This document shows, one piece after another, positions 1-64,000 of a stretch of 64,000 nt of DNA. The DNA is from Candidatus Latescibacterota bacterium. Its GTDB lineage: Bacteria; Latescibacterota; UBA2968; GCA-2709665. The stretch spans positions 832,001 through 896,000 of the forward strand of contig OZ250150.1 of assembly GCA_965237675.1 (NCBI GenBank). Reading direction: 5' to 3'. The notes under the pieces were generated by a model. That model saw only the letters and a program-made list of their open reading frames with translations. It ran no database searches and had not been told where the DNA came from. A program made the translations under genes and the position numbers. Position 1 is the first letter of the stretch. Every line of letters starts with the position of its first letter.

Positions 1-1
1 G

Positions 2-463
2 ATGCATGAGTCGATCGGCGGAGGGGTTCTTTGGTATCACGTGGGCGTTCTGGATGTGGAGCGCAGGATAATCGATTGGGGCGAGGCGACGAAATTCGAT
101 CGGGGCACGGCTCCCAACGTGGCGCTGGATAACGGGATCGTAATGGAGGTGCATGAGGGGCACAACAGTTTGGATCTGTGGTATCACGTCGGTCCGGTGG
201 ATGCGGAGGCGAAGACGGTGTCCTGGGGAACAGCCTGGAATTACGGAGAAGGCTTGCTGCCTTTTGTGAGTGTTAGTGTCCGGGAAAGATCCGCGGATTT
301 CGACGGCAGCGGCCGGGTGGATTTTGGTGATTTTGTGATTTTCGCAAAGGCGTTCGGTTCCCAAGTAGGGGATGTCGATTACGAAAATCGACTCGACCTA
401 GACGGAGACGGTCGCATCGGGTTTGGCGATTTTATCCGATTCGCACGGGAATTCGGCACGTAA
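2..463 (+). CDS. 5'-partial protein with ~50-aa beta-propeller-like repeats and a C-terminal paired EF-hand/dockerin-like domain
   Basis: Two LWYHVG...WG...G..P repeats. The C-terminus has DFDGSGRVDFGDF and DLDGDGRIGFGDF loops. The frame is open at the window edge. Confidence 0.75.
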   Translation: MHESIGGGVLWYHVGVLDVERRIIDWGEATKFDRGTAPNVALDNGIVMEVHEGHNSLDLWYHVGPVDAEAKTVSWGTAWNYGEGLLPFVSVSVRERSADFDGSGRVDFGDFVIFAKAFGSQVGDVDYENRLDLDGDGRIGFGDFIRFAREFGT

Positions 464-574
464 CGCATTAATGCGTAATTGGCGGCGCCGGCCGCGCTGA
501 TCCGATCCATTTCCGACCCCGCGCCGGCACTTTCCGTAATTCAATTGGCGTTGCGACCGTTGTATAACGGGGAA

Positions 575-775
575 GGGTATCGATCACCGCCGCGGAAATG
601 GGTTCTGCGGCGGTATCTTTATGCCTGTACCAATGGATGAGACCCCTTCTGGGAATCCATCTTCGGATCGTGGGGCATCTCCGTGCGCCGCCCTTGATGG
701 GATCTCGGCCCCGCAGGCGAGGTTAGATGTGGCCTGGCCGGATATTGGTAGAAACCGGTGGTTCCGGGCTTTTTT
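575..775 (+). ncRNA. Possible ~200-nt structured intergenic RNA (unassigned)
   Basis: TATAAC at 563-568, a hairpin at 586-614, long-range taccaat/attggta pairing, and a GCCTGG/CCGGGC stem followed by T6 at 770-775. No family recognised. Confidence 0.2.
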
Positions 776-913
776 GTACACCATGTAGAGTCTATTTCCT
801 ATATTTCCTGAATACGCCGCGGGTTATAACGGGGTGGTCCGAATCGACAGGAAATCTCATACGGATATCCTGGTTTCCCGGCGTTCCGCGAAGCAGAAAC
901 AACCTGGTCCTTT

Positions 914-1687
914 ATGAGACGAATCCACAAGATCATCGTCGGATTTCTGATCGGTTCGACGGCATATGCAGGCGATCCGCCACCGGAATTCCATACGCCT
1001 TCCGGAGATTCAATCGTCATTCTGGAACGATTCGAGTATCCCGAGCAACTCGGGCGGTTTCCCAGGAACTGGGAAGCCAGAGCGGGCTGGCGCCAGAAGA
1101 AAACCAGGAAAAAAGAGGATCTGTATTACAAGATTCAGATGGAGGACGGCGATTGCTTTTTGAGGGCCGAAACCGTCGGCGGGGCCACGAATGCGGGGCG
1201 CCCCGTAAGAATCAACCTCCGTGTCTTCAAGAAGCTCAGGTGGCGATGGCGGGTACACAGCCTTCCGGCAGACGGTAATGAAACCTACAAGAAAACAAAC
1301 GACAGCGCGGCGGCGGTGCGGCTGGTATTCAAGGGCCGATTGGTTCCCAAGACACTCAAGTACGTCTGGAGCGCGACACTGCCGGCAGGCACGGAGACGG
1401 TAAGCCCGGCCAGCGAGGATACAAAAGTGATCGTCCTGGAATCCGGCCGGGGAAGGATGGGCAAATGGATCTGGGAGGAAGTCAACGCCTATGAAGACTA
1501 CAAACGTGTGTTCGGCAGCGACCCCCGGCTCGTCGGAGCCGTTGCCGTACTTACGGATTCTGACAACACGAAAGCGCACGTGAAGGCCGACTACGACGAC
1601 ATTTCTTTCTTGATGGCGCGATCCGATGCACCGGATATGGATTCCGAGGCCGATGCCTCAGACCAAGACAGGGGGACCGAGCGATGA
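914..1687 (+). CDS. DUF3047 family secreted protein
   Basis: Signal peptide; LRWRWRV, DSAAAV, LKYVWS and TDSDNT motifs. Confidence 0.8.
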   Translation: MRRIHKIIVGFLIGSTAYAGDPPPEFHTPSGDSIVILERFEYPEQLGRFPRNWEARAGWRQKKTRKKEDLYYKIQMEDGDCFLRAETVGGATNAGRPVRINLRVFKKLRWRWRVHSLPADGNETYKKTNDSAAAVRLVFKGRLVPKTLKYVWSATLPAGTETVSPASEDTKVIVLESGRGRMGKWIWEEVNAYEDYKRVFGSDPRLVGAVAVLTDSDNTKAHVKADYDDISFLMARSDAPDMDSEADASDQDRGTER

Positions 1688-3015
1688 CAGGAAACACAGG
1701 AGCGAGGCGGGAGCAGATACTGAAGGTAATCGCGGACAGGGAGCCGGGTTCAGGCTACGGTTCTGCACCAAAGCGCTGTATGAGACTGCCGCAATGGAAA
1801 CGCAGGACGATGCTGGGCCATCGTCCATGTTTTCCGGTGGGTTACGTCTATTTCCTACTCAGGATATTGCTGATAAGGCCAGCGGCGGTTTGTATGCTGA
1901 CGGTTTCGGCCGTATCGGCTCAGAACGTATCGATCACCGATTACGTGGTGCCCGTCAGCCGGGCGCATAACCTGCGTATCGACGCGCTCAGCTTCAATTT
2001 CGCGACAGAGGGAGAAAGAACGGATGTCTTGAATGGGAACCTGACGGTCGTATACAAAAAGTTCTACGAGTCTCTCCCATACGCTTATTCCGTCGACGCG
2101 ACATCCGAGGGTTTGCTCACGAAGAATACGTCTACCGGAAAGATCGAGAGCGATGCCCTTACGCTTCTCCGGACGAATATCAAGAAGTACCATCGGAAAG
2201 AAGGCAATTTATTCTATTCCTGGAGTACCGATTCCGACGTCGACACGGGATACGACAGACCGAACATAGAGATGACCCTGGGTATCGGACACGGCCGGTT
2301 TATTGACGCCACAGCGCTTCGGAAAGCCGTGCGGATCGAGGATTTTTTCCTTGAGGAGGGCATCATCGGCGATCATTTCCCCAAAGAGACGATGATCGAA
2401 CTGGCGCACATTATCGATAGGGAAAGAGAATACAAGGAACTTCACGGAGACCGGTACGAGAACTACTGGTTCGAAGACATGCTGGCGGAGATCAGGAAGT
2501 CTCGCATGGTTCTGGGAGAGGAAATCGGATTCGGCCTGGTGCGGATACAGGAAGTGCTGACCCAGGAGCAGATCAGCAAGAGATTCTACGGGTGGGATTT
2601 CACCACCGGCGTGCAATTCGAGGTATTGAACCCCTACGATGACCAGGACAGGCGGCCACCCGGACTTCTGATCAATTTCAGGTACTCCCACCCGATTAGT
2701 TGGAGCACGCAGATCAACACGGATTTCAGTTACAATACGCCTTTTTCCGGGGACTTTGGAAGGGGCTTCAACATGCGTCTCAGAACGGACTTCATCTACG
2801 AGGTCACGAACAGGATCCGGTTTGCAACATTGCAGACAGTGCGTGTACAGAAGCGCACAAAAAAGCAGGCCAGCGTTCGTACGAATATTTCGTTCGCGCT
2901 CAGCTTTTACATTGAAAACAAATTCAACATGACGCTTTCCGAGTCCTTCGCCGTCGTGAGAGGCGAAGATTCCAGGCAAAGCTTCAATATGGGGCTGAGT
3001 TACAGGATTTTTTAG
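1684..3015 (+). CDS. Hypothetical outer-membrane beta-barrel-like protein (true start probably downstream, ~1810-1894)
   Basis: Signal-like segment ending AVSA-Q, alternating beta-strand pattern, C-terminal GLSYRIF. Confidence 0.6.
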   Translation: MTGNTGARREQILKVIADREPGSGYGSAPKRCMRLPQWKRRTMLGHRPCFPVGYVYFLLRILLIRPAAVCMLTVSAVSAQNVSITDYVVPVSRAHNLRIDALSFNFATEGERTDVLNGNLTVVYKKFYESLPYAYSVDATSEGLLTKNTSTGKIESDALTLLRTNIKKYHRKEGNLFYSWSTDSDVDTGYDRPNIEMTLGIGHGRFIDATALRKAVRIEDFFLEEGIIGDHFPKETMIELAHIIDREREYKELHGDRYENYWFEDMLAEIRKSRMVLGEEIGFGLVRIQEVLTQEQISKRFYGWDFTTGVQFEVLNPYDDQDRRPPGLLINFRYSHPISWSTQINTDFSYNTPFSGDFGRGFNMRLRTDFIYEVTNRIRFATLQTVRVQKRTKKQASVRTNISFALSFYIENKFNMTLSESFAVVRGEDSRQSFNMGLSYRIF

Positions 3016-3233
3016 TCGTTGGAATTCTGGCTTGCGGATAGCGAGTCGGAGCGGAATCTCAACGCGCGCTGCGGATTCTTCGCGGCCCACAAAGACACTC
3101 GCGATGTCGGTTCGGCATCGCTGCGCGCCGGCATTGTAGAATGCGGGTACGCCCGCCGTCCGACGCCCCTTGTTTTTGCCCTTCCTTCTTTCACCGCCCC
3201 CCGCCCGTCGCATATCTCTCGCAGGTGTAGACT

Positions 3234-5498
3234 CTATAAGCTTTCCACCGCATCGACCAGCGCCCCGGTGGTGATGCCGAAGTGCGCCCAGGTTTCCATA
3301 TGGCCGTCGGATGGGGCGGTTCTTGGATCGGTCAGACCGATGTGCGCATGGGCAATTCCAACCGACGAAGCCCCGGTGGCCACCAGGCCGGCAAACCCCC
3401 TCAGCCCGGTCTCGGGCGTACCGATTTTGCCGTCTTCGACGGTCACAATCCCATCGGTGTATTGAGAAAGCAACGATTCCAGGCGATGGTTCGCCACCGG
3501 CAGGCCGTTGACGATATGTACGTCTGCCGAAACGCCGCGGTGATTCAGGATGTCCGCAGCCTCCCCGGCCAGAAAGGCCGGCGCTCCGAATGCGAAAATC
3601 GCGCGCCGGGCGCCGGGAAATGACCGGAAGGATGTGATGGGCTGCCATTCGTCATCGGGTTCCCAGAGGGGGCCGGAACCGTCCTGTTTTTCCAGGATGG
3701 GCAGGTTGTCGCGGGGAATGCCGACAATGTGCCCGCCATAGTGGGCGGCCAGATCCACAACGGCCAGAAAGGCCGAGCGTGCGTCAGACGGGGCGTAAAA
3801 CCGGTGCAGGTACGGAAGGTAGTTGAGGCCCACGTTAATCCAGTCCAGACCCCATCCGGAGAAGTGATCCCGGCCCGTACACGCGCCCACGTGGGAGAGA
3901 TGAAACGTGACGTTCAGGCCTTCGTTGACGCCTGTCAGGTTACGCTGATATTGCCACATGTCGAACCCTTCGCGGGCGATGCCTTCGAAGAACGCGGCAA
4001 AGGTGGACACCACGTTCAACTGAGGGTTCCGCGTACTGGTGGCCAGGCCGTCGGCGATGAGGGTGGCGGCCTGTTCTTCGATGCTGATTTCGAACTGGTG
4101 ATTTTCGGCCAGATGGCTTCGGGCCTTGGCCAGTTTGGTGGAAGCGTCCAGGTCGCAGCTGACCACGAAGACCCTTTCGGGAAAGGTTTCCGCCACGAGC
4201 GCATAGCCGGCTTCCGAGCCGTCGCGGGCGCTCTTCATCTCTCCCGGGCCTGGCAGCGAGACCCTCTTCAGCGCGCTTTCGGGTAGAACCAGATTCGGGC
4301 TTCCAGGCGCGGGTCGGGCGTGGGTTGTGACCGTGTGCGCCGGCTGCGATTTCAGACGCGCCAGCGCGGCCGCCTGTCCCGGCGTTGCCCGGAACATGGG
4401 ATTGGCAAGCACGTCCGCTTCGTTACGGTCTTTCATGCCCCCATCGTGGTGGCCGGCGCCACCCGGGAGTTCGTTCACCAGGAAGAGGCATTCCAGCATG
4501 GGTTCCACATCCCGATAGCTCATCAGCGCCCCGGGAACCCAGATCTCATGGTTCAGAGGCACATCGTGCCGGTCGGCGAAGGCTTCGACCTGTTCGGGAA
4601 TGCCGTTGTATTCGCCGAAGTGCGCCAGGTCGATCCGTTTGCCGTTTCGGGACCGGAATCCCACGGGGAAGATGAGACTGGGGCGGCCTTCCTGCGCCAG
4701 GATGTACGCTTCACGGTATGCCCGGTACAGACCGGCGGGATCGAGGAGCGTAGGGATTTCGAGGATTTCGACGCCCATAGCACCGATGATGGACCGGGGA
4801 TCTTTGTCCAGAATGCTCCGGGTGCTTCCGGAAAGCTGGATGCCGTTCCGGTCCATCACAAACGTGACGGGCGCGCCGTGAACGTGGGCGGCGTTAAAAC
4901 CGTTGAGCGCCTGGCCCGAGATCCAGCCGGCGTCTCCGCAATGGGCAACCACCCAGCATCCATCGCCGAAGGCGCCTCGCTTACCCAGCGCGTTGCCCAC
5001 CGCAACGGGAATCATCACACCCAGACGGCCGCCGTTCATCTGCGTGCCCCCCGGCAGCCAGGAAACGTGGCCGGGAAGATCCATGCCGCGACGAAAGTCG
5101 GAAACGACGTGTTCGGGGTCGACAAATCCCAACGCGGAAAGCGCGGCATAATATCCGACGCTGGTATGGGCGTGTTCGATGGTATACTCGATGCGTTCAA
5201 AGTCGACCACCGCCAGGGTGAGCAACAATGAGGGGATCAGGCCGATGCCGCCGCCCAGGTGATCCGCTTCGCCAATTCCGGCGAGGGACGCCAGGGAGCG
5301 AACGGCCGTGCGGGCGGCCTCGATTTGAAGGGCGGTAAATATGTTGACCTGTGTTTCCGTCAATGTCTCGGTTTGCCGGATGTCGATTTGCAGAGGCAGA
5401 ACTTCGGAAGTGACTATGTCGGACAGATATCGCGAACCGTCCAGCAGCGTCCGGTTGCGGTCCTCTTGCAGCGTTGTCGCGTGTTGCAATGCGGACAT
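3234..5498 (-). CDS. Transketolase-like TPP enzyme (single chain)
   Basis: DHLGG, LPGHVS, GDAG...DRNGIQLSG TPP motif, SIEEQ, GRDH and a C-terminal VTVEDG domain. Confidence 0.8.
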   Translation of the reverse strand: MSALQHATTLQEDRNRTLLDGSRYLSDIVTSEVLPLQIDIRQTETLTETQVNIFTALQIEAARTAVRSLASLAGIGEADHLGGGIGLIPSLLLTLAVVDFERIEYTIEHAHTSVGYYAALSALGFVDPEHVVSDFRRGMDLPGHVSWLPGGTQMNGGRLGVMIPVAVGNALGKRGAFGDGCWVVAHCGDAGWISGQALNGFNAAHVHGAPVTFVMDRNGIQLSGSTRSILDKDPRSIIGAMGVEILEIPTLLDPAGLYRAYREAYILAQEGRPSLIFPVGFRSRNGKRIDLAHFGEYNGIPEQVEAFADRHDVPLNHEIWVPGALMSYRDVEPMLECLFLVNELPGGAGHHDGGMKDRNEADVLANPMFRATPGQAAALARLKSQPAHTVTTHARPAPGSPNLVLPESALKRVSLPGPGEMKSARDGSEAGYALVAETFPERVFVVSCDLDASTKLAKARSHLAENHQFEISIEEQAATLIADGLATSTRNPQLNVVSTFAAFFEGIAREGFDMWQYQRNLTGVNEGLNVTFHLSHVGACTGRDHFSGWGLDWINVGLNYLPYLHRFYAPSDARSAFLAVVDLAAHYGGHIVGIPRDNLPILEKQDGSGPLWEPDDEWQPITSFRSFPGARRAIFAFGAPAFLAGEAADILNHRGVSADVHIVNGLPVANHRLESLLSQYTDGIVTVEDGKIGTPETGLRGFAGLVATGASSVGIAHAHIGLTDPRTAPSDGHMETWAHFGITTGALVDAVESL

Positions 5499-5763
5499 AA
5501 ACGGGCTCCTCTGAGAGGGAGGCGGGTTCGGTTGAAGCAGGGGGAATTGCGCAATACGGGGGAGGGAATGGGGAGCGGCAACTTCGAACTAAAAATACAG
5601 TGGTTTTGGAAAAAAACCAGCTAAAAATCGGTCCGTCGATCGCCGAGCCGCTTCCGGATTCTGCCGGGAAAACTTAGCTTGGAAGTTCGACGGTCCTGTG
5701 GTATTTTGTGCTTGAAAATGAGCTTGCACACGGTACATTGGCGATTTTGGAAAGGAGCGGAAG

Positions 5764-6534
5764 ATGGCCGGTACGGTATTGGCTGCGCAGATGTATACAG
5801 TGCGTGAATTTACAAAAACACCCGCGGATGTCGCGGACAGCCTGAAAAAGGTGAAGGCGCTGGGATACGACGCCATGCAGGTGTCGGCATTTGGAGAGAT
5901 CAGCCCTCAGGAACTCAAGAATCTGGCGGACGGGGAAGGCCTGGAGATCTGCGCCACCCACACCAGCTACGAACGTATGAGGGATGAAACGCAGGCCGTG
6001 ATCGACGAGCATCTGTTGTGGGGGTGTAAATACCCGGCGATCGGGGGGATTCCCCAGAATTTTCGCCAAAGCGGAGGAGACGGATTCAGGCGGTTCGCCG
6101 TCGAGGCATCCGAGGTGGCCAGAAAGCTTGCGGCGGCGGGGCTCACGTTCGGATATCACAACCACAGTTTTGAACTCGAGCGATTCGGCGACCGAACCGG
6201 CCTGCAGATCCTGTTGGAAGACAGCGACCCCCAGGTCTTTCAGCTCGAGATCGACACCTACTGGATTCAGCACGGGGGCGGCGACCCCGCCGAGTGGATT
6301 CGAAGGGCCGCGGGCCGGGCGGACCTGGTTCACGTGAAAGACATGGCCATGCGCGGCCGCGACCAGCTCTACGCCGAGGTGGGAGAGGGCAACCTGAACT
6401 GGCCGGCCATTCTGGATGCCTGCACGGCAGCGGGCACGCTTTGGTACATTGTGGAACAGGACACGTGCCAGCGGGACCCGTTCGAAAGCCTGGGCATCAG
6501 TCTGCGGAATCTGCAGGGAATGGGATTGGAATAA
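5764..6534 (+). CDS. Sugar phosphate isomerase/epimerase (xylose isomerase-like TIM barrel)
   Basis: YHNHSFE, EIDTYW, HVKD and IVEQD motifs; RBS AAGGAG. Confidence 0.9.
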   Translation: MAGTVLAAQMYTVREFTKTPADVADSLKKVKALGYDAMQVSAFGEISPQELKNLADGEGLEICATHTSYERMRDETQAVIDEHLLWGCKYPAIGGIPQNFRQSGGDGFRRFAVEASEVARKLAAAGLTFGYHNHSFELERFGDRTGLQILLEDSDPQVFQLEIDTYWIQHGGGDPAEWIRRAAGRADLVHVKDMAMRGRDQLYAEVGEGNLNWPAILDACTAAGTLWYIVEQDTCQRDPFESLGISLRNLQGMGLE

Positions 6535-6657
6535 ACACCCCGAAACCCAACACCAGGGGCCTGTGAATCAGGGAAGACGAGATCGCTTCTATCCCGGAAT
6601 CGCGGGCCTGTCAACAGCAGACCCGATTCAGGTGTTCGTGCCAGTGTGAGGAGTCGT

Positions 6658-8646
6658 ATGCCGGCAGTAAACATCCCATCCTGTGACGCAATCCTGCAGT
6701 CCGACGACGAATCAATCTACGAGGTTCGTACGCGGGCGCCGGGGCCCGAGGGGCGTTTGACTTCCCTGACGGAAGCGCACGTCATCGAATCGCCCAGCGG
6801 AGATATCTTCGGCTATAGCCAGAACGCGGGTATGGGGTGGAATCCGGCGGAACTGGGGCGGCCCGAGTTCCTGATTTTAAGCACGATGGGCGGAATACGT
6901 GGACCGGAGGGACAACCGGTCGCGCTGGGATATCATACGGGACACTGGGAGGTCGGGCTGCTGATGCAGGAGGCCGCCGAGGAGATTAAACGTCTGGGCG
7001 GCATTCCGTTTGCGGGTTATTGCTCCGACCCCTGCGACGGGCGTACGCAGGGCACCACGGGCATGATGGACAGTCTCGCCTATCGCAACGACGCGGCAAT
7101 GGTGCTCCGTCGGCTGATCCGGTCGCTGCCCACCCGCAAAGGGGTAATTGGCATTGCAACCTGCGACAAGGGATTGCCCGCGATGATGATCGCCCTGGCG
7201 GCGATGCACTCCCTGCCCACGGCGATCGTTCCGGGGGGCGTGACGCTTCCACCCGAAAATGGAGAAGACGCCGGCAAGATACAGTCGGTTGGCGTCAGGC
7301 TGGCGCACGGGGAGATGACGATTTCCGACGTACAGGACCTGGGATGCCGGGCCTGTGCCTCGCCCGGCGGCGGTTGCCAATTCCTGGGCACCGCGGCGAC
7401 TTCCCAGGTGGTGGCGGAAGCGCTCGGATTCGCGCTGACCCATTCGGCCCTGGCGCCGTCCGGTCAGCCGGTCTGGCTGGACATGGCGCTCAGGTCCGCC
7501 CGATCCGTTTTTGCAATGCAGGCGTCCGGCTCTACCACCGCGGACGTGATTACGGATTCCTCGGTTCACAATGCAATGGTGACCCATGCCGCGTTCGGCG
7601 GATCGACAAACCTGCTGTTGCATATTCCGGCGGTGGCGTATGCGGCCGGTCTCACCCGGCCCACGGTGGAAGACTGGAACCACGTGAACCGCCAGGTCCC
7701 CCGTCTGGTTGACGTCTTGCCCAATGGTCCTGAATTCCATCCCACGGTTCGAGCGTTTCTGGCAGGGGGGGTTCCGGAAGTGATGCTGCACCTGCGGAAG
7801 CTCGGGCTGCTGGAAGAAGGTGCGATGACCATTTCGGGCGGAACGCTCGGGGAGAACCTGGACTGGTGGAAGGGGTCCGAACGAAGGGTGCGGTTCCGGG
7901 AGGCATTGCGGACGCGGGACGGAATCGACCCGGATAACGTCATTATGGATGCGGACCGCGCGCGGGCAAGAGGGTTGACCAGTACGGTCTGTTTCCCCAC
8001 GGGAAATATCGCGCCGGAAGGGTCCGTGGTAAAAAGCACGGCAATCGATCCTTCGGTCGTCGACGCGGATGGCGTCTACAGGATGAGCGGTCCGGTGAAG
8101 GTGTTCATCACCGAGCGCGCCGCGGCGGCCGCGCTGAAGGATTCCGGTCCGCAGGGCGTCAAACCGGGCGACGTGATGGTGTTGATCGGGCGTGGCCCGA
8201 TGGGGGCGGGGATGGAGGAGATTGCGCAGATCACGACCGCGCTCAAGTACCTGGACTTCGGCAAACACGTGGCCGTGCTCACGGATGCTCGGTTTTCGGG
8301 GTTCTCCACTGGAGCGTGCATTGGCCACATTGGCCCCGAGGCGCTGGCCGGCGGCCCGATCGGCAAGTTGAAGGACGGAGACATCGTGGAAATCGCGATC
8401 GACCGGAAGGAACTCTCGGGCAGCATCCACTTTGTCGGCGTGGGCGAGACCCGGTTTGGACCTGAAGAGGGTCGTCGGATTCTGGCCGACCGCGCCACGC
8501 GCTCCGATTTGGCGCCCGACCCGGATCTTCCTGACGATACCCGGCTATGGGCGGCCCTTCAGAACGTGGGCGGCGGTACGTGGGGGGGATGCGTCTACGA
8601 CGTGGAGGCGATTGTGAAACGGTTGGACGGCGGTACACCCCCGTGA
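6658..8646 (+). CDS. yagF: D-xylonate dehydratase, YagF/YjhG family (IlvD/Edd superfamily)
   Basis: [40 protein letters not shown] and TDARFSG motifs. Confidence 0.85.
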
Positions 8647-9407
8647 GTCATTTCAACCGATCTGCATCCGAAATCTGGCGCCCGCCGCCTGAACATCCGG
8701 TGGTATCGGACGACGAGATTCAGGTCTGGCGCATGAATCTGGACCGGCCGGCATCAGAGATTCGCGAGATGCAGGACGTGCTTTCCGAAGACGAGAACAC
8801 GCGCGCCGCCCGGCTTGTCTTTGACAGACACCGGGCGCGTTTTATTGCGGGCCGGGCGTCCCTCAGGAGGATTCTGGGTCGGTACGTGGGCCTGGCACCG
8901 GACCGGCTGGAATTCGGCTACGAATCCCGGGGTAAGCCGTTTTTGAAGAGGGGTTCGGATGGGGACGCCGTGCGCTTCAACCTCTCCCACACCGGCGAAC
9001 TCGCCCTCCTTGCGGTGGTCAGGACGCGGGAAATCGGGGTGGACGTGGAACGCATCCGGGCGGTCAAAGAACACCTTCGGTTGGCGGGACGTTATTTTTC
9101 GCCCGGTGAAGTCACCGCGATCCGGGAATTGCCCCGGGAGGTTCAATACGAGGCGTTTTTCAATTGTTGGACCCGTAAAGAGGCGTATATCAAAGCATCG
9201 GGAACCGGGCTTGCGTGCCCGCTGGATGGATTCGAAGTCTCTCTGGCGCCCGGAGCACCGGCAGCCATGCTGCATATCAACGAGAATCCAGCGGCTTCGT
9301 CAGAGTGGTTTTTACAGGCGCTGGAGCCCGGGAACGGCTTTGTGGGGGCCGTCGCGTTGAAGGGACAGGGTTACCGGGTGACCTGCTGGGAGTGGCGGGC
9401 CGGTTGA
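8643..9407 (+). CDS. 4'-phosphopantetheinyl transferase, Sfp/HetI type
   Basis: GKP, FNLSH, IGVDVE and [10 protein letters not shown] motifs. The GTG start overlaps the upstream stop (GTGA). Confidence 0.9.
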
Positions 9408-9446
9408 ACCCGGTAGGCCAAGCCCTGACGTATCATTACGTTCTTT

Positions 9447-10436
9447 TCATTCCCCGGGAGCGCCGCCAGAGTGCTCCCGGATTTCTTTGTACGCTTCCGT
9501 GGCCGACTGGGGTTGCTGGTAGTCCGCGGCCCATTCGCGCTCTTCAGCGGGCATTTTTCCGATGGTGCGCGCCATCTGGCGGATGTGGGAACCCTCGCAT
9601 CCGCAGCATCAGCCGATAAAATTCACGCCGAGGTCCAGGGCTTTTTTTGCGAAATCGCCCATTTCGTAGCGCGTGATCTTGGATGGGTCGAGTTTGTCCG
9701 GAAAGCCGGGCTGACCGGTGAAGAAGGGCACTTCGGGCGTGCATCGATAGGCCACCGGCTGGGCGGCCACGTGGCACGTTACCGCCGCCCGCATCTTTTC
9801 GATGGCGGGGAGCATGAAAGTCGGATCCTGCCAGCAATTGGCGCCCACGATGTCGGCGCCCGCGCCTTCCAGCATCCGCGCGGCCTCTCCGGGGGTCTTT
9901 CCGTCCCGCGTTTCCGGGCCTTCAAACGCCAGCGTAATCATGGCGGGAAGGCCGGTTTCTTTTGCGCGTTCGAGGGCGATGAGGGCTTCCCCCACGTAGA
10001 GGAACGTCTCTCCGATGATGAAGTCGACGCCCTCGGCCATCTGGTAGCCGAGTTGAGCATCGAAAAGGCGGCGGCATTCGTCCTCCGATTCGGGATACTT
10101 CCACGTCAGACAGATATTCCCCGCAACCAGGGCCCTGTCGCCGGCGGCCTCGCGAGCGATTCTGACGGCCGCCCGGTTGATTTCCTCCAGCCTGCCGGCA
10201 CAGCCGATTTGCGCCAGCTTGTTTTCGCTGGCGTAAAACGCGAGCACCTGCAGGACTTCCGCCCCCGCGTGGAGGAATTCCTCGTGCAGGGCCAGGAGCG
10301 CGTTGGGGTTTTCAATCGTGACTTCCGGCGTGAACGGGCCGGCCTGGACGTAACCCCGATTCTCCAGCGCGAGCAAATATCCCCCGTCGCCAATCACCAC
10401 ACCCGCCTCCAGTTGTTCCAGTATCGACTCGGACAT
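9447..10436 (-). CDS. Homocysteine S-methyltransferase (BHMT-like) with an in-frame TGA at 9609-9611; candidate selenoprotein, otherwise a nonsense allele
   Basis: IGDGG, GETF and GANC motifs. Reading through the TGA gives NFIG-*-CCGCEGSHIRQMARTIGK...GAPGE, ending at the stop at 9447-9449, which restores the family CCG Zn-ligand motif. Confidence 0.8.
9576..9608 (-). promoter_or_regulatory. SECIS-like stem-loop immediately 3' of the in-frame UGA
   Basis: GCGGATG (9604-9598) pairs perfectly with CATCCGC (9585-9579). The inner CGAGGGTTCCCA can form a short upper stem with a G-starting loop about 16 nt from the UGA. Confidence 0.45.
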
Positions 10437-10523
10437 CGGAATTTCTCCCGTATGGTTGGAGATGGAACCCAAATACACGGGCAACCCTAATGGTTGCGCT
10501 TGTTTCTTTCGCGGTCAGCGTGT

Positions 10524-11732
10524 TCATGTTTGGATCCAGTGCTCCACCGGTTTCGAGAGGAACTCGTCGACGGCAATGCCGTCGCCCCCTACAAGCAGGC
10601 TGCGGGTCGGGCGGAACGCCTCGGCGAAGGCGGCCATTCCCGGCGGGGTCCGGCGGGTTCGCTCGCTCTTGACTTCAATCGCAGTGACCGACCGTCCCGC
10701 GCGCACCACGAAATCCACCTCACGGTGGCGGTCGCGCCAGTAAAAGACCTCGCACGAGCCGCAGGCGGCGGCATTCACCAGATGGGCCCCAACCGCCGAC
10801 TCAACCAGCCGTCCCCAGAAATCGTGGTCGGCTCGCGCCTGGGCCAGGGTGAGGCCCGATCCGGCGGTCATCAGGGCGGTGTTGAAGACTTGCAACTTCG
10901 GGCTGGAACTCCGACGCCGCACTGCCGCTCCGGCGTACTTCTGCAATCCCCTCAGCATCCCCGCAACCGCCAGCAGATCGAGATAATGGGCCAGCGTCGT
11001 GGAGTTGCCGGCGTCGTGGAGTTGGCCCAGCATCTTCGTATAGGAGAGGATCTGACCGGAATAGGCACAGCCCAATTCGAACAAACGGCGCAACAGGGCC
11101 GGTTTGTCCACGCGTGAAAGCAGCAGGACGTCGCGGGAAATCGTGGTTTCGATGAGTGAGTCCCTGATGTAGCGGGACCACCGGGCCGGTTGCCGCGCCA
11201 GCGGCGCCGCGCCGGGATAGGCGCCGTAGAACAGGAACTGCTCCAGCGACCAACCGAAAGCGGTCTGCATTTCCAGAAAGCTCCAGTGGGGCACGTGCAG
11301 CAGTTCGAAACGCCCGGCGAGGCTCTCAGTGAGTCCCCTACCGATCAAGAGTTGTGCAGAACCTGACAGCACCACCTTGAGCTGTCGCCGGCTCGTCGTA
11401 TCCTCGTCCCACAGGCGCTTGACCACCTCCGACCAGTTCGGCGCCTTTTGCACCTCGTCCAGGATGAGAAGCGCACCATCGTCCCCCCCATCGCCAGCGA
11501 GGAGCCGCGCGGCGTCCCACTGCTGAGCAATCCATCCCGGGCCGCGCAACGTCGGCTCGTCGGCACTGGCGTAGCGATACGACAATCCGGACTTCTCCGC
11601 GGCCTGTGTGATCAGGGTCGTCTTGCCCACCTGCCTCGCCCCGGTGACGACCTGAATAAAACGGCGCGGCTCATACAGACGACGCAGCAGATCCGCAGCG
11701 TGAGGACGCGTATATGACAAATTACTCATCAT
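10524..11732 (-). CDS. AAA_14 ATPase with C-terminal DUF4143 (PD-(D/E)XK-like)
   Basis: Walker A GARQVGKT, Walker B ILDEVQ, ESLAGR and EVDFV...IEVKS. Confidence 0.9.
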   Translation of the reverse strand: MMSNLSYTRPHAADLLRRLYEPRRFIQVVTGARQVGKTTLITQAAEKSGLSYRYASADEPTLRGPGWIAQQWDAARLLAGDGGDDGALLILDEVQKAPNWSEVVKRLWDEDTTSRRQLKVVLSGSAQLLIGRGLTESLAGRFELLHVPHWSFLEMQTAFGWSLEQFLFYGAYPGAAPLARQPARWSRYIRDSLIETTISRDVLLLSRVDKPALLRRLFELGCAYSGQILSYTKMLGQLHDAGNSTTLAHYLDLLAVAGMLRGLQKYAGAAVRRRSSSPKLQVFNTALMTAGSGLTLAQARADHDFWGRLVESAVGAHLVNAAACGSCEVFYWRDRHREVDFVVRAGRSVTAIEVKSERTRRTPPGMAAFAEAFRPTRSLLVGGDGIAVDEFLSKPVEHWIQT

Positions 11733-11762
11733 AATGAGTAATAATACTCAATACAATGAGTA
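11721..11762. promoter_or_regulatory. Tandem palindromic operator-like sites (TACTCA-N6-TGAGTA x2)
   Basis: ATTACTCAT-cata-ATGAGTAAT at 11721-11742 and TACTCA-atacaa-TGAGTA at 11745-11762; the first overlaps the start codon. Confidence 0.55.
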
Positions 11763-11849
11763 GATGGTAGTGATTTTTTTTGTCTTATTGGGATGATGGT
11801 GTGGATTGAGGGTTGTAGGAGGCCTTGGCCAAAGAAAGAGCTCCGAGCC

Positions 11850-12614
11850 TCATGCAGCCAGTTCTACTCTCGCCTCTTCACGCCGGCTCCACACTACCGG
11901 TCTGACGTCGTAGCTCCGTAGCGCGGCCATCACGGTCTGATCTACCTTTCGTTCCGAATCATTCAGCAATGCGTACACACGCGATCCCGGCGTGCGGACC
12001 TCCTTTGTGTCGATCCATGAGAGTACCATCGCTTGAGCGGTCGAGCGACTCGGTCGATTGACGGTCTGTAGAATGCGTTCAGGTTGCTGCCGGGACTTTG
12101 GAATTACGAAATGAAAGAGATGGTCGTACCCGGTCCTTCCGGTAAACTTCACCTTCGGGGTGTGGCGAATATCTTGAAGATCAAGCCACGCAACGACATC
12201 TTCGTAAAAGATGTTCGCCACCGTGGGCGCCGCCATGTAGAACATATCGTTGACGGCAAGCATCGCCTGCAAGAGATTGTGTTTGCGCATCGCGAAGTTT
12301 TCGGCCGATGCGAGGATCTGTAACTCGCGACCATTCTGGTCAACACCAAAACCATTTAACGTCATCTTGAGCAGATCATGACGTTTAGGGCTGTCAAGAT
12401 TGCAACCACTCTGCGCAAGGTCCTCAATGGTATATCCATCATCGGTTAAGACGAACCCACCGTTGGATTCCTTTGCATATATCTGCAAATAGTCGTTGTG
12501 TCGATCCAGATATGGCGTGGTGATCTCGACCCACTTGTCGATTTGGTTCAGGACTGTTTTGTCCTTGAGCCAGTCATAATAATTATCGATGAGAATCTGA
12601 ATTTCTCTAATCAT
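11850..12614 (-). CDS. DUF1828/DUF1829 domain protein
   Basis: [19 protein letters not shown] and G.TGYDH.F.FVIP motifs; ATGA overlap with the upstream gene. Confidence 0.8.
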
Positions 12615-13060
12615 GTGAAAAGCTCCCGTAAGACATTTGGCGGTCGCGTGACGTTGCAGAACTGCAGGAATTCTTCGAACATCCCCCACACATCACCGAC
12701 TGTACGGAACCCGTCCGACGGGACACCTACGGCCCACTTGTCGCCGAAGCCTTCTCGGTAAATGTGGAGGTGCGGTACGGGTATTTCCTCGCCATCCGGA
12801 TTTCGATGTGGCGCACCACCTAGGTCCAGACGAACCAGCACGACGACTTGCCGCCCGCGAGTCTGCATTTTGACTTTTGAGAGATTTATGCTTGCTCGAC
12901 TCAAGTCGAGCAGAAACTGCTCTCGTCTGTCGACCGACTGAAGTGGGACGGCAACTGACTCGCCCCCCATAGGGAAGTTAGCCTGATCATCATTTACCCG
13001 ATTTTTTTCCATTTCTATCAAAGCGTCTGCTTCTGCTTGAGTTAGGTCGAGGTCTGCCAT
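12611..13060 (-). CDS. DUF6978-like protein, partner of DUF1828/1829
   Basis: [14 protein letters not shown]...LVRLD...HRNPDGE...HLHIYREG. Confidence 0.7.
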
Positions 13061-13152
13061 TCGAATCTCAATTGTTGGTTGGATTTCAACTAATTTTCAG
13101 CACAATGACTGCGACATCCAAAAGCAGTCTTTGTCAGTGAACGCTGACCGGC

Positions 13153-14042
13153 TTACCCGGTGGACGAATCACCAACACTGTCCACTTCGACATCCCGAAT
13201 TTCTTTCAACGTCCTCCCATCCGCGTCCTTCCAAGCCGTGAGGCCATTCATCGGGGCTCCCAAGAGGACGCTGGCCGCCTTTGATGGTGAACTGAAGGGG
13301 TAGTCTTGAACGACCCTGTACTTGGTGCCTGTATCTTCGAAAATCCCCTTCTTGAAGAGTATGTTGCGCAGGTCTGATATAGAGGAAGAGATTGAAGCGA
13401 CCTGTTCCTTGACCGCTTCCGAATCGGTACATACGACGAAACCGCTTGACGCTTCATAACCGCGTGCCTCTATACCCTTTGCGTTCAGCAGCAGATCTCG
13501 GCTTGTTCCCGCCTCACCTCGCGGCTTATCAAAAAAGTTCACGCCTACAACCGGAAGACATAGTAACATGTCGGCTAAATACAACTCCGCGTCCACTTTG
13601 TCCGCGGGCGACAGCGACGGCGTTCGCGGGACATTGCCATTCGTCAATTCGCAGCGTTTTGCATGGTCTGCGAGTTTCACCAGCCGCGCTTCGAGATACT
13701 TCGCGTGAGCTTTATTCAAGCTCTGGTCCTTGCTCAGGAACGCGATTACGTGCGTCCAGAAATCCTTATTCTTGGCGTGGTGCTCCAGCCTTCGTGACAA
13801 CATTCTGCAACTGCCTCACCCACATAAGCCAGTGGTAGCTGCCCCAATTCGCCAGGTTCCCAGAGAACGTACACGCCAGTGTGATTGAGTACTTCCTTAG
13901 CGCGAACGTTGCTAAAAAGCGACCGGGGAAAAACGATACCCTGCCCAGTCCAATTCGATTTCTCGACGACACGCAAGCCTTCCGGCTCGCCGGACGGCAC
14001 GAAGATTCTAACCGAGAATCCCAATGGTTCAGTCACAATCAC
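13153..14042 (-). pseudogene. GIY-YIG nuclease/DUF4357 protein, frameshifted near 13800
   Basis: ORF 13746-14042 (GVYVL...YVGE) continues in another frame as RRLEHH..KDFW...FSSPSKAA..NGLTAWK in ORF 13153-13803. Confidence 0.75.
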
Positions 14043-14150
14043 GCTCCAATTCAGGTAGTTTCGCGCTTGGAAGCTTTCTCTCGGTGGGATGCGGCATTCG
14101 GCAAGACATGAGCAAGATCGCGCTGCGTGTTTCGATGAAATGGCAATTAT

Positions 14151-15542
14151 TCACCTTTCGGAGGCGGCGTCGAGATCGCGAAGCAATTCCTCGACGTGAG
14201 TCACTAGGTCTTCATTGTCGCTTTTCCGCGCGAGATCCAAGGCGGTTTCCAAGTCGATCCGGCCCTCGCTCTTGAGACCCAACTCTACCTTTGAAACGCC
14301 TCTGTTGGCGTATGCTTCGCTGAAATCTGGGCGCAGGCGGATCGCCTCGTCAAAATTGCTGACGGCCTCTTCGTAGCGCCCCATTGTGAGCATTGTAGTG
14401 CCAAGATTGTAAATGGCTTTGACGTAATCCGCTTTCAGCCGGACGGCCTCGCTGAAATCGTCGATTGCCTCATCGAAATGCTTTAATGCAACCCTAGTAG
14501 TTCCCCGATTGTAGAACGCTTCTGCATAGTCCGGTTTCAGGCGGATGGCCTGATTGCAGTCAGCGATAGACTCATCGTAGAGTTCCATAGCAAGCCTGGC
14601 TGAAGCTCGGCCATTGTATGCTTCTGCAAAGTTCTGTTGCAAACGGATTGCTTCATCATAGTCCGCAATAGCGTCCTTGTACCGGTTGAATTGTTGCTTC
14701 GCGGTGCCTCGGTTGACAAAGGCTTCGGCTAAGTCCGGCTTCAAGTGGATTGCTCGGTCGTTGGCCGAGATGCTAGCCTTGGGGTCGACGTAAAGGAACA
14801 AATATCCAACAGAAAACCACGCTCTCGCAGCGAGAAAGTTATCGGCATCTTCCGCGACGTGAGCGATTGCACGCCACTTTTCGATAGCATCATTTCTCTT
14901 GCCCTGCCGTTGAAGAGAGACTGCCTGGGCAACAGCTTTGTCAAGCAGCGATGCGCTTGGGTCGTTCTGCACATTTCTGACAGCTTGTCCCACTTTGTCT
15001 GGATCATCGGCGACAAGCTTAGCGTTCATCCTCTGGATAATCTCGTCCGATTTTTCGCGGATATTTGCAATCTCTCCCAAGTGACCTTCAGCGGCCTCCT
15101 CCAGTTCCGCAACCCGCTGAATGCTGTTCCTAGCCTCGGTCTCGATTTCCCTGAATCGCCTGAAGCCCATGATTCCGGCGATTGCTACTACGACACCGAA
15201 AAAAGTAAGTACAATGCCAATAACAACTAGCCACCAGTTGACGACTCTTGCACGGTCATCCAGAATTTCTCTACGGAGTTCGTTAAAACGACGTTGGATT
15301 TCGACATCGACTGTAGCCGGAATACTTATTTTTCGGGGTGGAACGATTTTTGTGTGGGTTCTCGAATCGGTGCTATCTGATACGACCACAAGACTCGCTG
15401 CAATTGTCGCTTTTCTCGACAGCCCTCGCCGGTCTTCAAGCAATGGTTCTGTCGTCTGCGCGAACGAAACCAATGGGGCGGACACAATCGTTGCTACAGC
15501 GATCCACCGTTGCCCAACCAAAGCTCCCAGCAACCGAATCAT
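14151..15542 (-). CDS. Membrane-anchored TPR protein with coiled coil
   Basis: Signal peptide, TM helix WWLVVIGIVLTFFGVVVAIAG, and several 34-aa AEAYxNRG TPRs. Confidence 0.85.
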   Translation of the reverse strand: MIRLLGALVGQRWIAVATIVSAPLVSFAQTTEPLLEDRRGLSRKATIAASLVVVSDSTDSRTHTKIVPPRKISIPATVDVEIQRRFNELRREILDDRARVVNWWLVVIGIVLTFFGVVVAIAGIMGFRRFREIETEARNSIQRVAELEEAAEGHLGEIANIREKSDEIIQRMNAKLVADDPDKVGQAVRNVQNDPSASLLDKAVAQAVSLQRQGKRNDAIEKWRAIAHVAEDADNFLAARAWFSVGYLFLYVDPKASISANDRAIHLKPDLAEAFVNRGTAKQQFNRYKDAIADYDEAIRLQQNFAEAYNGRASARLAMELYDESIADCNQAIRLKPDYAEAFYNRGTTRVALKHFDEAIDDFSEAVRLKADYVKAIYNLGTTMLTMGRYEEAVSNFDEAIRLRPDFSEAYANRGVSKVELGLKSEGRIDLETALDLARKSDNEDLVTHVEELLRDLDAASER

Positions 15543-15858
15543 CCGGCGATCCTTATGGATGTTTGTATATGTTATTCCACATCTACTCGCGACTACTCGA
15601 TAAAACCCGTTACGGCATTATTCCATTACCCGATTCGGATATTACATCCGCGAGTTGCGTCAAGGTTCGCACATTGGCGTTAAAATCGTTCGCGGGAAAC
15701 GTCGGACATACAACGACCGTCGCAACCTACGATCAATTACGTGACGACATCGAAATAGTGTTTCTTCTGGGTGCAATACGGCTAAGATCGGTCTGTGGGT
15801 GTATTTCCGACCCTTTACCCCATGGTAATTTGGGCTTTGGTTGTGGATCGTATAGGCA

Positions 15859-17619
15859 TCACAATCCCCGGCCTCGGACAACTCTCGACACGAATCTTTC
15901 GAAGTTCTCAAGCGATTGCGTACACTCCGAGTGGGTGGCACCGAAAATGCCGCATTTTACGTACGCGGATGCATCCTCTAACTGAGATACAGAATTCGTG
16001 ATTTCTGTCATTATACGTTGCATAGTCTGAGAGCGAAGGAAAAAGGCACCCGGTGGAAACCAATCAATTGAAAATTTCGTACGATAACCGAACCCCAGAG
16101 CAATCAGAATCTCAAACTTATCAAAGACGAATGTGTATTTCTGTTCGTCCGTTATGAGATTGTTCAGAGGCTGTCGTAGTGCATCGTGGATCCACTCGCT
16201 CAAGGGTTCAACGCTCTCTTCCATCCCATCCAATAGGCGACCCCACGGAAACCTCGCGGTCACCTCTATATCAAATAGGGCAGTGATGACGTTCTCTGGC
16301 TGATATCCTGTAGGTCCATAATTGACAGGTGTACTCAAGATGCGATTTAAGAGGCGTAAATTTCCAGATTCGACCACACCAAGTCCGAATGCATAAAGGA
16401 GCAATCTTGCGGGGTATGTTTTTACGGGAAACCAGGAGGTCCCTTTACCAAGAGACGCTGCTGACAATCGCTGTATTGCCCTCTCCCACGCCGTGAGATT
16501 GTCGTCTTCACCCCAGTAACCGCCAACAGATGCAATCGCCAGAAGTGTTGAACACTTAGACTCGTACGCGCGAAGACGGGCCGTAACCAATCCTCGATTT
16601 GGCTGTTGCGTTACCAACTCCTTGGAGTCTTCTCTGGAAGTTGCATTTAGCACTTGATTCACTGCCACATCGACAAGGTCTACAAGCCGTATTCTGTGTT
16701 CGGGAGATGACAAGTAACGCTTCAAACTCCCGACGGCCACTTCCGTAGAAAGCGGGTGCGGCTTTGAAAACTCCTCAATCGACTCGACGTTTTCGTGGAT
16801 GTCATCGAAGAATGTCTCGGCGTCCTCAATACGAACGAGTTGGGCTTTTCGATGTTCTATGAGCCGCTGGGCTATCTCGCCTGCATTGCCCCTCACCGCC
16901 CAGTATGTCGTGAAACGTCGCGAGGACGCACGGAACAATGCGTTTCGCAATGCGCCGTCCCATTCAGCCGACCACCCGCAGACGATCAGGCCGAACTCAT
17001 CGAAGATCTGGTCCAAGAGTTTATGGTACTCGGGCGGATACTCATCAAGTTCGGCCGGGGTATTTTTAATACGGGTATCGAGATAATCTCCATTTACCTT
17101 GAAGACGCAACACTGCGTGTGAATCAAGGGAAGTGCGCCCTTAACTTGATCTACAGAACTCAGGATAATCGGTACAACCCCTTCATCAATCAGGGCGGTT
17201 TCTACGAGACGGTCAAAATTAGTGGTGATAATGACCTTAATGAAACCTTGCGCGGCCAATGCGGCGATGGCGCGGTGGGCCGCGGTCGGCGCTTTCACGC
17301 CTTCCTCGCGCTCCTCGTCGGTTGGTTCAAAATAAGGCCGAAGCAACTGTTGCCGCTCGGCCTGGGTTGTGGCAAGTTCGTCGAGAAGATCGGAGTATGA
17401 GACCTCTTTCTCGAATTTCTCCAAATACCAGCGTTCTGGATTGGATTCGCACGTTTCGCCGCTGAGACTCGCCAGTTTACGAATCAAATCAAGCGTTATC
17501 TCCCAACCCGTGGAAATCTTTGCCGCCCGGGATACGCCTGAGCCCACAAGAACAGCGTAAACCCCAGGATTTGCTTGGATAGAAAATGCCAGTGAGTGGA
17601 CAGGATCGATTGACCTCAT
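15859..17619 (-). CDS. SIR2-like (SIR2_2) domain protein, predicted NADase-type effector
   Basis: GSGVS, IITTNFD, KVNGD and VCGWSAEWD motifs. The start overlaps the upstream stop (ATGA). Confidence 0.85.
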   Translation of the reverse strand: MRSIDPVHSLAFSIQANPGVYAVLVGSGVSRAAKISTGWEITLDLIRKLASLSGETCESNPERWYLEKFEKEVSYSDLLDELATTQAERQQLLRPYFEPTDEEREEGVKAPTAAHRAIAALAAQGFIKVIITTNFDRLVETALIDEGVVPIILSSVDQVKGALPLIHTQCCVFKVNGDYLDTRIKNTPAELDEYPPEYHKLLDQIFDEFGLIVCGWSAEWDGALRNALFRASSRRFTTYWAVRGNAGEIAQRLIEHRKAQLVRIEDAETFFDDIHENVESIEEFSKPHPLSTEVAVGSLKRYLSSPEHRIRLVDLVDVAVNQVLNATSREDSKELVTQQPNRGLVTARLRAYESKCSTLLAIASVGGYWGEDDNLTAWERAIQRLSAASLGKGTSWFPVKTYPARLLLYAFGLGVVESGNLRLLNRILSTPVNYGPTGYQPENVITALFDIEVTARFPWGRLLDGMEESVEPLSEWIHDALRQPLNNLITDEQKYTFVFDKFEILIALGFGYRTKFSIDWFPPGAFFLRSQTMQRIMTEITNSVSQLEDASAYVKCGIFGATHSECTQSLENFERFVSRVVRGRGL

Positions 17620-18752
17620 TCCCCCTCTTCCTGCATATCCTTTTGCGGAATGACGGCAACAACGCGTGGATTCAACAAGTGCCAACGCTGACCGTGGCGA
17701 TCTAAGTCGCCTTCTACCACTATTGGCGCCTTCTCCTTGTGAGCCTGGATCGCTCGTGCGTAATCGGACTGACTCAAAACGGCAACCACTGACTTCATTT
17801 GCTCGTCAATATATGCTCGCAGAGTGATTGTACCCAAATCCTGCTCGTAGCGTATCAGCCTGTGGACAGGGCCAGTGAGCCGGACGTTCGGCCGCGGTTC
17901 ACGATCACGGAATAACCGCGCGGCCTGACGGAAAATCGGAGCGTCACCCTTGGCAAAGCGAACCACCTCCCGTACCGTCTTCATCGGATACGTGCGGGCC
18001 CAGGTCAAACTGACGTCCAGTGCTTCGAAGGGTTCGATCAACTTCACGAGCGCTTCGCACAGATTGGCGCTTACACCATCGTCCACGGCCAGTAGGAAAG
18101 CGTCGACGTTTCCACCGATTATTCCTTCCGTCGCATGCCGGGCGGCTCGCAGCGCGGAAACCAGACGCCTTGTCATCTTGCGCTCAATCGGGTCTTCGTT
18201 GTGCTCCGAATCCTGAATGAAGGACTGTTGTATGGTTGGCGGCACTACAGGGGTCAGCATGGTAACAACAAAGCTGCCCTGCTCGGTCTGTCCCAAGCGT
18301 AAGTTTCGCACATAATCCATGGCCTGAATGTTGGCGCCCGGGCGATAAACCGCCCTTGGATTATGCAGAGAACAGGCTGCTGCCAGGATCATATCGTGTG
18401 CGCCGCACACAAGGTCGATCCCATCGCTTACGGACACGGCGCCGTCGACGCCTTCTGCTGCCCGCACGCGAATGACATCTCGGTCGGCGGTAACCAGGTC
18501 GCGGTAGAGAGAAAGTTCGTCGGTACCGGCAACATCGGCAAAGATATCGATGAGTTGAGATACAACGTTGGCATAATCACCCAATCGTTGGGTTCGCGGC
18601 AAGATGATTTCCGGTAACCCGTCCGACACATAGACGTCTGAAGAGTCACCGTAGTTGTCCGTCCGTGTCCAGCCCGTTGCGCGGGCATAGGCTGATAGGG
18701 CCGCAGGCGAAATCTCGCTCAAGGGCCCCTTGTCCCGAATGCTGACCCTCAT
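17616..18752 (-). CDS. Uncharacterised 378-aa protein
   Basis: Clean ORF with ATGA overlaps at both ends; GQTEQGSFV motif; beta-rich C-terminus that may be an OB fold. Confidence 0.8.
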   Translation of the reverse strand: MRVSIRDKGPLSEISPAALSAYARATGWTRTDNYGDSSDVYVSDGLPEIILPRTQRLGDYANVVSQLIDIFADVAGTDELSLYRDLVTADRDVIRVRAAEGVDGAVSVSDGIDLVCGAHDMILAAACSLHNPRAVYRPGANIQAMDYVRNLRLGQTEQGSFVVTMLTPVVPPTIQQSFIQDSEHNEDPIERKMTRRLVSALRAARHATEGIIGGNVDAFLLAVDDGVSANLCEALVKLIEPFEALDVSLTWARTYPMKTVREVVRFAKGDAPIFRQAARLFRDREPRPNVRLTGPVHRLIRYEQDLGTITLRAYIDEQMKSVVAVLSQSDYARAIQAHKEKAPIVVEGDLDRHGQRWHLLNPRVVAVIPQKDMQEEGE

Positions 18753-19249
18753 CGGATTCTCCCTTGTTGTGACTGTTCCATGAGCGAACGAAGATTATCC
18801 ACGTCAAACACGTTGCTCCTCGGTATTCGGACCGTAACGGACGACTGGTTGTCCGTCTCCGCAAAACCGTTCAGGTTCAACCAATATGCTCGGCGCCTCA
18901 GTACAAGCTCATCCTCGGTGATCGTAACCCATTGCTCCGTTTCTTTCGGTAGGTCTAGCACCACGAGCAACCTCGGCGTCTGTGTTTCGATACGCAGCTG
19001 GTCGTAATTCCTGCGCTTCAGTGGAAAGTGAAAGCACCCACCATCTCGCGTGGTCAGATTGACTGTCGCCTTTAACTGCAATTCGAGCGCGGGTCGCATC
19101 GCCCCACCCGCTTGAATCCGAAGATCGATGCTGTCGCGATCCAGATCTGGGCGTGCCGTGACATAACCTGCCCGCGCCGCTACTGCCTTTGCATAGACGA
19201 GAGACAACGCTTCTTCCTGGTCGGAATCTGTCATCAGCGCATCGGTCAT
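18749..19249 (-). CDS. DUF4365 domain protein (PD-(D/E)XK-like)
   Basis: EALSLVY..AVAA.AG, D.DSID and LQLKAT motifs; RBS GAGGGAG. Confidence 0.8.
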   Translation of the reverse strand: MTDALMTDSDQEEALSLVYAKAVAARAGYVTARPDLDRDSIDLRIQAGGAMRPALELQLKATVNLTTRDGGCFHFPLKRRNYDQLRIETQTPRLLVVLDLPKETEQWVTITEDELVLRRRAYWLNLNGFAETDNQSSVTVRIPRSNVFDVDNLRSLMEQSQQGRIR

Positions 19250-19262
19250 GCAACTCCCTCCA

Positions 19263-19700
19263 TTAGATTCCACCGACACCTACCAACGAGGCGACGTCCT
19301 CACCTTCGAACCACTCCATTTTACCATTGCAACCCATAGCGTAAGGCAGTCGAAACTCGGAATCAGGTAATACCACGTTGGTGTTATGCGGATTCATATA
19401 TAGACAGGCGGATGCATTCCTTAGATTCCACACGTCAACCTTGGAGAACATCAATATAGCATCAATTCGGCTGTGTCGACCGCAAGACCAGAAACCATTC
19501 TGCTTACGGTCTAGCCGCGGGGGTGAGTCAGGGTGGTCACTGGAAAAGACGAGTTGCTCTTTGCCGAACAGCACCTCCATATCATCCTGGTGGCCGTTGT
19601 AGAACATATTGCGGACGTTCACTGCCAATACGACAGGCGCTCCATGCGTGCGATATTTCTACGCTTTTTACATTAACGCGTTCCGTAAAGGGGCCGAACA
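19263..19700 (-). pseudogene. C-terminal remnant of a hypothetical gene
   Basis: The frame reads KA*KYRTHGAPVVLAVN...NGFW...CLYMNP with an in-frame stop and no intact 5' part. Confidence 0.45.
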
Positions 19701-19792
19701 ATCTGAAAATGCACCGAAACGATGCCCTACGGCAAGTTGACGCTCTCAATCATCCTTTCGTTCCTCCGATGAAATCGGGGAATGCCAGGCTT

Positions 19793-21148
19793 CTATGTAT
19801 CAATCGCCTTGGCCGCGATAAAATTAAAATGCCTGGTGAACAATTCACGCGAGTGGATCAAGAATTGTCTTGGTATTCCTAAACATTCAAATATGTGAAT
19901 ACCAATCTCGATTGCGTCACCTATTGCATCACCAACTTGATCCATAGTTAAAGAGTCTGACTGCGGAACACTGCGTTCTGGTAGCACCGCAAAGGTATCG
20001 AGTGATGTACCACTCGGCACCAGTACGTCTGTATCCTGCACTACGGGAAGACCGTATTCTTCGATATGTTCCTGGTACGCTGGCAAATCTACAAAAGGCA
20101 CGGTTCGCCAGATATTCTCGAGGTGAGCCTTGACATAAAACGGCCCCTTTACCTTCGCTTGCCAAACAAGGCGACGATGTCGCCTGATCAATGACATCAA
20201 AAGAATCAGTACTAAGTTTAAGTCCAATACTCGACTACTATCCAGTCCATGTTCACGTACCTTTGAAGTGAAGGACTCATATATTGAGGCTTCCGGTTGG
20301 TGCGCATAGGAAAAACCTGATGCAGCCGACTGTACGGGAAATGTTATAAACGAATGGCAGTGTCTGGAGAATTCCCACGTAAGGATGCGGCTGTATGGGT
20401 CGTTGTTTTTTGCCTGCCTTGCGACATATCCTCCAGACTTGGAGTAGATATTGTCGAATGGTAAGTTCGCCTCCCCCATCAGCGCGCTGAATTTCGAGAT
20501 TCCTTCTGGATACCAATGCCCCATCGTCTCGTACGGATCCGACATGATGCTAAAGTGAATATAGCATTGGTCTTGCTCTCCTTTGGATACGGTCGGAATT
20601 CGGGTTATTCGATCAGATAATCGAGAACGTGCGGTCTTGCTACGCTCAATAAGCAGATCCAACCTCGACCGATCTGTCTCTGGTTTTGGATCCGAGGAAT
20701 CAGCGATCCTTCGATAGATGCGCCCATCGTTGTGCACGTAGGGACAATCTGCTCCTTGAGGGATTTGTACAACGACTATAGATCTATCGGCCTCCAATCC
20801 AAGGGATTCGACTGGCCCGCTGAAGACCCGGCTGGAGTAGAATACATCAGGGCTGATAATGTCCTTCGACGCGTTTCGCAGGGCTTCAAGAAAACTCGCA
20901 ACTTCCGCGTTTGGAATACCAGGAAAATTCTCTGCAACGTGCAATTCTCGGTCCTCGGAGACCCCGACGAATAACCAACCTCCAAGCTGATTCGCGAATG
21001 ATGCAAGGCTCTTGGCGATATCACGAGGCTTTATCGACTCTGACTTATATTCAACGTACCAGCCTTCATGTACGTGCCTAAGACCTGCCAGATCGTCGCC
21101 TGAAAGTTCAAAAAGCTCTTTCTCAAAGGGTCGGTAACGATGGTTCAT
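19793..21148 (-). CDS. Schlafen/AlbA_2 domain protein
   Basis: EGWYVEYK, SFANQLGGWLFVGV and IYRR motifs, plus an unknown C-terminal domain. Confidence 0.85.
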   Translation of the reverse strand: MNHRYRPFEKELFELSGDDLAGLRHVHEGWYVEYKSESIKPRDIAKSLASFANQLGGWLFVGVSEDRELHVAENFPGIPNAEVASFLEALRNASKDIISPDVFYSSRVFSGPVESLGLEADRSIVVVQIPQGADCPYVHNDGRIYRRIADSSDPKPETDRSRLDLLIERSKTARSRLSDRITRIPTVSKGEQDQCYIHFSIMSDPYETMGHWYPEGISKFSALMGEANLPFDNIYSKSGGYVARQAKNNDPYSRILTWEFSRHCHSFITFPVQSAASGFSYAHQPEASIYESFTSKVREHGLDSSRVLDLNLVLILLMSLIRRHRRLVWQAKVKGPFYVKAHLENIWRTVPFVDLPAYQEHIEEYGLPVVQDTDVLVPSGTSLDTFAVLPERSVPQSDSLTMDQVGDAIGDAIEIGIHIFECLGIPRQFLIHSRELFTRHFNFIAAKAIDT

Positions 21149-21289
21149 AGTAATAATTCCAATTGGTTGAAAAATCGTCCAATTTCAGATTCTCACAACA
21201 CGAACAATTACGATGCACACTAAACTGTTATGGATGTCTGGATGCAATCAATGCCTGATATCGTCTTCACTACCGCTTGAGCCTCCACC

Positions 21290-24088
21290 CTATTCTTGCC
21301 TACCGCTACTCACCCGCCGCCGCCGTTTCGGTTTCGCCTTTGCGGCAAGCGGCGCAACCATCTTCTCGTAGAGACCGAGCAGGTGTTCGACCCGCTCGCG
21401 CTCGGTTGTGAAGCCGCTACGTCGGTACAGCCTATCGACGGCGCGGTCCAGGGCCTGATGTACTTTGCGAAGGTCGGGTGGCATGAAGTCAGGGTCGTAT
21501 AGGTTGGCCAACGTTTCGCCTGGATGGTTGGCGCGAGCGGCGAGAACGGCTTCCGCGGGGGGCGCAAGGCGTTCCAGGCGTTCGGCTGGGACGGGAGGCA
21601 GGGGGAAGGTATTGTACACAATGCCGATCCCGTACGAAAAGTCACTCTTGAGCCGCCCGCCGATGTTCCGGACCCACGCCATGTGAATTGTAGATGTAAG
21701 GAGTCCAAACTGCCAAAGGGCGGCGTTGAGTAGTACGCGTACTTTATTGCTCGGAATCACCGGTGGTTCCAGCCACGCGATTGGGATATAGTCACGCCGT
21801 TCGGAACTGACCTCCGGTACGACCAGGTACGGGTCCGAAGGAATGACGTTGACGTGGTAGAGCTTTGGCATCATTGACAGTGCCTGGGTCGGCTTGCTCT
21901 TGCTTGCCAGCCTATATTCGCGGACGGCCGCTATGCGCTCCCGTACTTTCGGCAGCGTCTTGAGCACGTGCGGCGGCGCTTCCGACAGATGCAATATCCA
22001 ACGTTCTCCGCCCTGCAAAAACTCGCGGCTTCCCACGAATGGTCGCAGATACGGTTCGGCACCCGGTTCTTCGCGAAGAAAAGTAGCCCGTTCGTCGACC
22101 TTAAAAATGTAATGGCCGCCGTCTATGGGCTTGGAGCCTATTATCAGCTTCGGCAGCCCATTGATGGGTAGATGTGCCTCCCGTACGACAACTCCAGCGT
22201 CTGTCAATCCGCTCGCGTCGAAGAGGTAGGGTGAGAGGGCGGTGGGTTGGCTCTGTTGTGGATCGCCGTTGACCGTTTCGTAGGAAAACAGACGCTTCTG
22301 TCGTGGAGCATCGTCCCGTTTGGCCAATCCGATAATGACCACGTGAACGTGCGCCATACCGCGCGCGTCCGAACCCCATGCGAACGTGCGGTGCGCAAAG
22401 GCGATTTCCAGTTTGTGGCGTTCGAACAAAATCGGCCAGAGTTGCGCCACCTGTTCGCCCTGCGTGATGGAATTGGTCGCGACAAAGCCGATTCGCGTAG
22501 TGCTATTCTGTACGTATTCCCCAGCTTTGATGAACCACGCGGTAACGTAGTCGAGCGTGCCGCCGCTCTTTCCCAATGCGGCGATGCCGCGCACCTGTTC
22601 GCGCTGTTCGGGCGATTGAAACTTCGCGCCCACGAAAGGCGGATTACCCAGCACGTACGAACATTCCTCCGGCCGCAGAAGTTCGGACCATTCAAACTCA
22701 AGCGCGTCACCATGCCGGATGTGCGGCGATTTCTCCAGCGGAATGCGGACGTACGTCTGTCCGAACTCCAAGCTCAGCCGGTTATTCATGATATGGTCCA
22801 TCATCCACAACGCGACCTCGGCGATGTGCGCCGGAAACTCCCCCAACTCAATCCCGTAGAACTGGTCCACGTCGACCACCGAAAGCAACTTTGCAAAGGC
22901 ATCAACCTGGCCCTTCGGACGAATCTCCTTGAGAACCTGGATCTCCAACTCTCGTAATTCACGGTAGGCAATGATGAGGAAATTCCCGCAGCCGCAGGCT
23001 GGATCGAAGAAATTCAGGTCACCGAGCCGCTGCTGAAAGGAGATCAGTTCGGGAATGCGGCGCGTGTCGCGACGCGCCTTCAGGCGTTGGAACTCCTCGC
23101 GCAGTTCGTCGAGGAATAGCGGCTCGATTACCTTGAGGATGTTCTGCTCGGTGGTGTAATGCGCGCCCTGTCGGCGGCGTTCGTCCTTCTCCATTACGGA
23201 CTGGAATAGCGAGCCGAAGATGGCCGGAGAGATATCGGACCAATTGAAATGGCAAGCGTCGATGAGCCGCTGGCGCATTCTGGAATCGAACGATGGTATG
23301 GACAGCGTGTCTCGGAAGAGGTCTCCGTTGACATTGGGGAAGCGGTCGAGGTCTTCGTCGAGCGTTTTGGCGCGTCGGTCTTCGGGTGTGTTGAGCACCT
23401 GGAACAATTGCGCCAGCCACCCGCCCAGGTCTGAGCCATCTTCGTTCGTCCTATTTTCCAACAGGTCAAGGAAGATGTCACGCGGCTCGAAGATGCCGGT
23501 GTCGTCGGCAAAGAAGCAGAAGACGATCCGGACGAGGAATTGCTCCAGGTCGTGGCCGGTGTAGCCGGAAGCCGCCAGCGCGTCGTGGAGAAGGCCCACA
23601 CGCTCGGCCGCCTGAATGTTTACCGGGTCTTGATCCTTGAAGGTGCGCTTCTGGAGGCCGAGAATAAAGCCGAACTTTTCAATGTTATCAGGTAGATCGG
23701 CCAGGGCGAAACGCACCTCCTCGCGCTCGTCCCTGTCGATCAATTCAAAGGTCTGGAAGTCGCACTGCAACTGGTAGCGCGGTCGCTCGTGCTCCTGCAG
23801 GGCATCGAAATAAGCGTCTGCCTGGTGCCGCGCCTTTTCCAGATTTACTCCCGCGCTCTTCTGCTCGACGAGCAATACCCCAGGCCAAAACAGATCGATG
23901 AATCCGTGGGAATCGTCCAGCCGTTTGACCTGCTCTTCGTAGCGGGCGACCGTGCGACGTTTTACGCCGAATATCTCGAAGAATTCATTGTAAAAGCTCT
24001 GCGTCTCGCCCTTCTCGTAGCCCGAGTCCTTCCACTCTCGTGCAAAATTGGCGGCGCGGGTGCGGATTTCATTCCATGATAGTCGCAT
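21290..24088 (-). CDS. MmeI-like Type IIL restriction-modification enzyme (fused endonuclease, N6-adenine MTase and TRD)
   Basis: LSWNEIR N-terminus, IDLFWPGVLLVEQKS nuclease motif, GAHYT, DPACGCGNF, GNPPF and VYNTFP. Confidence 0.92.
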   Translation of the reverse strand: MRLSWNEIRTRAANFAREWKDSGYEKGETQSFYNEFFEIFGVKRRTVARYEEQVKRLDDSHGFIDLFWPGVLLVEQKSAGVNLEKARHQADAYFDALQEHERPRYQLQCDFQTFELIDRDEREEVRFALADLPDNIEKFGFILGLQKRTFKDQDPVNIQAAERVGLLHDALAASGYTGHDLEQFLVRIVFCFFADDTGIFEPRDIFLDLLENRTNEDGSDLGGWLAQLFQVLNTPEDRRAKTLDEDLDRFPNVNGDLFRDTLSIPSFDSRMRQRLIDACHFNWSDISPAIFGSLFQSVMEKDERRRQGAHYTTEQNILKVIEPLFLDELREEFQRLKARRDTRRIPELISFQQRLGDLNFFDPACGCGNFLIIAYRELRELEIQVLKEIRPKGQVDAFAKLLSVVDVDQFYGIELGEFPAHIAEVALWMMDHIMNNRLSLEFGQTYVRIPLEKSPHIRHGDALEFEWSELLRPEECSYVLGNPPFVGAKFQSPEQREQVRGIAALGKSGGTLDYVTAWFIKAGEYVQNSTTRIGFVATNSITQGEQVAQLWPILFERHKLEIAFAHRTFAWGSDARGMAHVHVVIIGLAKRDDAPRQKRLFSYETVNGDPQQSQPTALSPYLFDASGLTDAGVVVREAHLPINGLPKLIIGSKPIDGGHYIFKVDERATFLREEPGAEPYLRPFVGSREFLQGGERWILHLSEAPPHVLKTLPKVRERIAAVREYRLASKSKPTQALSMMPKLYHVNVIPSDPYLVVPEVSSERRDYIPIAWLEPPVIPSNKVRVLLNAALWQFGLLTSTIHMAWVRNIGGRLKSDFSYGIGIVYNTFPLPPVPAERLERLAPPAEAVLAARANHPGETLANLYDPDFMPPDLRKVHQALDRAVDRLYRRSGFTTERERVEHLLGLYEKMVAPLAAKAKPKRRRRVSSGRQE

Positions 24089-24155
24089 GTAGTGCCTTCA
24101 ATTGCATCACGTGGCGGGATTGCCCACAATGCATTTTATAGTTCTTCAATCGCAC

Positions 24156-24908
24156 TCAGGAACGGTTTAATATACACCGCAGATAACTGAGTGACGATAT
24201 TGCTTTGAGACTGTTGATTTCCGTTCCGAATGTTACTGCCTCTCCGTGTAGGACTTGATGCCGATTTAGTCCTTCGAATGACTCGCTCCTTTCATGTTGA
24301 TTCATCCAAAGAGGGCTCGAAATCGAGAGAGGGGTCAACATCGCCTCCAAGAAACCACCGGGGGCCTCGTTGCGTTTATATTTACAGGCGACAGATTTTC
24401 TTTCGTAACTTTTAAACAAACTCTTTGAGGATGCCTCCCAAAATATCCCGTCTGACTGCGCCAGTAAAACCGGTATCGCGAGGTTGTACTTTCGTTCTCG
24501 ATGTGCTTGGAACGCATCACGGAAGAGATGGCTTCTCTCCGGATAGGACTGAGAGAGTTCCAACTCTATGGCATCTACTCGCTCCCGTAGGAAGTCGATG
24601 GCAATTTTCTCGGCGCGATCACGGTCAGCGCTCACAGTGCGCAGGATTTCTTGCAGGTTATCCAAGGGCAATCCCAAGTCGGGGAACCATCCAATCTTGG
24701 CAAGTTTAATCAAAGCCTTTCTGTTAATTTCCGGTAGTTCTTGCAAATACTTCAAGAACAGCACGGCATACGGCGCCAATGCCTGGACTGTTTGTCTGAT
24801 CGTCTCTATATCTTTTTCTAGCGATGGAATCGACGCAAAAAGTAACTCGGCAAAATGCTCTGCAAGAGTGCGATTCCGATTGTGTTGACTATCACTTTCC
24901 TGCGCCAT
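24156..24908 (-). CDS. Hypothetical protein with a C-terminal HEPN-like R-x4-H motif
   Basis: AFQAH...Y.LAIP.LL.Q.DG and LNRHQVLHG. Confidence 0.6.
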   Translation of the reverse strand: MAQESDSQHNRNRTLAEHFAELLFASIPSLEKDIETIRQTVQALAPYAVLFLKYLQELPEINRKALIKLAKIGWFPDLGLPLDNLQEILRTVSADRDRAEKIAIDFLRERVDAIELELSQSYPERSHLFRDAFQAHRERKYNLAIPVLLAQSDGIFWEASSKSLFKSYERKSVACKYKRNEAPGGFLEAMLTPLSISSPLWMNQHERSESFEGLNRHQVLHGEAVTFGTEINSLKAISSLSYLRCILNRS

Positions 24909-25285
24909 CGTCAATCTTCCTCGGGGTATGTTGCCTGTCTATATAATGAGAGCTCCCGTTAACGAGCAACGTGATCTATTGCCGACCAATCCTGATCTTC
25001 CGCATCTCTCTGACAAACAGGATATCCTTGAATACCCTTTCGCTATCTTTATCCAATTGGAGTTATCCCTCGATCTCACGTCGCCGTAATTAATCTTCGG
25101 TCTCCAAATATACGATCCTGAAATCTGTTGGATCCCCACGCCTACCAACGAAACACGGCCAGCCATCGACATGACCATAATTGCCACGTAGGGCGAGCAA
25201 TTTCGAGCATCGTGACGCGTTTCGCCGTCGTAATCGCAGCCGATTCGTCCGGGGCAAAGGATCGTTGGGCTATCCCGTCGGGAAA

Positions 25286-25915
25286 TCATTTTCCCTCTGG
25301 TGTCCAACTCTCCCTAAGCTTTTGGAGTGTCTCGACAAATCGTCTTGCGTGGCGCGACGCATTCGTGACTTTCGCAGAGTCTATTGTAGCCAGGATTTCA
25401 AAACTGTGACGCCCTTTGTCATAGCGGCCTTTCGAGGTACGACGCGTAGCCTGGCGAATTCTGTTGAGTACATCATTCTTGGCAACCTGCTCTATCTGTT
25501 GATTCGACGGGAGCGCGGTTTCCTGAAAGCCCTGGCCGTAGTATTCCTCAAGGGCCGTACGGTCCGCCAGAAACCAGGATTCCATGACCTCTACCATGAG
25601 GTGGCACTGGTCGTCGGTTGCGCCAGCTGGGCGATCCCGGCCATCACGGCCCTTGAGGTGTTGCCACGGCCCCGTTTCTCCTACCGCCCTTTCAGCGTCC
25701 AACAGAAGCATCGGGCCTTCATTTTTGGCGGCCGTATTACGTTGTCTCGTCCTAAAGTCCTCGTACGCGTTCCTGCGACTGCCCGAGGCTACAATTTCGG
25801 GCATTGTTCCTTTCAACCCCGATTTTTCAATGAATTTCCGAAAACCCCTGCGGCACGCCCTTTTGAGCGCCCTGCTACTGCCTCCTCCTTCGACATATAG
25901 CTTGATCTTCACCAC
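25286..25915 (-). CDS. DUF4276 family (TOPRIM-like) protein
   Basis: LYVEGGG, LLLDAE, MESWFLAD and YDKG.HS motifs; overlaps the ATPase stop. Confidence 0.8.
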   Translation of the reverse strand: MVKIKLYVEGGGSSRALKRACRRGFRKFIEKSGLKGTMPEIVASGSRRNAYEDFRTRQRNTAAKNEGPMLLLDAERAVGETGPWQHLKGRDGRDRPAGATDDQCHLMVEVMESWFLADRTALEEYYGQGFQETALPSNQQIEQVAKNDVLNRIRQATRRTSKGRYDKGRHSFEILATIDSAKVTNASRHARRFVETLQKLRESWTPEGK

Positions 25916-27102
25916 CGATTCCCTCCTATTTCCCCTTTCACCCAGAGCTCACCAAGTCGATATTTATCGAGCCATTTCTCAAGTTCCTCGCCGTCCAGCC
26001 GGCGAAGTTGGCTCGCTCCGTTGGATTTTTCGCAGACAATTACTGCCTCCGGAGTATCCGTGAGCGCGTCAATGAGAATGTCAGAGTGTGTTGTGACGAA
26101 GATTTGGCTGCGGGACGACGCCTCGACTAGAAGCTCCGCCAACTCCGGGATCACGTCAGGGTGCAGTCCGATCTCAGGCTCCTCAATGCATACAACAGGT
26201 GGCGGATTGGGATTGCAGAGCACCGAAAGCAGGCAAAGATAGTGTAGAGTACCATCAGAAAGCCGGGTGGCCGGCACGGAATGATCCAAGCCTTCTTCAT
26301 GGAAGGACAACTGCACCGTGCTACCCTGTATCGTCACGAGAATATCCTCTATCGTCGGATGAAAGGCCTTCAAGCGTTCCACAATCTTGCGTTTTACGGG
26401 AGGTTGGTTCAGTAAATTGCCAAGAACCAAGCCGATATTTGAAGCGTCCTCCAACAGGCTGTCCTGCGGGAGGTCGGCCTGCTGCGGAAGGCGGGATGGT
26501 GCAGAGCGACCGAGGTTCCACTCACGATAGAAACGCATACGTTCGAAAGCCTCAGCCAGATGGGTTAATTCCGGATAGGAGTCCGGATCGCGACGCTGCG
26601 CGAGAATGGACTGGTCGGGAATTACTTCATCCCGTGTGAGGCGTCGGTCTGGACGAGGCTCCTGCGTGAAGACGTTGAGCACTGGCTGACCATCTCGGTA
26701 TCGGTAGAAGATATATGGCTCCTCGTTTCCTGGAGTCGGCTTCTCATTCTCGATCGCCTCTTCCAAGAGTTCAAACCGTGCACCTGTCTCGGTGAACGAC
26801 AGCCGATACCTGAGCGGCTGCTTCTCCGGGTATTCGACTGTTACGTCTACGGTTGCCGTGCCGAGTCGAGTGGCTCCTTTCCAAAGCCAATCGTGAACGC
26901 CTCCTCCTACCCGAATCGGTGCCTGCAAATCCCTGGTCGGCGCTGCTGACAGGATCGATAACACTTCAATCAAGTTTGATTTTCCAGACGCGTTAGGACC
27001 AATGAAGACGTTTAATGGTTCCAGATGAAACTCCTCGTCCCCGGATCCGTAGGACAATATGTTGTCGAGACGGATTGTTCGAATCAACCTTTTGCCTTTC
27101 AT
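25909..27102 (-). CDS. ABC-type ATPase (AAA_21)
   Basis: GPNASGKS, LSDGT, IEEPEIGLHP and TTHS motifs. Confidence 0.9.
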   Translation of the reverse strand: MKGKRLIRTIRLDNILSYGSGDEEFHLEPLNVFIGPNASGKSNLIEVLSILSAAPTRDLQAPIRVGGGVHDWLWKGATRLGTATVDVTVEYPEKQPLRYRLSFTETGARFELLEEAIENEKPTPGNEEPYIFYRYRDGQPVLNVFTQEPRPDRRLTRDEVIPDQSILAQRRDPDSYPELTHLAEAFERMRFYREWNLGRSAPSRLPQQADLPQDSLLEDASNIGLVLGNLLNQPPVKRKIVERLKAFHPTIEDILVTIQGSTVQLSFHEEGLDHSVPATRLSDGTLHYLCLLSVLCNPNPPPVVCIEEPEIGLHPDVIPELAELLVEASSRSQIFVTTHSDILIDALTDTPEAVIVCEKSNGASQLRRLDGEELEKWLDKYRLGELWVKGEIGGNRW

Positions 27103-27296
27103 AGCGCACTCCCCTCATTTCCCATTTCGGCTCCAACTGCAAATGGAATTTCTTTCTTTCGTCAGGATCTCCACTGAATCGGCTAAATCATCCGTGATTC
27201 AATTGCAATCCCTGATTTCCGGACTGATTCATTAAATTGCCCCGGCGATCTCTTCCACTTTCTACAACCCCCTCTACAGACCCCACAAAATCGACG

Positions 27297-27420
27297 GTTG
27301 TCGGACAGCCATTGCCATCAAAGCATTTTGTCGGCCACTTTTCATCGTTATTGACCGACAACTGACGTTGTGGGACAAGAGTGTCCGTCAAAATACCTCT
27401 CTGCCTTCTGCGACGTTTAA
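27297..27420. repeat. Copy 1 of a ~124-bp direct repeat (fic 3' end plus downstream TGTCGG-rich region)
   Basis: Colinear with 28831-28954 at an offset of 1534. Confidence 0.75.
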
Positions 27421-28500
27421 GAGTTCGGGAAACGCAAGAACTGCTGCCCTACGGCCCCTGCCTTGATGAACCACCCTCAGGACGTCACCTTCGCACAAGA
27501 CATCCAGAATCCGCCGCGCGGTTCGCTGTGTAATGCCCGCGGATGCCGCAAAGTCAGAGCTGCGGAATATCGGACGTTCAAAAATCCAGTCCAGTGCATG
27601 GACGGCGTAGCGGGAGCGGGTGAGGTCGGCCACACGCCGCTTCATCTCTTCGTAGAGGTCGATGATGCCCTGTGCCTTTGTCAGGTTGTCCTGGGCTTGA
27701 ACCCTCACCGCTTCCAGGAAAAACCGGCACCATCCGGTCCAGTCGTCGTCACGCGAGACGGCAAGCAGGCCGTCATAGTAGGCGTCACGGTGGGTTTCGA
27801 AATAAGCACTGATGTAAAACATGGGAGCTCTGATAAGGCCACGCTGCCATAGGAACAGCGGCACCAGTATGCGTCCGAGACGACCGTTGCCATCCAGGAA
27901 CGGGTGCAGGGCTTCGAACTCGGCGTGCAGAATGGCGAGTTGAACCAATTGGTCGGCCGCATTATCGTGGATGTAACGCTCCCACGCACTCATGGCCTCT
28001 GGAAGCTTGTCCGCCCCAATCGGCACAAACTTGGCTTGATCGATGGTACATCCAGTGGGACCGATCCAATTGGGAATCCGACGAAATTCACCCGGTGACT
28101 GACCCTCTCCCCGCACCCCAGCCAACAGCACCCTATGGGCCTCGCGGATCACCCGATGGGAAAGCGGTAGCTTCTCCAGCATTTCTACCGCCCGCCGCAT
28201 TGCGGTGCGATAGTTGATCACTTCGTGAATGTCCTCCCGACGTGTGGGCGAATCCGGCTCCCGTCCGGCCTCGAACTCCAGCACCTCGCCCATAGTGGCC
28301 TGAGTGCCCTCGATGCGCGAAGAGAGCACGGCTTCCTGTGTTGTCAGAGGCGCAAGCAGATTGTCGGTGTTTGGGGTGGCGGCGAGTGTACCGTCGTAAC
28401 GTGCGACTGCCGCGGCGGCTGGGCCAATGAGTGGAATCAGCGCTGACCAGTCGAGGTTTTCGGGAGGGAACCGGCCGGCGTGGTATTGGACATGCGTCAT
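27388..28500 (-). CDS. Fic family protein (Fic_N + Fic + C-terminal HTH)
   Basis: EAVLSSRIEGT and HPFLDGNGRLGR. Confidence 0.92.
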   Translation of the reverse strand: MTHVQYHAGRFPPENLDWSALIPLIGPAAAAVARYDGTLAATPNTDNLLAPLTTQEAVLSSRIEGTQATMGEVLEFEAGREPDSPTRREDIHEVINYRTAMRRAVEMLEKLPLSHRVIREAHRVLLAGVRGEGQSPGEFRRIPNWIGPTGCTIDQAKFVPIGADKLPEAMSAWERYIHDNAADQLVQLAILHAEFEALHPFLDGNGRLGRILVPLFLWQRGLIRAPMFYISAYFETHRDAYYDGLLAVSRDDDWTGWCRFFLEAVRVQAQDNLTKAQGIIDLYEEMKRRVADLTRSRYAVHALDWIFERPIFRSSDFAASAGITQRTARRILDVLCEGDVLRVVHQGRGRRAAVLAFPELLNVAEGREVF

Positions 28501-28830
28501 CAATCGTCTCCAAGCTCCCATTGCATGTGATGGCCGCAACGCCTGGTGCAATCGTGCGGCTTTGGTGGAAAAAACAGCGTCCCTGCATAAATCTTATTAT
28601 GTAGATGCGAAATTTCTTGTGCATATAGGTTTCGACCTTCAGCCGAGGAACCGTGGTCGATCCCTTGCGGCTGCGGCCGTCGCCTTAGTAATCGCCATTT
28701 ACCGCAGATCTCCGAGAAGACGCGGCGCAGTTCTGCCACTTCGACGTACAGCGACAGATTAATTCTTCGCCGCTGCACGATATATTTCGCTTCTATAGCC
28801 GCGGTCAGGGCCCACTCGACGAAAACGGCT

Positions 28831-28954
28831 GTTGTCGGTCAGTCATTGCCGTCAAAGTATTTTGTCGGCCATTTTTCCTCAAAATTGGCCGGTAAGCGAT
28901 GTTGTGGGACATACGTGACCGTCAAAATACATTTCTGCTTTCCGCAACGTTTAC
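28831..28954. repeat. Copy 2 of the ~124-bp direct repeat; relic fic 3' end
   Basis: Encodes NVAESRNVF* versus NVAEGREVF* in the intact fic. Confidence 0.75.
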
Positions 28955-29036
28955 GCGAATTCCAAAATCGAGTCCACCCATCCCCCGTGGGCCTGCCTGT
29001 CCTGCCTGCTGAAGCAGACGAGGCAGGCGGCAGACA

Positions 29037-29154
29037 GGCAACCCTTGTGGATGCCCTGGTTTCTTTGGCGGAGATCGTCGCTTCCTGGAAGGCCGGGCGC
29101 CCACAAGAGGCGCCCCTACAAATGTGATCATTCCACGGATGTGGTTGGGCATTG
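29037..29154. repeat. GTAG-type REP doublet, copy 1 of a 118-bp direct repeat
   Basis: GGCAACCCTTGTGGATGCCC...GGGCGCCCACAAGAGGCGCCCCTAC; colinear with 31699-31816. Confidence 0.75.
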
Positions 29155-29267
29155 GCATAAGCCCTTGCATCGAGGTGGATCCAAAACGCTTGGACATGAC
29201 CGCCCAAGTGGCTTTTGCGGAAAAGCGATAAGATGGCGATTCGGTTCCTCGGTTCATTTGCCTTGAA

Positions 29268-31007
29268 TTAAGGACATGGTCTGTACTCGACCAATGCCGA
29301 CCGGCCGACTATGTCGGCGATGCGGACAAACATTTCGGTTCCGTCGGCATCGGTCAGCCGCAACTCTTCTCCGAGAATGAAGTGGACCGGCTGCTGCGCT
29401 CCCTGGTTAATCGAGACGTTGGAGGCGTACAGGTAGGTTCTGCCGTGACTATCCAGGATGGGGTTCAACCTTCCGGTTAAACCCGGTACCTCGCCGGTTG
29501 CCTCCGGGAAAATGACCGCACCCCCCTCCGGAAGCGTCCCAAGTTCAATCGCGAGCGCTCCACGGCTCGGCACCCATTCACGCTCCACATGCGCGGCGGA
29601 TCCGCGAGCAGCCACAAATACTGTCATCGGGAGGTGCGTGGTGTGCAGATCAATCGCCGCCTCGCCGTATTCGTCCGTGGTCGCGCGCTTCCATGTCTTG
29701 TTCGGAAAAAGTGTCAGAAGGTCGGCACCAGGCCGGGGTTGGCCGACGAACCGCACGGTGATGACGGCGCGGGCAGGGCTCTGCTCCTGCGCCGCCGCTG
29801 GTAGGGTGAGGCAGACCTCCGCGTCATCGATCAGTCGGTATTCAGGCATTCTCCCGCAGAGTTCCCACGTTTCCCGCCGAATGATCGGAACACCATCTCC
29901 GCGGCGCTCCATAAAGTATTGTCTGTCCTCTGAGCCCCGGACTCCCCCTACCGGCATTCGTCCCAGCACGGAGGTCAATGCTTCGTTTCGAGTCGCTTGC
30001 CGCGTTGCCATACTCTCAAGCGTCAGGTTATTCGGCAATGAACCCGGCGACTGGATCTCAATCCGATCCTCAAACATGGATAGGCGGATTCTACTGCCCT
30101 GAATGGAATAGTCGCGGTGCGCCACGGCGTTGACGATGGCCTCGAACAGCGCCTTGTCGCTGTACTGAGGCAAATCCACGCGCCACGGCTCCTTGCGCGC
30201 CGCAACGTGCATGTTCCTTACGCCGAAGGTCACCGCATCGGCGATTTGCCGGTTCAACGGGCCGGTAATTTCCTGCGCATCGATCTGGCCAGAGGCACGA
30301 TCCTTTCCCCTGTAGCGGGTCGCCGTAATGCAGGCGTTGGAGAGCCACTGCGCGGGATTCTGGGTGCACAACAACACGCCAGCAACCGTGGCACGCGAGA
30401 CCCCGGCTTCGTCGGGCGCTAGAAGCGCCAACTTCAGGAGCGCTGCCTCAGGATCCGCTGCCCCTTCGGCACTCAACAGGGGTTTCCAAAGCGATTCATC
30501 AAGAGTTTTGAACCCGGTATCCGGAACCGTTTGCTCGTCGAACGATCGGAAACGCGCCTGTCCCCGTCGTTGCGCCAGGCGCAGCCGCTCGTCACTCGTC
30601 ATCCTTCGCTTTGAACCGCCTACACGAACATAGCTTCCACCGGGGCTGTCATGCTGCGAATCGCCCTCCGGGACATCCACCAGCAGCAACCGATTGTCAT
30701 CAGGGAGTTGTTTGTGATATGTGTGGATACGAACGGCCGGTCTGATGGAGTCGGAGCTCACTTCGACCAGAAAAGAATCCAACGCGACGATCTGCTCAAG
30801 CGACATGCCCTGCACCTCGCCTTCGTCGGTGACGCTGCAAAGCAGTACGCCGCCGCTCGCATTGGCGAACGCCGCGATCTCGTCGGCCAGATCATCCCTG
30901 CGGGGACACTTGGGAACGATGCCGGCAAACACGATTTCCTTAAATTCCCACTGGCTGTCTTCACCCAATTGGAGTTGACGCTCGATTTCTTCGACGCTGT
31001 AACTCAT
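29268..31007 (-). CDS. Schlafen/AlbA_2 + HATPase_c_4 (RecG C-terminal-like) protein with an extra beta-rich C-terminal domain
   Basis: GEDSQWEFK, AFANASGG, EAIVNAVAHRDY, SPG and MERRGDG motifs. Confidence 0.85.
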   Translation of the reverse strand: MSYSVEEIERQLQLGEDSQWEFKEIVFAGIVPKCPRRDDLADEIAAFANASGGVLLCSVTDEGEVQGMSLEQIVALDSFLVEVSSDSIRPAVRIHTYHKQLPDDNRLLLVDVPEGDSQHDSPGGSYVRVGGSKRRMTSDERLRLAQRRGQARFRSFDEQTVPDTGFKTLDESLWKPLLSAEGAADPEAALLKLALLAPDEAGVSRATVAGVLLCTQNPAQWLSNACITATRYRGKDRASGQIDAQEITGPLNRQIADAVTFGVRNMHVAARKEPWRVDLPQYSDKALFEAIVNAVAHRDYSIQGSRIRLSMFEDRIEIQSPGSLPNNLTLESMATRQATRNEALTSVLGRMPVGGVRGSEDRQYFMERRGDGVPIIRRETWELCGRMPEYRLIDDAEVCLTLPAAAQEQSPARAVITVRFVGQPRPGADLLTLFPNKTWKRATTDEYGEAAIDLHTTHLPMTVFVAARGSAAHVEREWVPSRGALAIELGTLPEGGAVIFPEATGEVPGLTGRLNPILDSHGRTYLYASNVSINQGAQQPVHFILGEELRLTDADGTEMFVRIADIVGRSALVEYRPCP

Positions 31008-31196
31008 CACTGTTCTCCAGATCCAGGCTGTGTAGACCCGGCAAAGTTTACCCTTGTTTCAACTCGTCGATCGCCCCCCAGCCCTGTTTATGTCGTTCAC
31101 GCCGGTTGCAGCTGGAAAGACGGCAACGCAATTTCGACGGACCGGCTTCCCCCCGCAGCATGGCGTCGCGCTGGTATCGGCTTTGAAAGGGTACCA

Positions 31197-31439
31197 TCAA
31201 TCCAAACCATCGGCGACCGTTGCGTCGAGACCGCTCCATTCTTCACTGTCGGCAGCCATGGCTCGGTAGGTTTCCTTGAAGGATAGCTTGTTACGTTCAT
31301 TGCCATATATGAGGACGCCCTGTTCAGTCTCTTCCAGGACCAGCGAGTCGCCCCAGCCGTATTTCTGCACCAGCGCTCTCGGTAGCCGAATGCCCCTGGA
31401 GTTGCCGATAGCGATCAGTTTGACATCCCTCGTTGCCAT
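31197..31439 (-). CDS. AbrB/MazE-type antitoxin (orphan)
   Basis: KLIAIGNSRGIRLP; acidic C-terminus WSGLDATVADGLD. Confidence 0.85.
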   Translation of the reverse strand: MATRDVKLIAIGNSRGIRLPRALVQKYGWGDSLVLEETEQGVLIYGNERNKLSFKETYRAMAADSEEWSGLDATVADGLD

Positions 31440-31533
31440 ACAGTCGACCTCCGTCGGATTCCTTCTATTACAGAAGTCATATAGTTACTTTATCGGACGA
31501 TGTCAAGCCTTCCGTGGAAATAAAAAGCAAGCA

Positions 31534-31816
31534 GGGCGCCCACAAGGGACGCCCCTACAATTGTAATGTTATTGCGGACATGGCCGTGCGTTATGCTAAA
31601 TGTGTACATAACGACGATTGGACATTTTCATCCAAATCCGCCGGGACACCTCCCCGCCGCCTTCACCCAAATCTGACCGGTACATACACCATCGTAGAGG
31701 CAACCCTTGTGATTGCCCTGGTTTTCGTTAGGGCGATCGTCGCGTCCTGGAAGGCAGTGCGCCCACAAGAGGCGCTCCTACCATATTAATGATTCCGCGG
31801 ATGTGGTTGGGCATTG
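31534..31816. repeat. GTAG-type REP cluster, including copy 2 of the 118-bp repeat (31699-31816)
   Basis: GGGCGCCCACAAGGGACGCCCCTAC at 31534-31558; GTAGAGGCAACCCTTGTGATTGCCC; GCGCCCACAAGAGGCGCTCCTAC. Confidence 0.7.
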
Positions 31817-31940
31817 TAACAAATGTAGCAACTGAGCTGGATCGATAGCCGTTCGCCATCTCCTCCCAAATCGAATCCGACCATTCCTATAGGGGAAACC
31901 CTCGTGGTTAGCCAGGTTTCTGTGTCGGCTATCACAATGG

Positions 31941-32360
31941 TCACTGTGTTTTCCAGGGATTGGTGACGTCAACGTCCAGGCCATTGAAATCCGCGACATT
32001 TCTCGTTGCAACCGACAGATCATGAGCCCTGGCAGTTCCGGCAATGAGCGCATCCCCCAGGTCCAGCACCCGTCCGAATCGATGCGCCTGTGCACGAAAG
32101 TAGGCCGCCCACTCTGCTCCCATTCTGTCCAGAGGCAGGATGCGGTCCTGGTAATCTGGGATGAACCCTGACAGCACCGAGCGCAATACGTCGCGACGTT
32201 GTCCATGAGGCAATAGCTGCAAACAAAACTCCAACTCATGCACTACCATCGCCGACAACCATAAGTCGTCCTGCTCAGCCAGGAATGCCATAACCTGCGA
32301 GTCCGGCGCGCTTCTGGTCAGTTCTGAGACGATGTTTGTGTCCAGGAGAAAGCCGCTCAC
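31941..32360 (-). CDS. vapC: VapC PIN-domain toxin
   Basis: LLDTNIVSE, DALIAGTA and ATRNVADF motifs. The GTG start overlaps the antitoxin stop. Confidence 0.9.
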   Translation of the reverse strand: MSGFLLDTNIVSELTRSAPDSQVMAFLAEQDDLWLSAMVVHELEFCLQLLPHGQRRDVLRSVLSGFIPDYQDRILPLDRMGAEWAAYFRAQAHRFGRVLDLGDALIAGTARAHDLSVATRNVADFNGLDVDVTNPWKTQ

Positions 32361-32641
32361 CCCGTTCCTCCGTCGTCGAACGGAATCTCCCGCCGGGACG
32401 TTCGATCGCCGGGGATTTCGAGATTCACGCCGCGCGGCATGTTGTCGATCAACCACTGGCCAAGCGGTTTGCGCGGAGACGACTGAGCCTTCCATACGTG
32501 CTCGGGCACCACAACGAAGGCCTTCCGCGCGCCGATGCGCTGCGGGCCTTCCTCTTCGGAAAGACGAAGGATTTCAGACAACCGTGCCTTGGCCTCTGCG
32601 ACAGTCCAGACCCGGCGTGGTTTGGCATATTGGGTGGTCAT
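32357..32641 (-). CDS. Phd/YefM-type antitoxin
   Basis: WTVAEAKARLSEIL...EGPQRI. Confidence 0.85.
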   Translation of the reverse strand: MTTQYAKPRRVWTVAEAKARLSEILRLSEEEGPQRIGARKAFVVVPEHVWKAQSSPRKPLGQWLIDNMPRGVNLEIPGDRTSRREIPFDDGGTG

Positions 32642-32839
32642 ATATTCTCCTGTCGTTGTATAGTAGTCCAATATAGACCATTTTAATCGGTAAATCAAGG
32701 GGTTTCATATCGGCTATCTGTAAATACGGCCGATCCTCGACCAAAGAGGACCGGCCAACCATGTCGACGATGCGACCCGGCCAGTATCCTTACATATTAC
32801 AGGGAGCAACCTATAGTTTACATCCTCCGCAGCAGCAGT

Positions 32840-32997
32840 TGAGCCTGTCGAAACGAGCTTGTCGAAATGTGTACGCTGAGCTTGTCGAAGCGCCCGCGTT
32901 TCGACACCCGTTCGGTCCCCTTAGACAGCCCTTCACCGACCCTTCAACCCTTCCGACGGGCTCAGGGACCGCAAGCTCAGGGAGCGGCTCAGGGAAC
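32840..32997. repeat. REP-like cluster (TGAGCTTGTCGAA / GCTCAGGG units) at the island boundary
   Basis: Three GAGC(C/T)TGTCGAA units followed by three inverted GCTCAGGGA units. Confidence 0.6.
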
Positions 32998-33126
32998 ACC
33001 GTATGGTTTACATCCTCCTCTGTAGCAGAGGTAAAAACCGTCAACTATTTTCCGTTCCTGGTAATAAGATTTCTTGTGAAATCATAAGAATTCTTATGGT
33101 TTCACATCAGATGCCTGGATGGCGGA

Positions 33127-35571
33127 TCAGGATGTCAATTTCTCGCGGCGGGGATCGTAGAGGGGTTCGCGCGACACCCAGGCGCGGTAACATTTGCCGA
33201 AGTATTCGATTTCGACGGATGTTCCCGGCTTCGCGCACTCCTGCGGGAGATAGCCGTAGGCGATGAATTTGCCAATGGTGTATCCGTGGTTGGCGCTGGT
33301 GACGTATCCGAGGACGCGGCTGCCGTCCAGTATGGGTTCTTTCCCCATCACAACCGCACATGGGTCGTCCAGGGTGAGGCAACAGAGTTTCCGGGTGATT
33401 CCCTGTTCCCGGATTTTCAACAGGGCGTCTCGCCCCACGAAATCGCCTTTGTCGAGTCTGACGGCCCAGCCGATGCCGGCTTCGTAGGGGTTGTATTCCG
33501 TATGAATATCCGCGCCCCAGAGGCGGTATCCCTTTCCAAGACGGAGCGCGTCGAACGCGCCGCCGCCGAGTGCGGCGAGACCATGGGCGCGGCCGACCTC
33601 CCAGAGCGTGTCCCACAGGCGAAGCCCGAATTCGGAGGGCGCGTAGATTTCCCATCCCAGTTCTCCCACGTAGGATACGCGCAGCGCAAGCGCGGGAACG
33701 GGACCGATCCGGATCTGCCGTGCGGAAAAATACGGGAATGCGCGGTTGGTCAGATCGTCGTTGCAGACCCTTTGAAGGAGCCTTCGGGCTTCGGGGCCCC
33801 ATAGGCCCAGGCCACAATAGGTGGATGTCACGTCGGCAATGTGAACGTCCCCATAATCCGCGGCCTGGAGGGAAATCCAGGCCAGGTCCCGGGCGCCGGC
33901 CGCGCCCGTGAGGACCAGAAATCTGTCGCCGGCCAGCCGTGTGACGGTCAGGTCGCAGGCGATTCCGCCCCGTGAATTGAGCAGGGCCGTATAGATGACC
34001 GTGCCGACCGGGCGGTCGATCTGATTGGCTGCGATACGTTGCAGAAATTCCAGGGCGCCCGCGCCGGCGAACTCGATTTTCGTGAAGGGCGTGAGGTCGC
34101 ACAGTACGGCGCGGCTTCGCGCGGCCCGGTGTTCGACGCCCTGAATGGCAGACCAGTATCGCGCTTCCCAGCCGCTTCGCGATGACAGATCGCCGTCTTC
34201 CAACAGGCCTCCGTTGGCTTCAAACCACTGCGGGCGTTCCCAGCCCGCGCCTTCGAAGAAGACGGCATCCAGTTCTTTCAGGCGCGGATGAAAAGGGCTG
34301 ACGCGCAGGTCGCGCGGATGATCCATCTGTTCCAGCGGATGAATAATATCGTAGACTTCGCGGTACTGCTGCGCCCCCCGGGCTTCGATATATTCCGGGG
34401 TGTGAACGTGCGGTCCGAAGCGGTTGACATCGGCCTCCCGGAGGTCGATTTCGGGCGCGCCGGTTTCCATCCATTGGGCCACGGCCTGCCCGACGCCGCC
34501 GCCGTGCGTGATCCACACCGCTTCGGCAACCCAGAGCCCGCGGACGTCGACGGACTCTCCAAGAAGGGGCGACCCGTCCGGTGTGAAGGAGAAAAGGCCG
34601 TTGATCCTGTAGTCGAGACCCGCGTGTTCCAGGGCGGGCAGAAGTTCGTCCGCCGCCTTTCGCGCCACCGTGAAGTGTCCGGGCGTGAAATCCATTATGG
34701 AGGGTGAGACCTTTGCTTCATCCGGGCTGACCAGGTCGTCCGGACTCACGAGCAGGGGTTCGTGTCTGTACGACCCGATGCCATACCGGTCGGCCTGCTG
34801 CCGGAAGTACATGGCGTAGTCCTGGTGGCGCAGGATGGGATGGACGACCTCCCGGGTTTCTCCCGCCAGTTCCGGAAGCGGCGACGTGAGGGCATATAGA
34901 TGCTGAACGGGCGCGAGCGGAATGGAAATGCCCGCCATGCGACCGATTCGAGGCCCCCAGATTCCCGCGCAGATCAACACCTGGTCCGCGGCGATACGAC
35001 CCCGATCGGTGATGACGGCCCGGACCCGGCCGTTGACAACCTCGACGCCGGTGACTGTGGTTCCGCCTCGAAACGTCGCGCCGGGTTCCGAGGCGCGTGC
35101 CATGGCTTCGCAGGCGCGTACGGCTTTGGCAATGCCGTCGGAGGGCACGTAGTACGCGCCATGGATTCGATCCGCATCCAGGAGGGTGAGTTTTGCCCTG
35201 GTCTCCTCGGGCGAAATGAGATGGGCTTCCAGGTTCCAGGACCGGGCGGCGCCCAGTTTGCGCTTCAGGTCTTCCAGCCGTTCGGGCGTGTACGCAACTT
35301 CGAGACTTCCGACCCCATAAAAACAGGGCTGGCCGGCCAGGTTCAGCGCGTTGTAGAGTGCAACCGCGTTTCGCGACAGATCGGTCATCATTTTCGAGAA
35401 ATTGGTCTGGAAAACCAGTCCGGGCGCATGGGAAGTCGACCCGCCGGTATCGAACAGTGGCCCCTGGTCCAGAACCACAATGTCCTTCCAACCCAGCCGG
35501 GTGAGATGATACACGGTGCTGCAACCGACGATGCCGGCGCCGATGACAACCAGGCGCGCGTGGGATTGCAT
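33127..35571 (-). CDS. Dimethylglycine oxidase/dehydrogenase-like FAD + GcvT-domain protein
   Basis: IGAGIVG, GGSTSHAPG, FTPDG, GWERP and SYVGELGWE motifs. Confidence 0.9.
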   Translation of the reverse strand: MQSHARLVVIGAGIVGCSTVYHLTRLGWKDIVVLDQGPLFDTGGSTSHAPGLVFQTNFSKMMTDLSRNAVALYNALNLAGQPCFYGVGSLEVAYTPERLEDLKRKLGAARSWNLEAHLISPEETRAKLTLLDADRIHGAYYVPSDGIAKAVRACEAMARASEPGATFRGGTTVTGVEVVNGRVRAVITDRGRIAADQVLICAGIWGPRIGRMAGISIPLAPVQHLYALTSPLPELAGETREVVHPILRHQDYAMYFRQQADRYGIGSYRHEPLLVSPDDLVSPDEAKVSPSIMDFTPGHFTVARKAADELLPALEHAGLDYRINGLFSFTPDGSPLLGESVDVRGLWVAEAVWITHGGGVGQAVAQWMETGAPEIDLREADVNRFGPHVHTPEYIEARGAQQYREVYDIIHPLEQMDHPRDLRVSPFHPRLKELDAVFFEGAGWERPQWFEANGGLLEDGDLSSRSGWEARYWSAIQGVEHRAARSRAVLCDLTPFTKIEFAGAGALEFLQRIAANQIDRPVGTVIYTALLNSRGGIACDLTVTRLAGDRFLVLTGAAGARDLAWISLQAADYGDVHIADVTSTYCGLGLWGPEARRLLQRVCNDDLTNRAFPYFSARQIRIGPVPALALRVSYVGELGWEIYAPSEFGLRLWDTLWEVGRAHGLAALGGGAFDALRLGKGYRLWGADIHTEYNPYEAGIGWAVRLDKGDFVGRDALLKIREQGITRKLCCLTLDDPCAVVMGKEPILDGSRVLGYVTSANHGYTIGKFIAYGYLPQECAKPGTSVEIEYFGKCYRAWVSREPLYDPRREKLTS

Positions 35572-35789
35572 GGCGGCCTCTCCGATTATGCCGGACAACG
35601 GAATCGCCCGCGCATCAGGGCGACTGAGATGCGCCCAGATTCGAATAAATCGCTTGACATTGATACTTCAGTTATTTTCTTTATTATCCTATACCTGGTT
35701 GTGGTGTCCTGAAGAAGGGTTTCGGGTACCCGATGATTCCTGAGACGACCGGAACCTACCAACGAATCACAAGAATAAGGAGGTCTGTT

Positions 35790-36425
35790 ATGCCATTGCG
35801 ATTGGGAGACGACGCGCCCGATTTCACCGCGCAGACGACGGAAGGTACGGTCCGCTTTCACGAATGGCTGGGAGACGGCTGGGGCATCCTGTTCTCGCAT
35901 CCGGCCGATTTTACGCCGGTTTGTACCACCGAACTGGGCGTTGTGGCCAAGCTGAAAGCGGAGTTTGCGAAGCGAAACGTAAAGGTCATCGGGGTGAGCG
36001 TGGACCCGCTTGATTCCCATAACAGCTGGGTTAGCGACATTAACGAGACCCAGAATACCACCGTAAACTTCCCGCTGATCGCAGATCCGGACAAAAGCGT
36101 GGCCAGCATGTACGACATGATCCATCCGAACGAAGACGACAAGGCAACGGTACGGTCCGTATTCGTAATCGGGCCGGACAAGAAGGTCAAACTCACATTG
36201 ACCTATCCGGCTTCTACCGGAAGGAATTTCGCCGAAATTCTGCGGGCAATCGATTCGCTGCAGCTCACGGCCTATCACCAGGTGGCCACACCGGCCAACT
36301 GGGAGGACGGCGAGGATTGTATCATCGTTCCAGCGGTGACCGACGAAGAGGCAACCGAAAAATTCCCCAAGGGGTTTACGACTGTGAAGCCGTATTTGAG
36401 GTACACCCCGCAGCCGAACAAATAG
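35790..36425 (+). CDS. 1-Cys peroxiredoxin (Prx6 class)
   Basis: HPADFTPVCTTE, YPASTGRNF and ATPANW motifs; RBS AAGGAGG. Confidence 0.95.
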   Translation: MPLRLGDDAPDFTAQTTEGTVRFHEWLGDGWGILFSHPADFTPVCTTELGVVAKLKAEFAKRNVKVIGVSVDPLDSHNSWVSDINETQNTTVNFPLIADPDKSVASMYDMIHPNEDDKATVRSVFVIGPDKKVKLTLTYPASTGRNFAEILRAIDSLQLTAYHQVATPANWEDGEDCIIVPAVTDEEATEKFPKGFTTVKPYLRYTPQPNK

Positions 36426-36441
36426 CCGGAATCTTACCTGT

Positions 36442-36489
36442 CAGCCTGCAATGCTCCTCCTTGAGAGATGCGTTGCAGGCTGTTTTTTT
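36442..36489 (+). terminator. Intrinsic terminator
   Basis: CAGCCTGCAA/TTGCAGGCTG stem followed by T7. Confidence 0.8.
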
Positions 36490-36612
36490 GTTGGGTGCAG
36501 CGCACGCTTCGGGTCAACGGTAGAAGGGTACCGCGTTTCGCGAGCCGGTTGTGGACGCCGCCAATCCAGGGGCTTCTCCGGAAGCCGGAACATCCATCCG
36601 AGTCGCCAGGTA

Positions 36613-37290
36613 TTATGTGACGAGTCCGCTTATGTCCTGCAGGCTGGATATTTCGTAGTGAGGCTCTGGAATGTGCGGTTTGAGTGCTTCACCTTTACGG
36701 TTCAGCCAGGCGACCTTGATGCCCGCCCGCCGTGCGCCGACAATGTCGTCGTCCTGGGAATCGCCCACGTAGAGGGTTTCTTCGGGGCGGCTGCCGATCA
36801 GGCGCAGGGCTTCGTGAAAGATTTCCGGTGCCGGCTTGTAGGAGCGGGCGGACTCGGAACTGACGACCACGGGAAACGCCAGGTTGTTCCTCCTGAGTGC
36901 GCGGTTCAGATGGTCGTCATCCGCATTGGATACCACGCCCGTTCTGAACGAACCGAGTCCGGCCAGCGCGGGCTCGACGTCTTCGAAGATGGGCACATTG
37001 GCAAATGCGGCGAACAAGCCGTCGGGGTAGTGTTCGAAGGAAACTCGTCTGCCGAGGTTCTCGAACGTCTGTCCAAGGCTGATGAGATGCGCCTGCCGCA
37101 TGGTGTAAAATGTATCGCCCTGAATAAGCGGGAAAAACGACCGGTCCCAGGTTTCAAAAAAATCCTGTCCGGACATGCCGACGTCCTGTTCATTGACGAT
37201 GCGGTCACACAGGGCATGGAGTTTCTCCATGGCGCCAGCGAGGAGGGTTTCGTAAGCGTCAAATAATATGGTGGTGATACCGTTCGCCAT
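36613..37290 (-). CDS. HAD-superfamily hydrolase
   Basis: FDAYETL, VSN, YKP and YVGDSQDDD motifs. Confidence 0.9.
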   Translation of the reverse strand: MANGITTILFDAYETLLAGAMEKLHALCDRIVNEQDVGMSGQDFFETWDRSFFPLIQGDTFYTMRQAHLISLGQTFENLGRRVSFEHYPDGLFAAFANVPIFEDVEPALAGLGSFRTGVVSNADDDHLNRALRRNNLAFPVVVSSESARSYKPAPEIFHEALRLIGSRPEETLYVGDSQDDDIVGARRAGIKVAWLNRKGEALKPHIPEPHYEISSLQDISGLVT

Positions 37291-37348
37291 TAACGGAGAT
37301 CCTTCCCCACAGTTTCAGATATCGGCTCTCCGCGTTCAGGGCAAGACG

Positions 37349-39127
37349 CTACTGTCCCGCCCGCTTTGCGGATACGCCACGGCCCCTTGAGGCGACAGGT
37401 TCGGTGGGGGCTTCATTGCTGTATAGGGCGCCGCCCCGCTCGTAGGAAACCGATACCTGCCCGTTGTTGACTTCCAGGCGGGGAACGTTTTGGTTGAAGA
37501 CGTCCCGGTCAGGGCCGCGCATGACCGCCAACTGGACGTCAGTCATGTCGGCTACGAGGTCACCCCACCGGTTCTCGGGGTGGGCCATCTCGCCGCCGCT
37601 GCGGTTGAAACTGCGGGAGGAATACTTGATGAGAATTGCCCGGCGGTCGTTTTCGTTTTTCCATGCCAACGCGCCATGCGTCTGTCCCCCGTCCATAAAG
37701 AAAAGCACGTCGCCGGCTTTCATTTCGGGCTGGACGACCAGGCCCATGTCGTCGTCGCAGGATCGCACGCCGGGCGGCAGGCGGTACTGGGCTTTATGGC
37801 TGCCGGGCACGCAGGCGAATCCCCCCATGCCGGCGGGCACGTCTCGCAACTGCCAGGTGACCGTCACGGCCTCGCAATAGCTCCGGCCGTTCTGGTAAAC
37901 ATATCCGCGGCCCGGGTTGAGCGGCTCGTTGGCGTCGTGCAGGGAGTGTCCGGAACCGCCCTTGACGGAGCAGAAGGCCGTGGCGTCGCCCAACCGTCCG
38001 CCGCTGGCGCCCATCCAGTTCAGGCGGTGCTCCACGACGGGGTGCGCGACCATTCGCCGGAAGGGATTGCAGTAGGGTTCCGGAAGTTGTAGAAGGTTGG
38101 ACAGCAGCGGCCTGCCGGTTCCAGCCAGAGTTTTCGATCCTCTGGAGAGTTCCCTGCCCACTTCGATCCGGTCTTCGTATCTATCGATGGCGTCGTTGGC
38201 CTGTTCCAGCCACGCTTCGTCCATCACGTTGCGGAGGATGAGGTGACCGCACAGATCCAAGAAGTAGAACTCTTTCTCGTCGATCCCGGATTTCGGATTC
38301 CTGACGTAAATGGACGGATGATAGACCTCACGGGATTCGTCGAGGCGCACCGACTCTCCGTCCGTGAGGATGGTGGGCGGCGGCGTGGTGCTTTTGTAGC
38401 CGGGTCGCCAGAGGGAGGCCTTCTGTTCGGCGGTGATGGCGGACATCCATTCGGGCGTGGGGTTTTCTCCGGTTTTGGGGCCGCTTCCGGCGGAGCGGAT
38501 GACGCCCCGGCCCGCGAACTCGTAAGAGAGAAGGCGCTGGGGATCGTTCCCCGCCCACGGTCGCATGCCCTGCAGCAGGGCGCCGGCGACCAGGAGCAGG
38601 TCGCCCGCTTTGAGCGTGGGCTGTAGCGTGAGCCCCATGTCGTCCGTACCGGTGAGCACGTCGTCGGGGGTCTCCACGTTGGACTTGTGAGAACAGGGTA
38701 CTATAACGAAACCTCCCGCGCCCGCCTCCGCATCCGCAAGGGCCCACACGGCGCGAACCGTTTCACTGAAGCGGCGTCCATTCTGGTAGTAGTAGGCCCG
38801 GGTGGGATCGCGCGGTTCGTTGCCGCCCTCAAGAGGCGCATCCGGTTCGCACGTGGCGTCGTAGAGCAATTCCGGTTCGGTTTCCAGACGGAAGCCCTGC
38901 CCGACAATCTGATTGAGATACCAGACGAGTTGGGGATCGATCAGAAGGTCGCGGAAGGGTTTGCGAAGGGGGTGAGGCCACCCCAACATGCCCTGCGACC
39001 TCCCGCCGGCATCGATTGCTGAATTCAAGGCGGCGATTTCTCCCCTTGCCAGTACGCCTCTGACAATAAGGTATCCGCCGACGTCGAAGCAATAGTTCTC
39101 TTCGTTGCTCATTGATTCGCGGTCCAT
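37349..39127 (-). CDS. Tandem double PhyH (phytanoyl-CoA dioxygenase-like) domain protein
   Basis: Two homologous halves (FDVGGYL / LDLCGHL; PCSHKS / PGSHKA; KAGD). Confidence 0.85.
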   Translation of the reverse strand: MDRESMSNEENYCFDVGGYLIVRGVLARGEIAALNSAIDAGGRSQGMLGWPHPLRKPFRDLLIDPQLVWYLNQIVGQGFRLETEPELLYDATCEPDAPLEGGNEPRDPTRAYYYQNGRRFSETVRAVWALADAEAGAGGFVIVPCSHKSNVETPDDVLTGTDDMGLTLQPTLKAGDLLLVAGALLQGMRPWAGNDPQRLLSYEFAGRGVIRSAGSGPKTGENPTPEWMSAITAEQKASLWRPGYKSTTPPPTILTDGESVRLDESREVYHPSIYVRNPKSGIDEKEFYFLDLCGHLILRNVMDEAWLEQANDAIDRYEDRIEVGRELSRGSKTLAGTGRPLLSNLLQLPEPYCNPFRRMVAHPVVEHRLNWMGASGGRLGDATAFCSVKGGSGHSLHDANEPLNPGRGYVYQNGRSYCEAVTVTWQLRDVPAGMGGFACVPGSHKAQYRLPPGVRSCDDDMGLVVQPEMKAGDVLFFMDGGQTHGALAWKNENDRRAILIKYSSRSFNRSGGEMAHPENRWGDLVADMTDVQLAVMRGPDRDVFNQNVPRLEVNNGQVSVSYERGGALYSNEAPTEPVASRGRGVSAKRAGQ

Positions 39128-39158
39128 ATTTCTTTCTCCCTGAAATGTGGTTTGGAAA

Positions 39159-40070
39159 TCAGGATCCATCCGCCCATTTTTCCCGTTCCCATTGCTTCTG
39201 TCCAATCCGTTCCACGTAGTCCTTGCCTTTGTACTTCAAAAGCCATCCCTTGAGCGGGACATCGGCATCCGTCGGCTGCCACCATCCTTTGACATCCACC
39301 CCGTCGCCCAGAAGTTGGCGTCGAACCGGATCGCATCTTTCGAGTACCCTATCCGGCATCACGTTGTAGTCCAATCCTCTGAGCCAGCGATAGCTGTATC
39401 CCAGGAATACCACTTTTCGCGTTGTATCGGACGTATTCAACCCCCGCGCATGCCATAAACGCCTGTCGAAGAGGACCGCTGTTCCTGCTTTTACCCGGAC
39501 CTGCATCATGTCTTCGAAGCCTGACGCCCTGGTTGACCCATTGCCGCCGTCGGGCCAGCGGTCTGGCGGGATGTCGCGTTTGTGGCTGCCCGGAACGATG
39601 CGAATTCCACCCCGGTCGGGGTCGCTGGTGTCAGATAGCCAGAATGCGACTTTCAGCGAAAGCCGGGGATGTGGACGCTCCATCTCCGGTACGGGACGGC
39701 CGCCATCCTGATGCCAGCCGCCGGTTCTCGTATCAGCCGTGTCTCGCGGCTCCGGCGGATAGTAGACCAGGTGCGAAATATAGTGCTGGACATTCCAGCC
39801 CAGTATGTCCCAGATGAGAGGGAATGTACATGGCAAGTCCAGTAATTCCAGTAAGGCGACGTCTTCGACAATGGTTCGAAATTTGTTCATGATTTGACCG
39901 GGCCCGAGCCCCTGTTCTTCGCGTTCACGCGCATCGACGCGGTCACAGGCGTCCAACAGCCGTTCCAGCATTCGCGAATCCAGTGCATTTTCGACGATCA
40001 GAAAGCCTTTCTGATCGAAGTGTTCCCGCTGTTCGTCCGTCATACAATGGTCAAGACAGGTTGTGTCCAT
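39159..40070 (-). CDS. PhyH family Fe/2OG dioxygenase
   Basis: WHQD, PGSH, LWHAR and N.S..TR motifs. Confidence 0.9.
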   Translation of the reverse strand: MDTTCLDHCMTDEQREHFDQKGFLIVENALDSRMLERLLDACDRVDAREREEQGLGPGQIMNKFRTIVEDVALLELLDLPCTFPLIWDILGWNVQHYISHLVYYPPEPRDTADTRTGGWHQDGGRPVPEMERPHPRLSLKVAFWLSDTSDPDRGGIRIVPGSHKRDIPPDRWPDGGNGSTRASGFEDMMQVRVKAGTAVLFDRRLWHARGLNTSDTTRKVVFLGYSYRWLRGLDYNVMPDRVLERCDPVRRQLLGDGVDVKGWWQPTDADVPLKGWLLKYKGKDYVERIGQKQWEREKWADGS

Positions 40071-40112
40071 TGCTATTTCTCCAACTTACGTATTTGCCGT
40101 CGTAAAAAGGCG

Positions 40113-40303
40113 GTAAGAGGGAAGACGGTAGACGGTAGAAAATCGGGTAGAGGTAAGAGGCAAGAGGGGAGAGGTGGTGGTAACTTTGCCAAATGACACT
40201 CCCGCATCGAGAGACTCGCCGAGAGACAGCTAAAGGAGACTTTACCGGGAGCGAGACCGGTGGGGTGGTGTGGCCCTCTTACTTCTCACGTCTTACGTCT
40301 TCC
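40113..40303. repeat. Inverted blocks of degenerate heptamer repeats
   Basis: GTAAGAG/GGAAGAC/GGTAGAC units at ~40113-40170; complementary CTCTTAC/TTCTCAC/GTCTTAC/GTCTTCC units at ~40275-40303. Confidence 0.45.
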
Positions 40304-40489
40304 CGCCTTTTTTAGAATATCGGCCAGAACCTGGGGAAGGCAAGGACAAAAAACGGGGGGCGCAGGGTATTCGCGTTGATTTTTTCAGCCGGGCACATTA
40401 GATTGCGGCACCCCTGCGCCCGTACCTATCTTCTTCACCCGGGAAACAGGGCGCACGCGGATGTACATCTTCGAGAAAGTGAGAGTATA

Positions 40490-41887
40490 TTGGCTTCCCG
40501 GAAGACAAACGTCGTGTTTATATTAACGGATGACCAGGGGGTCTGGGCGGCGGGGTGCTACGGCAATCCCGAGATCCGTACGCCCAGTATCGACCGGATC
40601 GCGGACACCGGCGTGCGGTTCGAGAATTTTTTCGTGGCATCGCCAGTCTGTTCGCCCAGCCGTGCGTCGTTCTTGACGGGACGCATTCCTTCCCAGCATG
40701 GCGTCCACGATTGGATCAGAAATGGAAACGTGGGGCCGGATGCGGCTTCCTACCTGGCGGGAGAGGTGGCGTACACGGATGTGCTGGCGGAACACGGATG
40801 GACGTGCGGGATCAGCGGCAAGTGGCATCTGGGCAATAGCCGGATTCCGCAGCATGGGTTCGAGCACTGGTTTGTGCATCAACGGGGCGGCGGAAAATAC
40901 AACGATGCGCCGATGGTGCGGGACGGCAGGCTGATTACGGCGCCCGGATATGTGACCAACGTGATTACCGACGACGCGCTGGCATTCATCGACCGGCATG
41001 CGAACAACGATGACCCGTTCTACCTCGGCGTGCACTATACCGCGCCGCACAGTCCGTGGACGGGGCATCCGCAGGACGTCGTGGATTCCTACGAGGACTG
41101 CGCGTTTGCGTCGTGCCCGCAGGAGCCCCGGCATCCCTGGGCCATCGGGTTGACGGATCAATGTCTGGGCAACCGGGAAAAGTTGAAGGGATATTTCGCC
41201 GCCGTGACGGCAATGGACACCGCCGTGGGAAGGATTCTGGACAGGCTGGAGGCGCACGGCATTCGGGAACAGACACTGGTCGTCTTCGTCAGCGATAACG
41301 GGTTCAGTTGCGGGCACCACGGGTTCTGGGGCAAAGGGAACGGCACGCGTCCCCTGAACATGTACGAGAATTCCGTCAAGGTTCCGGCCGTGATGAGCCA
41401 TCCGGGACGAATTCCGGAAGGATTCGTACAGCCCGCGATGGTGAGCGCGTATGACTTTATGCCGACGCTTCTCGATTACCTGGACCTGCCGCTTCCGGAC
41501 GGACGAAATCTGCCGGGAAGGAGTTTCCTTCCCGCGTTGCTCGGCCGCGGAGATTCCGGCCGGGAATTCGTGGTCATTTACGACGAATACGGCCCCACCA
41601 GAATGGTGCGGACTGCGGATTGGAAATACGTTCACCGGTACATGGGAGGGCCGAACGAACTCTACGACCTGGTAAACGATGGGAATGAACGCGAGAATCG
41701 GGTGGGAGATGCCGGGCAGGCGTCGCGGGTTTCGGAGATGAGGGCAGTGCTGGAGGATTGGTTTTCGATCTATGCGGACCCGGAGAAAGACGGACGCGAG
41801 AGGGCCGTTACGGGCGGCGGACAACTGCGGCCGGTCGGAGGAGATTGGGAGGATGGCCGGGCCGCGTTCAATGAGAAGATCCCTTAG
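40490..41887 (+). CDS. Sulfatase (Cys-type, formylglycine-dependent)
   Basis: LTDDQG, CSPSRASFLTG, GKWHLG and SDNG motifs; probable TTG start. Confidence 0.92.
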   Translation: MASRKTNVVFILTDDQGVWAAGCYGNPEIRTPSIDRIADTGVRFENFFVASPVCSPSRASFLTGRIPSQHGVHDWIRNGNVGPDAASYLAGEVAYTDVLAEHGWTCGISGKWHLGNSRIPQHGFEHWFVHQRGGGKYNDAPMVRDGRLITAPGYVTNVITDDALAFIDRHANNDDPFYLGVHYTAPHSPWTGHPQDVVDSYEDCAFASCPQEPRHPWAIGLTDQCLGNREKLKGYFAAVTAMDTAVGRILDRLEAHGIREQTLVVFVSDNGFSCGHHGFWGKGNGTRPLNMYENSVKVPAVMSHPGRIPEGFVQPAMVSAYDFMPTLLDYLDLPLPDGRNLPGRSFLPALLGRGDSGREFVVIYDEYGPTRMVRTADWKYVHRYMGGPNELYDLVNDGNERENRVGDAGQASRVSEMRAVLEDWFSIYADPEKDGRERAVTGGGQLRPVGGDWEDGRAAFNEKIP

Positions 41888-41979
41888 CCGGTACTCACGC
41901 CCGACGCGTGCCGGGGGGCCGGACCGGTCGGCGGTAAGCCGGCTCGATTGTCAAAAATTGTAAGCGCGAGGAGTAACCC

Positions 41980-43614
41980 ATGAACGTTGCAGACGTGGTG
42001 GCCCATATATTGAAGGCAGAGGGCGTGGAATATTTATTCGCTTATCCGGTAAATCCGCTCATCGAGGCCGCGGCGAAGGTGGACATCCGGCCGATTCTCG
42101 TCCGCCAGGAACGGATTGGCCTTCATATGGCCGATGCGTTGAGCCGCATGACATCGGGAAAACAGATCGGCGTCTTCTGTATGCAGAGCGGTCCGGGGTC
42201 GGAGAATGCGTTCGGCGGTGTCGCCCAGGCATATGGGGATTCGGCGCCGATCCTGGTGCTACCGATGGGTTATTCCAGGAAGCTGACCAATGTCCAGCCG
42301 AATTTCAACTCCGCGCTGAATTACCGGCATGTCACGAAGCTTTCCGAACAGGTCATCCTTCCGGAGACCGTTCCGGAGGTCATGCGACGGGCATTTACGC
42401 AGGTTCGAAACGGACGCCCCCGTCCTGTGCTGGTGGAGTTTCCAACCGACGTTTTCGACGAGGAGGTCCCCGGACCGTTTGACTACCGTCCCGTTCCTGC
42501 ATTGAGAACCGGTCCCGATCCGGACGCGGTTACCGTGGCGGCAACCATGTTGCTGGACGCGCAGAGGCCCGTAATTTACGCGGGGCAGGGCGTCCACTAC
42601 GCCGAGGCGTGGGAGTCCCTGCGGGATCTCGCGGAACTCCTTGAGGCGCCGGTCACCACCAGTCTCGGCGGGAAGAGCGCGTTTCCGGAGAACCATCCGC
42701 TTTCTCTTGGCTCCGGCGGCAGGTCCATTCCGGGCACGGTTCACCGGTTCCTGCAAGAGTCGGATCTGATTTTCGGGATCGGCTGCAGTTTCTCGCGCAC
42801 CCATTTCGGGGTGTCCATCCCCGAGGGCAAGACGGTTGTCCATGCGACACTGGATGCGGGGGACATCAACAAGGACGTGGAAGTCGAGCACGCCCTGCTG
42901 GGGGATGCAAAGCTCATCCTGGAAGCCGTGACGGCGGAGATTCGAGAACGGCTGGGCGGCCGGCCACGTGGACGGACGGAACAGGTGGCGCGGGAGATTG
43001 CCGCGGTCAAACGCGAGTGGCTCTCTCACTGGATGCCGAAACTGACGCTGGACGAGGCGCCGCTATCGCCGTATCGGGTAATTCGGGACCTGATGCGGAC
43101 GGTGGACGTGCCCAATACGATCATCACCCACGATGCCGGCAGCCCGAGAGATCAGCTTTCTCCGTTCTGGGAATCGCAGACGCCGCTCTCCTACATCGGC
43201 TGGGGAAAGACGACCCAACTCGGCTACGGGCTGGGTCTGGCGATGGGCGCCAAGCTCGCCAGACCGGACAAGCTCTGTATAAACGTATGGGGCGATGCCG
43301 CTATCGGATTTACAGGTATGGATTTTGAAACGGCGGTTCGCGAGCGGATTCCAATTCTCTCGGTACTATTCAACAATTTCAGTATGGCCATCGAACTGCC
43401 GGTGATGCCCGTCTCCACGGAAAAATACCGCAGCACGGATATTTCCGGGCACTATGCGGACATGGCGAAGGCATTCGGAGGCTACGGAGAACGCGTGGAA
43501 TCCCCGGACGACATCGTGCCCGCCATCATGCGGGGAATCCGGAAGACGGAGGAAGGCGTACCTGCGCTGCTGGAGTTCATCACGGCGAAGGAAATCGAGT
43601 TTTCGCTCTTCTGA
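41980..43614 (+). CDS. Thiamine pyrophosphate-requiring enzyme (acetolactate synthase-like)
   Basis: RQER, SGPG and WGDAA...NN motifs. Confidence 0.9.
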   Translation: MNVADVVAHILKAEGVEYLFAYPVNPLIEAAAKVDIRPILVRQERIGLHMADALSRMTSGKQIGVFCMQSGPGSENAFGGVAQAYGDSAPILVLPMGYSRKLTNVQPNFNSALNYRHVTKLSEQVILPETVPEVMRRAFTQVRNGRPRPVLVEFPTDVFDEEVPGPFDYRPVPALRTGPDPDAVTVAATMLLDAQRPVIYAGQGVHYAEAWESLRDLAELLEAPVTTSLGGKSAFPENHPLSLGSGGRSIPGTVHRFLQESDLIFGIGCSFSRTHFGVSIPEGKTVVHATLDAGDINKDVEVEHALLGDAKLILEAVTAEIRERLGGRPRGRTEQVAREIAAVKREWLSHWMPKLTLDEAPLSPYRVIRDLMRTVDVPNTIITHDAGSPRDQLSPFWESQTPLSYIGWGKTTQLGYGLGLAMGAKLARPDKLCINVWGDAAIGFTGMDFETAVRERIPILSVLFNNFSMAIELPVMPVSTEKYRSTDISGHYADMAKAFGGYGERVESPDDIVPAIMRGIRKTEEGVPALLEFITAKEIEFSLF

Positions 43615-43707
43615 TCGCGTCAGCTGAATCGACCACTCCTTCTCCGGCGAAACGCGAATCCGTTGCGCCTTTCAACATCGGTTACATAATCAGACAGGAG
43701 CATTTTG

Positions 43708-44250
43708 ATGGGACGTACAGGAATTTTCGCCTTGGCGGTCCTAATTGGTTTCATGCTGTCCTGTGGTGACGACAAACCCACGGAGCCGGTCCACGAAATG
43801 GTTGGGTTGTGGACCTACCAGGGATCCGAATTCAGTGCCACGGCAGCCAGAAACCTGCAGAGTTACATGGTGAATCAGGGCCTGGACCTGACGGCCGCGG
43901 TGCGCCTGGTCGCTGAATTCAGGAATGAGATGAGTAGCGGCTTCCGGGAAACGGGATTGGAGATCGTGCGATTCAATCAGGACCGAACCTACGAAGATAA
44001 TTCCGGCAATTCGGGAGTCTGGTCGGTTCAGGGCGACGTCCTCACGTTGGCAGGCGAAGACGGGTTTACCATTCAATGCCAGTACTTTGTGGACGGCGAA
44101 GACCTGACGCTCCTCCTGAACAAGGAGCGGTACCTGAACATCGTCAGGCAGGCGGAGGGTACGGTTGAGATTGACCCGGAACTACAGACGCTTCTCGATA
44201 TTTTGTTTGGTGACGGAGACTCAATACGACTCTTCTATAGGGCCGGATAG
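43708..44250 (+). CDS. Lipoprotein with a lipocalin-like domain
   Basis: Lipobox-like MLSC; VGLW and G.WSV.GD.L motifs. Confidence 0.75.
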   Translation: MGRTGIFALAVLIGFMLSCGDDKPTEPVHEMVGLWTYQGSEFSATAARNLQSYMVNQGLDLTAAVRLVAEFRNEMSSGFRETGLEIVRFNQDRTYEDNSGNSGVWSVQGDVLTLAGEDGFTIQCQYFVDGEDLTLLLNKERYLNIVRQAEGTVEIDPELQTLLDILFGDGDSIRLFYRAG

Positions 44251-44324
44251 CGGGCGGAAATTTTCGTGCACCTGGCAAGTCCGGGCGCGAAGCTGATATT
44301 GCGACACAGACAGAGGGCGTCCTG

Positions 44325-44540
44325 ATGGGCCGGGTATCGGTTTTCGGCTTGGCGGTCCTTATTGGTTTCGTGATGTCCTGTGGTGACGACAAACCCACGG
44401 AGCCGGTTCACGAAGGGGTTGGATCCTGGACTTACCAGCGATCCGAATTCAGTGCCACGGCAGCGACAAACCTGCAGAATTACCTGGTGGGCCAGGGCCT
44501 AGCCTATATACCCCCTGGGCTGATCGCCCGGCGGGTATAG
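44325..44540 (+). pseudogene. Truncated tandem paralogue of the lipoprotein
   Basis: The first ~59 codons are highly similar to the 43708 gene; similarity ends abruptly at ~44500. Confidence 0.8.
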
Positions 44541-44967
44541 GCGCATCAGTGGCGCACACAGACCCAATGGGCACCCTACTTGTTATCACTATAATGCGTT
44601 ACAGCCATTAAAAGAAATCACTGTTCATGATAATCATGATCCCGGAGAGTGGAATCAGCCTGAAATTGAAATTTACTATTACAACAATTCCGTTTCCTCG
44701 ACACCTCGTTTTATTCTTGAAGATCTTAATGTAATTGATTCATTATATACCGAATGGAGTGATGAAAGAGTCCACGGCACATGTTATAAAAAATTAGATA
44801 AGTTACAAGTTTGGGAGGCGGATACCTGGAACAGTGATGACAATGTGGCATTTTGGACGGATACTCAGCTTAGCACAAATCGAGACATAAATCTTCTACC
44901 TGGTGACGCGGACAGTGAAGAAGATGACGCTACGGTAAAAATTCGACAAACAAATGAAAATCTGTAG
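44524..44967 (+). pseudogene. Headless 147-codon frame (C-terminal gene remnant, possibly C2-like)
   Basis: Open from the TGA at 44521 to the TAG at 44967 with no early start codon; contains LQVWEADTWNSDD. Absent from the ORF track. Confidence 0.5.
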
Positions 44968-45126
44968 TATCAAATTTGCCCAGGGGGGACCCTGTTCCCC
45001 CGGGAAGGTCCGTTCAGGAGGCGTCTCTGACGGGCTTTTAGTTGCGCTCGAAAAATTTGCGAAATCTTTCGGGCAATGGACAAGGCCCATTGGTAGGGGA
45101 TTTTTTACATGAAGGGAAGGTCTTAG

Positions 45127-45963
45127 ATGGACCGATTTGCATTGTTGGAGAGAAAATTACGGTATCAGAAATGGGCGATTATTGTATTGGCCGCTTTATT
45201 TCTATTCACAAGTATTCCGGTCAAGAGCACGATTCATTCAAGGATAGTTTCTGGTAAGCCAACAGTGGCGCAAATGCCAGAAGATACGTTAAGAATTTCG
45301 GTATTAGAAATCATAAATTCAGCAGGAACGCCGGTCCTTGTTTTATCTTCTGATGTTGCCGGTAATGGCTCATTACAATGGTATGATCATCAAAAAATCC
45401 GTGTTGACGCCCTGGGGGTGGGGGATGGGGAGAATAGACTCATAACTGAATTGACTCTCTTTGATTTTGAGGGTGATCCCGCAATTGCCCTAAATTCCAG
45501 AGAACGCACTTATGGTAGTTCGATAGGTGTGTTTAGCAAAAAAGGATTTGACGTAGAAGGAGAGTTTGCGGTCGCGGGTATGGGAAACTTGGATGGAGTT
45601 TTTGGATTTTCCACCTTTGGGGAACGGCAAGGCCGCGACTTTTCATCAACACTTATGGGTGACTTTACTAATGAAGAAGACCCCACAAGTCTTATAGGGT
45701 CTCTCGACGATAATGAAACATTCACTGGTTTTTGGAATCAGGGTGGAAAAGATGCACAATTTCGGGTCATGAATAGTAAAGGAAAAGCTGTTGTCTTGGC
45801 GGGTTTGGATAGTATGGGAGACGGTTATTTAAAAACCTTCGATAGTGATAGTAAACCAACCTGGGAATCAAACAGTGCGCCAGGGGATCTGGATGGTGAC
45901 GGAGACGTAGATTTTAATGATTTTGTGATATTTGCCAAAATCTTTGGGTCTGGATCCAAATGA
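45127..45963 (+). CDS. Membrane-anchored beta-rich protein with a single C-terminal EF-hand/dockerin-like motif
   Basis: N-terminal TM helix; GDLDGDGDVDFNDFVIFAKIFG. Confidence 0.75.
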   Translation: MDRFALLERKLRYQKWAIIVLAALFLFTSIPVKSTIHSRIVSGKPTVAQMPEDTLRISVLEIINSAGTPVLVLSSDVAGNGSLQWYDHQKIRVDALGVGDGENRLITELTLFDFEGDPAIALNSRERTYGSSIGVFSKKGFDVEGEFAVAGMGNLDGVFGFSTFGERQGRDFSSTLMGDFTNEEDPTSLIGSLDDNETFTGFWNQGGKDAQFRVMNSKGKAVVLAGLDSMGDGYLKTFDSDSKPTWESNSAPGDLDGDGDVDFNDFVIFAKIFGSGSK

Positions 45964-45983
45964 TACCCACAACCAATTAAACA

Positions 45984-46020
45984 AGCCCGGGCGGGGCGAA
46001 CCTGCCTGGGCTCTTTTATT
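45984..46020 (+). terminator. Intrinsic terminator
   Basis: AGCCCGGGCGGG-gcgaa-CCTGCCTGGGCT stem followed by a T-rich tail. Confidence 0.65.
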
Positions 46021-46127
46021 TAGCTTCTAAGATCGGACAACGGCGGACCGGCCCGGGGTTTACTAAGGGAATTATAACCCAAAGTGACATGGGTTATGGT
46101 TCCTTTTTTTTGTTAAAGGAGGTTATC

Positions 46128-46385
46128 ATGAAGGTGTACTGGTGGCAAGGCGGTGTATTTTTTCATCCTGAGTCGGACTATGATTGTGATGCTTTACTGG
46201 CGCTGACCAGGGATGTACTTCCTGTTTTTTTCAAGGGCTCGGAGGTTATTTCAATGACTGGCCTTGATGAGAAAGCGATAGATGACAATTGGATTCATAA
46301 TGAGGATTCTGTTTGGAGGAAAGAGGTGGTCAAAGAGGCGGCCAAACTGGCGGCTAAGAAGGCGGCTACTCAGAATCAGGCATGA
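46128..46385 (+). CDS. Small hypothetical passenger protein (85 aa)
   Basis: Strong RBS AAGGAGG; MKVYWWQGGVFFHPE. Confidence 0.65.
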   Translation: MKVYWWQGGVFFHPESDYDCDALLALTRDVLPVFFKGSEVISMTGLDEKAIDDNWIHNEDSVWRKEVVKEAAKLAAKKAATQNQA

Positions 46386-46617
46386 GGTTGAGGTGTACGC
46401 TTGAATTCAGGTATAGCGGACAGATCAGTACTCTGTCAACGTCTTCGTCGAAGTGATGTTCGATGAGATTATATACTTCGCGGGCGGTTTTGATGGGCGT
46501 CTGTATCACCCACTGAGATCGAAGAACTCGTTTGGCTCCTAATTCTTCGAGTTCTTTGTTTAGTGCTGGTCGGTCTCTGTAATCTGATCTCAGGTCATAG
46601 CTTATGAGGAATTTCAT
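46366..46617 (-). CDS. Stand-alone Cas2/VapD-like ferredoxin-fold protein
   Basis: FLISYDL...L..LG.KRVLRSQW...D.DRVLI; 83 aa. Confidence 0.65.
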   Translation of the reverse strand: MKFLISYDLRSDYRDRPALNKELEELGAKRVLRSQWVIQTPIKTAREVYNLIEHHFDEDVDRVLICPLYLNSSVHLNLMPDSE

Positions 46618-46672
46618 GGTGCGTCGTCCTTCCGGAAGGGTGGATTCCTTACAAATAAGTTACATTTTGTCC

Positions 46673-46726
46673 TTGACAGACAACCTTTAAATCGTTATCT
46701 TTAAAGTAGATAAAGCGATTTAAAGG
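46673..46726 (+). promoter_or_regulatory. Sigma70-like transposase promoter embedded in an inverted repeat
   Basis: TTGACA (46673)-N17-TATCTT; perfect 11-bp IR at 46684-46694/46716-46726. Confidence 0.55.
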
Positions 46727-46735
46727 GGGCTTGAG

Positions 46736-47689
46736 ATGGGACAGAAAGGACCAGAGGGACCGGGGAAAAACTACCGGAAGGGTATTTCCCTGAAGAAGCT
46801 GTTCAAGATGTTTCCGGACGACGAGACGGCGCGTATGTGGTTCGAGAAGGCGAGGTGGCCTGATGGTCCTCAGTGTCCATATTGTCGTTCTCATAACGTC
46901 CAGTCGAACGTCAGGCACAAGACCATGACCCACAGATGCCGGGATTGCGAAAAGAAGCCGTTCTTTTCCGTGAAGGTTGGTACGGTGATGCAGTCCTCGA
47001 AGTTGGGGTACCAAACGTGGGCGATTGCAATTTACCTTTTCACGACGAATATCAAAGGCGTTTCGTCAATGAAGCTTCACAGGGATCTGGATATTGCCCA
47101 GAAGAATGCATGGCACCTTGCGCATCGTATCAGAAAGGCGTATGATAATGCAGGGGACTTCTTCTCCGGCCCCGTAGAGGTCGACGAGACGTATATCGGC
47201 GGGAAGGAGAAGAACAAGCATGTGTCGAAGAAGCTGAGGGCGGGGCGCGGTACCGTTGGCAAGACGGCGGTGGTAGGGGCGAAGGACCGGGAGACGGGCC
47301 GTATTGACGCTGAGGTTGCTGCGGCTGTTGACGGCAAGACGCTGAAGCAGTTTGTGTACGACAGGGTGGAACCTGGCGCGAAGGTGTTTACGGACGAGGC
47401 AACAGCGTACCAGGGGTTGTCAGGCGTTCACCACAAGCAGGTGAAGCACAGTGTGGGGGAGTACGTGAACGGCCAGGCATCCACGAATGGTATGGAAAGT
47501 TTCTGGAGTTTGCTTAAGCGGTCGTACCACGGAGTCTACCATCACCTGAGCGTGAAGCACCTGAATCGGTACATTTCTGAGTTCGCAGGCCGCCACAATG
47601 CCCGCGAGGCCGATACCATTGTCCAGATGGCGTGGATCGCCAGGGACATGGTCGGCAAGCGGCTTAAATACGAGGAGTTGGTGGGATAA
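46736..47689 (+). CDS. IS1595 family transposase
   Basis: Zn ribbon CPYC...CRDC, HTH, VEVDETYIGG, FTDE and TNGMESFW motifs. Confidence 0.95.
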   Translation: MGQKGPEGPGKNYRKGISLKKLFKMFPDDETARMWFEKARWPDGPQCPYCRSHNVQSNVRHKTMTHRCRDCEKKPFFSVKVGTVMQSSKLGYQTWAIAIYLFTTNIKGVSSMKLHRDLDIAQKNAWHLAHRIRKAYDNAGDFFSGPVEVDETYIGGKEKNKHVSKKLRAGRGTVGKTAVVGAKDRETGRIDAEVAAAVDGKTLKQFVYDRVEPGAKVFTDEATAYQGLSGVHHKQVKHSVGEYVNGQASTNGMESFWSLLKRSYHGVYHHLSVKHLNRYISEFAGRHNAREADTIVQMAWIARDMVGKRLKYEELVG

Positions 47690-47691
47690 GG

Positions 47692-47726
47692 AAAAGCCAC
47701 CTTTTGTAGGTGAAAAGGTGGCTTTT
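47692..47726. terminator. Bidirectional terminator-like hairpin
   Basis: Perfect 14-bp IR AAAAGCCACCTTTT / AAAAGGTGGCTTTT between convergent genes. Confidence 0.75.
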
Positions 47727-47754
47727 GCAAGATCCCTACTCTATTGTTTGTTCG

Positions 47755-48372
47755 TTAATGGGGTTTTGTTATTCCTCTAAAAGCTGCGCTCAAGTAAAAT
47801 ACTCCGGATATTGTAGCATATTGGAGTTGTTGCCAAAACGTAGGTGAACTTACATGAGAATTGGTTCTTGATCGCAATGGGAAGAGTACTATCTTTTTAG
47901 CGGCTTGATATGCTAAAAGCGACGATACGAAAATGGTAGAGCAAAAGATCGAAGTCTTAATAACGTGTAACTTCATTTGCATAATCGTATTATCATACGT
48001 ATCCAACAAGAGGTCTTGATTCTCAGTTGACAAGTCACTTGATTTCTGTTGCAATAATTCCTTCAGTTCTACTGTAGCCTCACGTTCTTCTTTATATGAA
48101 GCAAGACCGTTAAAAAACGATATTTTTGCGGCTTCTTGATTGACAATTTGAATAAGGCTCATTACTAAGCTATAAGCCTCATGATTTACTGTTACAGATA
48201 CGTCTTCCGACCATTTTCGTGTTAATTCAGATTCAAGTTTGGCTAAATTATGTCGAAGTCGGTCAATACAATAATCACGCCATAGGGTCAAATAGCCTAC
48301 GACAACGAAGAGTATTGCAAAAGCTGTCTTAATGACATCGAACGTCATATCTGTTTGATTCATTGAGTTCAC
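47755..48372 (-). CDS. Hypothetical membrane passenger protein (205 aa)
   Basis: AT-rich ORF with two hydrophobic segments. Confidence 0.6.
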   Translation of the reverse strand: MNSMNQTDMTFDVIKTAFAILFVVVGYLTLWRDYCIDRLRHNLAKLESELTRKWSEDVSVTVNHEAYSLVMSLIQIVNQEAAKISFFNGLASYKEEREATVELKELLQQKSSDLSTENQDLLLDTYDNTIMQMKLHVIKTSIFCSTIFVSSLLAYQAAKKIVLFPLRSRTNSHVSSPTFWQQLQYATISGVFYLSAAFRGITKPH

Positions 48373-48375
48373 CGT

Positions 48376-48597
48376 TTAATTCTTAATGCGTTCTTTTTCT
48401 CTTTTACGCAGGCCTCTTTGAAGTAATCCGTAGATTGCGCCACAGAGTGCCGGTACGGTGCAGGCTAACCAGCGAGTTAAATTCGCTTCCAGACTCGCCA
48501 AAAGTTGAAGATGGATCTCGGTCTCAACGCTCCTAAAGACCATATATGTGCAAAAGCAAACAGTAAAGCAGATCACTATGCATCTAAGGTCACTCAA
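48376..48597 (-). CDS. Small 2-TM passenger protein
   Basis: RBS AAGGAGG, TTG start, two hydrophobic helices and a basic tail; 3 bp upstream of the 205-aa gene. Confidence 0.55.
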   Translation of the reverse strand: MSDLRCIVICFTVCFCTYMVFRSVETEIHLQLLASLEANLTRWLACTVPALCGAIYGLLQRGLRKREKERIKN

Positions 48598-48816
48598 CGT
48601 AACGCCTCCTTACTCGTCTTATGTGGCAAATTTAACAAAAAGACCTGACGAGTCAAGGAATAATTCGAAGGTTCCTGCTTATTCACCTATGGAGGTTGTT
48701 ATATTGGGCCGCCCGCCCGACATTACGGAATTGCATAGACAACAGACGGCGGGAATATAACATTTCCGATTGACAAGATGCAAGAAATTTCTGGATTATT
48801 TCACAGGGGGCATAGC

Positions 48817-48996
48817 ATGGACAAGGCGAGAAAGCCACGGATGGAGATTATGCAGATGATTGAGCGTGTGAGGGACGGCGAGGATGCCGAGGAGGTCATT
48901 GCGGGAAGGAAGCCGGGGAAGGAGAAAAACGGCGATCCTGACGGCCTGGACGAACGCCTGGAGCGGTTTCTGGGGGACTTTCGTAGAATGCGGTAG
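48817..48996 (+). CDS. Small charged passenger protein (59 aa)
   Basis: RBS AGGGGG; TTGACA at 48770 upstream. Confidence 0.5.
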   Translation: MDKARKPRMEIMQMIERVRDGEDAEEVIAGRKPGKEKNGDPDGLDERLERFLGDFRRMR

Positions 48997-48998
48997 GT

Positions 48999-49616
48999 TT
49001 AAACTACGGGGCGTTTAGACAGGTCTAATGTAGTGGGTAGTCTCATGGGTGTTAGGTCATCCTCACGTGAATTTAAAAAAGTAATAGATTTGTAATAATC
49101 GTCCAATGGGATAAACACGCCATTTTGCTCTACCCAAGCTCGCATTGCACGATGGCAGCTTTGAATCCAAGACAGGAGTTCAATCTTCCAACCCATATTA
49201 TGTATTCGTTCAATATTACGATAAAAACCATGTCCCTCGGAATATCCGGCACCGTCACCTGTTAATACTACCATAGTACTTGGGGCGTGATCGGCGGCAT
49301 CCTCCAGCATACGCAACTGTAAATATTGGTCGGTTGTCTCCTGTTCTCCACTTTCACGAGAACCTCGGTCATATAAATGAACCTTGATGCCCTGATTTTC
49401 TAGGCTATTCCATAACTGTCGCATTTCAGGTGGAATAGAACCGGCTGCCCATGCTTTTTCCACTGGCCTATCGGCATGCGCCAATCGAAACAAATTTTCA
49501 AATTTCAAGCGTACGCGATAATATGAGGCAGGTTCATTACCGTTCTTGATCTCTGCCAATTGTTGCACTTGATAGAAAATATTGGAGTTGTCCCAATAAA
49601 TAAACACTTTGTCCAT
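48999..49616 (-). CDS. NYN-domain (PIN-like) protein
   Basis: IYWDNSN, EQE.TD and VLTGDG motifs; own promoter TTGACA-N17-TATTTT at 49666-49638. Confidence 0.85.
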   Translation of the reverse strand: MDKVFIYWDNSNIFYQVQQLAEIKNGNEPASYYRVRLKFENLFRLAHADRPVEKAWAAGSIPPEMRQLWNSLENQGIKVHLYDRGSRESGEQETTDQYLQLRMLEDAADHAPSTMVVLTGDGAGYSEGHGFYRNIERIHNMGWKIELLSWIQSCHRAMRAWVEQNGVFIPLDDYYKSITFLNSREDDLTPMRLPTTLDLSKRPVV

Positions 49617-49706
49617 TGTATGCTCCTTTCGGGTGGCAAAATACAAAAGTGCGCCGCGTATGTCAATACGCGCGGCGAAAAAAGATAATTGACTTGGGAG
49701 GTCGCA

Positions 49707-49823
49707 ATGGGTTCCGAGGAATCAAAGCCGAAGCGGAAGGCAAGGGCCGCGAAGACTGAGTATCAGCCTGCGGAAGAATCTGTGAGTCCGGAGGATGTGG
49801 CGCAGGCATTGTTTCCCGGATGA
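49707..49823 (+). CDS. 38-aa microprotein (EYQP...SPE motif)
   Basis: RBS GGGAGG; MGSEESKPKRKARAAKTEYQPAEESVSPEDVAQALFPG; below the ORF-track cutoff. Confidence 0.5.
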   Translation: MGSEESKPKRKARAAKTEYQPAEESVSPEDVAQALFPG

Positions 49824-49868
49824 TCCGCCACTGGTGGAATCCGGCAAGGGAAAAGAGACAAAGAAGGC

Positions 49869-50315
49869 ATGGAAGGCGTGGCTGAAGCGTTAGCGGGAGC
49901 GGCGAGTGTCTATCGAAAGAACGGTATGAGAATACTTCCTCGGATGCTGGACGTTAAGCAGATTGGACACGGTGAAGAATATACGATTTCTTGTGTGGAC
50001 TGCCGCACAATACTCTTTGATTCCACTAAGTCCGGGCCAGTCAATAGCGTGGGCATCTTGGTTCGCGCACCTTGCGATTGTGATCCCGACAAAGAGAAAG
50101 AAGAGTCGCCAGAAAAACAAAACAAAAGACTCACAATGCCGGTGGTCGTCCTTTTGATTTTCGTGATGCTGTTTCTCTCGTATGGTGTATACGTGTCGCA
50201 CAATAGATATTACGTCGTAAAGTCAGGACAACACACCGCGTACAAGGTGGATCGTTTCACCGGCGAAGCGTGGTTTCTTGCCCCGCACCCAAACAGGACG
50301 CGAAAAATCAAGTAA
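49869..50315 (+). CDS. Hypothetical passenger protein with Cys motifs and a TM helix
   Basis: CVDC...PCDC, TM helix, C-terminal YKVDRFTGEAW. Confidence 0.55.
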   Translation: MEGVAEALAGAASVYRKNGMRILPRMLDVKQIGHGEEYTISCVDCRTILFDSTKSGPVNSVGILVRAPCDCDPDKEKEESPEKQNKRLTMPVVVLLIFVMLFLSYGVYVSHNRYYVVKSGQHTAYKVDRFTGEAWFLAPHPNRTRKIK

Positions 50316-50342
50316 TACCTATGTACGCATCTTCTGTTTACC

Positions 50343-50648
50343 TTGTTACAAGGATCGGCAAGAGTGAAATACATACCCATCATAATGTCAATTGGTGTTA
50401 CTTTAGTTGCGGGTATCATACAATTGTGGATAATGGTGTCGGTGCTTGCGGATTGGATCGGGAGCATGATACTTGCGTTGATTATCGCATTCATGTGTAC
50501 GTGGGCTGTTCCACTTCCGTGGTTTGTGTTTACGTATTGGATTCTTGAGGGGCACTTCCTGTGGGTTTATATGGTCGCCTGGGTGGTTGGTTGGGGGGCG
50601 CAAATATTCTTGGGAATCTTGGTAAACCGGTTCAGAAGCGGAGGTTGA
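50343..50648 (+). CDS. Small multi-TM passenger protein
   Basis: About 3 hydrophobic helices; start uncertain. Confidence 0.5.
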   Translation: MLQGSARVKYIPIIMSIGVTLVAGIIQLWIMVSVLADWIGSMILALIIAFMCTWAVPLPWFVFTYWILEGHFLWVYMVAWVVGWGAQIFLGILVNRFRSGG

Positions 50649-50649
50649 A

Positions 50650-50829
50650 ATGAGCGCTAACGATGATCGGAAGAAGAAACCGGTTGTGGAGGTAGCGAGG
50701 AGCGAGTATCAGCCTACGAAGGAGGAGATGGAGGAGGAGGTGGTGATTGACGCCAGCCCGGAGGAATTGCTACGGGTAGTCGTGCGGGAGGTGGACTTGA
50801 AGCTGATTAATCCGAAGAAGGAAGATTGA
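50650..50829 (+). CDS. 59-aa microprotein (EYQP...SPE motif)
   Basis: RBS GGAGG; MSANDDRKKKPVVEVARSEYQPTKEEMEEEVVIDASPEELLRVVVREVDLKLINPKKED. Confidence 0.65.
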   Translation: MSANDDRKKKPVVEVARSEYQPTKEEMEEEVVIDASPEELLRVVVREVDLKLINPKKED

Positions 50830-50833
50830 GGGA

Positions 50834-51124
50834 TTAGTCTTTCTCCAACTGATTGCCGCAATGATAGCAGAAGCCGGTATAGTTGAGGTGTTCGTCCAGA
50901 TAATCATGCTTCATGGACTCTATGTCTTCATCAGGAATTACGTCAATGTCATATTTATCACTGAGGTTTTCTCTTAGCGTGTCTTCCTTGAATATATCTT
51001 CAGGGCATCTTGCGCATTGTACGACAGCGCCCAATTCACCATACATCAGGTCGGCGTCGGCACCACCTTTTTGCGCGATTTCCAAAAATTCTTCGTACGT
51101 ATCAGGCAAGAATCCATTTTCCAT
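50834..51124 (-). CDS. Acidic 96-aa protein with CxxC...CxxC (Zn-binding)
   Basis: CARC and CYHC; promoter TTGACA-N17-TACTTT at 51197-51169. Confidence 0.65.
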   Translation of the reverse strand: MENGFLPDTYEEFLEIAQKGGADADLMYGELGAVVQCARCPEDIFKEDTLRENLSDKYDIDVIPDEDIESMKHDYLDEHLNYTGFCYHCGNQLEKD

Positions 51125-51323
51125 GTCTGTCTCCCGGTTGTCTTTGTGATGAGTTTTCTGTTTCTGGAAAAGTACGTGATGCAGTCCATTTTGTCAATCG
51201 TAAATATATAAATAAACGTCAGCGCGGCGTAATGTCACTTTCGGTAATAATTCCCTTTACTAAGGTTTGTGCCTGGTTGCCCGGCACAGGGCTTAGAAGA
51301 TGTCTCAGGGTTGCTTTACTGCC

Positions 51324-51663
51324 TCAGCGAATTCTCTTAGGTAGTTGCACAGGCCCTTGCCCTGGTTCAACCACTTTTTCTTTCTCAAGACATTCTGACT
51401 CATTTACCTTGCGCCATTCTTTAATGAACATACTTGTGTATTTATCGACCATGCGTAGGATAAATTTATTTCTTCGCCCATGCACACCAACAACGCCTAT
51501 TCGCCAAGTGACGGCATATTCCTTCATCCCGGAGTAGTTATCCAACACAATTTTCCGTAATTCAATTCCAATGCTGAAAGCGGTTTTGGATGTATTGACC
51601 TGGACGTATAGGATAGGGTGTATGTCCTCTGTTTCACTAACCACAAATTTTCTGGGCACATAG
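51324..51663 (-). pseudogene. C-terminal gene fragment truncated by IS1380
   Basis: The protein-like frame (LYVQVN...TW.IG..G.HG...FI.EW.KVNE.EC) runs into the IS end. Confidence 0.55.
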
Positions 51664-53361
51664 TCTGAATAATTCACAAAAAAGGTAGTTTCCATACCCA
51701 AGTCATTGTATTATATTATGGTTAGACGAATAACCTTAACACAATGAATCGGGAGGAAACTACCGTGGAGATTCAAGATAAACATCACAGGGTGTCTTTC
51801 GCAAGTCTTTTGGGCAAACAGGTAGAAGCCGCGTTCGATGGGGGTATCCTGACCAGCGACAGCGGGGTGATGCTGATACGGGAGGTGGAGGCCAAGATCG
51901 GCATTTTGCGGCGGATCATTGAGGCCTTAACGGATCCTCGGCATCCCAGTTATGTGGATCACTCATTGGCGGACCTGGTCAGTCAGCGTGTTTTTCAGAT
52001 GGCGTGTGGGTATGAGGATGCGAACGATTGCAATGCGTTGCGCACGGACCCGGGCTTCAAGGCGGCCTGTGATCGGTTGCCGTCCACCGGTGCGGCGCTG
52101 GCCAGTCAACCCACGATGAGTCGGTTCGAGAACCGGATCAACAGAGGCGACCTATATCGGATCGCGAAGGCCTTTGCCGACGGGTTTATCGCCTCGTATA
52201 AGAAACCGCCCAAAGCCATCCTGCTGGATATCGACGATACGGAAGATAAGGTGTATGGTTCTGGGCAGTTGTCGTTATTCAATGCGTATTTTAAGAGTCA
52301 TTGCTACCAGCCGTTGCATATCTATGAAGGGCAAACCGGCAAGTTGATCACGACGGTTTTGCGTCCTGGCGCGCGGCCTTCGGGCAAACAGATCGTTTCG
52401 ATTCTCAAACGGGTGATCGCCTACCTGCGTCGCGCCTGGCCCCATGTGGCGATCCTGTTGCGTGGCGATTCTCATTTTTCGTGTCCGGAAGTACACGCGT
52501 TGTGTGACACACAGAATGTGTATTTTGCCCTTGGACAAAGCGGCAATGCCAAGTTGCTGCCCAGGGCACAGCCCTTGATGGACCAGGCCAAAGCGCTGTA
52601 TGCCGCTTCCGGCAAAACCGTACGCCTATATAACGCGTGGAACTATCAGGCCAGCACCTGGGCTTCGCCACGCCGCATCATCTGTAAGGCGGAAGTGACA
52701 CCGCAAGGACACAATATCCGTTTCGTGGCCACCAACCTGAAACGCGCCAAACCTTCATTCATCTACAAAACCGTCTATTGTGGACGCGGCAGGATGGAAG
52801 GCTTCATCAAGAATCACAAGACCTTTCTCCATTCTGATCGTACCTCTTGTCACACCTTCGAGGCCAATCACTTCCGGCTCTTTCTCCACAGCGCCGCCTA
52901 TGTCCTGTTGCAGACCTTGGCTGAAATTGGATTGCGCGGCACCACGTGGACGAACGCCCAGGTTAATACGTTGCAAAATCGCCTCTTGAAGGTCGCCGGA
53001 CGCGTTTGTGAGATGAAAACCAAAATCACGTTCCATCTGCCAACGGCGTTTCCACTCAAACACCTCTATGGCAAGATCCTTTACAATCTGGCATCGTCCG
53101 TTCCATAACGCATCGTCCGGTTGCATCCGCCGTCACGTCTTGCTCGACACCACCAAAACCCAGGCACACGTCTGTGCTTTTGACCGGGGCATCAAGGTCA
53201 ACCTGACTCCACCGCCCTACCGTGTTACCAGCAGGTGCCACTGAAGCGGCTCGAAAACACCAAATCCGTCACAGCCGGCTTTTCTTCCGTTTCTCAATTC
53301 ACTCGGTAGCTGGTTCTGCTTCCTGAAACTGCAATCCGTGACGATTCATGAATTAATCGGG
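51664..53361 (+). mobile_element. IS1380 family insertion sequence
   Basis: Imperfect TIRs TCTGAATAATTCACAAA / CCCGATTAATTCATGAA (12/17); no clear TSD. Confidence 0.7.
51744..53108 (+). CDS. IS1380 family transposase (DDE_Tnp_1_4)
   Basis: FDGG.LTSDSG, GYEDAND, ASQPTMSR, LDIDDT, RGDSHF and Y..RG.ME..IK motifs. Confidence 0.95.
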   Translation: MNREETTVEIQDKHHRVSFASLLGKQVEAAFDGGILTSDSGVMLIREVEAKIGILRRIIEALTDPRHPSYVDHSLADLVSQRVFQMACGYEDANDCNALRTDPGFKAACDRLPSTGAALASQPTMSRFENRINRGDLYRIAKAFADGFIASYKKPPKAILLDIDDTEDKVYGSGQLSLFNAYFKSHCYQPLHIYEGQTGKLITTVLRPGARPSGKQIVSILKRVIAYLRRAWPHVAILLRGDSHFSCPEVHALCDTQNVYFALGQSGNAKLLPRAQPLMDQAKALYAASGKTVRLYNAWNYQASTWASPRRIICKAEVTPQGHNIRFVATNLKRAKPSFIYKTVYCGRGRMEGFIKNHKTFLHSDRTSCHTFEANHFRLFLHSAAYVLLQTLAEIGLRGTTWTNAQVNTLQNRLLKVAGRVCEMKTKITFHLPTAFPLKHLYGKILYNLASSVP

Positions 53362-53930
53362 CAAGATACGTTCCCGGATACATTTGTGCCAATGTTTATC
53401 AGAATCCGAATGTGGGACACCTGGCGAAAAATCAGCCCATAGACCGTGTTGAATGGTCGTTGTCGACCACAGCGTCCCGGCGGCAATCGCCTTCGTGCCC
53501 GAAAAATAGGTACCCGGGGCGGGATCGATGGGGGTTTGGAATGGAGTGAGGGAGGGGTTCTTCAACAGGTCGAGATTTATCCATGGCGCGGATCCGCATC
53601 CCAGAGCGTGGCCCATCTCGCGCAGAAAGACGGCATCAATCAAGCTGCCCGAGTACACGCTCAGGTAGCCCGGGTCAGATTCGATTATGCATGCATACGT
53701 CAGCGAGAAAGGGTCCTGGCTTCGTATGTGCATCGTACCTGTGATGCCGCTGAACTAGTTGCGCTGCCGGCTGAACCGGGATCCACAAGGATCTCAGTAC
53801 CGATCACATGAAAGGAAGCGGCGGCCGTATTTCCGGACAACGCCGTATACGTCAGCAGGTCCCTTTCTGGCTGCTGAACACGCCGCCTGCGGACACGTTC
53901 TCGACGGCACCGTCCCACCGTCCTCGAACA
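53362..53930 (-). pseudogene. Eroded leishmanolysin-like (M8) metallopeptidase remnant
   Basis: AVFLREMGHALG (HExxH degenerated), LLKNPS, D.HW; Ig-like fragment DLLTYTALS in another frame. Confidence 0.55.
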
Positions 53931-53935
53931 CCTGA

Positions 53936-56900
53936 CTAAAGCTCGTTCACGACAATTTCATTGTCCGTGCCGCCAATAACCTCGTACTTCATCGGCGCAT
54001 TCAATGCTCCACTTGCGTTCAGGGTGATCTTCCCCTGCCCCGAGGTTTGCACGCGGATTCCGATCCTGGCGGCCGTGATACTCCCGGTGTGGGTAATCGT
54101 GATATCCCCGCCCTGGCTCACCACGTCGATACCTATGCTGGGAGCTTCGGTGACGCCCTCAGGGGCGCCGATGTCGCCGCTGTTCCAGACCACGACGTCG
54201 CCTATACGGTAGACGTTCTTACAAACGATGTCCGGGTCCACCGGATCGCCTGCCGCCGTCTCACATCCCGGTCCAGGAACATCCCCACCCATCCCAGCAA
54301 TTGATATTCCCGCCGAGTACGAAGATTCCGCATTCGTCGAGTACTTGTTCGTCGCCAAGATATTCCCGGTGTTGAATACCTTGATCTCGCCGCCGCGGTA
54401 ATGCTCGGCGCGAATACCGTGGGCCGCCTCGCCGTCCGTGCTGATCGTACCGGTATTTTCCACATGAACGCCATCGTGCTCCGATGTGTCCGGGTAGTCT
54501 GGAATGTCGGGGTACGAAGTGTCATCGAGATCTCTGTCGTTATCGTATCCGTAAGCATATATGCCGTGGCTCCATTTTCCCTCCGTATCGATCGTCCCCT
54601 GGTTGATCGCGAAGACCCGGCCGGACATCGAACTCCTGGCGATGATTCCATATCCGTGGCGGTGTCTCCGTGTGTCGTCCGTGCGTGTCGTCGCCCTCGT
54701 GGTGATGGAGGCGTCACTGTAGTTCCTCGCGTAGACATCGCCCGGCACGTTGCTGGTCCGGTCGGGGACGATCTCATCCAGGTTCCCGTGGCAACCGTTG
54801 TTCTCGAACGGCCACGGCGCGCAGTTCCCCGTGTGCAGGCCTATCGCGTACAGACCGTTGATTTCGATTGAGCCGAAGTTGAGACCCTGTGACGCTCCCC
54901 AGAGACTCTGAGCCGAGATCCCGCGCGCGCCCTCTCCTTCAATCCGGATCTGGCCTTCCGCATAGTTGACCAGTCGTGTGAGATGTCCGCTTCCAGTCTC
55001 GCACTTAAGACCGTCAACTCGCTTGTTGTAGGGACCGGTAGCAATGAGTTGGCCGCCGGGCATGTTGAACAACTCGACCTTGTGGCTGTAGTTCGAGAAG
55101 TCATGGGGCTCCGCCGCCTTGTTGAGGCCCCCGACCACAAGACGATGGTTGGATTGAGCCAAGTCCGGCGCGGTGGTGAGGCCGTTCAGTGTGATTTCTC
55201 CGTCGTTCACGAGGAGTATGTTGGCGGGGGAGGCCTTCATCACCGCGCGGATGCCGATGCCCGCGCTATCGAGAGTTACGGAGCCTTGGTTCAGGATCCA
55301 AAGGTTCCCGGTGTTGCCTTCCGTTGTGATGTTGGCCGCGACGCTTCCTCTTGCAGTTACCTCGGCGCTGTCGCCGATCGTGATCGCGTGGTACTCGGAA
55401 CCCGCGTTCTTGTTGGTGATGTTGATCCCTGCAGTACCGGTTGCCGGCTCGAGCGTTCCGTCGTCGTATTCGACGTGGGTGCGGTTATGATCGCCGGGAT
55501 CGAGCGTACTGGTGTGGTCGCCACTATAGGCGTGAGTCACCGGTTGACCGAAGCGATGGTCCTCATCCGGAGCCGCCGTGAAGACCGGAGTCGAGGAAGG
55601 AACAATCGACGCGGGGAGGATCGTGCCGTAGACCTGATCGGACCATGGGCCCTTCCCTTCGTCGTTCTCCGCCTGCACCTGAATCCGGCAGATCCTGCCC
55701 GAGCTCAAGCCGGTGATCGTGCGAGACCGGGTGGGACCGGTCTCGTGCCAATTGCTGAAGGCGCCGCTGGCGCCTTCCCTGTACTGCACGTAATAGTTCG
55801 TGATGTCGGGACCTTGGTTTTCTGGCGCATCCCAGCTCACGGTCAGGCTGCTCTCCGTCTCGCCGCTCACCGTGGGCGGGTCGGGCTTGCCCGGCGGTTC
55901 GACGTCATCCTTCACGAGGACGACGACCGTCTTGGTGCCCGGCATTTCGCGGGTGCCGCTGCCGCCGGTCGCCTCCACCACCACGCTGTAGTCGTTGTTG
56001 CTCCCTGCATCCGCGGGAGTCTCAAAGTCGGGATCCTCCTTAAAACGCAGCTGGTTCGTGCTCGCGATCTCGAACAGGTCCCCGTCTGCGGCGCCGGTGA
56101 CAGCGTATCCGGTAATGGCATCACCGGCATCGACGTCCTGGGCCACCATTAGTCCGGCGAACCGGGTGTTCTCGGTGACCTTGAAGGTGTCTTCAATGGT
56201 GAAAACCGGCGGCTCGTTCTCGTCCGTGACATTGACGGTAACGGTCTGCGCGGCGGTTAGTGCGCGACCGCCGGAACCGCCGGTGGCGGTGACCTCCACG
56301 ACGTAGCTGTTGTTGCTTCCCGCGTCCACGGGACGCTCGAAGTCGGGGTCATCCCTGAACGTCAGCGCGCCGGTGTTGCTGATTTCGAGCCTGCTGCGGT
56401 CGCTGCCGCCGGTCAGGGTGTAGTCTGTGATGGCATCGCCCTGGTCCAGGTCGTCGGCACTGACCCTGCCGGCGAAGGACTGGTTCTCCGTCGCCTCGAG
56501 CGTCGGCTCGCCGGTGAACACGGGCGCCTCGTTCAGATCGGTCAGATCGATGGACACGGGGATGCTGCCCTCGCCGCCGTGGCCGTCGGTGGCTTTGACA
56601 TTGACCGAATAGCGCGACAAGGCCTCAAAGTCGTAGGTCCTGCCTGATCTGGTTTTAAGCTGACCGCTACGCGTGTCTATCGAGAAGGAGTCCGCGTGCG
56701 TGCCTTCAAGGGCGTACGTCAGCGGGGTCATCTCGGGGTCCGTGGCGCCCACCGGATCGCCTATGTCCTTCACGCCCGTGGTGTTCTCCGCCACGGTGCG
56801 TGTCGCGCCGAGCCCGTCAGTGAATGTTGGCAACTGATTGGGATCGGTGCTTCCCGTGCCCGATTCCGACCAGTCGCTCGTGCCTTCTGGCGAGCGCGCC

Positions 56901-59900
56901 AGCACCTGCACCTGGTAGCTCGTACCCGGGGTGCGGCCCGTGATGGTTGCGGTGCGCTCCGCGCTGTTGTGCGTCCAGCCGCTGAAGCCGCCGCTGTCCC
57001 CTTCCCGGTACTGCACGTCGTAGTCGTTGATGTCGGGGCCGGTGTTTGCCGGCTCGTCCCACGTGACCTCCAGGCTGGTGGACGACGCCGCCGAGACGGA
57101 GGGCGCGTCGGGGGTGCCGGGCCTTTCCTGCTGGTCCGTCAGGTTGATCCTGACCGCAATCGTGTTGCTGCCGCCCTGCCCGTCTTCGACGCGTACGATG
57201 ACGTCATAGCGGGGCTTTGCCTCAAAGTCATAGGTGACTCCCGGTTGGGTCTCAAGCTGCGCGCCGTCCAGCGCGAACGCGGCCTGGTCCGTACCTTCCA
57301 GGTCGTAGGTGAGGGTTCCCCCGTCGATATCCCTCGCGGTTAAGGGGTTGCCGATATCATTTGTGCCCGTGGTATTCTCGGCCACCTCGCGCGTGGTGCT
57401 CGTGCCCTCGTTGAACGTCGGCGCCCGGTTGGCCACGGTCCTGGCATCGGCGGACTCGGACCAGTCGCTCTCCCCTTCGGGAGAGCGTGCCAGCACCTGC
57501 ACCCGGTAGGGCGTGTCGGCCGTCAGGGAGGTGATGGTCGTGGTCGTCCCCGGCCCCGTGTGCGGCCAGTCGGTGAAGGCGCCGCCGTCCTCGCTGAACT
57601 GCACGTCGTAGTCGTTGATAGCAGGACCGGTGTTGGCAGGGGCCGTCCAGCGTATGGACAGGCTGTTCAGCGTCTGCGCCGTGACCGTGGGCTTGTCAGG
57701 CGCCTCCGGCGCTTCGCTGTCGTCGTCGGTCACGTCTATGGTCACGGCAATGGTCGCCCGCCCGCCCTGCTCGTCCTGCGCTTCCACCGTCACGGAGTAG
57801 CGGTCCTTCGTCTCGAAGTCGTAGGTGGCGTCCGCCGATGTTCGCAGTTGACCCGTATTCTCATCGACGTCAAAACTCTCCATGTCGCCGCGGGTGAGGC
57901 TGTACGTCACCGCGGTGTTCTCCGGGTCGTCCGCCCGCAGCGGGACGCCCAGGTTCTGCACACCGGTCGTATTCTCCGTCACCTCACGCGTCGTGCTCCG
58001 TCCCTCGTCGAACACCGGCGAAAGGTTGGAACTGGTCGTCCCGAAGCCTGATCCAGACCACCCGCCCTCGCCTTCGTCGTTGTGTGCGCGCACCTGCACC
58101 TCGTAGCGGGTGTTGACGTCGAGTTCGATGATCGTCGCACTCGTGCCCGGCCCATCGTGGGTATGGGGGAGGAAGTTGCCGCTCTTCCGGTATTGCACGT
58201 CGTAGTCGGTGATATCCGGACCCGTGTTGTCCGGCGCGTCCCACGTGACCGTCAGGCTGGTCGTCGACGCCGGCTGCACCTGCGGCGCTGCGGGAATCTC
58301 CGGCGGCTCGTCCACGTCGGCCACGTGGATGGTCACGCCGATCGTGGCCGATTCGCCGTAGGGGTCGCTGGCGTCCAGTTCAACGGAATACCTGTCGTTA
58401 TCCTCGAAGTCGTACGTGATGCCCGACAACGTGCGCAGTTGGCCACTCCCGGTGGCCACCGAAAAGCTGGCGGAGTCCGGCCCCGAGAGTCGGTACGTCA
58501 CCCGGTGTCCGTCCGGATCCGTGGCGTTGACCGGATGCTGAATGGGACGGTGCGCGGGCGTGTTCTCCGCCAGGGTGCGCGACGTGCTGTGCCCGTCGTC
58601 GAAGGTCGGCGGCCGGTTGTTCTGTGGCGGCGGAGGCGGTGGCAATGCTGTCGTTACGTCGACGGCAAAGGTCGTCTGTGCGCTTTTGCCCTGTACATCG
58701 CTGGCAGTGGCGGTGATGGTCGCGCGCCCCGCGGCCACGCCGCGCACCGTCGCCATCGTATCCGCCACGGTGACCGTGGCAACCCCCTCGTCGGACGACG
58801 TCGCGTCATACGTCAACGCCCCAAGTGCCGGCCGCGTGAACAGGCTGGCCAGGTTCACGGGAAGGTCGCGGTCGACGACCACCGTCAGGTCGCCGATCAC
58901 GCCCAGGGGCCGCGGACCCACCGTGGGCGCGCCGGCAACGGTCTCCGACCAGGGGCTCGCGCCCTCCTCGTTCACCGTGCGCACGCGCACCTGATACGCC
59001 CGCTCGTTGTCCAGACCCGCAATCGTCACGCTGGTGTCCGTGCGGCCTACCACAAGCAGCCCCTCCCGCCATTCTTGGGCTTCTGCCGGGTTGTGCCCCA
59101 CCTCGTACCCGCTCACGGGAGGCTTGCCAGCCTCGTCCATCGCCGCAAACCAAGTCACGGCGAGCGCCGTGTCGCGGGAGGCCACCCGAACGCTGTCAGG
59201 CGCCGCCGAAGGGGGCTCGTCCACGTCCGATACGGTGATGCCCACCACAACCGTGGCGCGGCCCCCCTGCCCGTCGCTGGCGCGTACCGTCACGGAATAG
59301 GTGTCCCTGGCCTCGTGGTCGTACGCAGTTCCCTCCCTTGTGAGAAGCTGACCCGTGCCCGGTTCAATCGCAAAGCTGTCCGAGTGCACGCCCCGCAGGC
59401 CGTAGGTCAGGGAATTGCCGTCGGCGTCCGTGGCCGTGACGGGGGCCCCGATGGGCTGTCCAGATGGCGTGTTTTCTTCCATGGTACGCGTCAACGGAGG
59501 TGTGGCGTCGAAAGCGGGAGCGCGATTGGGATTTTTGCCGAAGTTGCTGGCGAAGACCAGAAAATCGTCGAAGCCGATGCCGCCGTCCTGGGTCAGATCG
59601 TACGCCGCCACGTACTTCCCGTCTCCGCGCTGCGACCCGAAGACGCCGGCGAACGCCACAAAGTCGGAGAAGCCCACCACGCCGTCGCCGTCGAAGTCCG
59701 GAGAAGGCGGCGCGGCAACCTGCAGCGCCACGCCGGCCGCTGGCGAGATCGTCTCGGTCTGCCCGCCCCGCGTAAGCTCGGCGTGCTCCAGCCACACCTC
59801 CGTGTCCGAAAACGATGGCGTGGTGCGCAATCGCAGCGTGCCCACAAGCCCGGTGTTCACCGATGCGGAGCCGCTCGACCACGACACACCGATACGGACC

Positions 59901-60235
59901 GACGTGGTATCCGGCTGTGTAACGGTGTGCGCGTTCGGCAGTGCCGCGCCCGGATCGAAGCCCTCGTATAGGACCTGGGATGCGTCGAAACGCAAGCGCG
60001 CGGAAATGCCGGTGGCATTCTGAATATCCTTGCCGAAGATCTGTATGGCGAAAAGCTGATCGGGAAGGAGGTCGAGCGAGGACACGGCCTGGTCGCCTGC
60101 GGCATCGTCCAGGTCCAGGGTGAGGGAAAACCCGACAGGTTGCGTCGACGGCGACCACGGATGCACAAGCAACAACAGGTAGAGCAGGCTGGAAAAACCA
60201 AGCGCAACGGAGGCTGATTTCAGTTGGGGTTTCAC
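53936..60235 (-). CDS. Giant surface protein: cohesin-like + paired EF-hand/dockerin-like + 7 cadherin-like + 5 FN3 + Ig-like + beta-helix-like C-terminus
   Basis: DFDGDGVVGFSDF/DLTQDGGIGFDDF; N..P.F...EN...YDFE cadherin repeats; L.V.W..P...YDVQY...Y.VQV.A...G.WS FN3 repeats; N.G.I.T.G...GI.A repeats. Confidence 0.9.
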   Translation of the reverse strand: MKPQLKSASVALGFSSLLYLLLLVHPWSPSTQPVGFSLTLDLDDAAGDQAVSSLDLLPDQLFAIQIFGKDIQNATGISARLRFDASQVLYEGFDPGAALPNAHTVTQPDTTSVRIGVSWSSGSASVNTGLVGTLRLRTTPSFSDTEVWLEHAELTRGGQTETISPAAGVALQVAAPPSPDFDGDGVVGFSDFVAFAGVFGSQRGDGKYVAAYDLTQDGGIGFDDFLVFASNFGKNPNRAPAFDATPPLTRTMEENTPSGQPIGAPVTATDADGNSLTYGLRGVHSDSFAIEPGTGQLLTREGTAYDHEARDTYSVTVRASDGQGGRATVVVGITVSDVDEPPSAAPDSVRVASRDTALAVTWFAAMDEAGKPPVSGYEVGHNPAEAQEWREGLLVVGRTDTSVTIAGLDNERAYQVRVRTVNEEGASPWSETVAGAPTVGPRPLGVIGDLTVVVDRDLPVNLASLFTRPALGALTYDATSSDEGVATVTVADTMATVRGVAAGRATITATASDVQGKSAQTTFAVDVTTALPPPPPPQNNRPPTFDDGHSTSRTLAENTPAHRPIQHPVNATDPDGHRVTYRLSGPDSASFSVATGSGQLRTLSGITYDFEDNDRYSVELDASDPYGESATIGVTIHVADVDEPPEIPAAPQVQPASTTSLTVTWDAPDNTGPDITDYDVQYRKSGNFLPHTHDGPGTSATIIELDVNTRYEVQVRAHNDEGEGGWSGSGFGTTSSNLSPVFDEGRSTTREVTENTTGVQNLGVPLRADDPENTAVTYSLTRGDMESFDVDENTGQLRTSADATYDFETKDRYSVTVEAQDEQGGRATIAVTIDVTDDDSEAPEAPDKPTVTAQTLNSLSIRWTAPANTGPAINDYDVQFSEDGGAFTDWPHTGPGTTTTITSLTADTPYRVQVLARSPEGESDWSESADARTVANRAPTFNEGTSTTREVAENTTGTNDIGNPLTARDIDGGTLTYDLEGTDQAAFALDGAQLETQPGVTYDFEAKPRYDVIVRVEDGQGGSNTIAVRINLTDQQERPGTPDAPSVSAASSTSLEVTWDEPANTGPDINDYDVQYREGDSGGFSGWTHNSAERTATITGRTPGTSYQVQVLARSPEGTSDWSESGTGSTDPNQLPTFTDGLGATRTVAENTTGVKDIGDPVGATDPEMTPLTYALEGTHADSFSIDTRSGQLKTRSGRTYDFEALSRYSVNVKATDGHGGEGSIPVSIDLTDLNEAPVFTGEPTLEATENQSFAGRVSADDLDQGDAITDYTLTGGSDRSRLEISNTGALTFRDDPDFERPVDAGSNNSYVVEVTATGGSGGRALTAAQTVTVNVTDENEPPVFTIEDTFKVTENTRFAGLMVAQDVDAGDAITGYAVTGAADGDLFEIASTNQLRFKEDPDFETPADAGSNNDYSVVVEATGGSGTREMPGTKTVVVLVKDDVEPPGKPDPPTVSGETESSLTVSWDAPENQGPDITNYYVQYREGASGAFSNWHETGPTRSRTITGLSSGRICRIQVQAENDEGKGPWSDQVYGTILPASIVPSSTPVFTAAPDEDHRFGQPVTHAYSGDHTSTLDPGDHNRTHVEYDDGTLEPATGTAGINITNKNAGSEYHAITIGDSAEVTARGSVAANITTEGNTGNLWILNQGSVTLDSAGIGIRAVMKASPANILLVNDGEITLNGLTTAPDLAQSNHRLVVGGLNKAAEPHDFSNYSHKVELFNMPGGQLIATGPYNKRVDGLKCETGSGHLTRLVNYAEGQIRIEGEGARGISAQSLWGASQGLNFGSIEINGLYAIGLHTGNCAPWPFENNGCHGNLDEIVPDRTSNVPGDVYARNYSDASITTRATTRTDDTRRHRHGYGIIARSSMSGRVFAINQGTIDTEGKWSHGIYAYGYDNDRDLDDTSYPDIPDYPDTSEHDGVHVENTGTISTDGEAAHGIRAEHYRGGEIKVFNTGNILATNKYSTNAESSYSAGISIAGMGGDVPGPGCETAAGDPVDPDIVCKNVYRIGDVVVWNSGDIGAPEGVTEAPSIGIDVVSQGGDITITHTGSITAARIGIRVQTSGQGKITLNASGALNAPMKYEVIGGTDNEIVVNEL

Positions 60236-60450
60236 GGTGCCATTTCGCGTTGGAATTCAGATAGGCTGCAGCTGCAAAACGCTACAGCTGTAGAATTTTC
60301 CAATATAATACAATGGGGCGTGAAATATCCGAAAAAAAATCGATTGGTAGAGGGTACCCCGGGTGGCATTTACCCGGATCGGTGGGATGCGGCGCGGCAG
60401 AGCCTGACGCCGTTGCCGGGTTGACGGATGATTGCGGCGGCGGCGAAACA

Positions 60451-60568
60451 TGTCACCCTGAGGAGGCTGAGAGGCTGGCGAAGTGTCCGCGCGAATTCGT
60501 CATTGATAGCTTCGATCACGCGGACATCCGAAGCGGCGGGAGATTCTTCGAATTCGCTTAGAATGACA
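60451..60568. repeat. REP/MITE-like element (TGTCA...TGACA ends)
   Basis: TGTCACCCTGAG...CTTAGAATGACA termini; internal TGTCCGCG/CGCGGACA stem. Confidence 0.5.
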
Positions 60569-61275
60569 TGTTATCCAATGACAATCACGGTAATGTATCC
60601 GCCACTCGTTGCCCCGGCTGTCATGCTGCGGAAGCGTCCGTGCGATTTTTTTACCGAGGGTTTCATTCATATCGTAGTGTTACAGTTTTCGTTACGGTTA
60701 AGCATAGCGAAGTCTCGGCAGACGAGGTATTGAATTTTCGGAATGACGTCGAAAATCCAAGAGTGTGTTTTAGATATTCATGTATAATCGAATATCAAAT
60801 TTAGATTTGATCGGCGATCAAACCTGTTTTTTTCGAGTCCCCGCCATACCCCGGACCGTATCCTGATCCTGCCCTGGCGGGATTTCCTGGAACGGCTCTG
60901 GAGCGGCGCGATCGTCCCGGCGGCATAGTCTAACCTTGATTCGTAAGTTTTCGTGGACGTTAATTCGAATATGTGCTAGTTAATAAAGGCGATTAGACGG
61001 CGGATTACCAGGATACACCAAGTCACTGGACGTGAACGGAAAAATGTCCTTCCGGACGACCTCAATACCCCGTTTTGCACCGGTACCTTCTGTGCCTTTT
61101 GTGCTTTTTGTGGCCAATTTGACTGTTGTCTTTTTTCGAATTGAGGCTAAGTTCCGCGCGATCCCGCGTTTGCACTTTTTCCCGTTACCCCTCTCCATGT
61201 TTTCCCACCGCCGCTTTTTCGTTTTCCGATCACCCGGTCCCGCGTCTCTCGCCTCCCCTGCCGGTTGGGTGTATA

Positions 61276-62136
61276 CTATCCCACGATCGCATTGATGTTC
61301 TGCACAATAATGTCCGTCGCGCCCAACGTGCGCAGGCGAATCAGAAGCCCCGCCGTCTGTGATTTGGGCACAACGGTTTCGATCGCGCTGGCGCAATCCG
61401 ACAAAGCGCTGAGTGTCGGCGCGCGTCGGGCGGGCAGCGCATTCAGAACGGCGGACTTGTGGCGATTGTCAATGTTCAATTTAACGAGTTGCTGGTTTTC
61501 TGCCTCGAGCGCACCGGCCATCAGATCTCCCAGGGCGACGAATTCGGAAATTCGGCTGCGTGCAATGACGACAATGGGAGATACCATGATTTCGTCTAAG
61601 ATTTGCAGGCCGTTTTCGCGCAGACTGATGCCCGTTATCGTGACACCCACGCCGGTGTCGAAAAGCTTCATCGCCACCTTGATCTCCGTGCTTCCGTGTG
61701 AGAAGTCGATATCCGCATTCGGATAGCGGTCGCGGGTGATGGCCGGATATTCGGAACTGATCGTCACTGTTGCATTTTGCGACAACGGCGGGCTGTCCGG
61801 CCGTCCGAACAGGATGACGCGCGCGGGGTCGCGGGTATCCCGGCTGATGTTCAGTTCCGCCTGGCGTCGAATTCGGGTGTCGAATTCGGCCCCGTGTGCG
61901 AGTTCGGTTTCGACCACGCAGTCCAATCCGCAGATTCCGCAGTCGATTTGTCCTTTCAACAGGGCCAGCGGAATATCCTGCGGGCGCATATAGACGGCCT
62001 GACTGAAAAGGTCGAGACCGTCTATCGCAACCTGACCGTTGCGTCCCCTGGGGCGAATGTCCAGGCCGATGCGGGAGAGCAGGTCGCACAGCGGACCTTG
62101 CATGCTGCCGTTGGGCAGACCGAGCGTGAAGTTCAT
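61276..62136 (-). CDS. hisG: ATP phosphoribosyltransferase (long form)
   Basis: LPNGS, RPQDIP, D.GI.G.D...E, GSTE, TG.SLRENGL and PTLS.L motifs. Confidence 0.92.
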   Translation of the reverse strand: MNFTLGLPNGSMQGPLCDLLSRIGLDIRPRGRNGQVAIDGLDLFSQAVYMRPQDIPLALLKGQIDCGICGLDCVVETELAHGAEFDTRIRRQAELNISRDTRDPARVILFGRPDSPPLSQNATVTISSEYPAITRDRYPNADIDFSHGSTEIKVAMKLFDTGVGVTITGISLRENGLQILDEIMVSPIVVIARSRISEFVALGDLMAGALEAENQQLVKLNIDNRHKSAVLNALPARRAPTLSALSDCASAIETVVPKSQTAGLLIRLRTLGATDIIVQNINAIVG

Positions 62137-62139
62137 GTG

Positions 62140-62568
62140 TCACTCCGGGATGGTTTTGGGATCCACGAAATTGAGTTTTCCATTGTCAATGCTGCGGTAA
62201 AAGCAACCGTAGCGTGTTCGATCGTTCTCCTTTGTGTGGCACGACCCATCGCCCTTCAGGCGCACCATATAGAGCAGTGAGTTCTGCTCGCAATTGATGC
62301 GGACGTCGATCAGTTCGAGCATATCCCCTGACGTTGCCCCCTTGATCCAGAGTTCGTCGCGCGATGTACTCCAGAATGTCGCCACTCGATGTTCAAGCGC
62401 GTGACCCAGCGCCTGTTCATTGGCGTAGCCGATCAGGAGTACCGCTTTGCTATCCACATCCTGGACGGCCACGGGAATGACGGCATGGCCGGTTTCTGCA
62501 ACCCTGGACAGCTTCTCGAAGTCGAGCTGGATGTCAGTGCCTTCTTCAATTGTGTGATTGGACGCCAT
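62140..62568 (-). CDS. hisI: Phosphoribosyl-AMP cyclohydrolase
   Basis: FWSTSR.ELW.KG.TSG, NCEQNSL and SCH...CFYR motifs. Confidence 0.92.
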
Positions 62569-62659
62569 GGCGATTTCCTTCCTGCTTGGGAATTGTGGAC
62601 ATTCAAGCTTTGTCGATGATCGCTACGTATACGGTTCCCGTTTCGGGAACGAATCTGGA

Positions 62660-62939
62660 AATCCGCCAGCGGCGAGGTGTCGATGCCCAGGACGTCAAAC
62701 CCCTTCTGTTGAAGGTGGATGGCATGTCGGCCGGGCCCGCAGCCGATATCGAGTACGCGTCCTGAAACATAGTTCATCGACTCCTGATGAAGTGGCGGCC
62801 AGTCACTAAAGGGCTTGAAATAATCGCTCGACTTACCGGTCGATATGAGCCCATCTTCGCGTTCCACGATTTCCCGGGCGTCCACGCCTTGATGAACGTC
62901 CTACATCATACGTCCGTAAGCGTCGTCATTGTGTGCCAT
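62660..62939 (-). pseudogene. Class I SAM methyltransferase pseudogene
   Basis: In-frame TAG at codon 13; [11 protein letters not shown] motif; protein-like sequence is lost after GIDTSPLA. Confidence 0.75.
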
Positions 62940-63018
62940 TTCTCAGTCACCTGTCGAAAATAAGCCAAACCAGTGAGATTGCCGTCATCGGCGAATCCGC
63001 TCATCGCCGCCACCCATC

Positions 63019-63052
63019 AAAAAAGCCCGCTGTCTCTCGACAGCGGGCTTTT
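63019..63052 (-). terminator. Attenuator terminator
   Basis: GCCCGCTGTC-gaga-GACAGCGGGC followed by U6. Confidence 0.9.
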
Positions 63053-63076
63053 GTTTCCTACGCTTGAAATTAAGGA

Positions 63077-63220
63077 CTAGGCCACCGCCGAGCAAATTAC
63101 GCGAAGGGTCGCGGAACCGCTATGATGGGTATGGCGATGGGCGGTGTGGGAGTACCGGATCCCCGTTGGAATGTCGTTGGGTCTTCGGGGAATGGCCGCA
63201 ATGTTATTCAGTGGTTTCAT
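63077..63220 (-). CDS. hisL: his operon leader peptide (47 aa)
   Basis: HTAHRHTHH gives 5 His in 9 codons; lies directly upstream of the terminator and his genes. Confidence 0.75.
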   Translation of the reverse strand: MKPLNNIAAIPRRPNDIPTGIRYSHTAHRHTHHSGSATLRVICSAVA

Positions 63221-63229
63221 AGCGCCACT

Positions 63230-63258
63230 AAAATAGACAAGCCGCGTTTGCCCGTCAA
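63230..63258 (-). promoter_or_regulatory. Sigma70-like promoter of the his leader
   Basis: TTGACG-N17-TATTTT, ending 9 nt before the leader ATG. Confidence 0.65.
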
Positions 63259-63401
63259 GGATTTTCTTCCAATACGCACCGTCGGGGCCACGTCCTTTTG
63301 CGTTGTATACGGGGGTTTGATTGCCTATTTTACGGCGATTTCGATTGTCGATGTCAACGCCGATTTTTAGCGGCGAGGACAAGATGCCCTCGATCCGGGA
63401 A

Positions 63402-63441
63402 CCTCTCCCCCCGGCCCCCTCTCCTAAAGGAAAGGGGGAGG
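63402..63441. repeat. REP-like purine/pyrimidine hairpin
   Basis: CCTCTCCCCCCGGCCCCCTCTCC-taaa-GGAAAGGGGGAG. Confidence 0.4.
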
Positions 63442-63560
63442 AAAACCAGGGTTGACCTATCGCGATAATTTGCCACGTTTATACATCGACCTCCCGCCTG
63501 GAACGCAGTTCCGCAAAGCAAAAAGCCCGTGTACCATACGTTGAATGAGAGGATCTGGAA

Positions 63561-64000
63561 ATGTCGAAGGTGAATCCCAATGCGCTGACCGTTTCGATTG
63601 AGACCCCCATGCCGCCGCCGGAATGGGCGGTACTTGAAAGAGCATTAATTCGGGCGCAGACGCGTGCATGCGAAGCGTTCTTCAACCGGTACTTTGACTC
63701 ACGGGGTTATCTCCAGTGCGTACCCCGGTGGGGTGGCAACGACGGACCGGACGACGCGATCGAAAATCTGACAGGCTGGCCGATTCTCCACGCGGTCGGT
63801 GCGCCGGATTGCATTCTGAAGATGTACAAGCTGGGGTGGGAGGGACACCTGTTGCAGTATACGGAGGCGAAAACCGTGGAGGTGCCGCTGGCCCGGGATG
63901 GGATGATCTATAAAGAGTTTCCGGTGAGCCTGGACTGGTTCCACCACGGTGAGAGCCTGGCCGTCTTCAATTTACAGGGATTGTCGGATCCATACGATAT
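63561..64000 (+). CDS. 3'-partial hypothetical protein
   Basis: RBS GAGGA; MSKVNP...PPEWAVLER...RWGGNDGPDDAIEN, open to the window end. Confidence 0.75.
   Translation, partial: MSKVNPNALTVSIETPMPPPEWAVLERALIRAQTRACEAFFNRYFDSRGYLQCVPRWGGNDGPDDAIENLTGWPILHAVGAPDCILKMYKLGWEGHLLQYTEAKTVEVPLARDGMIYKEFPVSLDWFHHGESLAVFNLQGLSDPYD

Follow-up and report, generated by a model that had tools for sequence, protein, structure and literature searches.

The locus raises the question of whether the 5.2 kb enclosed by two identical octamers moves as one unit and, if so, which of its genes serve transposition and which are carried along. The window analysed here is a stretch of 64,000 nucleotides from a Candidatus Latescibacterota genome; the neighbourhood is rich in insertion sequences, including an IS1380-family copy 400 bp to the right. 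Direct reading of the sequence delimits an element of 5189 bp (46067-51255), flanked by the left (46059..46066) and right (51256..51263) copies of an identical 8-bp target-site duplication, TTTACTAA. Its left terminal inverted repeat (IRL, 46067..46090, forward strand) begins with GGGAATTAT and matches the right one (IRR, 51232..51255, reverse strand) at 22 of 24 positions, the differences falling at positions 10 and 14; extended into the duplication, the pair is the top inverted repeat of the region in a repeat search (26 nt, 92%). A degenerate pattern of these terminal inverted repeats (TIRs), allowing up to 3 mismatches, has its sole matches in the 64-kb window at these two ends and matched none of 100 dinucleotide shuffles, so that the 24-bp repeats and perfect duplication described in the first-pass annotation are borne out by direct reading, repeat search and shuffles alike. 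The search for the TIR in genome and metagenome that it proposed succeeded in part: the degenerate pattern occurs at 5 places in the whole genome, versus 0 for a reversed control pattern, and the exact pattern found no match in the metagenome contig collection searched.

The only transposase gene inside these ends (46736..47689, forward strand) is an open reading frame for an intact DDE transposase of 317 aa, which takes up 954 of the 5189 bp (18%, under a fifth as first estimated). Its assignment to the IS1595 family, likewise made at first reading, is confirmed by matches to PF12762, the ISXO2-like catalytic domain (4.9e-40, 137.5 bits, cut-off 27; residues 144-288), to NCBIfam transpos_IS1595 (1.7e-53, 181.7 bits, cut-off 75) and to the zinc ribbon PF12760 (2.5e-08, 34.2 bits, cut-off 25.4; residues 27-73). 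Among 11 aligned relatives D150, D220, E254 and K261 are invariant, as are the zinc-ribbon residues C47, C50 and C68, with C73 at least 90% conserved, and the protein is at most 45% identical to the annotated IS1595 transposases of plasmid records. Just 5' of its start, within the divergent promoter region, lies an imperfect palindrome (46684..46726; 20 nt, 80% complementary, 3 nt between the arms), and directly 3' of its stop a perfect, terminator-like hairpin (47692..47726, forward strand; 14 nt, 100% complementary). By analogy with the IS1595 family, the transposase would recognise both 24-bp ends and insert all 5189 bp as one unit into an AT-rich octamer, duplicating the octamer in the process.

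About eleven extra ORFs accompany this gene in the 5.2 kb, none of them for resistance, and they stand on both its sides as had been noticed, with two CxxC proteins, hydrophobic proteins and small ORFs among them. Having the TIRs (22/24) and 8-bp duplication (8/8) of IS1595 and, inside its ends, genes unrelated to transposition (the NYN-domain protein, the zinc-ribbon membrane protein and others), the element belongs to a known kind, the transporter IS (tIS) with passenger genes. The tIS is an established category for IS1595, and IS66 also has tIS forms (10.1101/2021.05.26.445724); tISCpe8 and MTnSag1 are described as having 25-bp TIRs, 8-bp repeats and AT-rich targets (PMC5704250). The window element resembles tISCpe8 and MTnSag1/tISSag10 in its one IS1595-type DDE transposase, TIRs of about 25 bp, 8-bp duplication, AT-rich targets and internal passengers, whereas they are 1.7-2.0 kb long with a single lincosamide-resistance gene, and a conserved terminal microprotein gene sets it apart from them. 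The ISNwi1 subgroup of ISfinder, attributed to Siguier, Gagnevin and Chandler in 2009, is said to combine GGnnATTAT ends with 8-bp repeats and to include members of about 1.7-4.7 kb that carry passengers; the ends found here presumably resemble that type, and both the window element and relatives of up to 9817 bp would exceed that size range. As a whole, the locus is in our judgement very probably best explained as an autonomous IS1595 tIS in which the microprotein is a second core gene, ORF1 and a Cas2-fold protein are an add-on, and the other genes are hitchhikers.

Altogether, 57 related elements of 1351-9817 bp were delimited among relatives and in named genomes, the ends of all of them starting with GGGRATTAT. 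Of 20 loci in the element's own order, 14 are bounded by TIRs that match at 18/24 or better and by a perfect 8/8 duplication, a fifteenth has 7/8, another has a TIR pair but no duplication and four gave none, the element sizes being 2263-9817 bp; in the named genomes 42 of 80 loci are bounded likewise (1351-7754 bp), 40 with perfect 8-bp duplications and two more with 7/8. No related element had closer and different ends, which would have spoken against the first delimitation, among the 57 obtained with a TIR scan that missed elements with other ends because it demanded an ATTAT core, and that left 38 of the 80 named loci unbounded. The 9817-bp element is present twice in one genome (G026), with different duplications. 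The genomes concerned belong to at least six named phyla and the transposase tree mixes phyla, suggesting that these elements move genes between very distant bacteria. As for what they carry, a DNA methylase domain is present in 12 of the 20 largest proteins among the cargo of relatives. In six of these 12 it is fused to a nuclease domain (HNH, Mrr or T5orf172), and another of the 20 is a type III restriction subunit.

One gene looks like a conserved accessory gene of this IS lineage and not cargo: it encodes a 59-aa microprotein with an SxYQPTKxEMEE...DASPEEL motif (50650..50829, forward strand). Genes for microproteins of 50-70 aa, forming four families, were found in 41 of the 57 elements (the window's family in 21) and, by the clustering used, in none of the other 16. 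In 28 elements the gene has the same orientation as the transposase gene and its stop codon falls within 80 bp of the right end, and in four of the six smallest (1351-1762 bp) it is the sole extra ORF family found. The stop is 426 bp from the right end in the window, versus the usual 30-70 bp, and in three elements a family-2 microprotein is encoded on the other strand, adjoining the transposase gene. A model of the complex with the transposase scored 0.73 in three runs, versus 0.00-0.02 for controls, a mark reached by 58 of 80 solved complexes and by 2 of 110 mismatched pairs, these counts being rough because our own alignments were used; the runs share at least 82% of contacts, with a partner pLDDT of at least 73, and the modelled interface joins microprotein residues Y20 (invariant) and P22 (at least 90% conserved) to invariant transposase residues. 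The model thus supports binding of the microprotein to the N-terminal region of the transposase, where a conserved part, residues about 35-40 and 79-141, would be contacted, and such binding may regulate or assist transposition. Small extra proteins encoded inside an IS beside the transposase are familiar from IS66 (TnpA/TnpB) and IS1 (InsA); to our knowledge the microprotein has no sequence relation to them, and unlike theirs its gene comes after the cargo, far from the other end of the element. The first view of all these genes as passengers would therefore hold for several of them, while the microprotein, and perhaps the ORF1/Cas2-like pair, belong to the lineage.

It is rather unlikely, yet deserves weighing, that the microprotein is itself a passenger, such as an antitoxin or a small protein that regulates cargo genes, or that its conservation reflects DNA sites near the right end. 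It matches no known family in profile searches, a copy with no transposase gene nearby follows a 251-aa gene (G000:C1:4653914-4654081), the C-terminal motif recurs in an ORF that stands ahead of the chromosomal NYN paralog, and the support for binding comes from modelling; however, the smallest elements leave little room for cargo to regulate, the modelled interface uses conserved residues, and differences at the three codon positions (0.54/0.42/0.67) vary most at the third, a coding pattern, in a protein-guided alignment that favours such a result. The window also holds a second microprotein gene (49707..49893, forward strand), in which one extra G shifts the frame at 49821-49823 and the conserved core stays in frame nonetheless; a sibling element in the same genome reads through at this point, and read contigs of two runs (X1, X2) show 0 differences there. 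Seen as a second core gene of the lineage, the 59-aa microprotein would mark the right side of a bay, beginning at the transposase gene, in which passengers accumulate.

On the left side stands a pair that recurs. ORF1 (46128..46385, forward strand; 85 aa, acidic with a pI of 5.0, preceded by an AAGGAGG ribosome site) converges, with a 20-nt overlap, on the gene of a Cas2-fold protein (46366..46617, reverse strand; 83 aa), which in turn diverges from the transposase gene. The two occur together at the left end of 3 of the 57 elements (the window's, L059 and L113), the ORF1 homologs occupying the same place with a conserved N-terminus and synonymous codon changes. The Cas2-like protein scores under the cut-off of PF09827 (E 4.7e-4, 20.7 bits versus 23.8), though the fold first suspected is corroborated by its family, 34 of 50 members of which match PF09827, by PADLOC Cas2 models (to 6.9e-07), by a profile match to 3exc (1.7e-4), and by an AF2 model (pLDDT 90.1) for which the top Foldseek ranks are Cas2 chains (best 3exc, TMq 0.70). 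It shares with Cas2 the beta-alpha-beta-beta-alpha-beta fold and the conserved aspartate ending strand 1 (LISYDL). Cas2 proper is encoded with cas1 beside a CRISPR array, whereas this protein is one of a distinct family of stand-alone proteins (about 84 aa, 1120 representatives): its gene lies between those of ORF1 and the transposase, the element has no cas1, and the sole PF01867 match of the genome (G000:C1:5498318-5499217) is about 4.6 Mb away. The Cas2 fold is common to VapD-type toxins, and the pair would be a recurrent left-end add-on, possibly a retention module akin to a toxin-antitoxin system.

The remaining genes are more particular to this copy, and among the 57 elements its NYN, membrane and zinc proteins are private. 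A 205-aa protein with one N-terminal hydrophobic segment (47755..48372, reverse strand; 37% GC), for which a word-based search returned itself alone, is preceded upstream on the same strand by a 73-aa hydrophobic protein (48376..48597, reverse strand) with sub-threshold Hok and holin matches alone. A small ERVRxGEDA-motif protein (48818..48996, forward strand, the ORF opening at 48778) has homologs in 3 of the 57 elements (the window's, L024 and L059). Next to it, the NYN-domain protein (48999..49616, reverse strand; 205 aa from an MDKVF start, the ORF opening at 49646) matches PF01936 over its cut-off (1.2e-10), as the first reading of a nuclease fold would have it. It has 1516 related clusters, mostly of about 208 aa and 56-62% identical among the matches listed, and a 60% identical paralog lies beside a deaminase gene (G000:C1:4371885-4372508), so that the family looks like one with a conserved cellular function. 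Further right come a 129-aa zinc-ribbon protein (CxxC...CxC) with one membrane segment (49926..50315, forward strand), whose gene has an 88% identical, gene-sized DNA match with the same MRILPRML ORF start in another genome (G004:C67), adjoining DarT/DarG genes; a 101-aa protein with three hydrophobic segments and no family match (50343..50648, forward strand); and a very acidic 96-aa protein (pI 4.1, CxxC...CxxC) without a family match at threshold (50834..51124, reverse strand). GC ranges from 37% to 59% from gene to gene within the element, and all these genes, from the 73-aa/205-aa membrane pair to the acidic zinc protein, may be hitchhikers gathered piecemeal.

The first-pass annotation had seen in them a dedicated vehicle for defence- or toxin-like genes, in which the NYN nuclease, the Cas2-like and the membrane proteins act against phages or as addiction toxins. 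We consider this unlikely. When 10 proteins were scanned with PADLOC, the Cas2-like protein matched firmly, to Cas2 acquisition models alone, the 205-aa protein gave weak matches (E 0.0025-0.018), and the other eight, the NYN protein included, gave none; no defence system was recognised, and because the NYN, membrane and zinc proteins gave no firm match to a defence model the vehicle reading is not supported for this copy. The NYN protein, moreover, comes from a very widespread, highly conserved family with a chromosomal paralog, and profile searches found no methylase or restriction gene in the element. The idea does better at the level of the lineage because of the methylases and the type III subunit among the largest cargo proteins of relatives; the toxin-shared Cas2 fold, the copy of the zinc-ribbon gene beside DarT/DarG and a weak ParE-like ORF in the sibling element also speak for it.

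How the element came to its place can be followed in part. Contigs from two studies (runs X1 and X2) cross both junctions with 0 differences. In run X6, which also has contigs carrying the element, a single 418-nt contig (depth 3.14), whose shorter flank measures only 30 nt, joins 46049 to 51260 in a near-exact empty-site joint, which differs by small indels and has 11 letters between the flanks versus 13 expected. The search for an empty site suggested earlier thus gave this one low-depth joint and none in 14 congeners, since all of 44500-53362 is specific to this strain. The sibling element (G000:C1:771622-775562) can be compared likewise: 3941 bp long, with TIRs matching at 24/24, a duplication TAAAATAT and a transposase 81% identical to the window's, it splits an ORF in its own genome, and in a congener (G001:C3) its flanks abut with one TAAAATAT in an open frame of 346 aa. 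It also has a weak ParE-like ORF (E 0.0074, under the cut-off).

With its perfect duplication, intact transposase, single copy in its genome, low GC (46.9% versus 58.2% for the genome) and the X6 contig, the window element probably arrived recently, as first proposed, and it is probably still mobile. That it is instead an immobile fossil, inserted once and with cargo since scrambled, whose ends and transposase no longer cooperate, is improbable: it is single-copy, a microprotein paralog carries a frameshift, two of the 24 positions are mismatched between IRL and IRR and, unlike in most relatives, a 96-aa gene lies between the terminal microprotein gene and the IRR, but the duplication is perfect, the open transposase has every residue that is invariant among its relatives, perfect duplications also persist around relatives whose imperfect TIRs match at 18-23/24 positions, and an apparent empty-site allele exists beside the filled one in X6. 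A chance or composite pairing of ends, such as remnants of two insertion sequences around chromosomal genes, is suggested by the IS-rich neighbourhood and its IS1380-family copy but has a negligible probability and is not supported, since identical 8-bp repeats flank the pair, shuffles gave no match, the X6 joint removes almost exactly the stretch between the repeats, one transposase gene only lies inside and 56 related elements have the same layout.

Returning to the autonomous tIS, its wider meaning may lie in a two-gene branch of IS1595, made of a transposase and a 50-70-aa microprotein that would clamp the N-terminal DNA-binding region and control transposition, with an open bay filled mostly by methyltransferase(-nuclease) genes, so as to form a shuttle that carries restriction-modification and other accessory genes across phyla; we put this forward tentatively, at somewhat less than an even chance. 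Among the self-moving gene carriers of bacteria tIS are the smallest, and annotation rarely treats them as units; the set of 57 elements with exact ends shows both the site of cargo uptake, in the interval from the transposase gene to the terminal microprotein gene, and the usual cargo, DNA methylases that are often nuclease fusions. If the two-gene reading is true, the window copy would be an unusually loaded one, in which the methylase was swapped for NYN, membrane and zinc-protein genes, and the shuttle would be run by a regulator for which we found no description. Should its binding to the transposase be real, the microprotein would serve a large IS family as an accessory factor, likewise with no prior description found.

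The element of the window occupies 46067-51255 (5189 bp) and is bounded by two copies of the 8-bp target-site duplication TTTACTAA, at 46059-46066 and 51256-51263, which can be read from the sequence. Directly inside these copies stand the 24-bp terminal inverted repeats (TIRs), the left one (IRL, GGGAATTATAACCCAAAGTGACAT) at 46067-46090 and the right one (IRR, GGGAATTATTACCGAAAGTGACAT) at 51232-51255 on the opposite strand. They agree at 22 of 24 positions and form the top pair of the region in an inverted-repeat search. With up to three mismatches allowed, a degenerate TIR pattern had no matches besides IRL and IRR across the window and did not match any of 100 shuffles, and in the whole genome it was found at five places, versus none for the reversed control; the exact pattern had no match among metagenome contigs. 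The transposase ORF (46736-47689) is open, encodes 317 aa, makes up 18% of the element and matches the IS1595 catalytic domain, the IS1595 zinc ribbon and the NCBIfam model transpos_IS1595, all above their cut-offs. The TIRs, the 8-bp duplication and the intact transposase filling less than 20% of the element, all proposed in a first-pass annotation, were thus recovered on rereading the sequence. An Rfam scan over 40000-56000 returned nothing at the gathering score. Because public-run contigs from two studies span both junctions with no differences, the structure is not an artefact of a single assembly. The element is real and exact, and it is probably active.

IS copies carrying passenger genes constitute an established category, the "transporter IS" or tIS (10.1101/2021.05.26.445724, PMC3129680, PMC9330008), which one preprint describes as confined to the IS1595 and IS66 families (10.1101/2021.05.26.445724). 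The elements tISCpe8 and MTnSag1 are described as having 25-bp TIRs, 8-bp repeats and AT-rich targets, and MTnSag1 as making a circular intermediate (PMC5704250). The window element is a new, unusually large member of this known kind.

Relatives were delimited in two sets. For the organism's own order, we assembled 20 loci: the window, a second, related tIS of the same genome (the sibling) and 18 stretches around homologs, drawn from 41 related genomes. A GGGRATTAT-type TIR pair agreeing at 18 of 24 positions or more, together with a perfect 8-bp duplication, was present in 14 of the 20 loci. Among the remainder, one locus combines a 7/8 duplication with a disrupted transposase gene, another shows a TIR pair but no duplication, and in four no ends were detected. 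The GGnnATTAT ends of the window element presumably place it in the ISNwi1 subgroup of IS1595. Sizes in the order range from 2263 to 9817 bp, and the 9817-bp element occurs twice on contig C1 of one genome, G026 (L048 9011-18827 and L049 1565-11381), with different duplications, which suggests that a very large loaded element moves as a unit; its cargo includes the genes of a 974-aa type III restriction subunit and of a DNA methylase of 628 aa, besides a second, 208-aa ORF related to methylases. For named genomes, 562 transposase relatives were confirmed and the best 80 of them (51-64% identity) examined. The same boundaries were found in 42 of these 80 loci, 40 of which have an 8/8 duplication, with sizes of 1351-7754 bp; since the TIR scan demanded the ATTAT core, no absence of ends can be concluded from the 38 loci left unbounded. 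These best 80 relatives all come from metagenome-assembled genomes, two of them with sponge-derived names in their titles. After removal of one duplicate the pooled set holds 57 elements with a median size of 2804 bp, the window element being the sixth largest, and the duplicated octamers are for the most part AT-rich. Homologs bounded by closer, different TIRs, the observation that would have spoken against the boundaries proposed at first, were looked for among the delimited relatives, and none was found. In a quick tree, the window transposase groups with that of the sibling (support 97) and with that of L044 (support 99). The tree mixes phyla; for instance, a single clade (support 99) unites rows with Acidobacteriota, Binatia and Gammaproteobacteria in their titles.

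The window covers C1:832001-896000 of its genome, in which the element is single-copy. The sibling, at C1:771622-775562 of the same genome (L024 1023-4963), measures 3941 bp, has ends identical at 24/24 positions and the duplication TAAAATAT, and encodes a transposase 81% identical to that of the window. It splits an ORF, and contig C3 of a congener (G001) shows the flanks abutting, a single TAAAATAT and the gene open across the site: this is a clean empty site of the sibling. The sibling shares with the window element a microprotein and a small ERVR protein; the rest of its cargo is unlike that of the window and includes a weak ParE-like ORF and a 293-aa membrane/coiled protein.

The search for an empty site of the window element itself, suggested in the first-pass annotation, covered congeners and public sequencing runs. 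None was seen in the 14 congeners, which lack a counterpart of 44500-53362; in the congener G012, synteny breaks at 44500 and returns at 53362 with 99.6% identity. Since this interval is strain-specific, the congeners are uninformative on the question. The sole direct evidence is one 418-nt contig (depth 3.14) from a public sequencing run, X6, which connects 46049 to 51260 with 11 letters between them. This joint corresponds to the loss of the element and one repeat, with small indels relative to the exact expectation (11 letters where 13 were expected); it is seen in a single contig, whose shorter side spans 30 nt. The same run also contains contigs entering the element, at depths of 2.7-4. 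The X6 contig constitutes moderate evidence for a segregating empty allele.

The element has a GC content of 46.9% and its immediate flanks about 44.5%, for a genome average of 58.2%, and both look foreign. The interval 44500-53362 is a low-GC (about 44-47%), strain-specific island; at the same break points, the closest congener (G012:C4) has about 9.9 kb of unrelated DNA. At the left border, 43724-44500 is internally repeated, and because it matches G012 at three offsets with a spacing of about 620 nt, a tandemly repeated domain appears to end there. On the right, a 1.7-kb IS1380-family insertion sequence (51657-53367; 454-aa transposase, NF033539 2.3e-114) truncates the 5' end of the minus-strand ORF 51324-51701; a genus search found this IS at more than 20 further places in the genome at 82-96% identity, and at many in congeners.

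Between IRL and the transposase gene lie two convergent genes, ORF1 (46128-46385) and the gene of a Cas2-like protein (46366-46617). The same pair occupies the same place in L059, an element of the same genus with a broken transposase gene, and in L113, whose genome carries the title Candidatus Binatia; ORF1 keeps its N-terminus, with synonymous codon changes. The transposase of L113 falls elsewhere in the tree, from which L059 is absent because of its broken gene. From this spread, either the pair is old and has been lost many times, or elements exchange it. At E ≤0.001, the Cas2-like family counts 1120 representatives, and PF09827 was matched by 34 of 50 aligned members; a word-based homolog search returned the query itself only. 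The structure model of the protein (mean pLDDT 90.1) retrieved almost exclusively Cas2 chains at the top ranks of a Foldseek search, the best being 3exc (TMq 0.70). The sole Cas1 match in the genome lies about 4.6 Mb from the Cas2-like gene. A general tie between this family and IS1595 was rejected, as only two of ten loci from 53 genomes of the order adjoin an IS1595 transposase gene.

Comparison of cargo between copies, also proposed at first, showed that most window passengers are private: the microprotein is present in 41 of 57 elements and the left-end pair in three, and the remaining genes were found in no other of the 57, except for the small ERVRxGEDA protein, common to the window element, the sibling and L059. 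These passengers include a 73-aa and a 205-aa protein with one hydrophobic segment each, a protein with three hydrophobic segments, an acidic CxxC...CxxC protein (96 aa, pI 4.1), a 129-aa zinc-ribbon membrane protein and an NYN-domain protein. The 205-aa gene has a GC content of 37%, and a word-based homolog search with its product found only the query itself. The NYN family comprises 1516 clusters, mostly of about 208 aa and with 56-62% identity among the matches listed; identity reaches 91% and 75% for the two nearest relatives, and no sequence relative was found among solved structures (best E 0.93). A chromosomal paralog in the same genome, 60% identical, adjoins a deaminase gene. Upstream of this paralog, on the same strand, is an 88-aa ORF (L003 2063-2329; C1, about 4372528-4372794) whose C-terminus (FPxDxPVxKSGKGK...W..W) is similar to the C-terminal extension seen in the microprotein of the sibling, a hint that NYN genes and this peptide motif are connected. 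For the zinc-ribbon gene, a DNA match of gene size and 88% identity exists outside any tIS, on contig C67 of the congener G004 (L075 3440-3861); the flanks are dissimilar, and the match adjoins genes of DarT (1.1e-70) and DarG (1.3e-135) as well as a methylase-like ORF of 425 aa. Such a match suggests that the gene travels as a single-gene cassette.

The first-pass annotation had viewed the element as a vehicle for defence- or toxin-like genes. For the window copy, this found little to sustain it: PADLOC returned Cas2 models for the Cas2-like protein, weak matches for the 205-aa protein and nothing else. The relatives fit the proposal better. In a Pfam scan of the 20 largest of their 148 candidate cargo ORFs of at least 90 aa, a DNA methylase domain was present in 12, six of them fused to HNH, Mrr or T5orf172 domains; the others were one type III restriction subunit, two proteases and five proteins without a Pfam match. 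Judged by these domains, restriction-modification genes are frequent cargo of the lineage; the window copy has none.

A different regularity emerged when ORFs of at least 35 aa from all 57 elements were clustered. The 59-aa ORF at 50650-50829, the microprotein, belongs to a family found in 21 elements and has a basic N-terminus followed by the motifs SxYQP(S/T)KAE(L/M)EE and DA(S/T)PE(E/D)L; three more families, alike in size and design, account for another 14, 3 and 3 elements, bringing the total to 41. In 28 elements its gene lies on the transposase strand and its stop codon falls within 80 bp of the right end; of the six smallest elements, four (1351, 1492, 1531 and 1762 bp) have it as the sole extra ORF family detected. 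Elements of the lineage are therefore arranged in the order IRL, transposase gene, cargo bay, microprotein gene, IRR. Pairwise differences within the family at codon positions 1, 2 and 3 (0.54/0.42/0.67, protein-guided alignment) have the pattern expected of a coding sequence. ESM Atlas returned only unnamed small-protein clusters for it (scores ≤0.90), and a literature search found nothing relevant on an accessory or second ORF of IS1595.

A second microprotein gene (49707-49893) is frameshifted by one extra G relative to that of the sibling; its conserved core is still in frame and only the C-terminal extension is lost. A relic right end after this gene, as a nested or fused origin of the element would predict, was looked for and not found: DNA similarity to the sibling ends before the stop codon of the gene. 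Elsewhere in the genome (L025 1995-3160; C1:4652994-4654160), about 900 bp separate an isolated TIR-like sequence (three mismatches) from a microprotein gene of 64% identity, which follows a 251-aa gene; no transposase gene is nearby. A remnant and a non-autonomous derivative are both possible readings of this locus.

Finally, the complex of the window transposase and the microprotein was modelled with each protein's own alignment and scored 0.73 in three runs, while the best of three controls scored 0.02. Among solved complexes 58 of 80 attain this mark, and among mismatched pairs 2 of 110, counts which are only rough here because own alignments were used. The runs have at least 82% of contacts in common, with a partner pLDDT of at least 73. 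In the modelled interface, residues 11-50 of the microprotein, including the conserved Y20 and P22, pack against residues 35-40 and 79-141 of the transposase. Most of this transposase stretch, which contains many invariant residues, is located after the zinc ribbon and before the catalytic domain. These predictions support binding of the microprotein to the transposase. A conserved terminal microprotein, predicted to bind the transposase, and the cargo bay that it bounds are a more interesting result than the defence reading.
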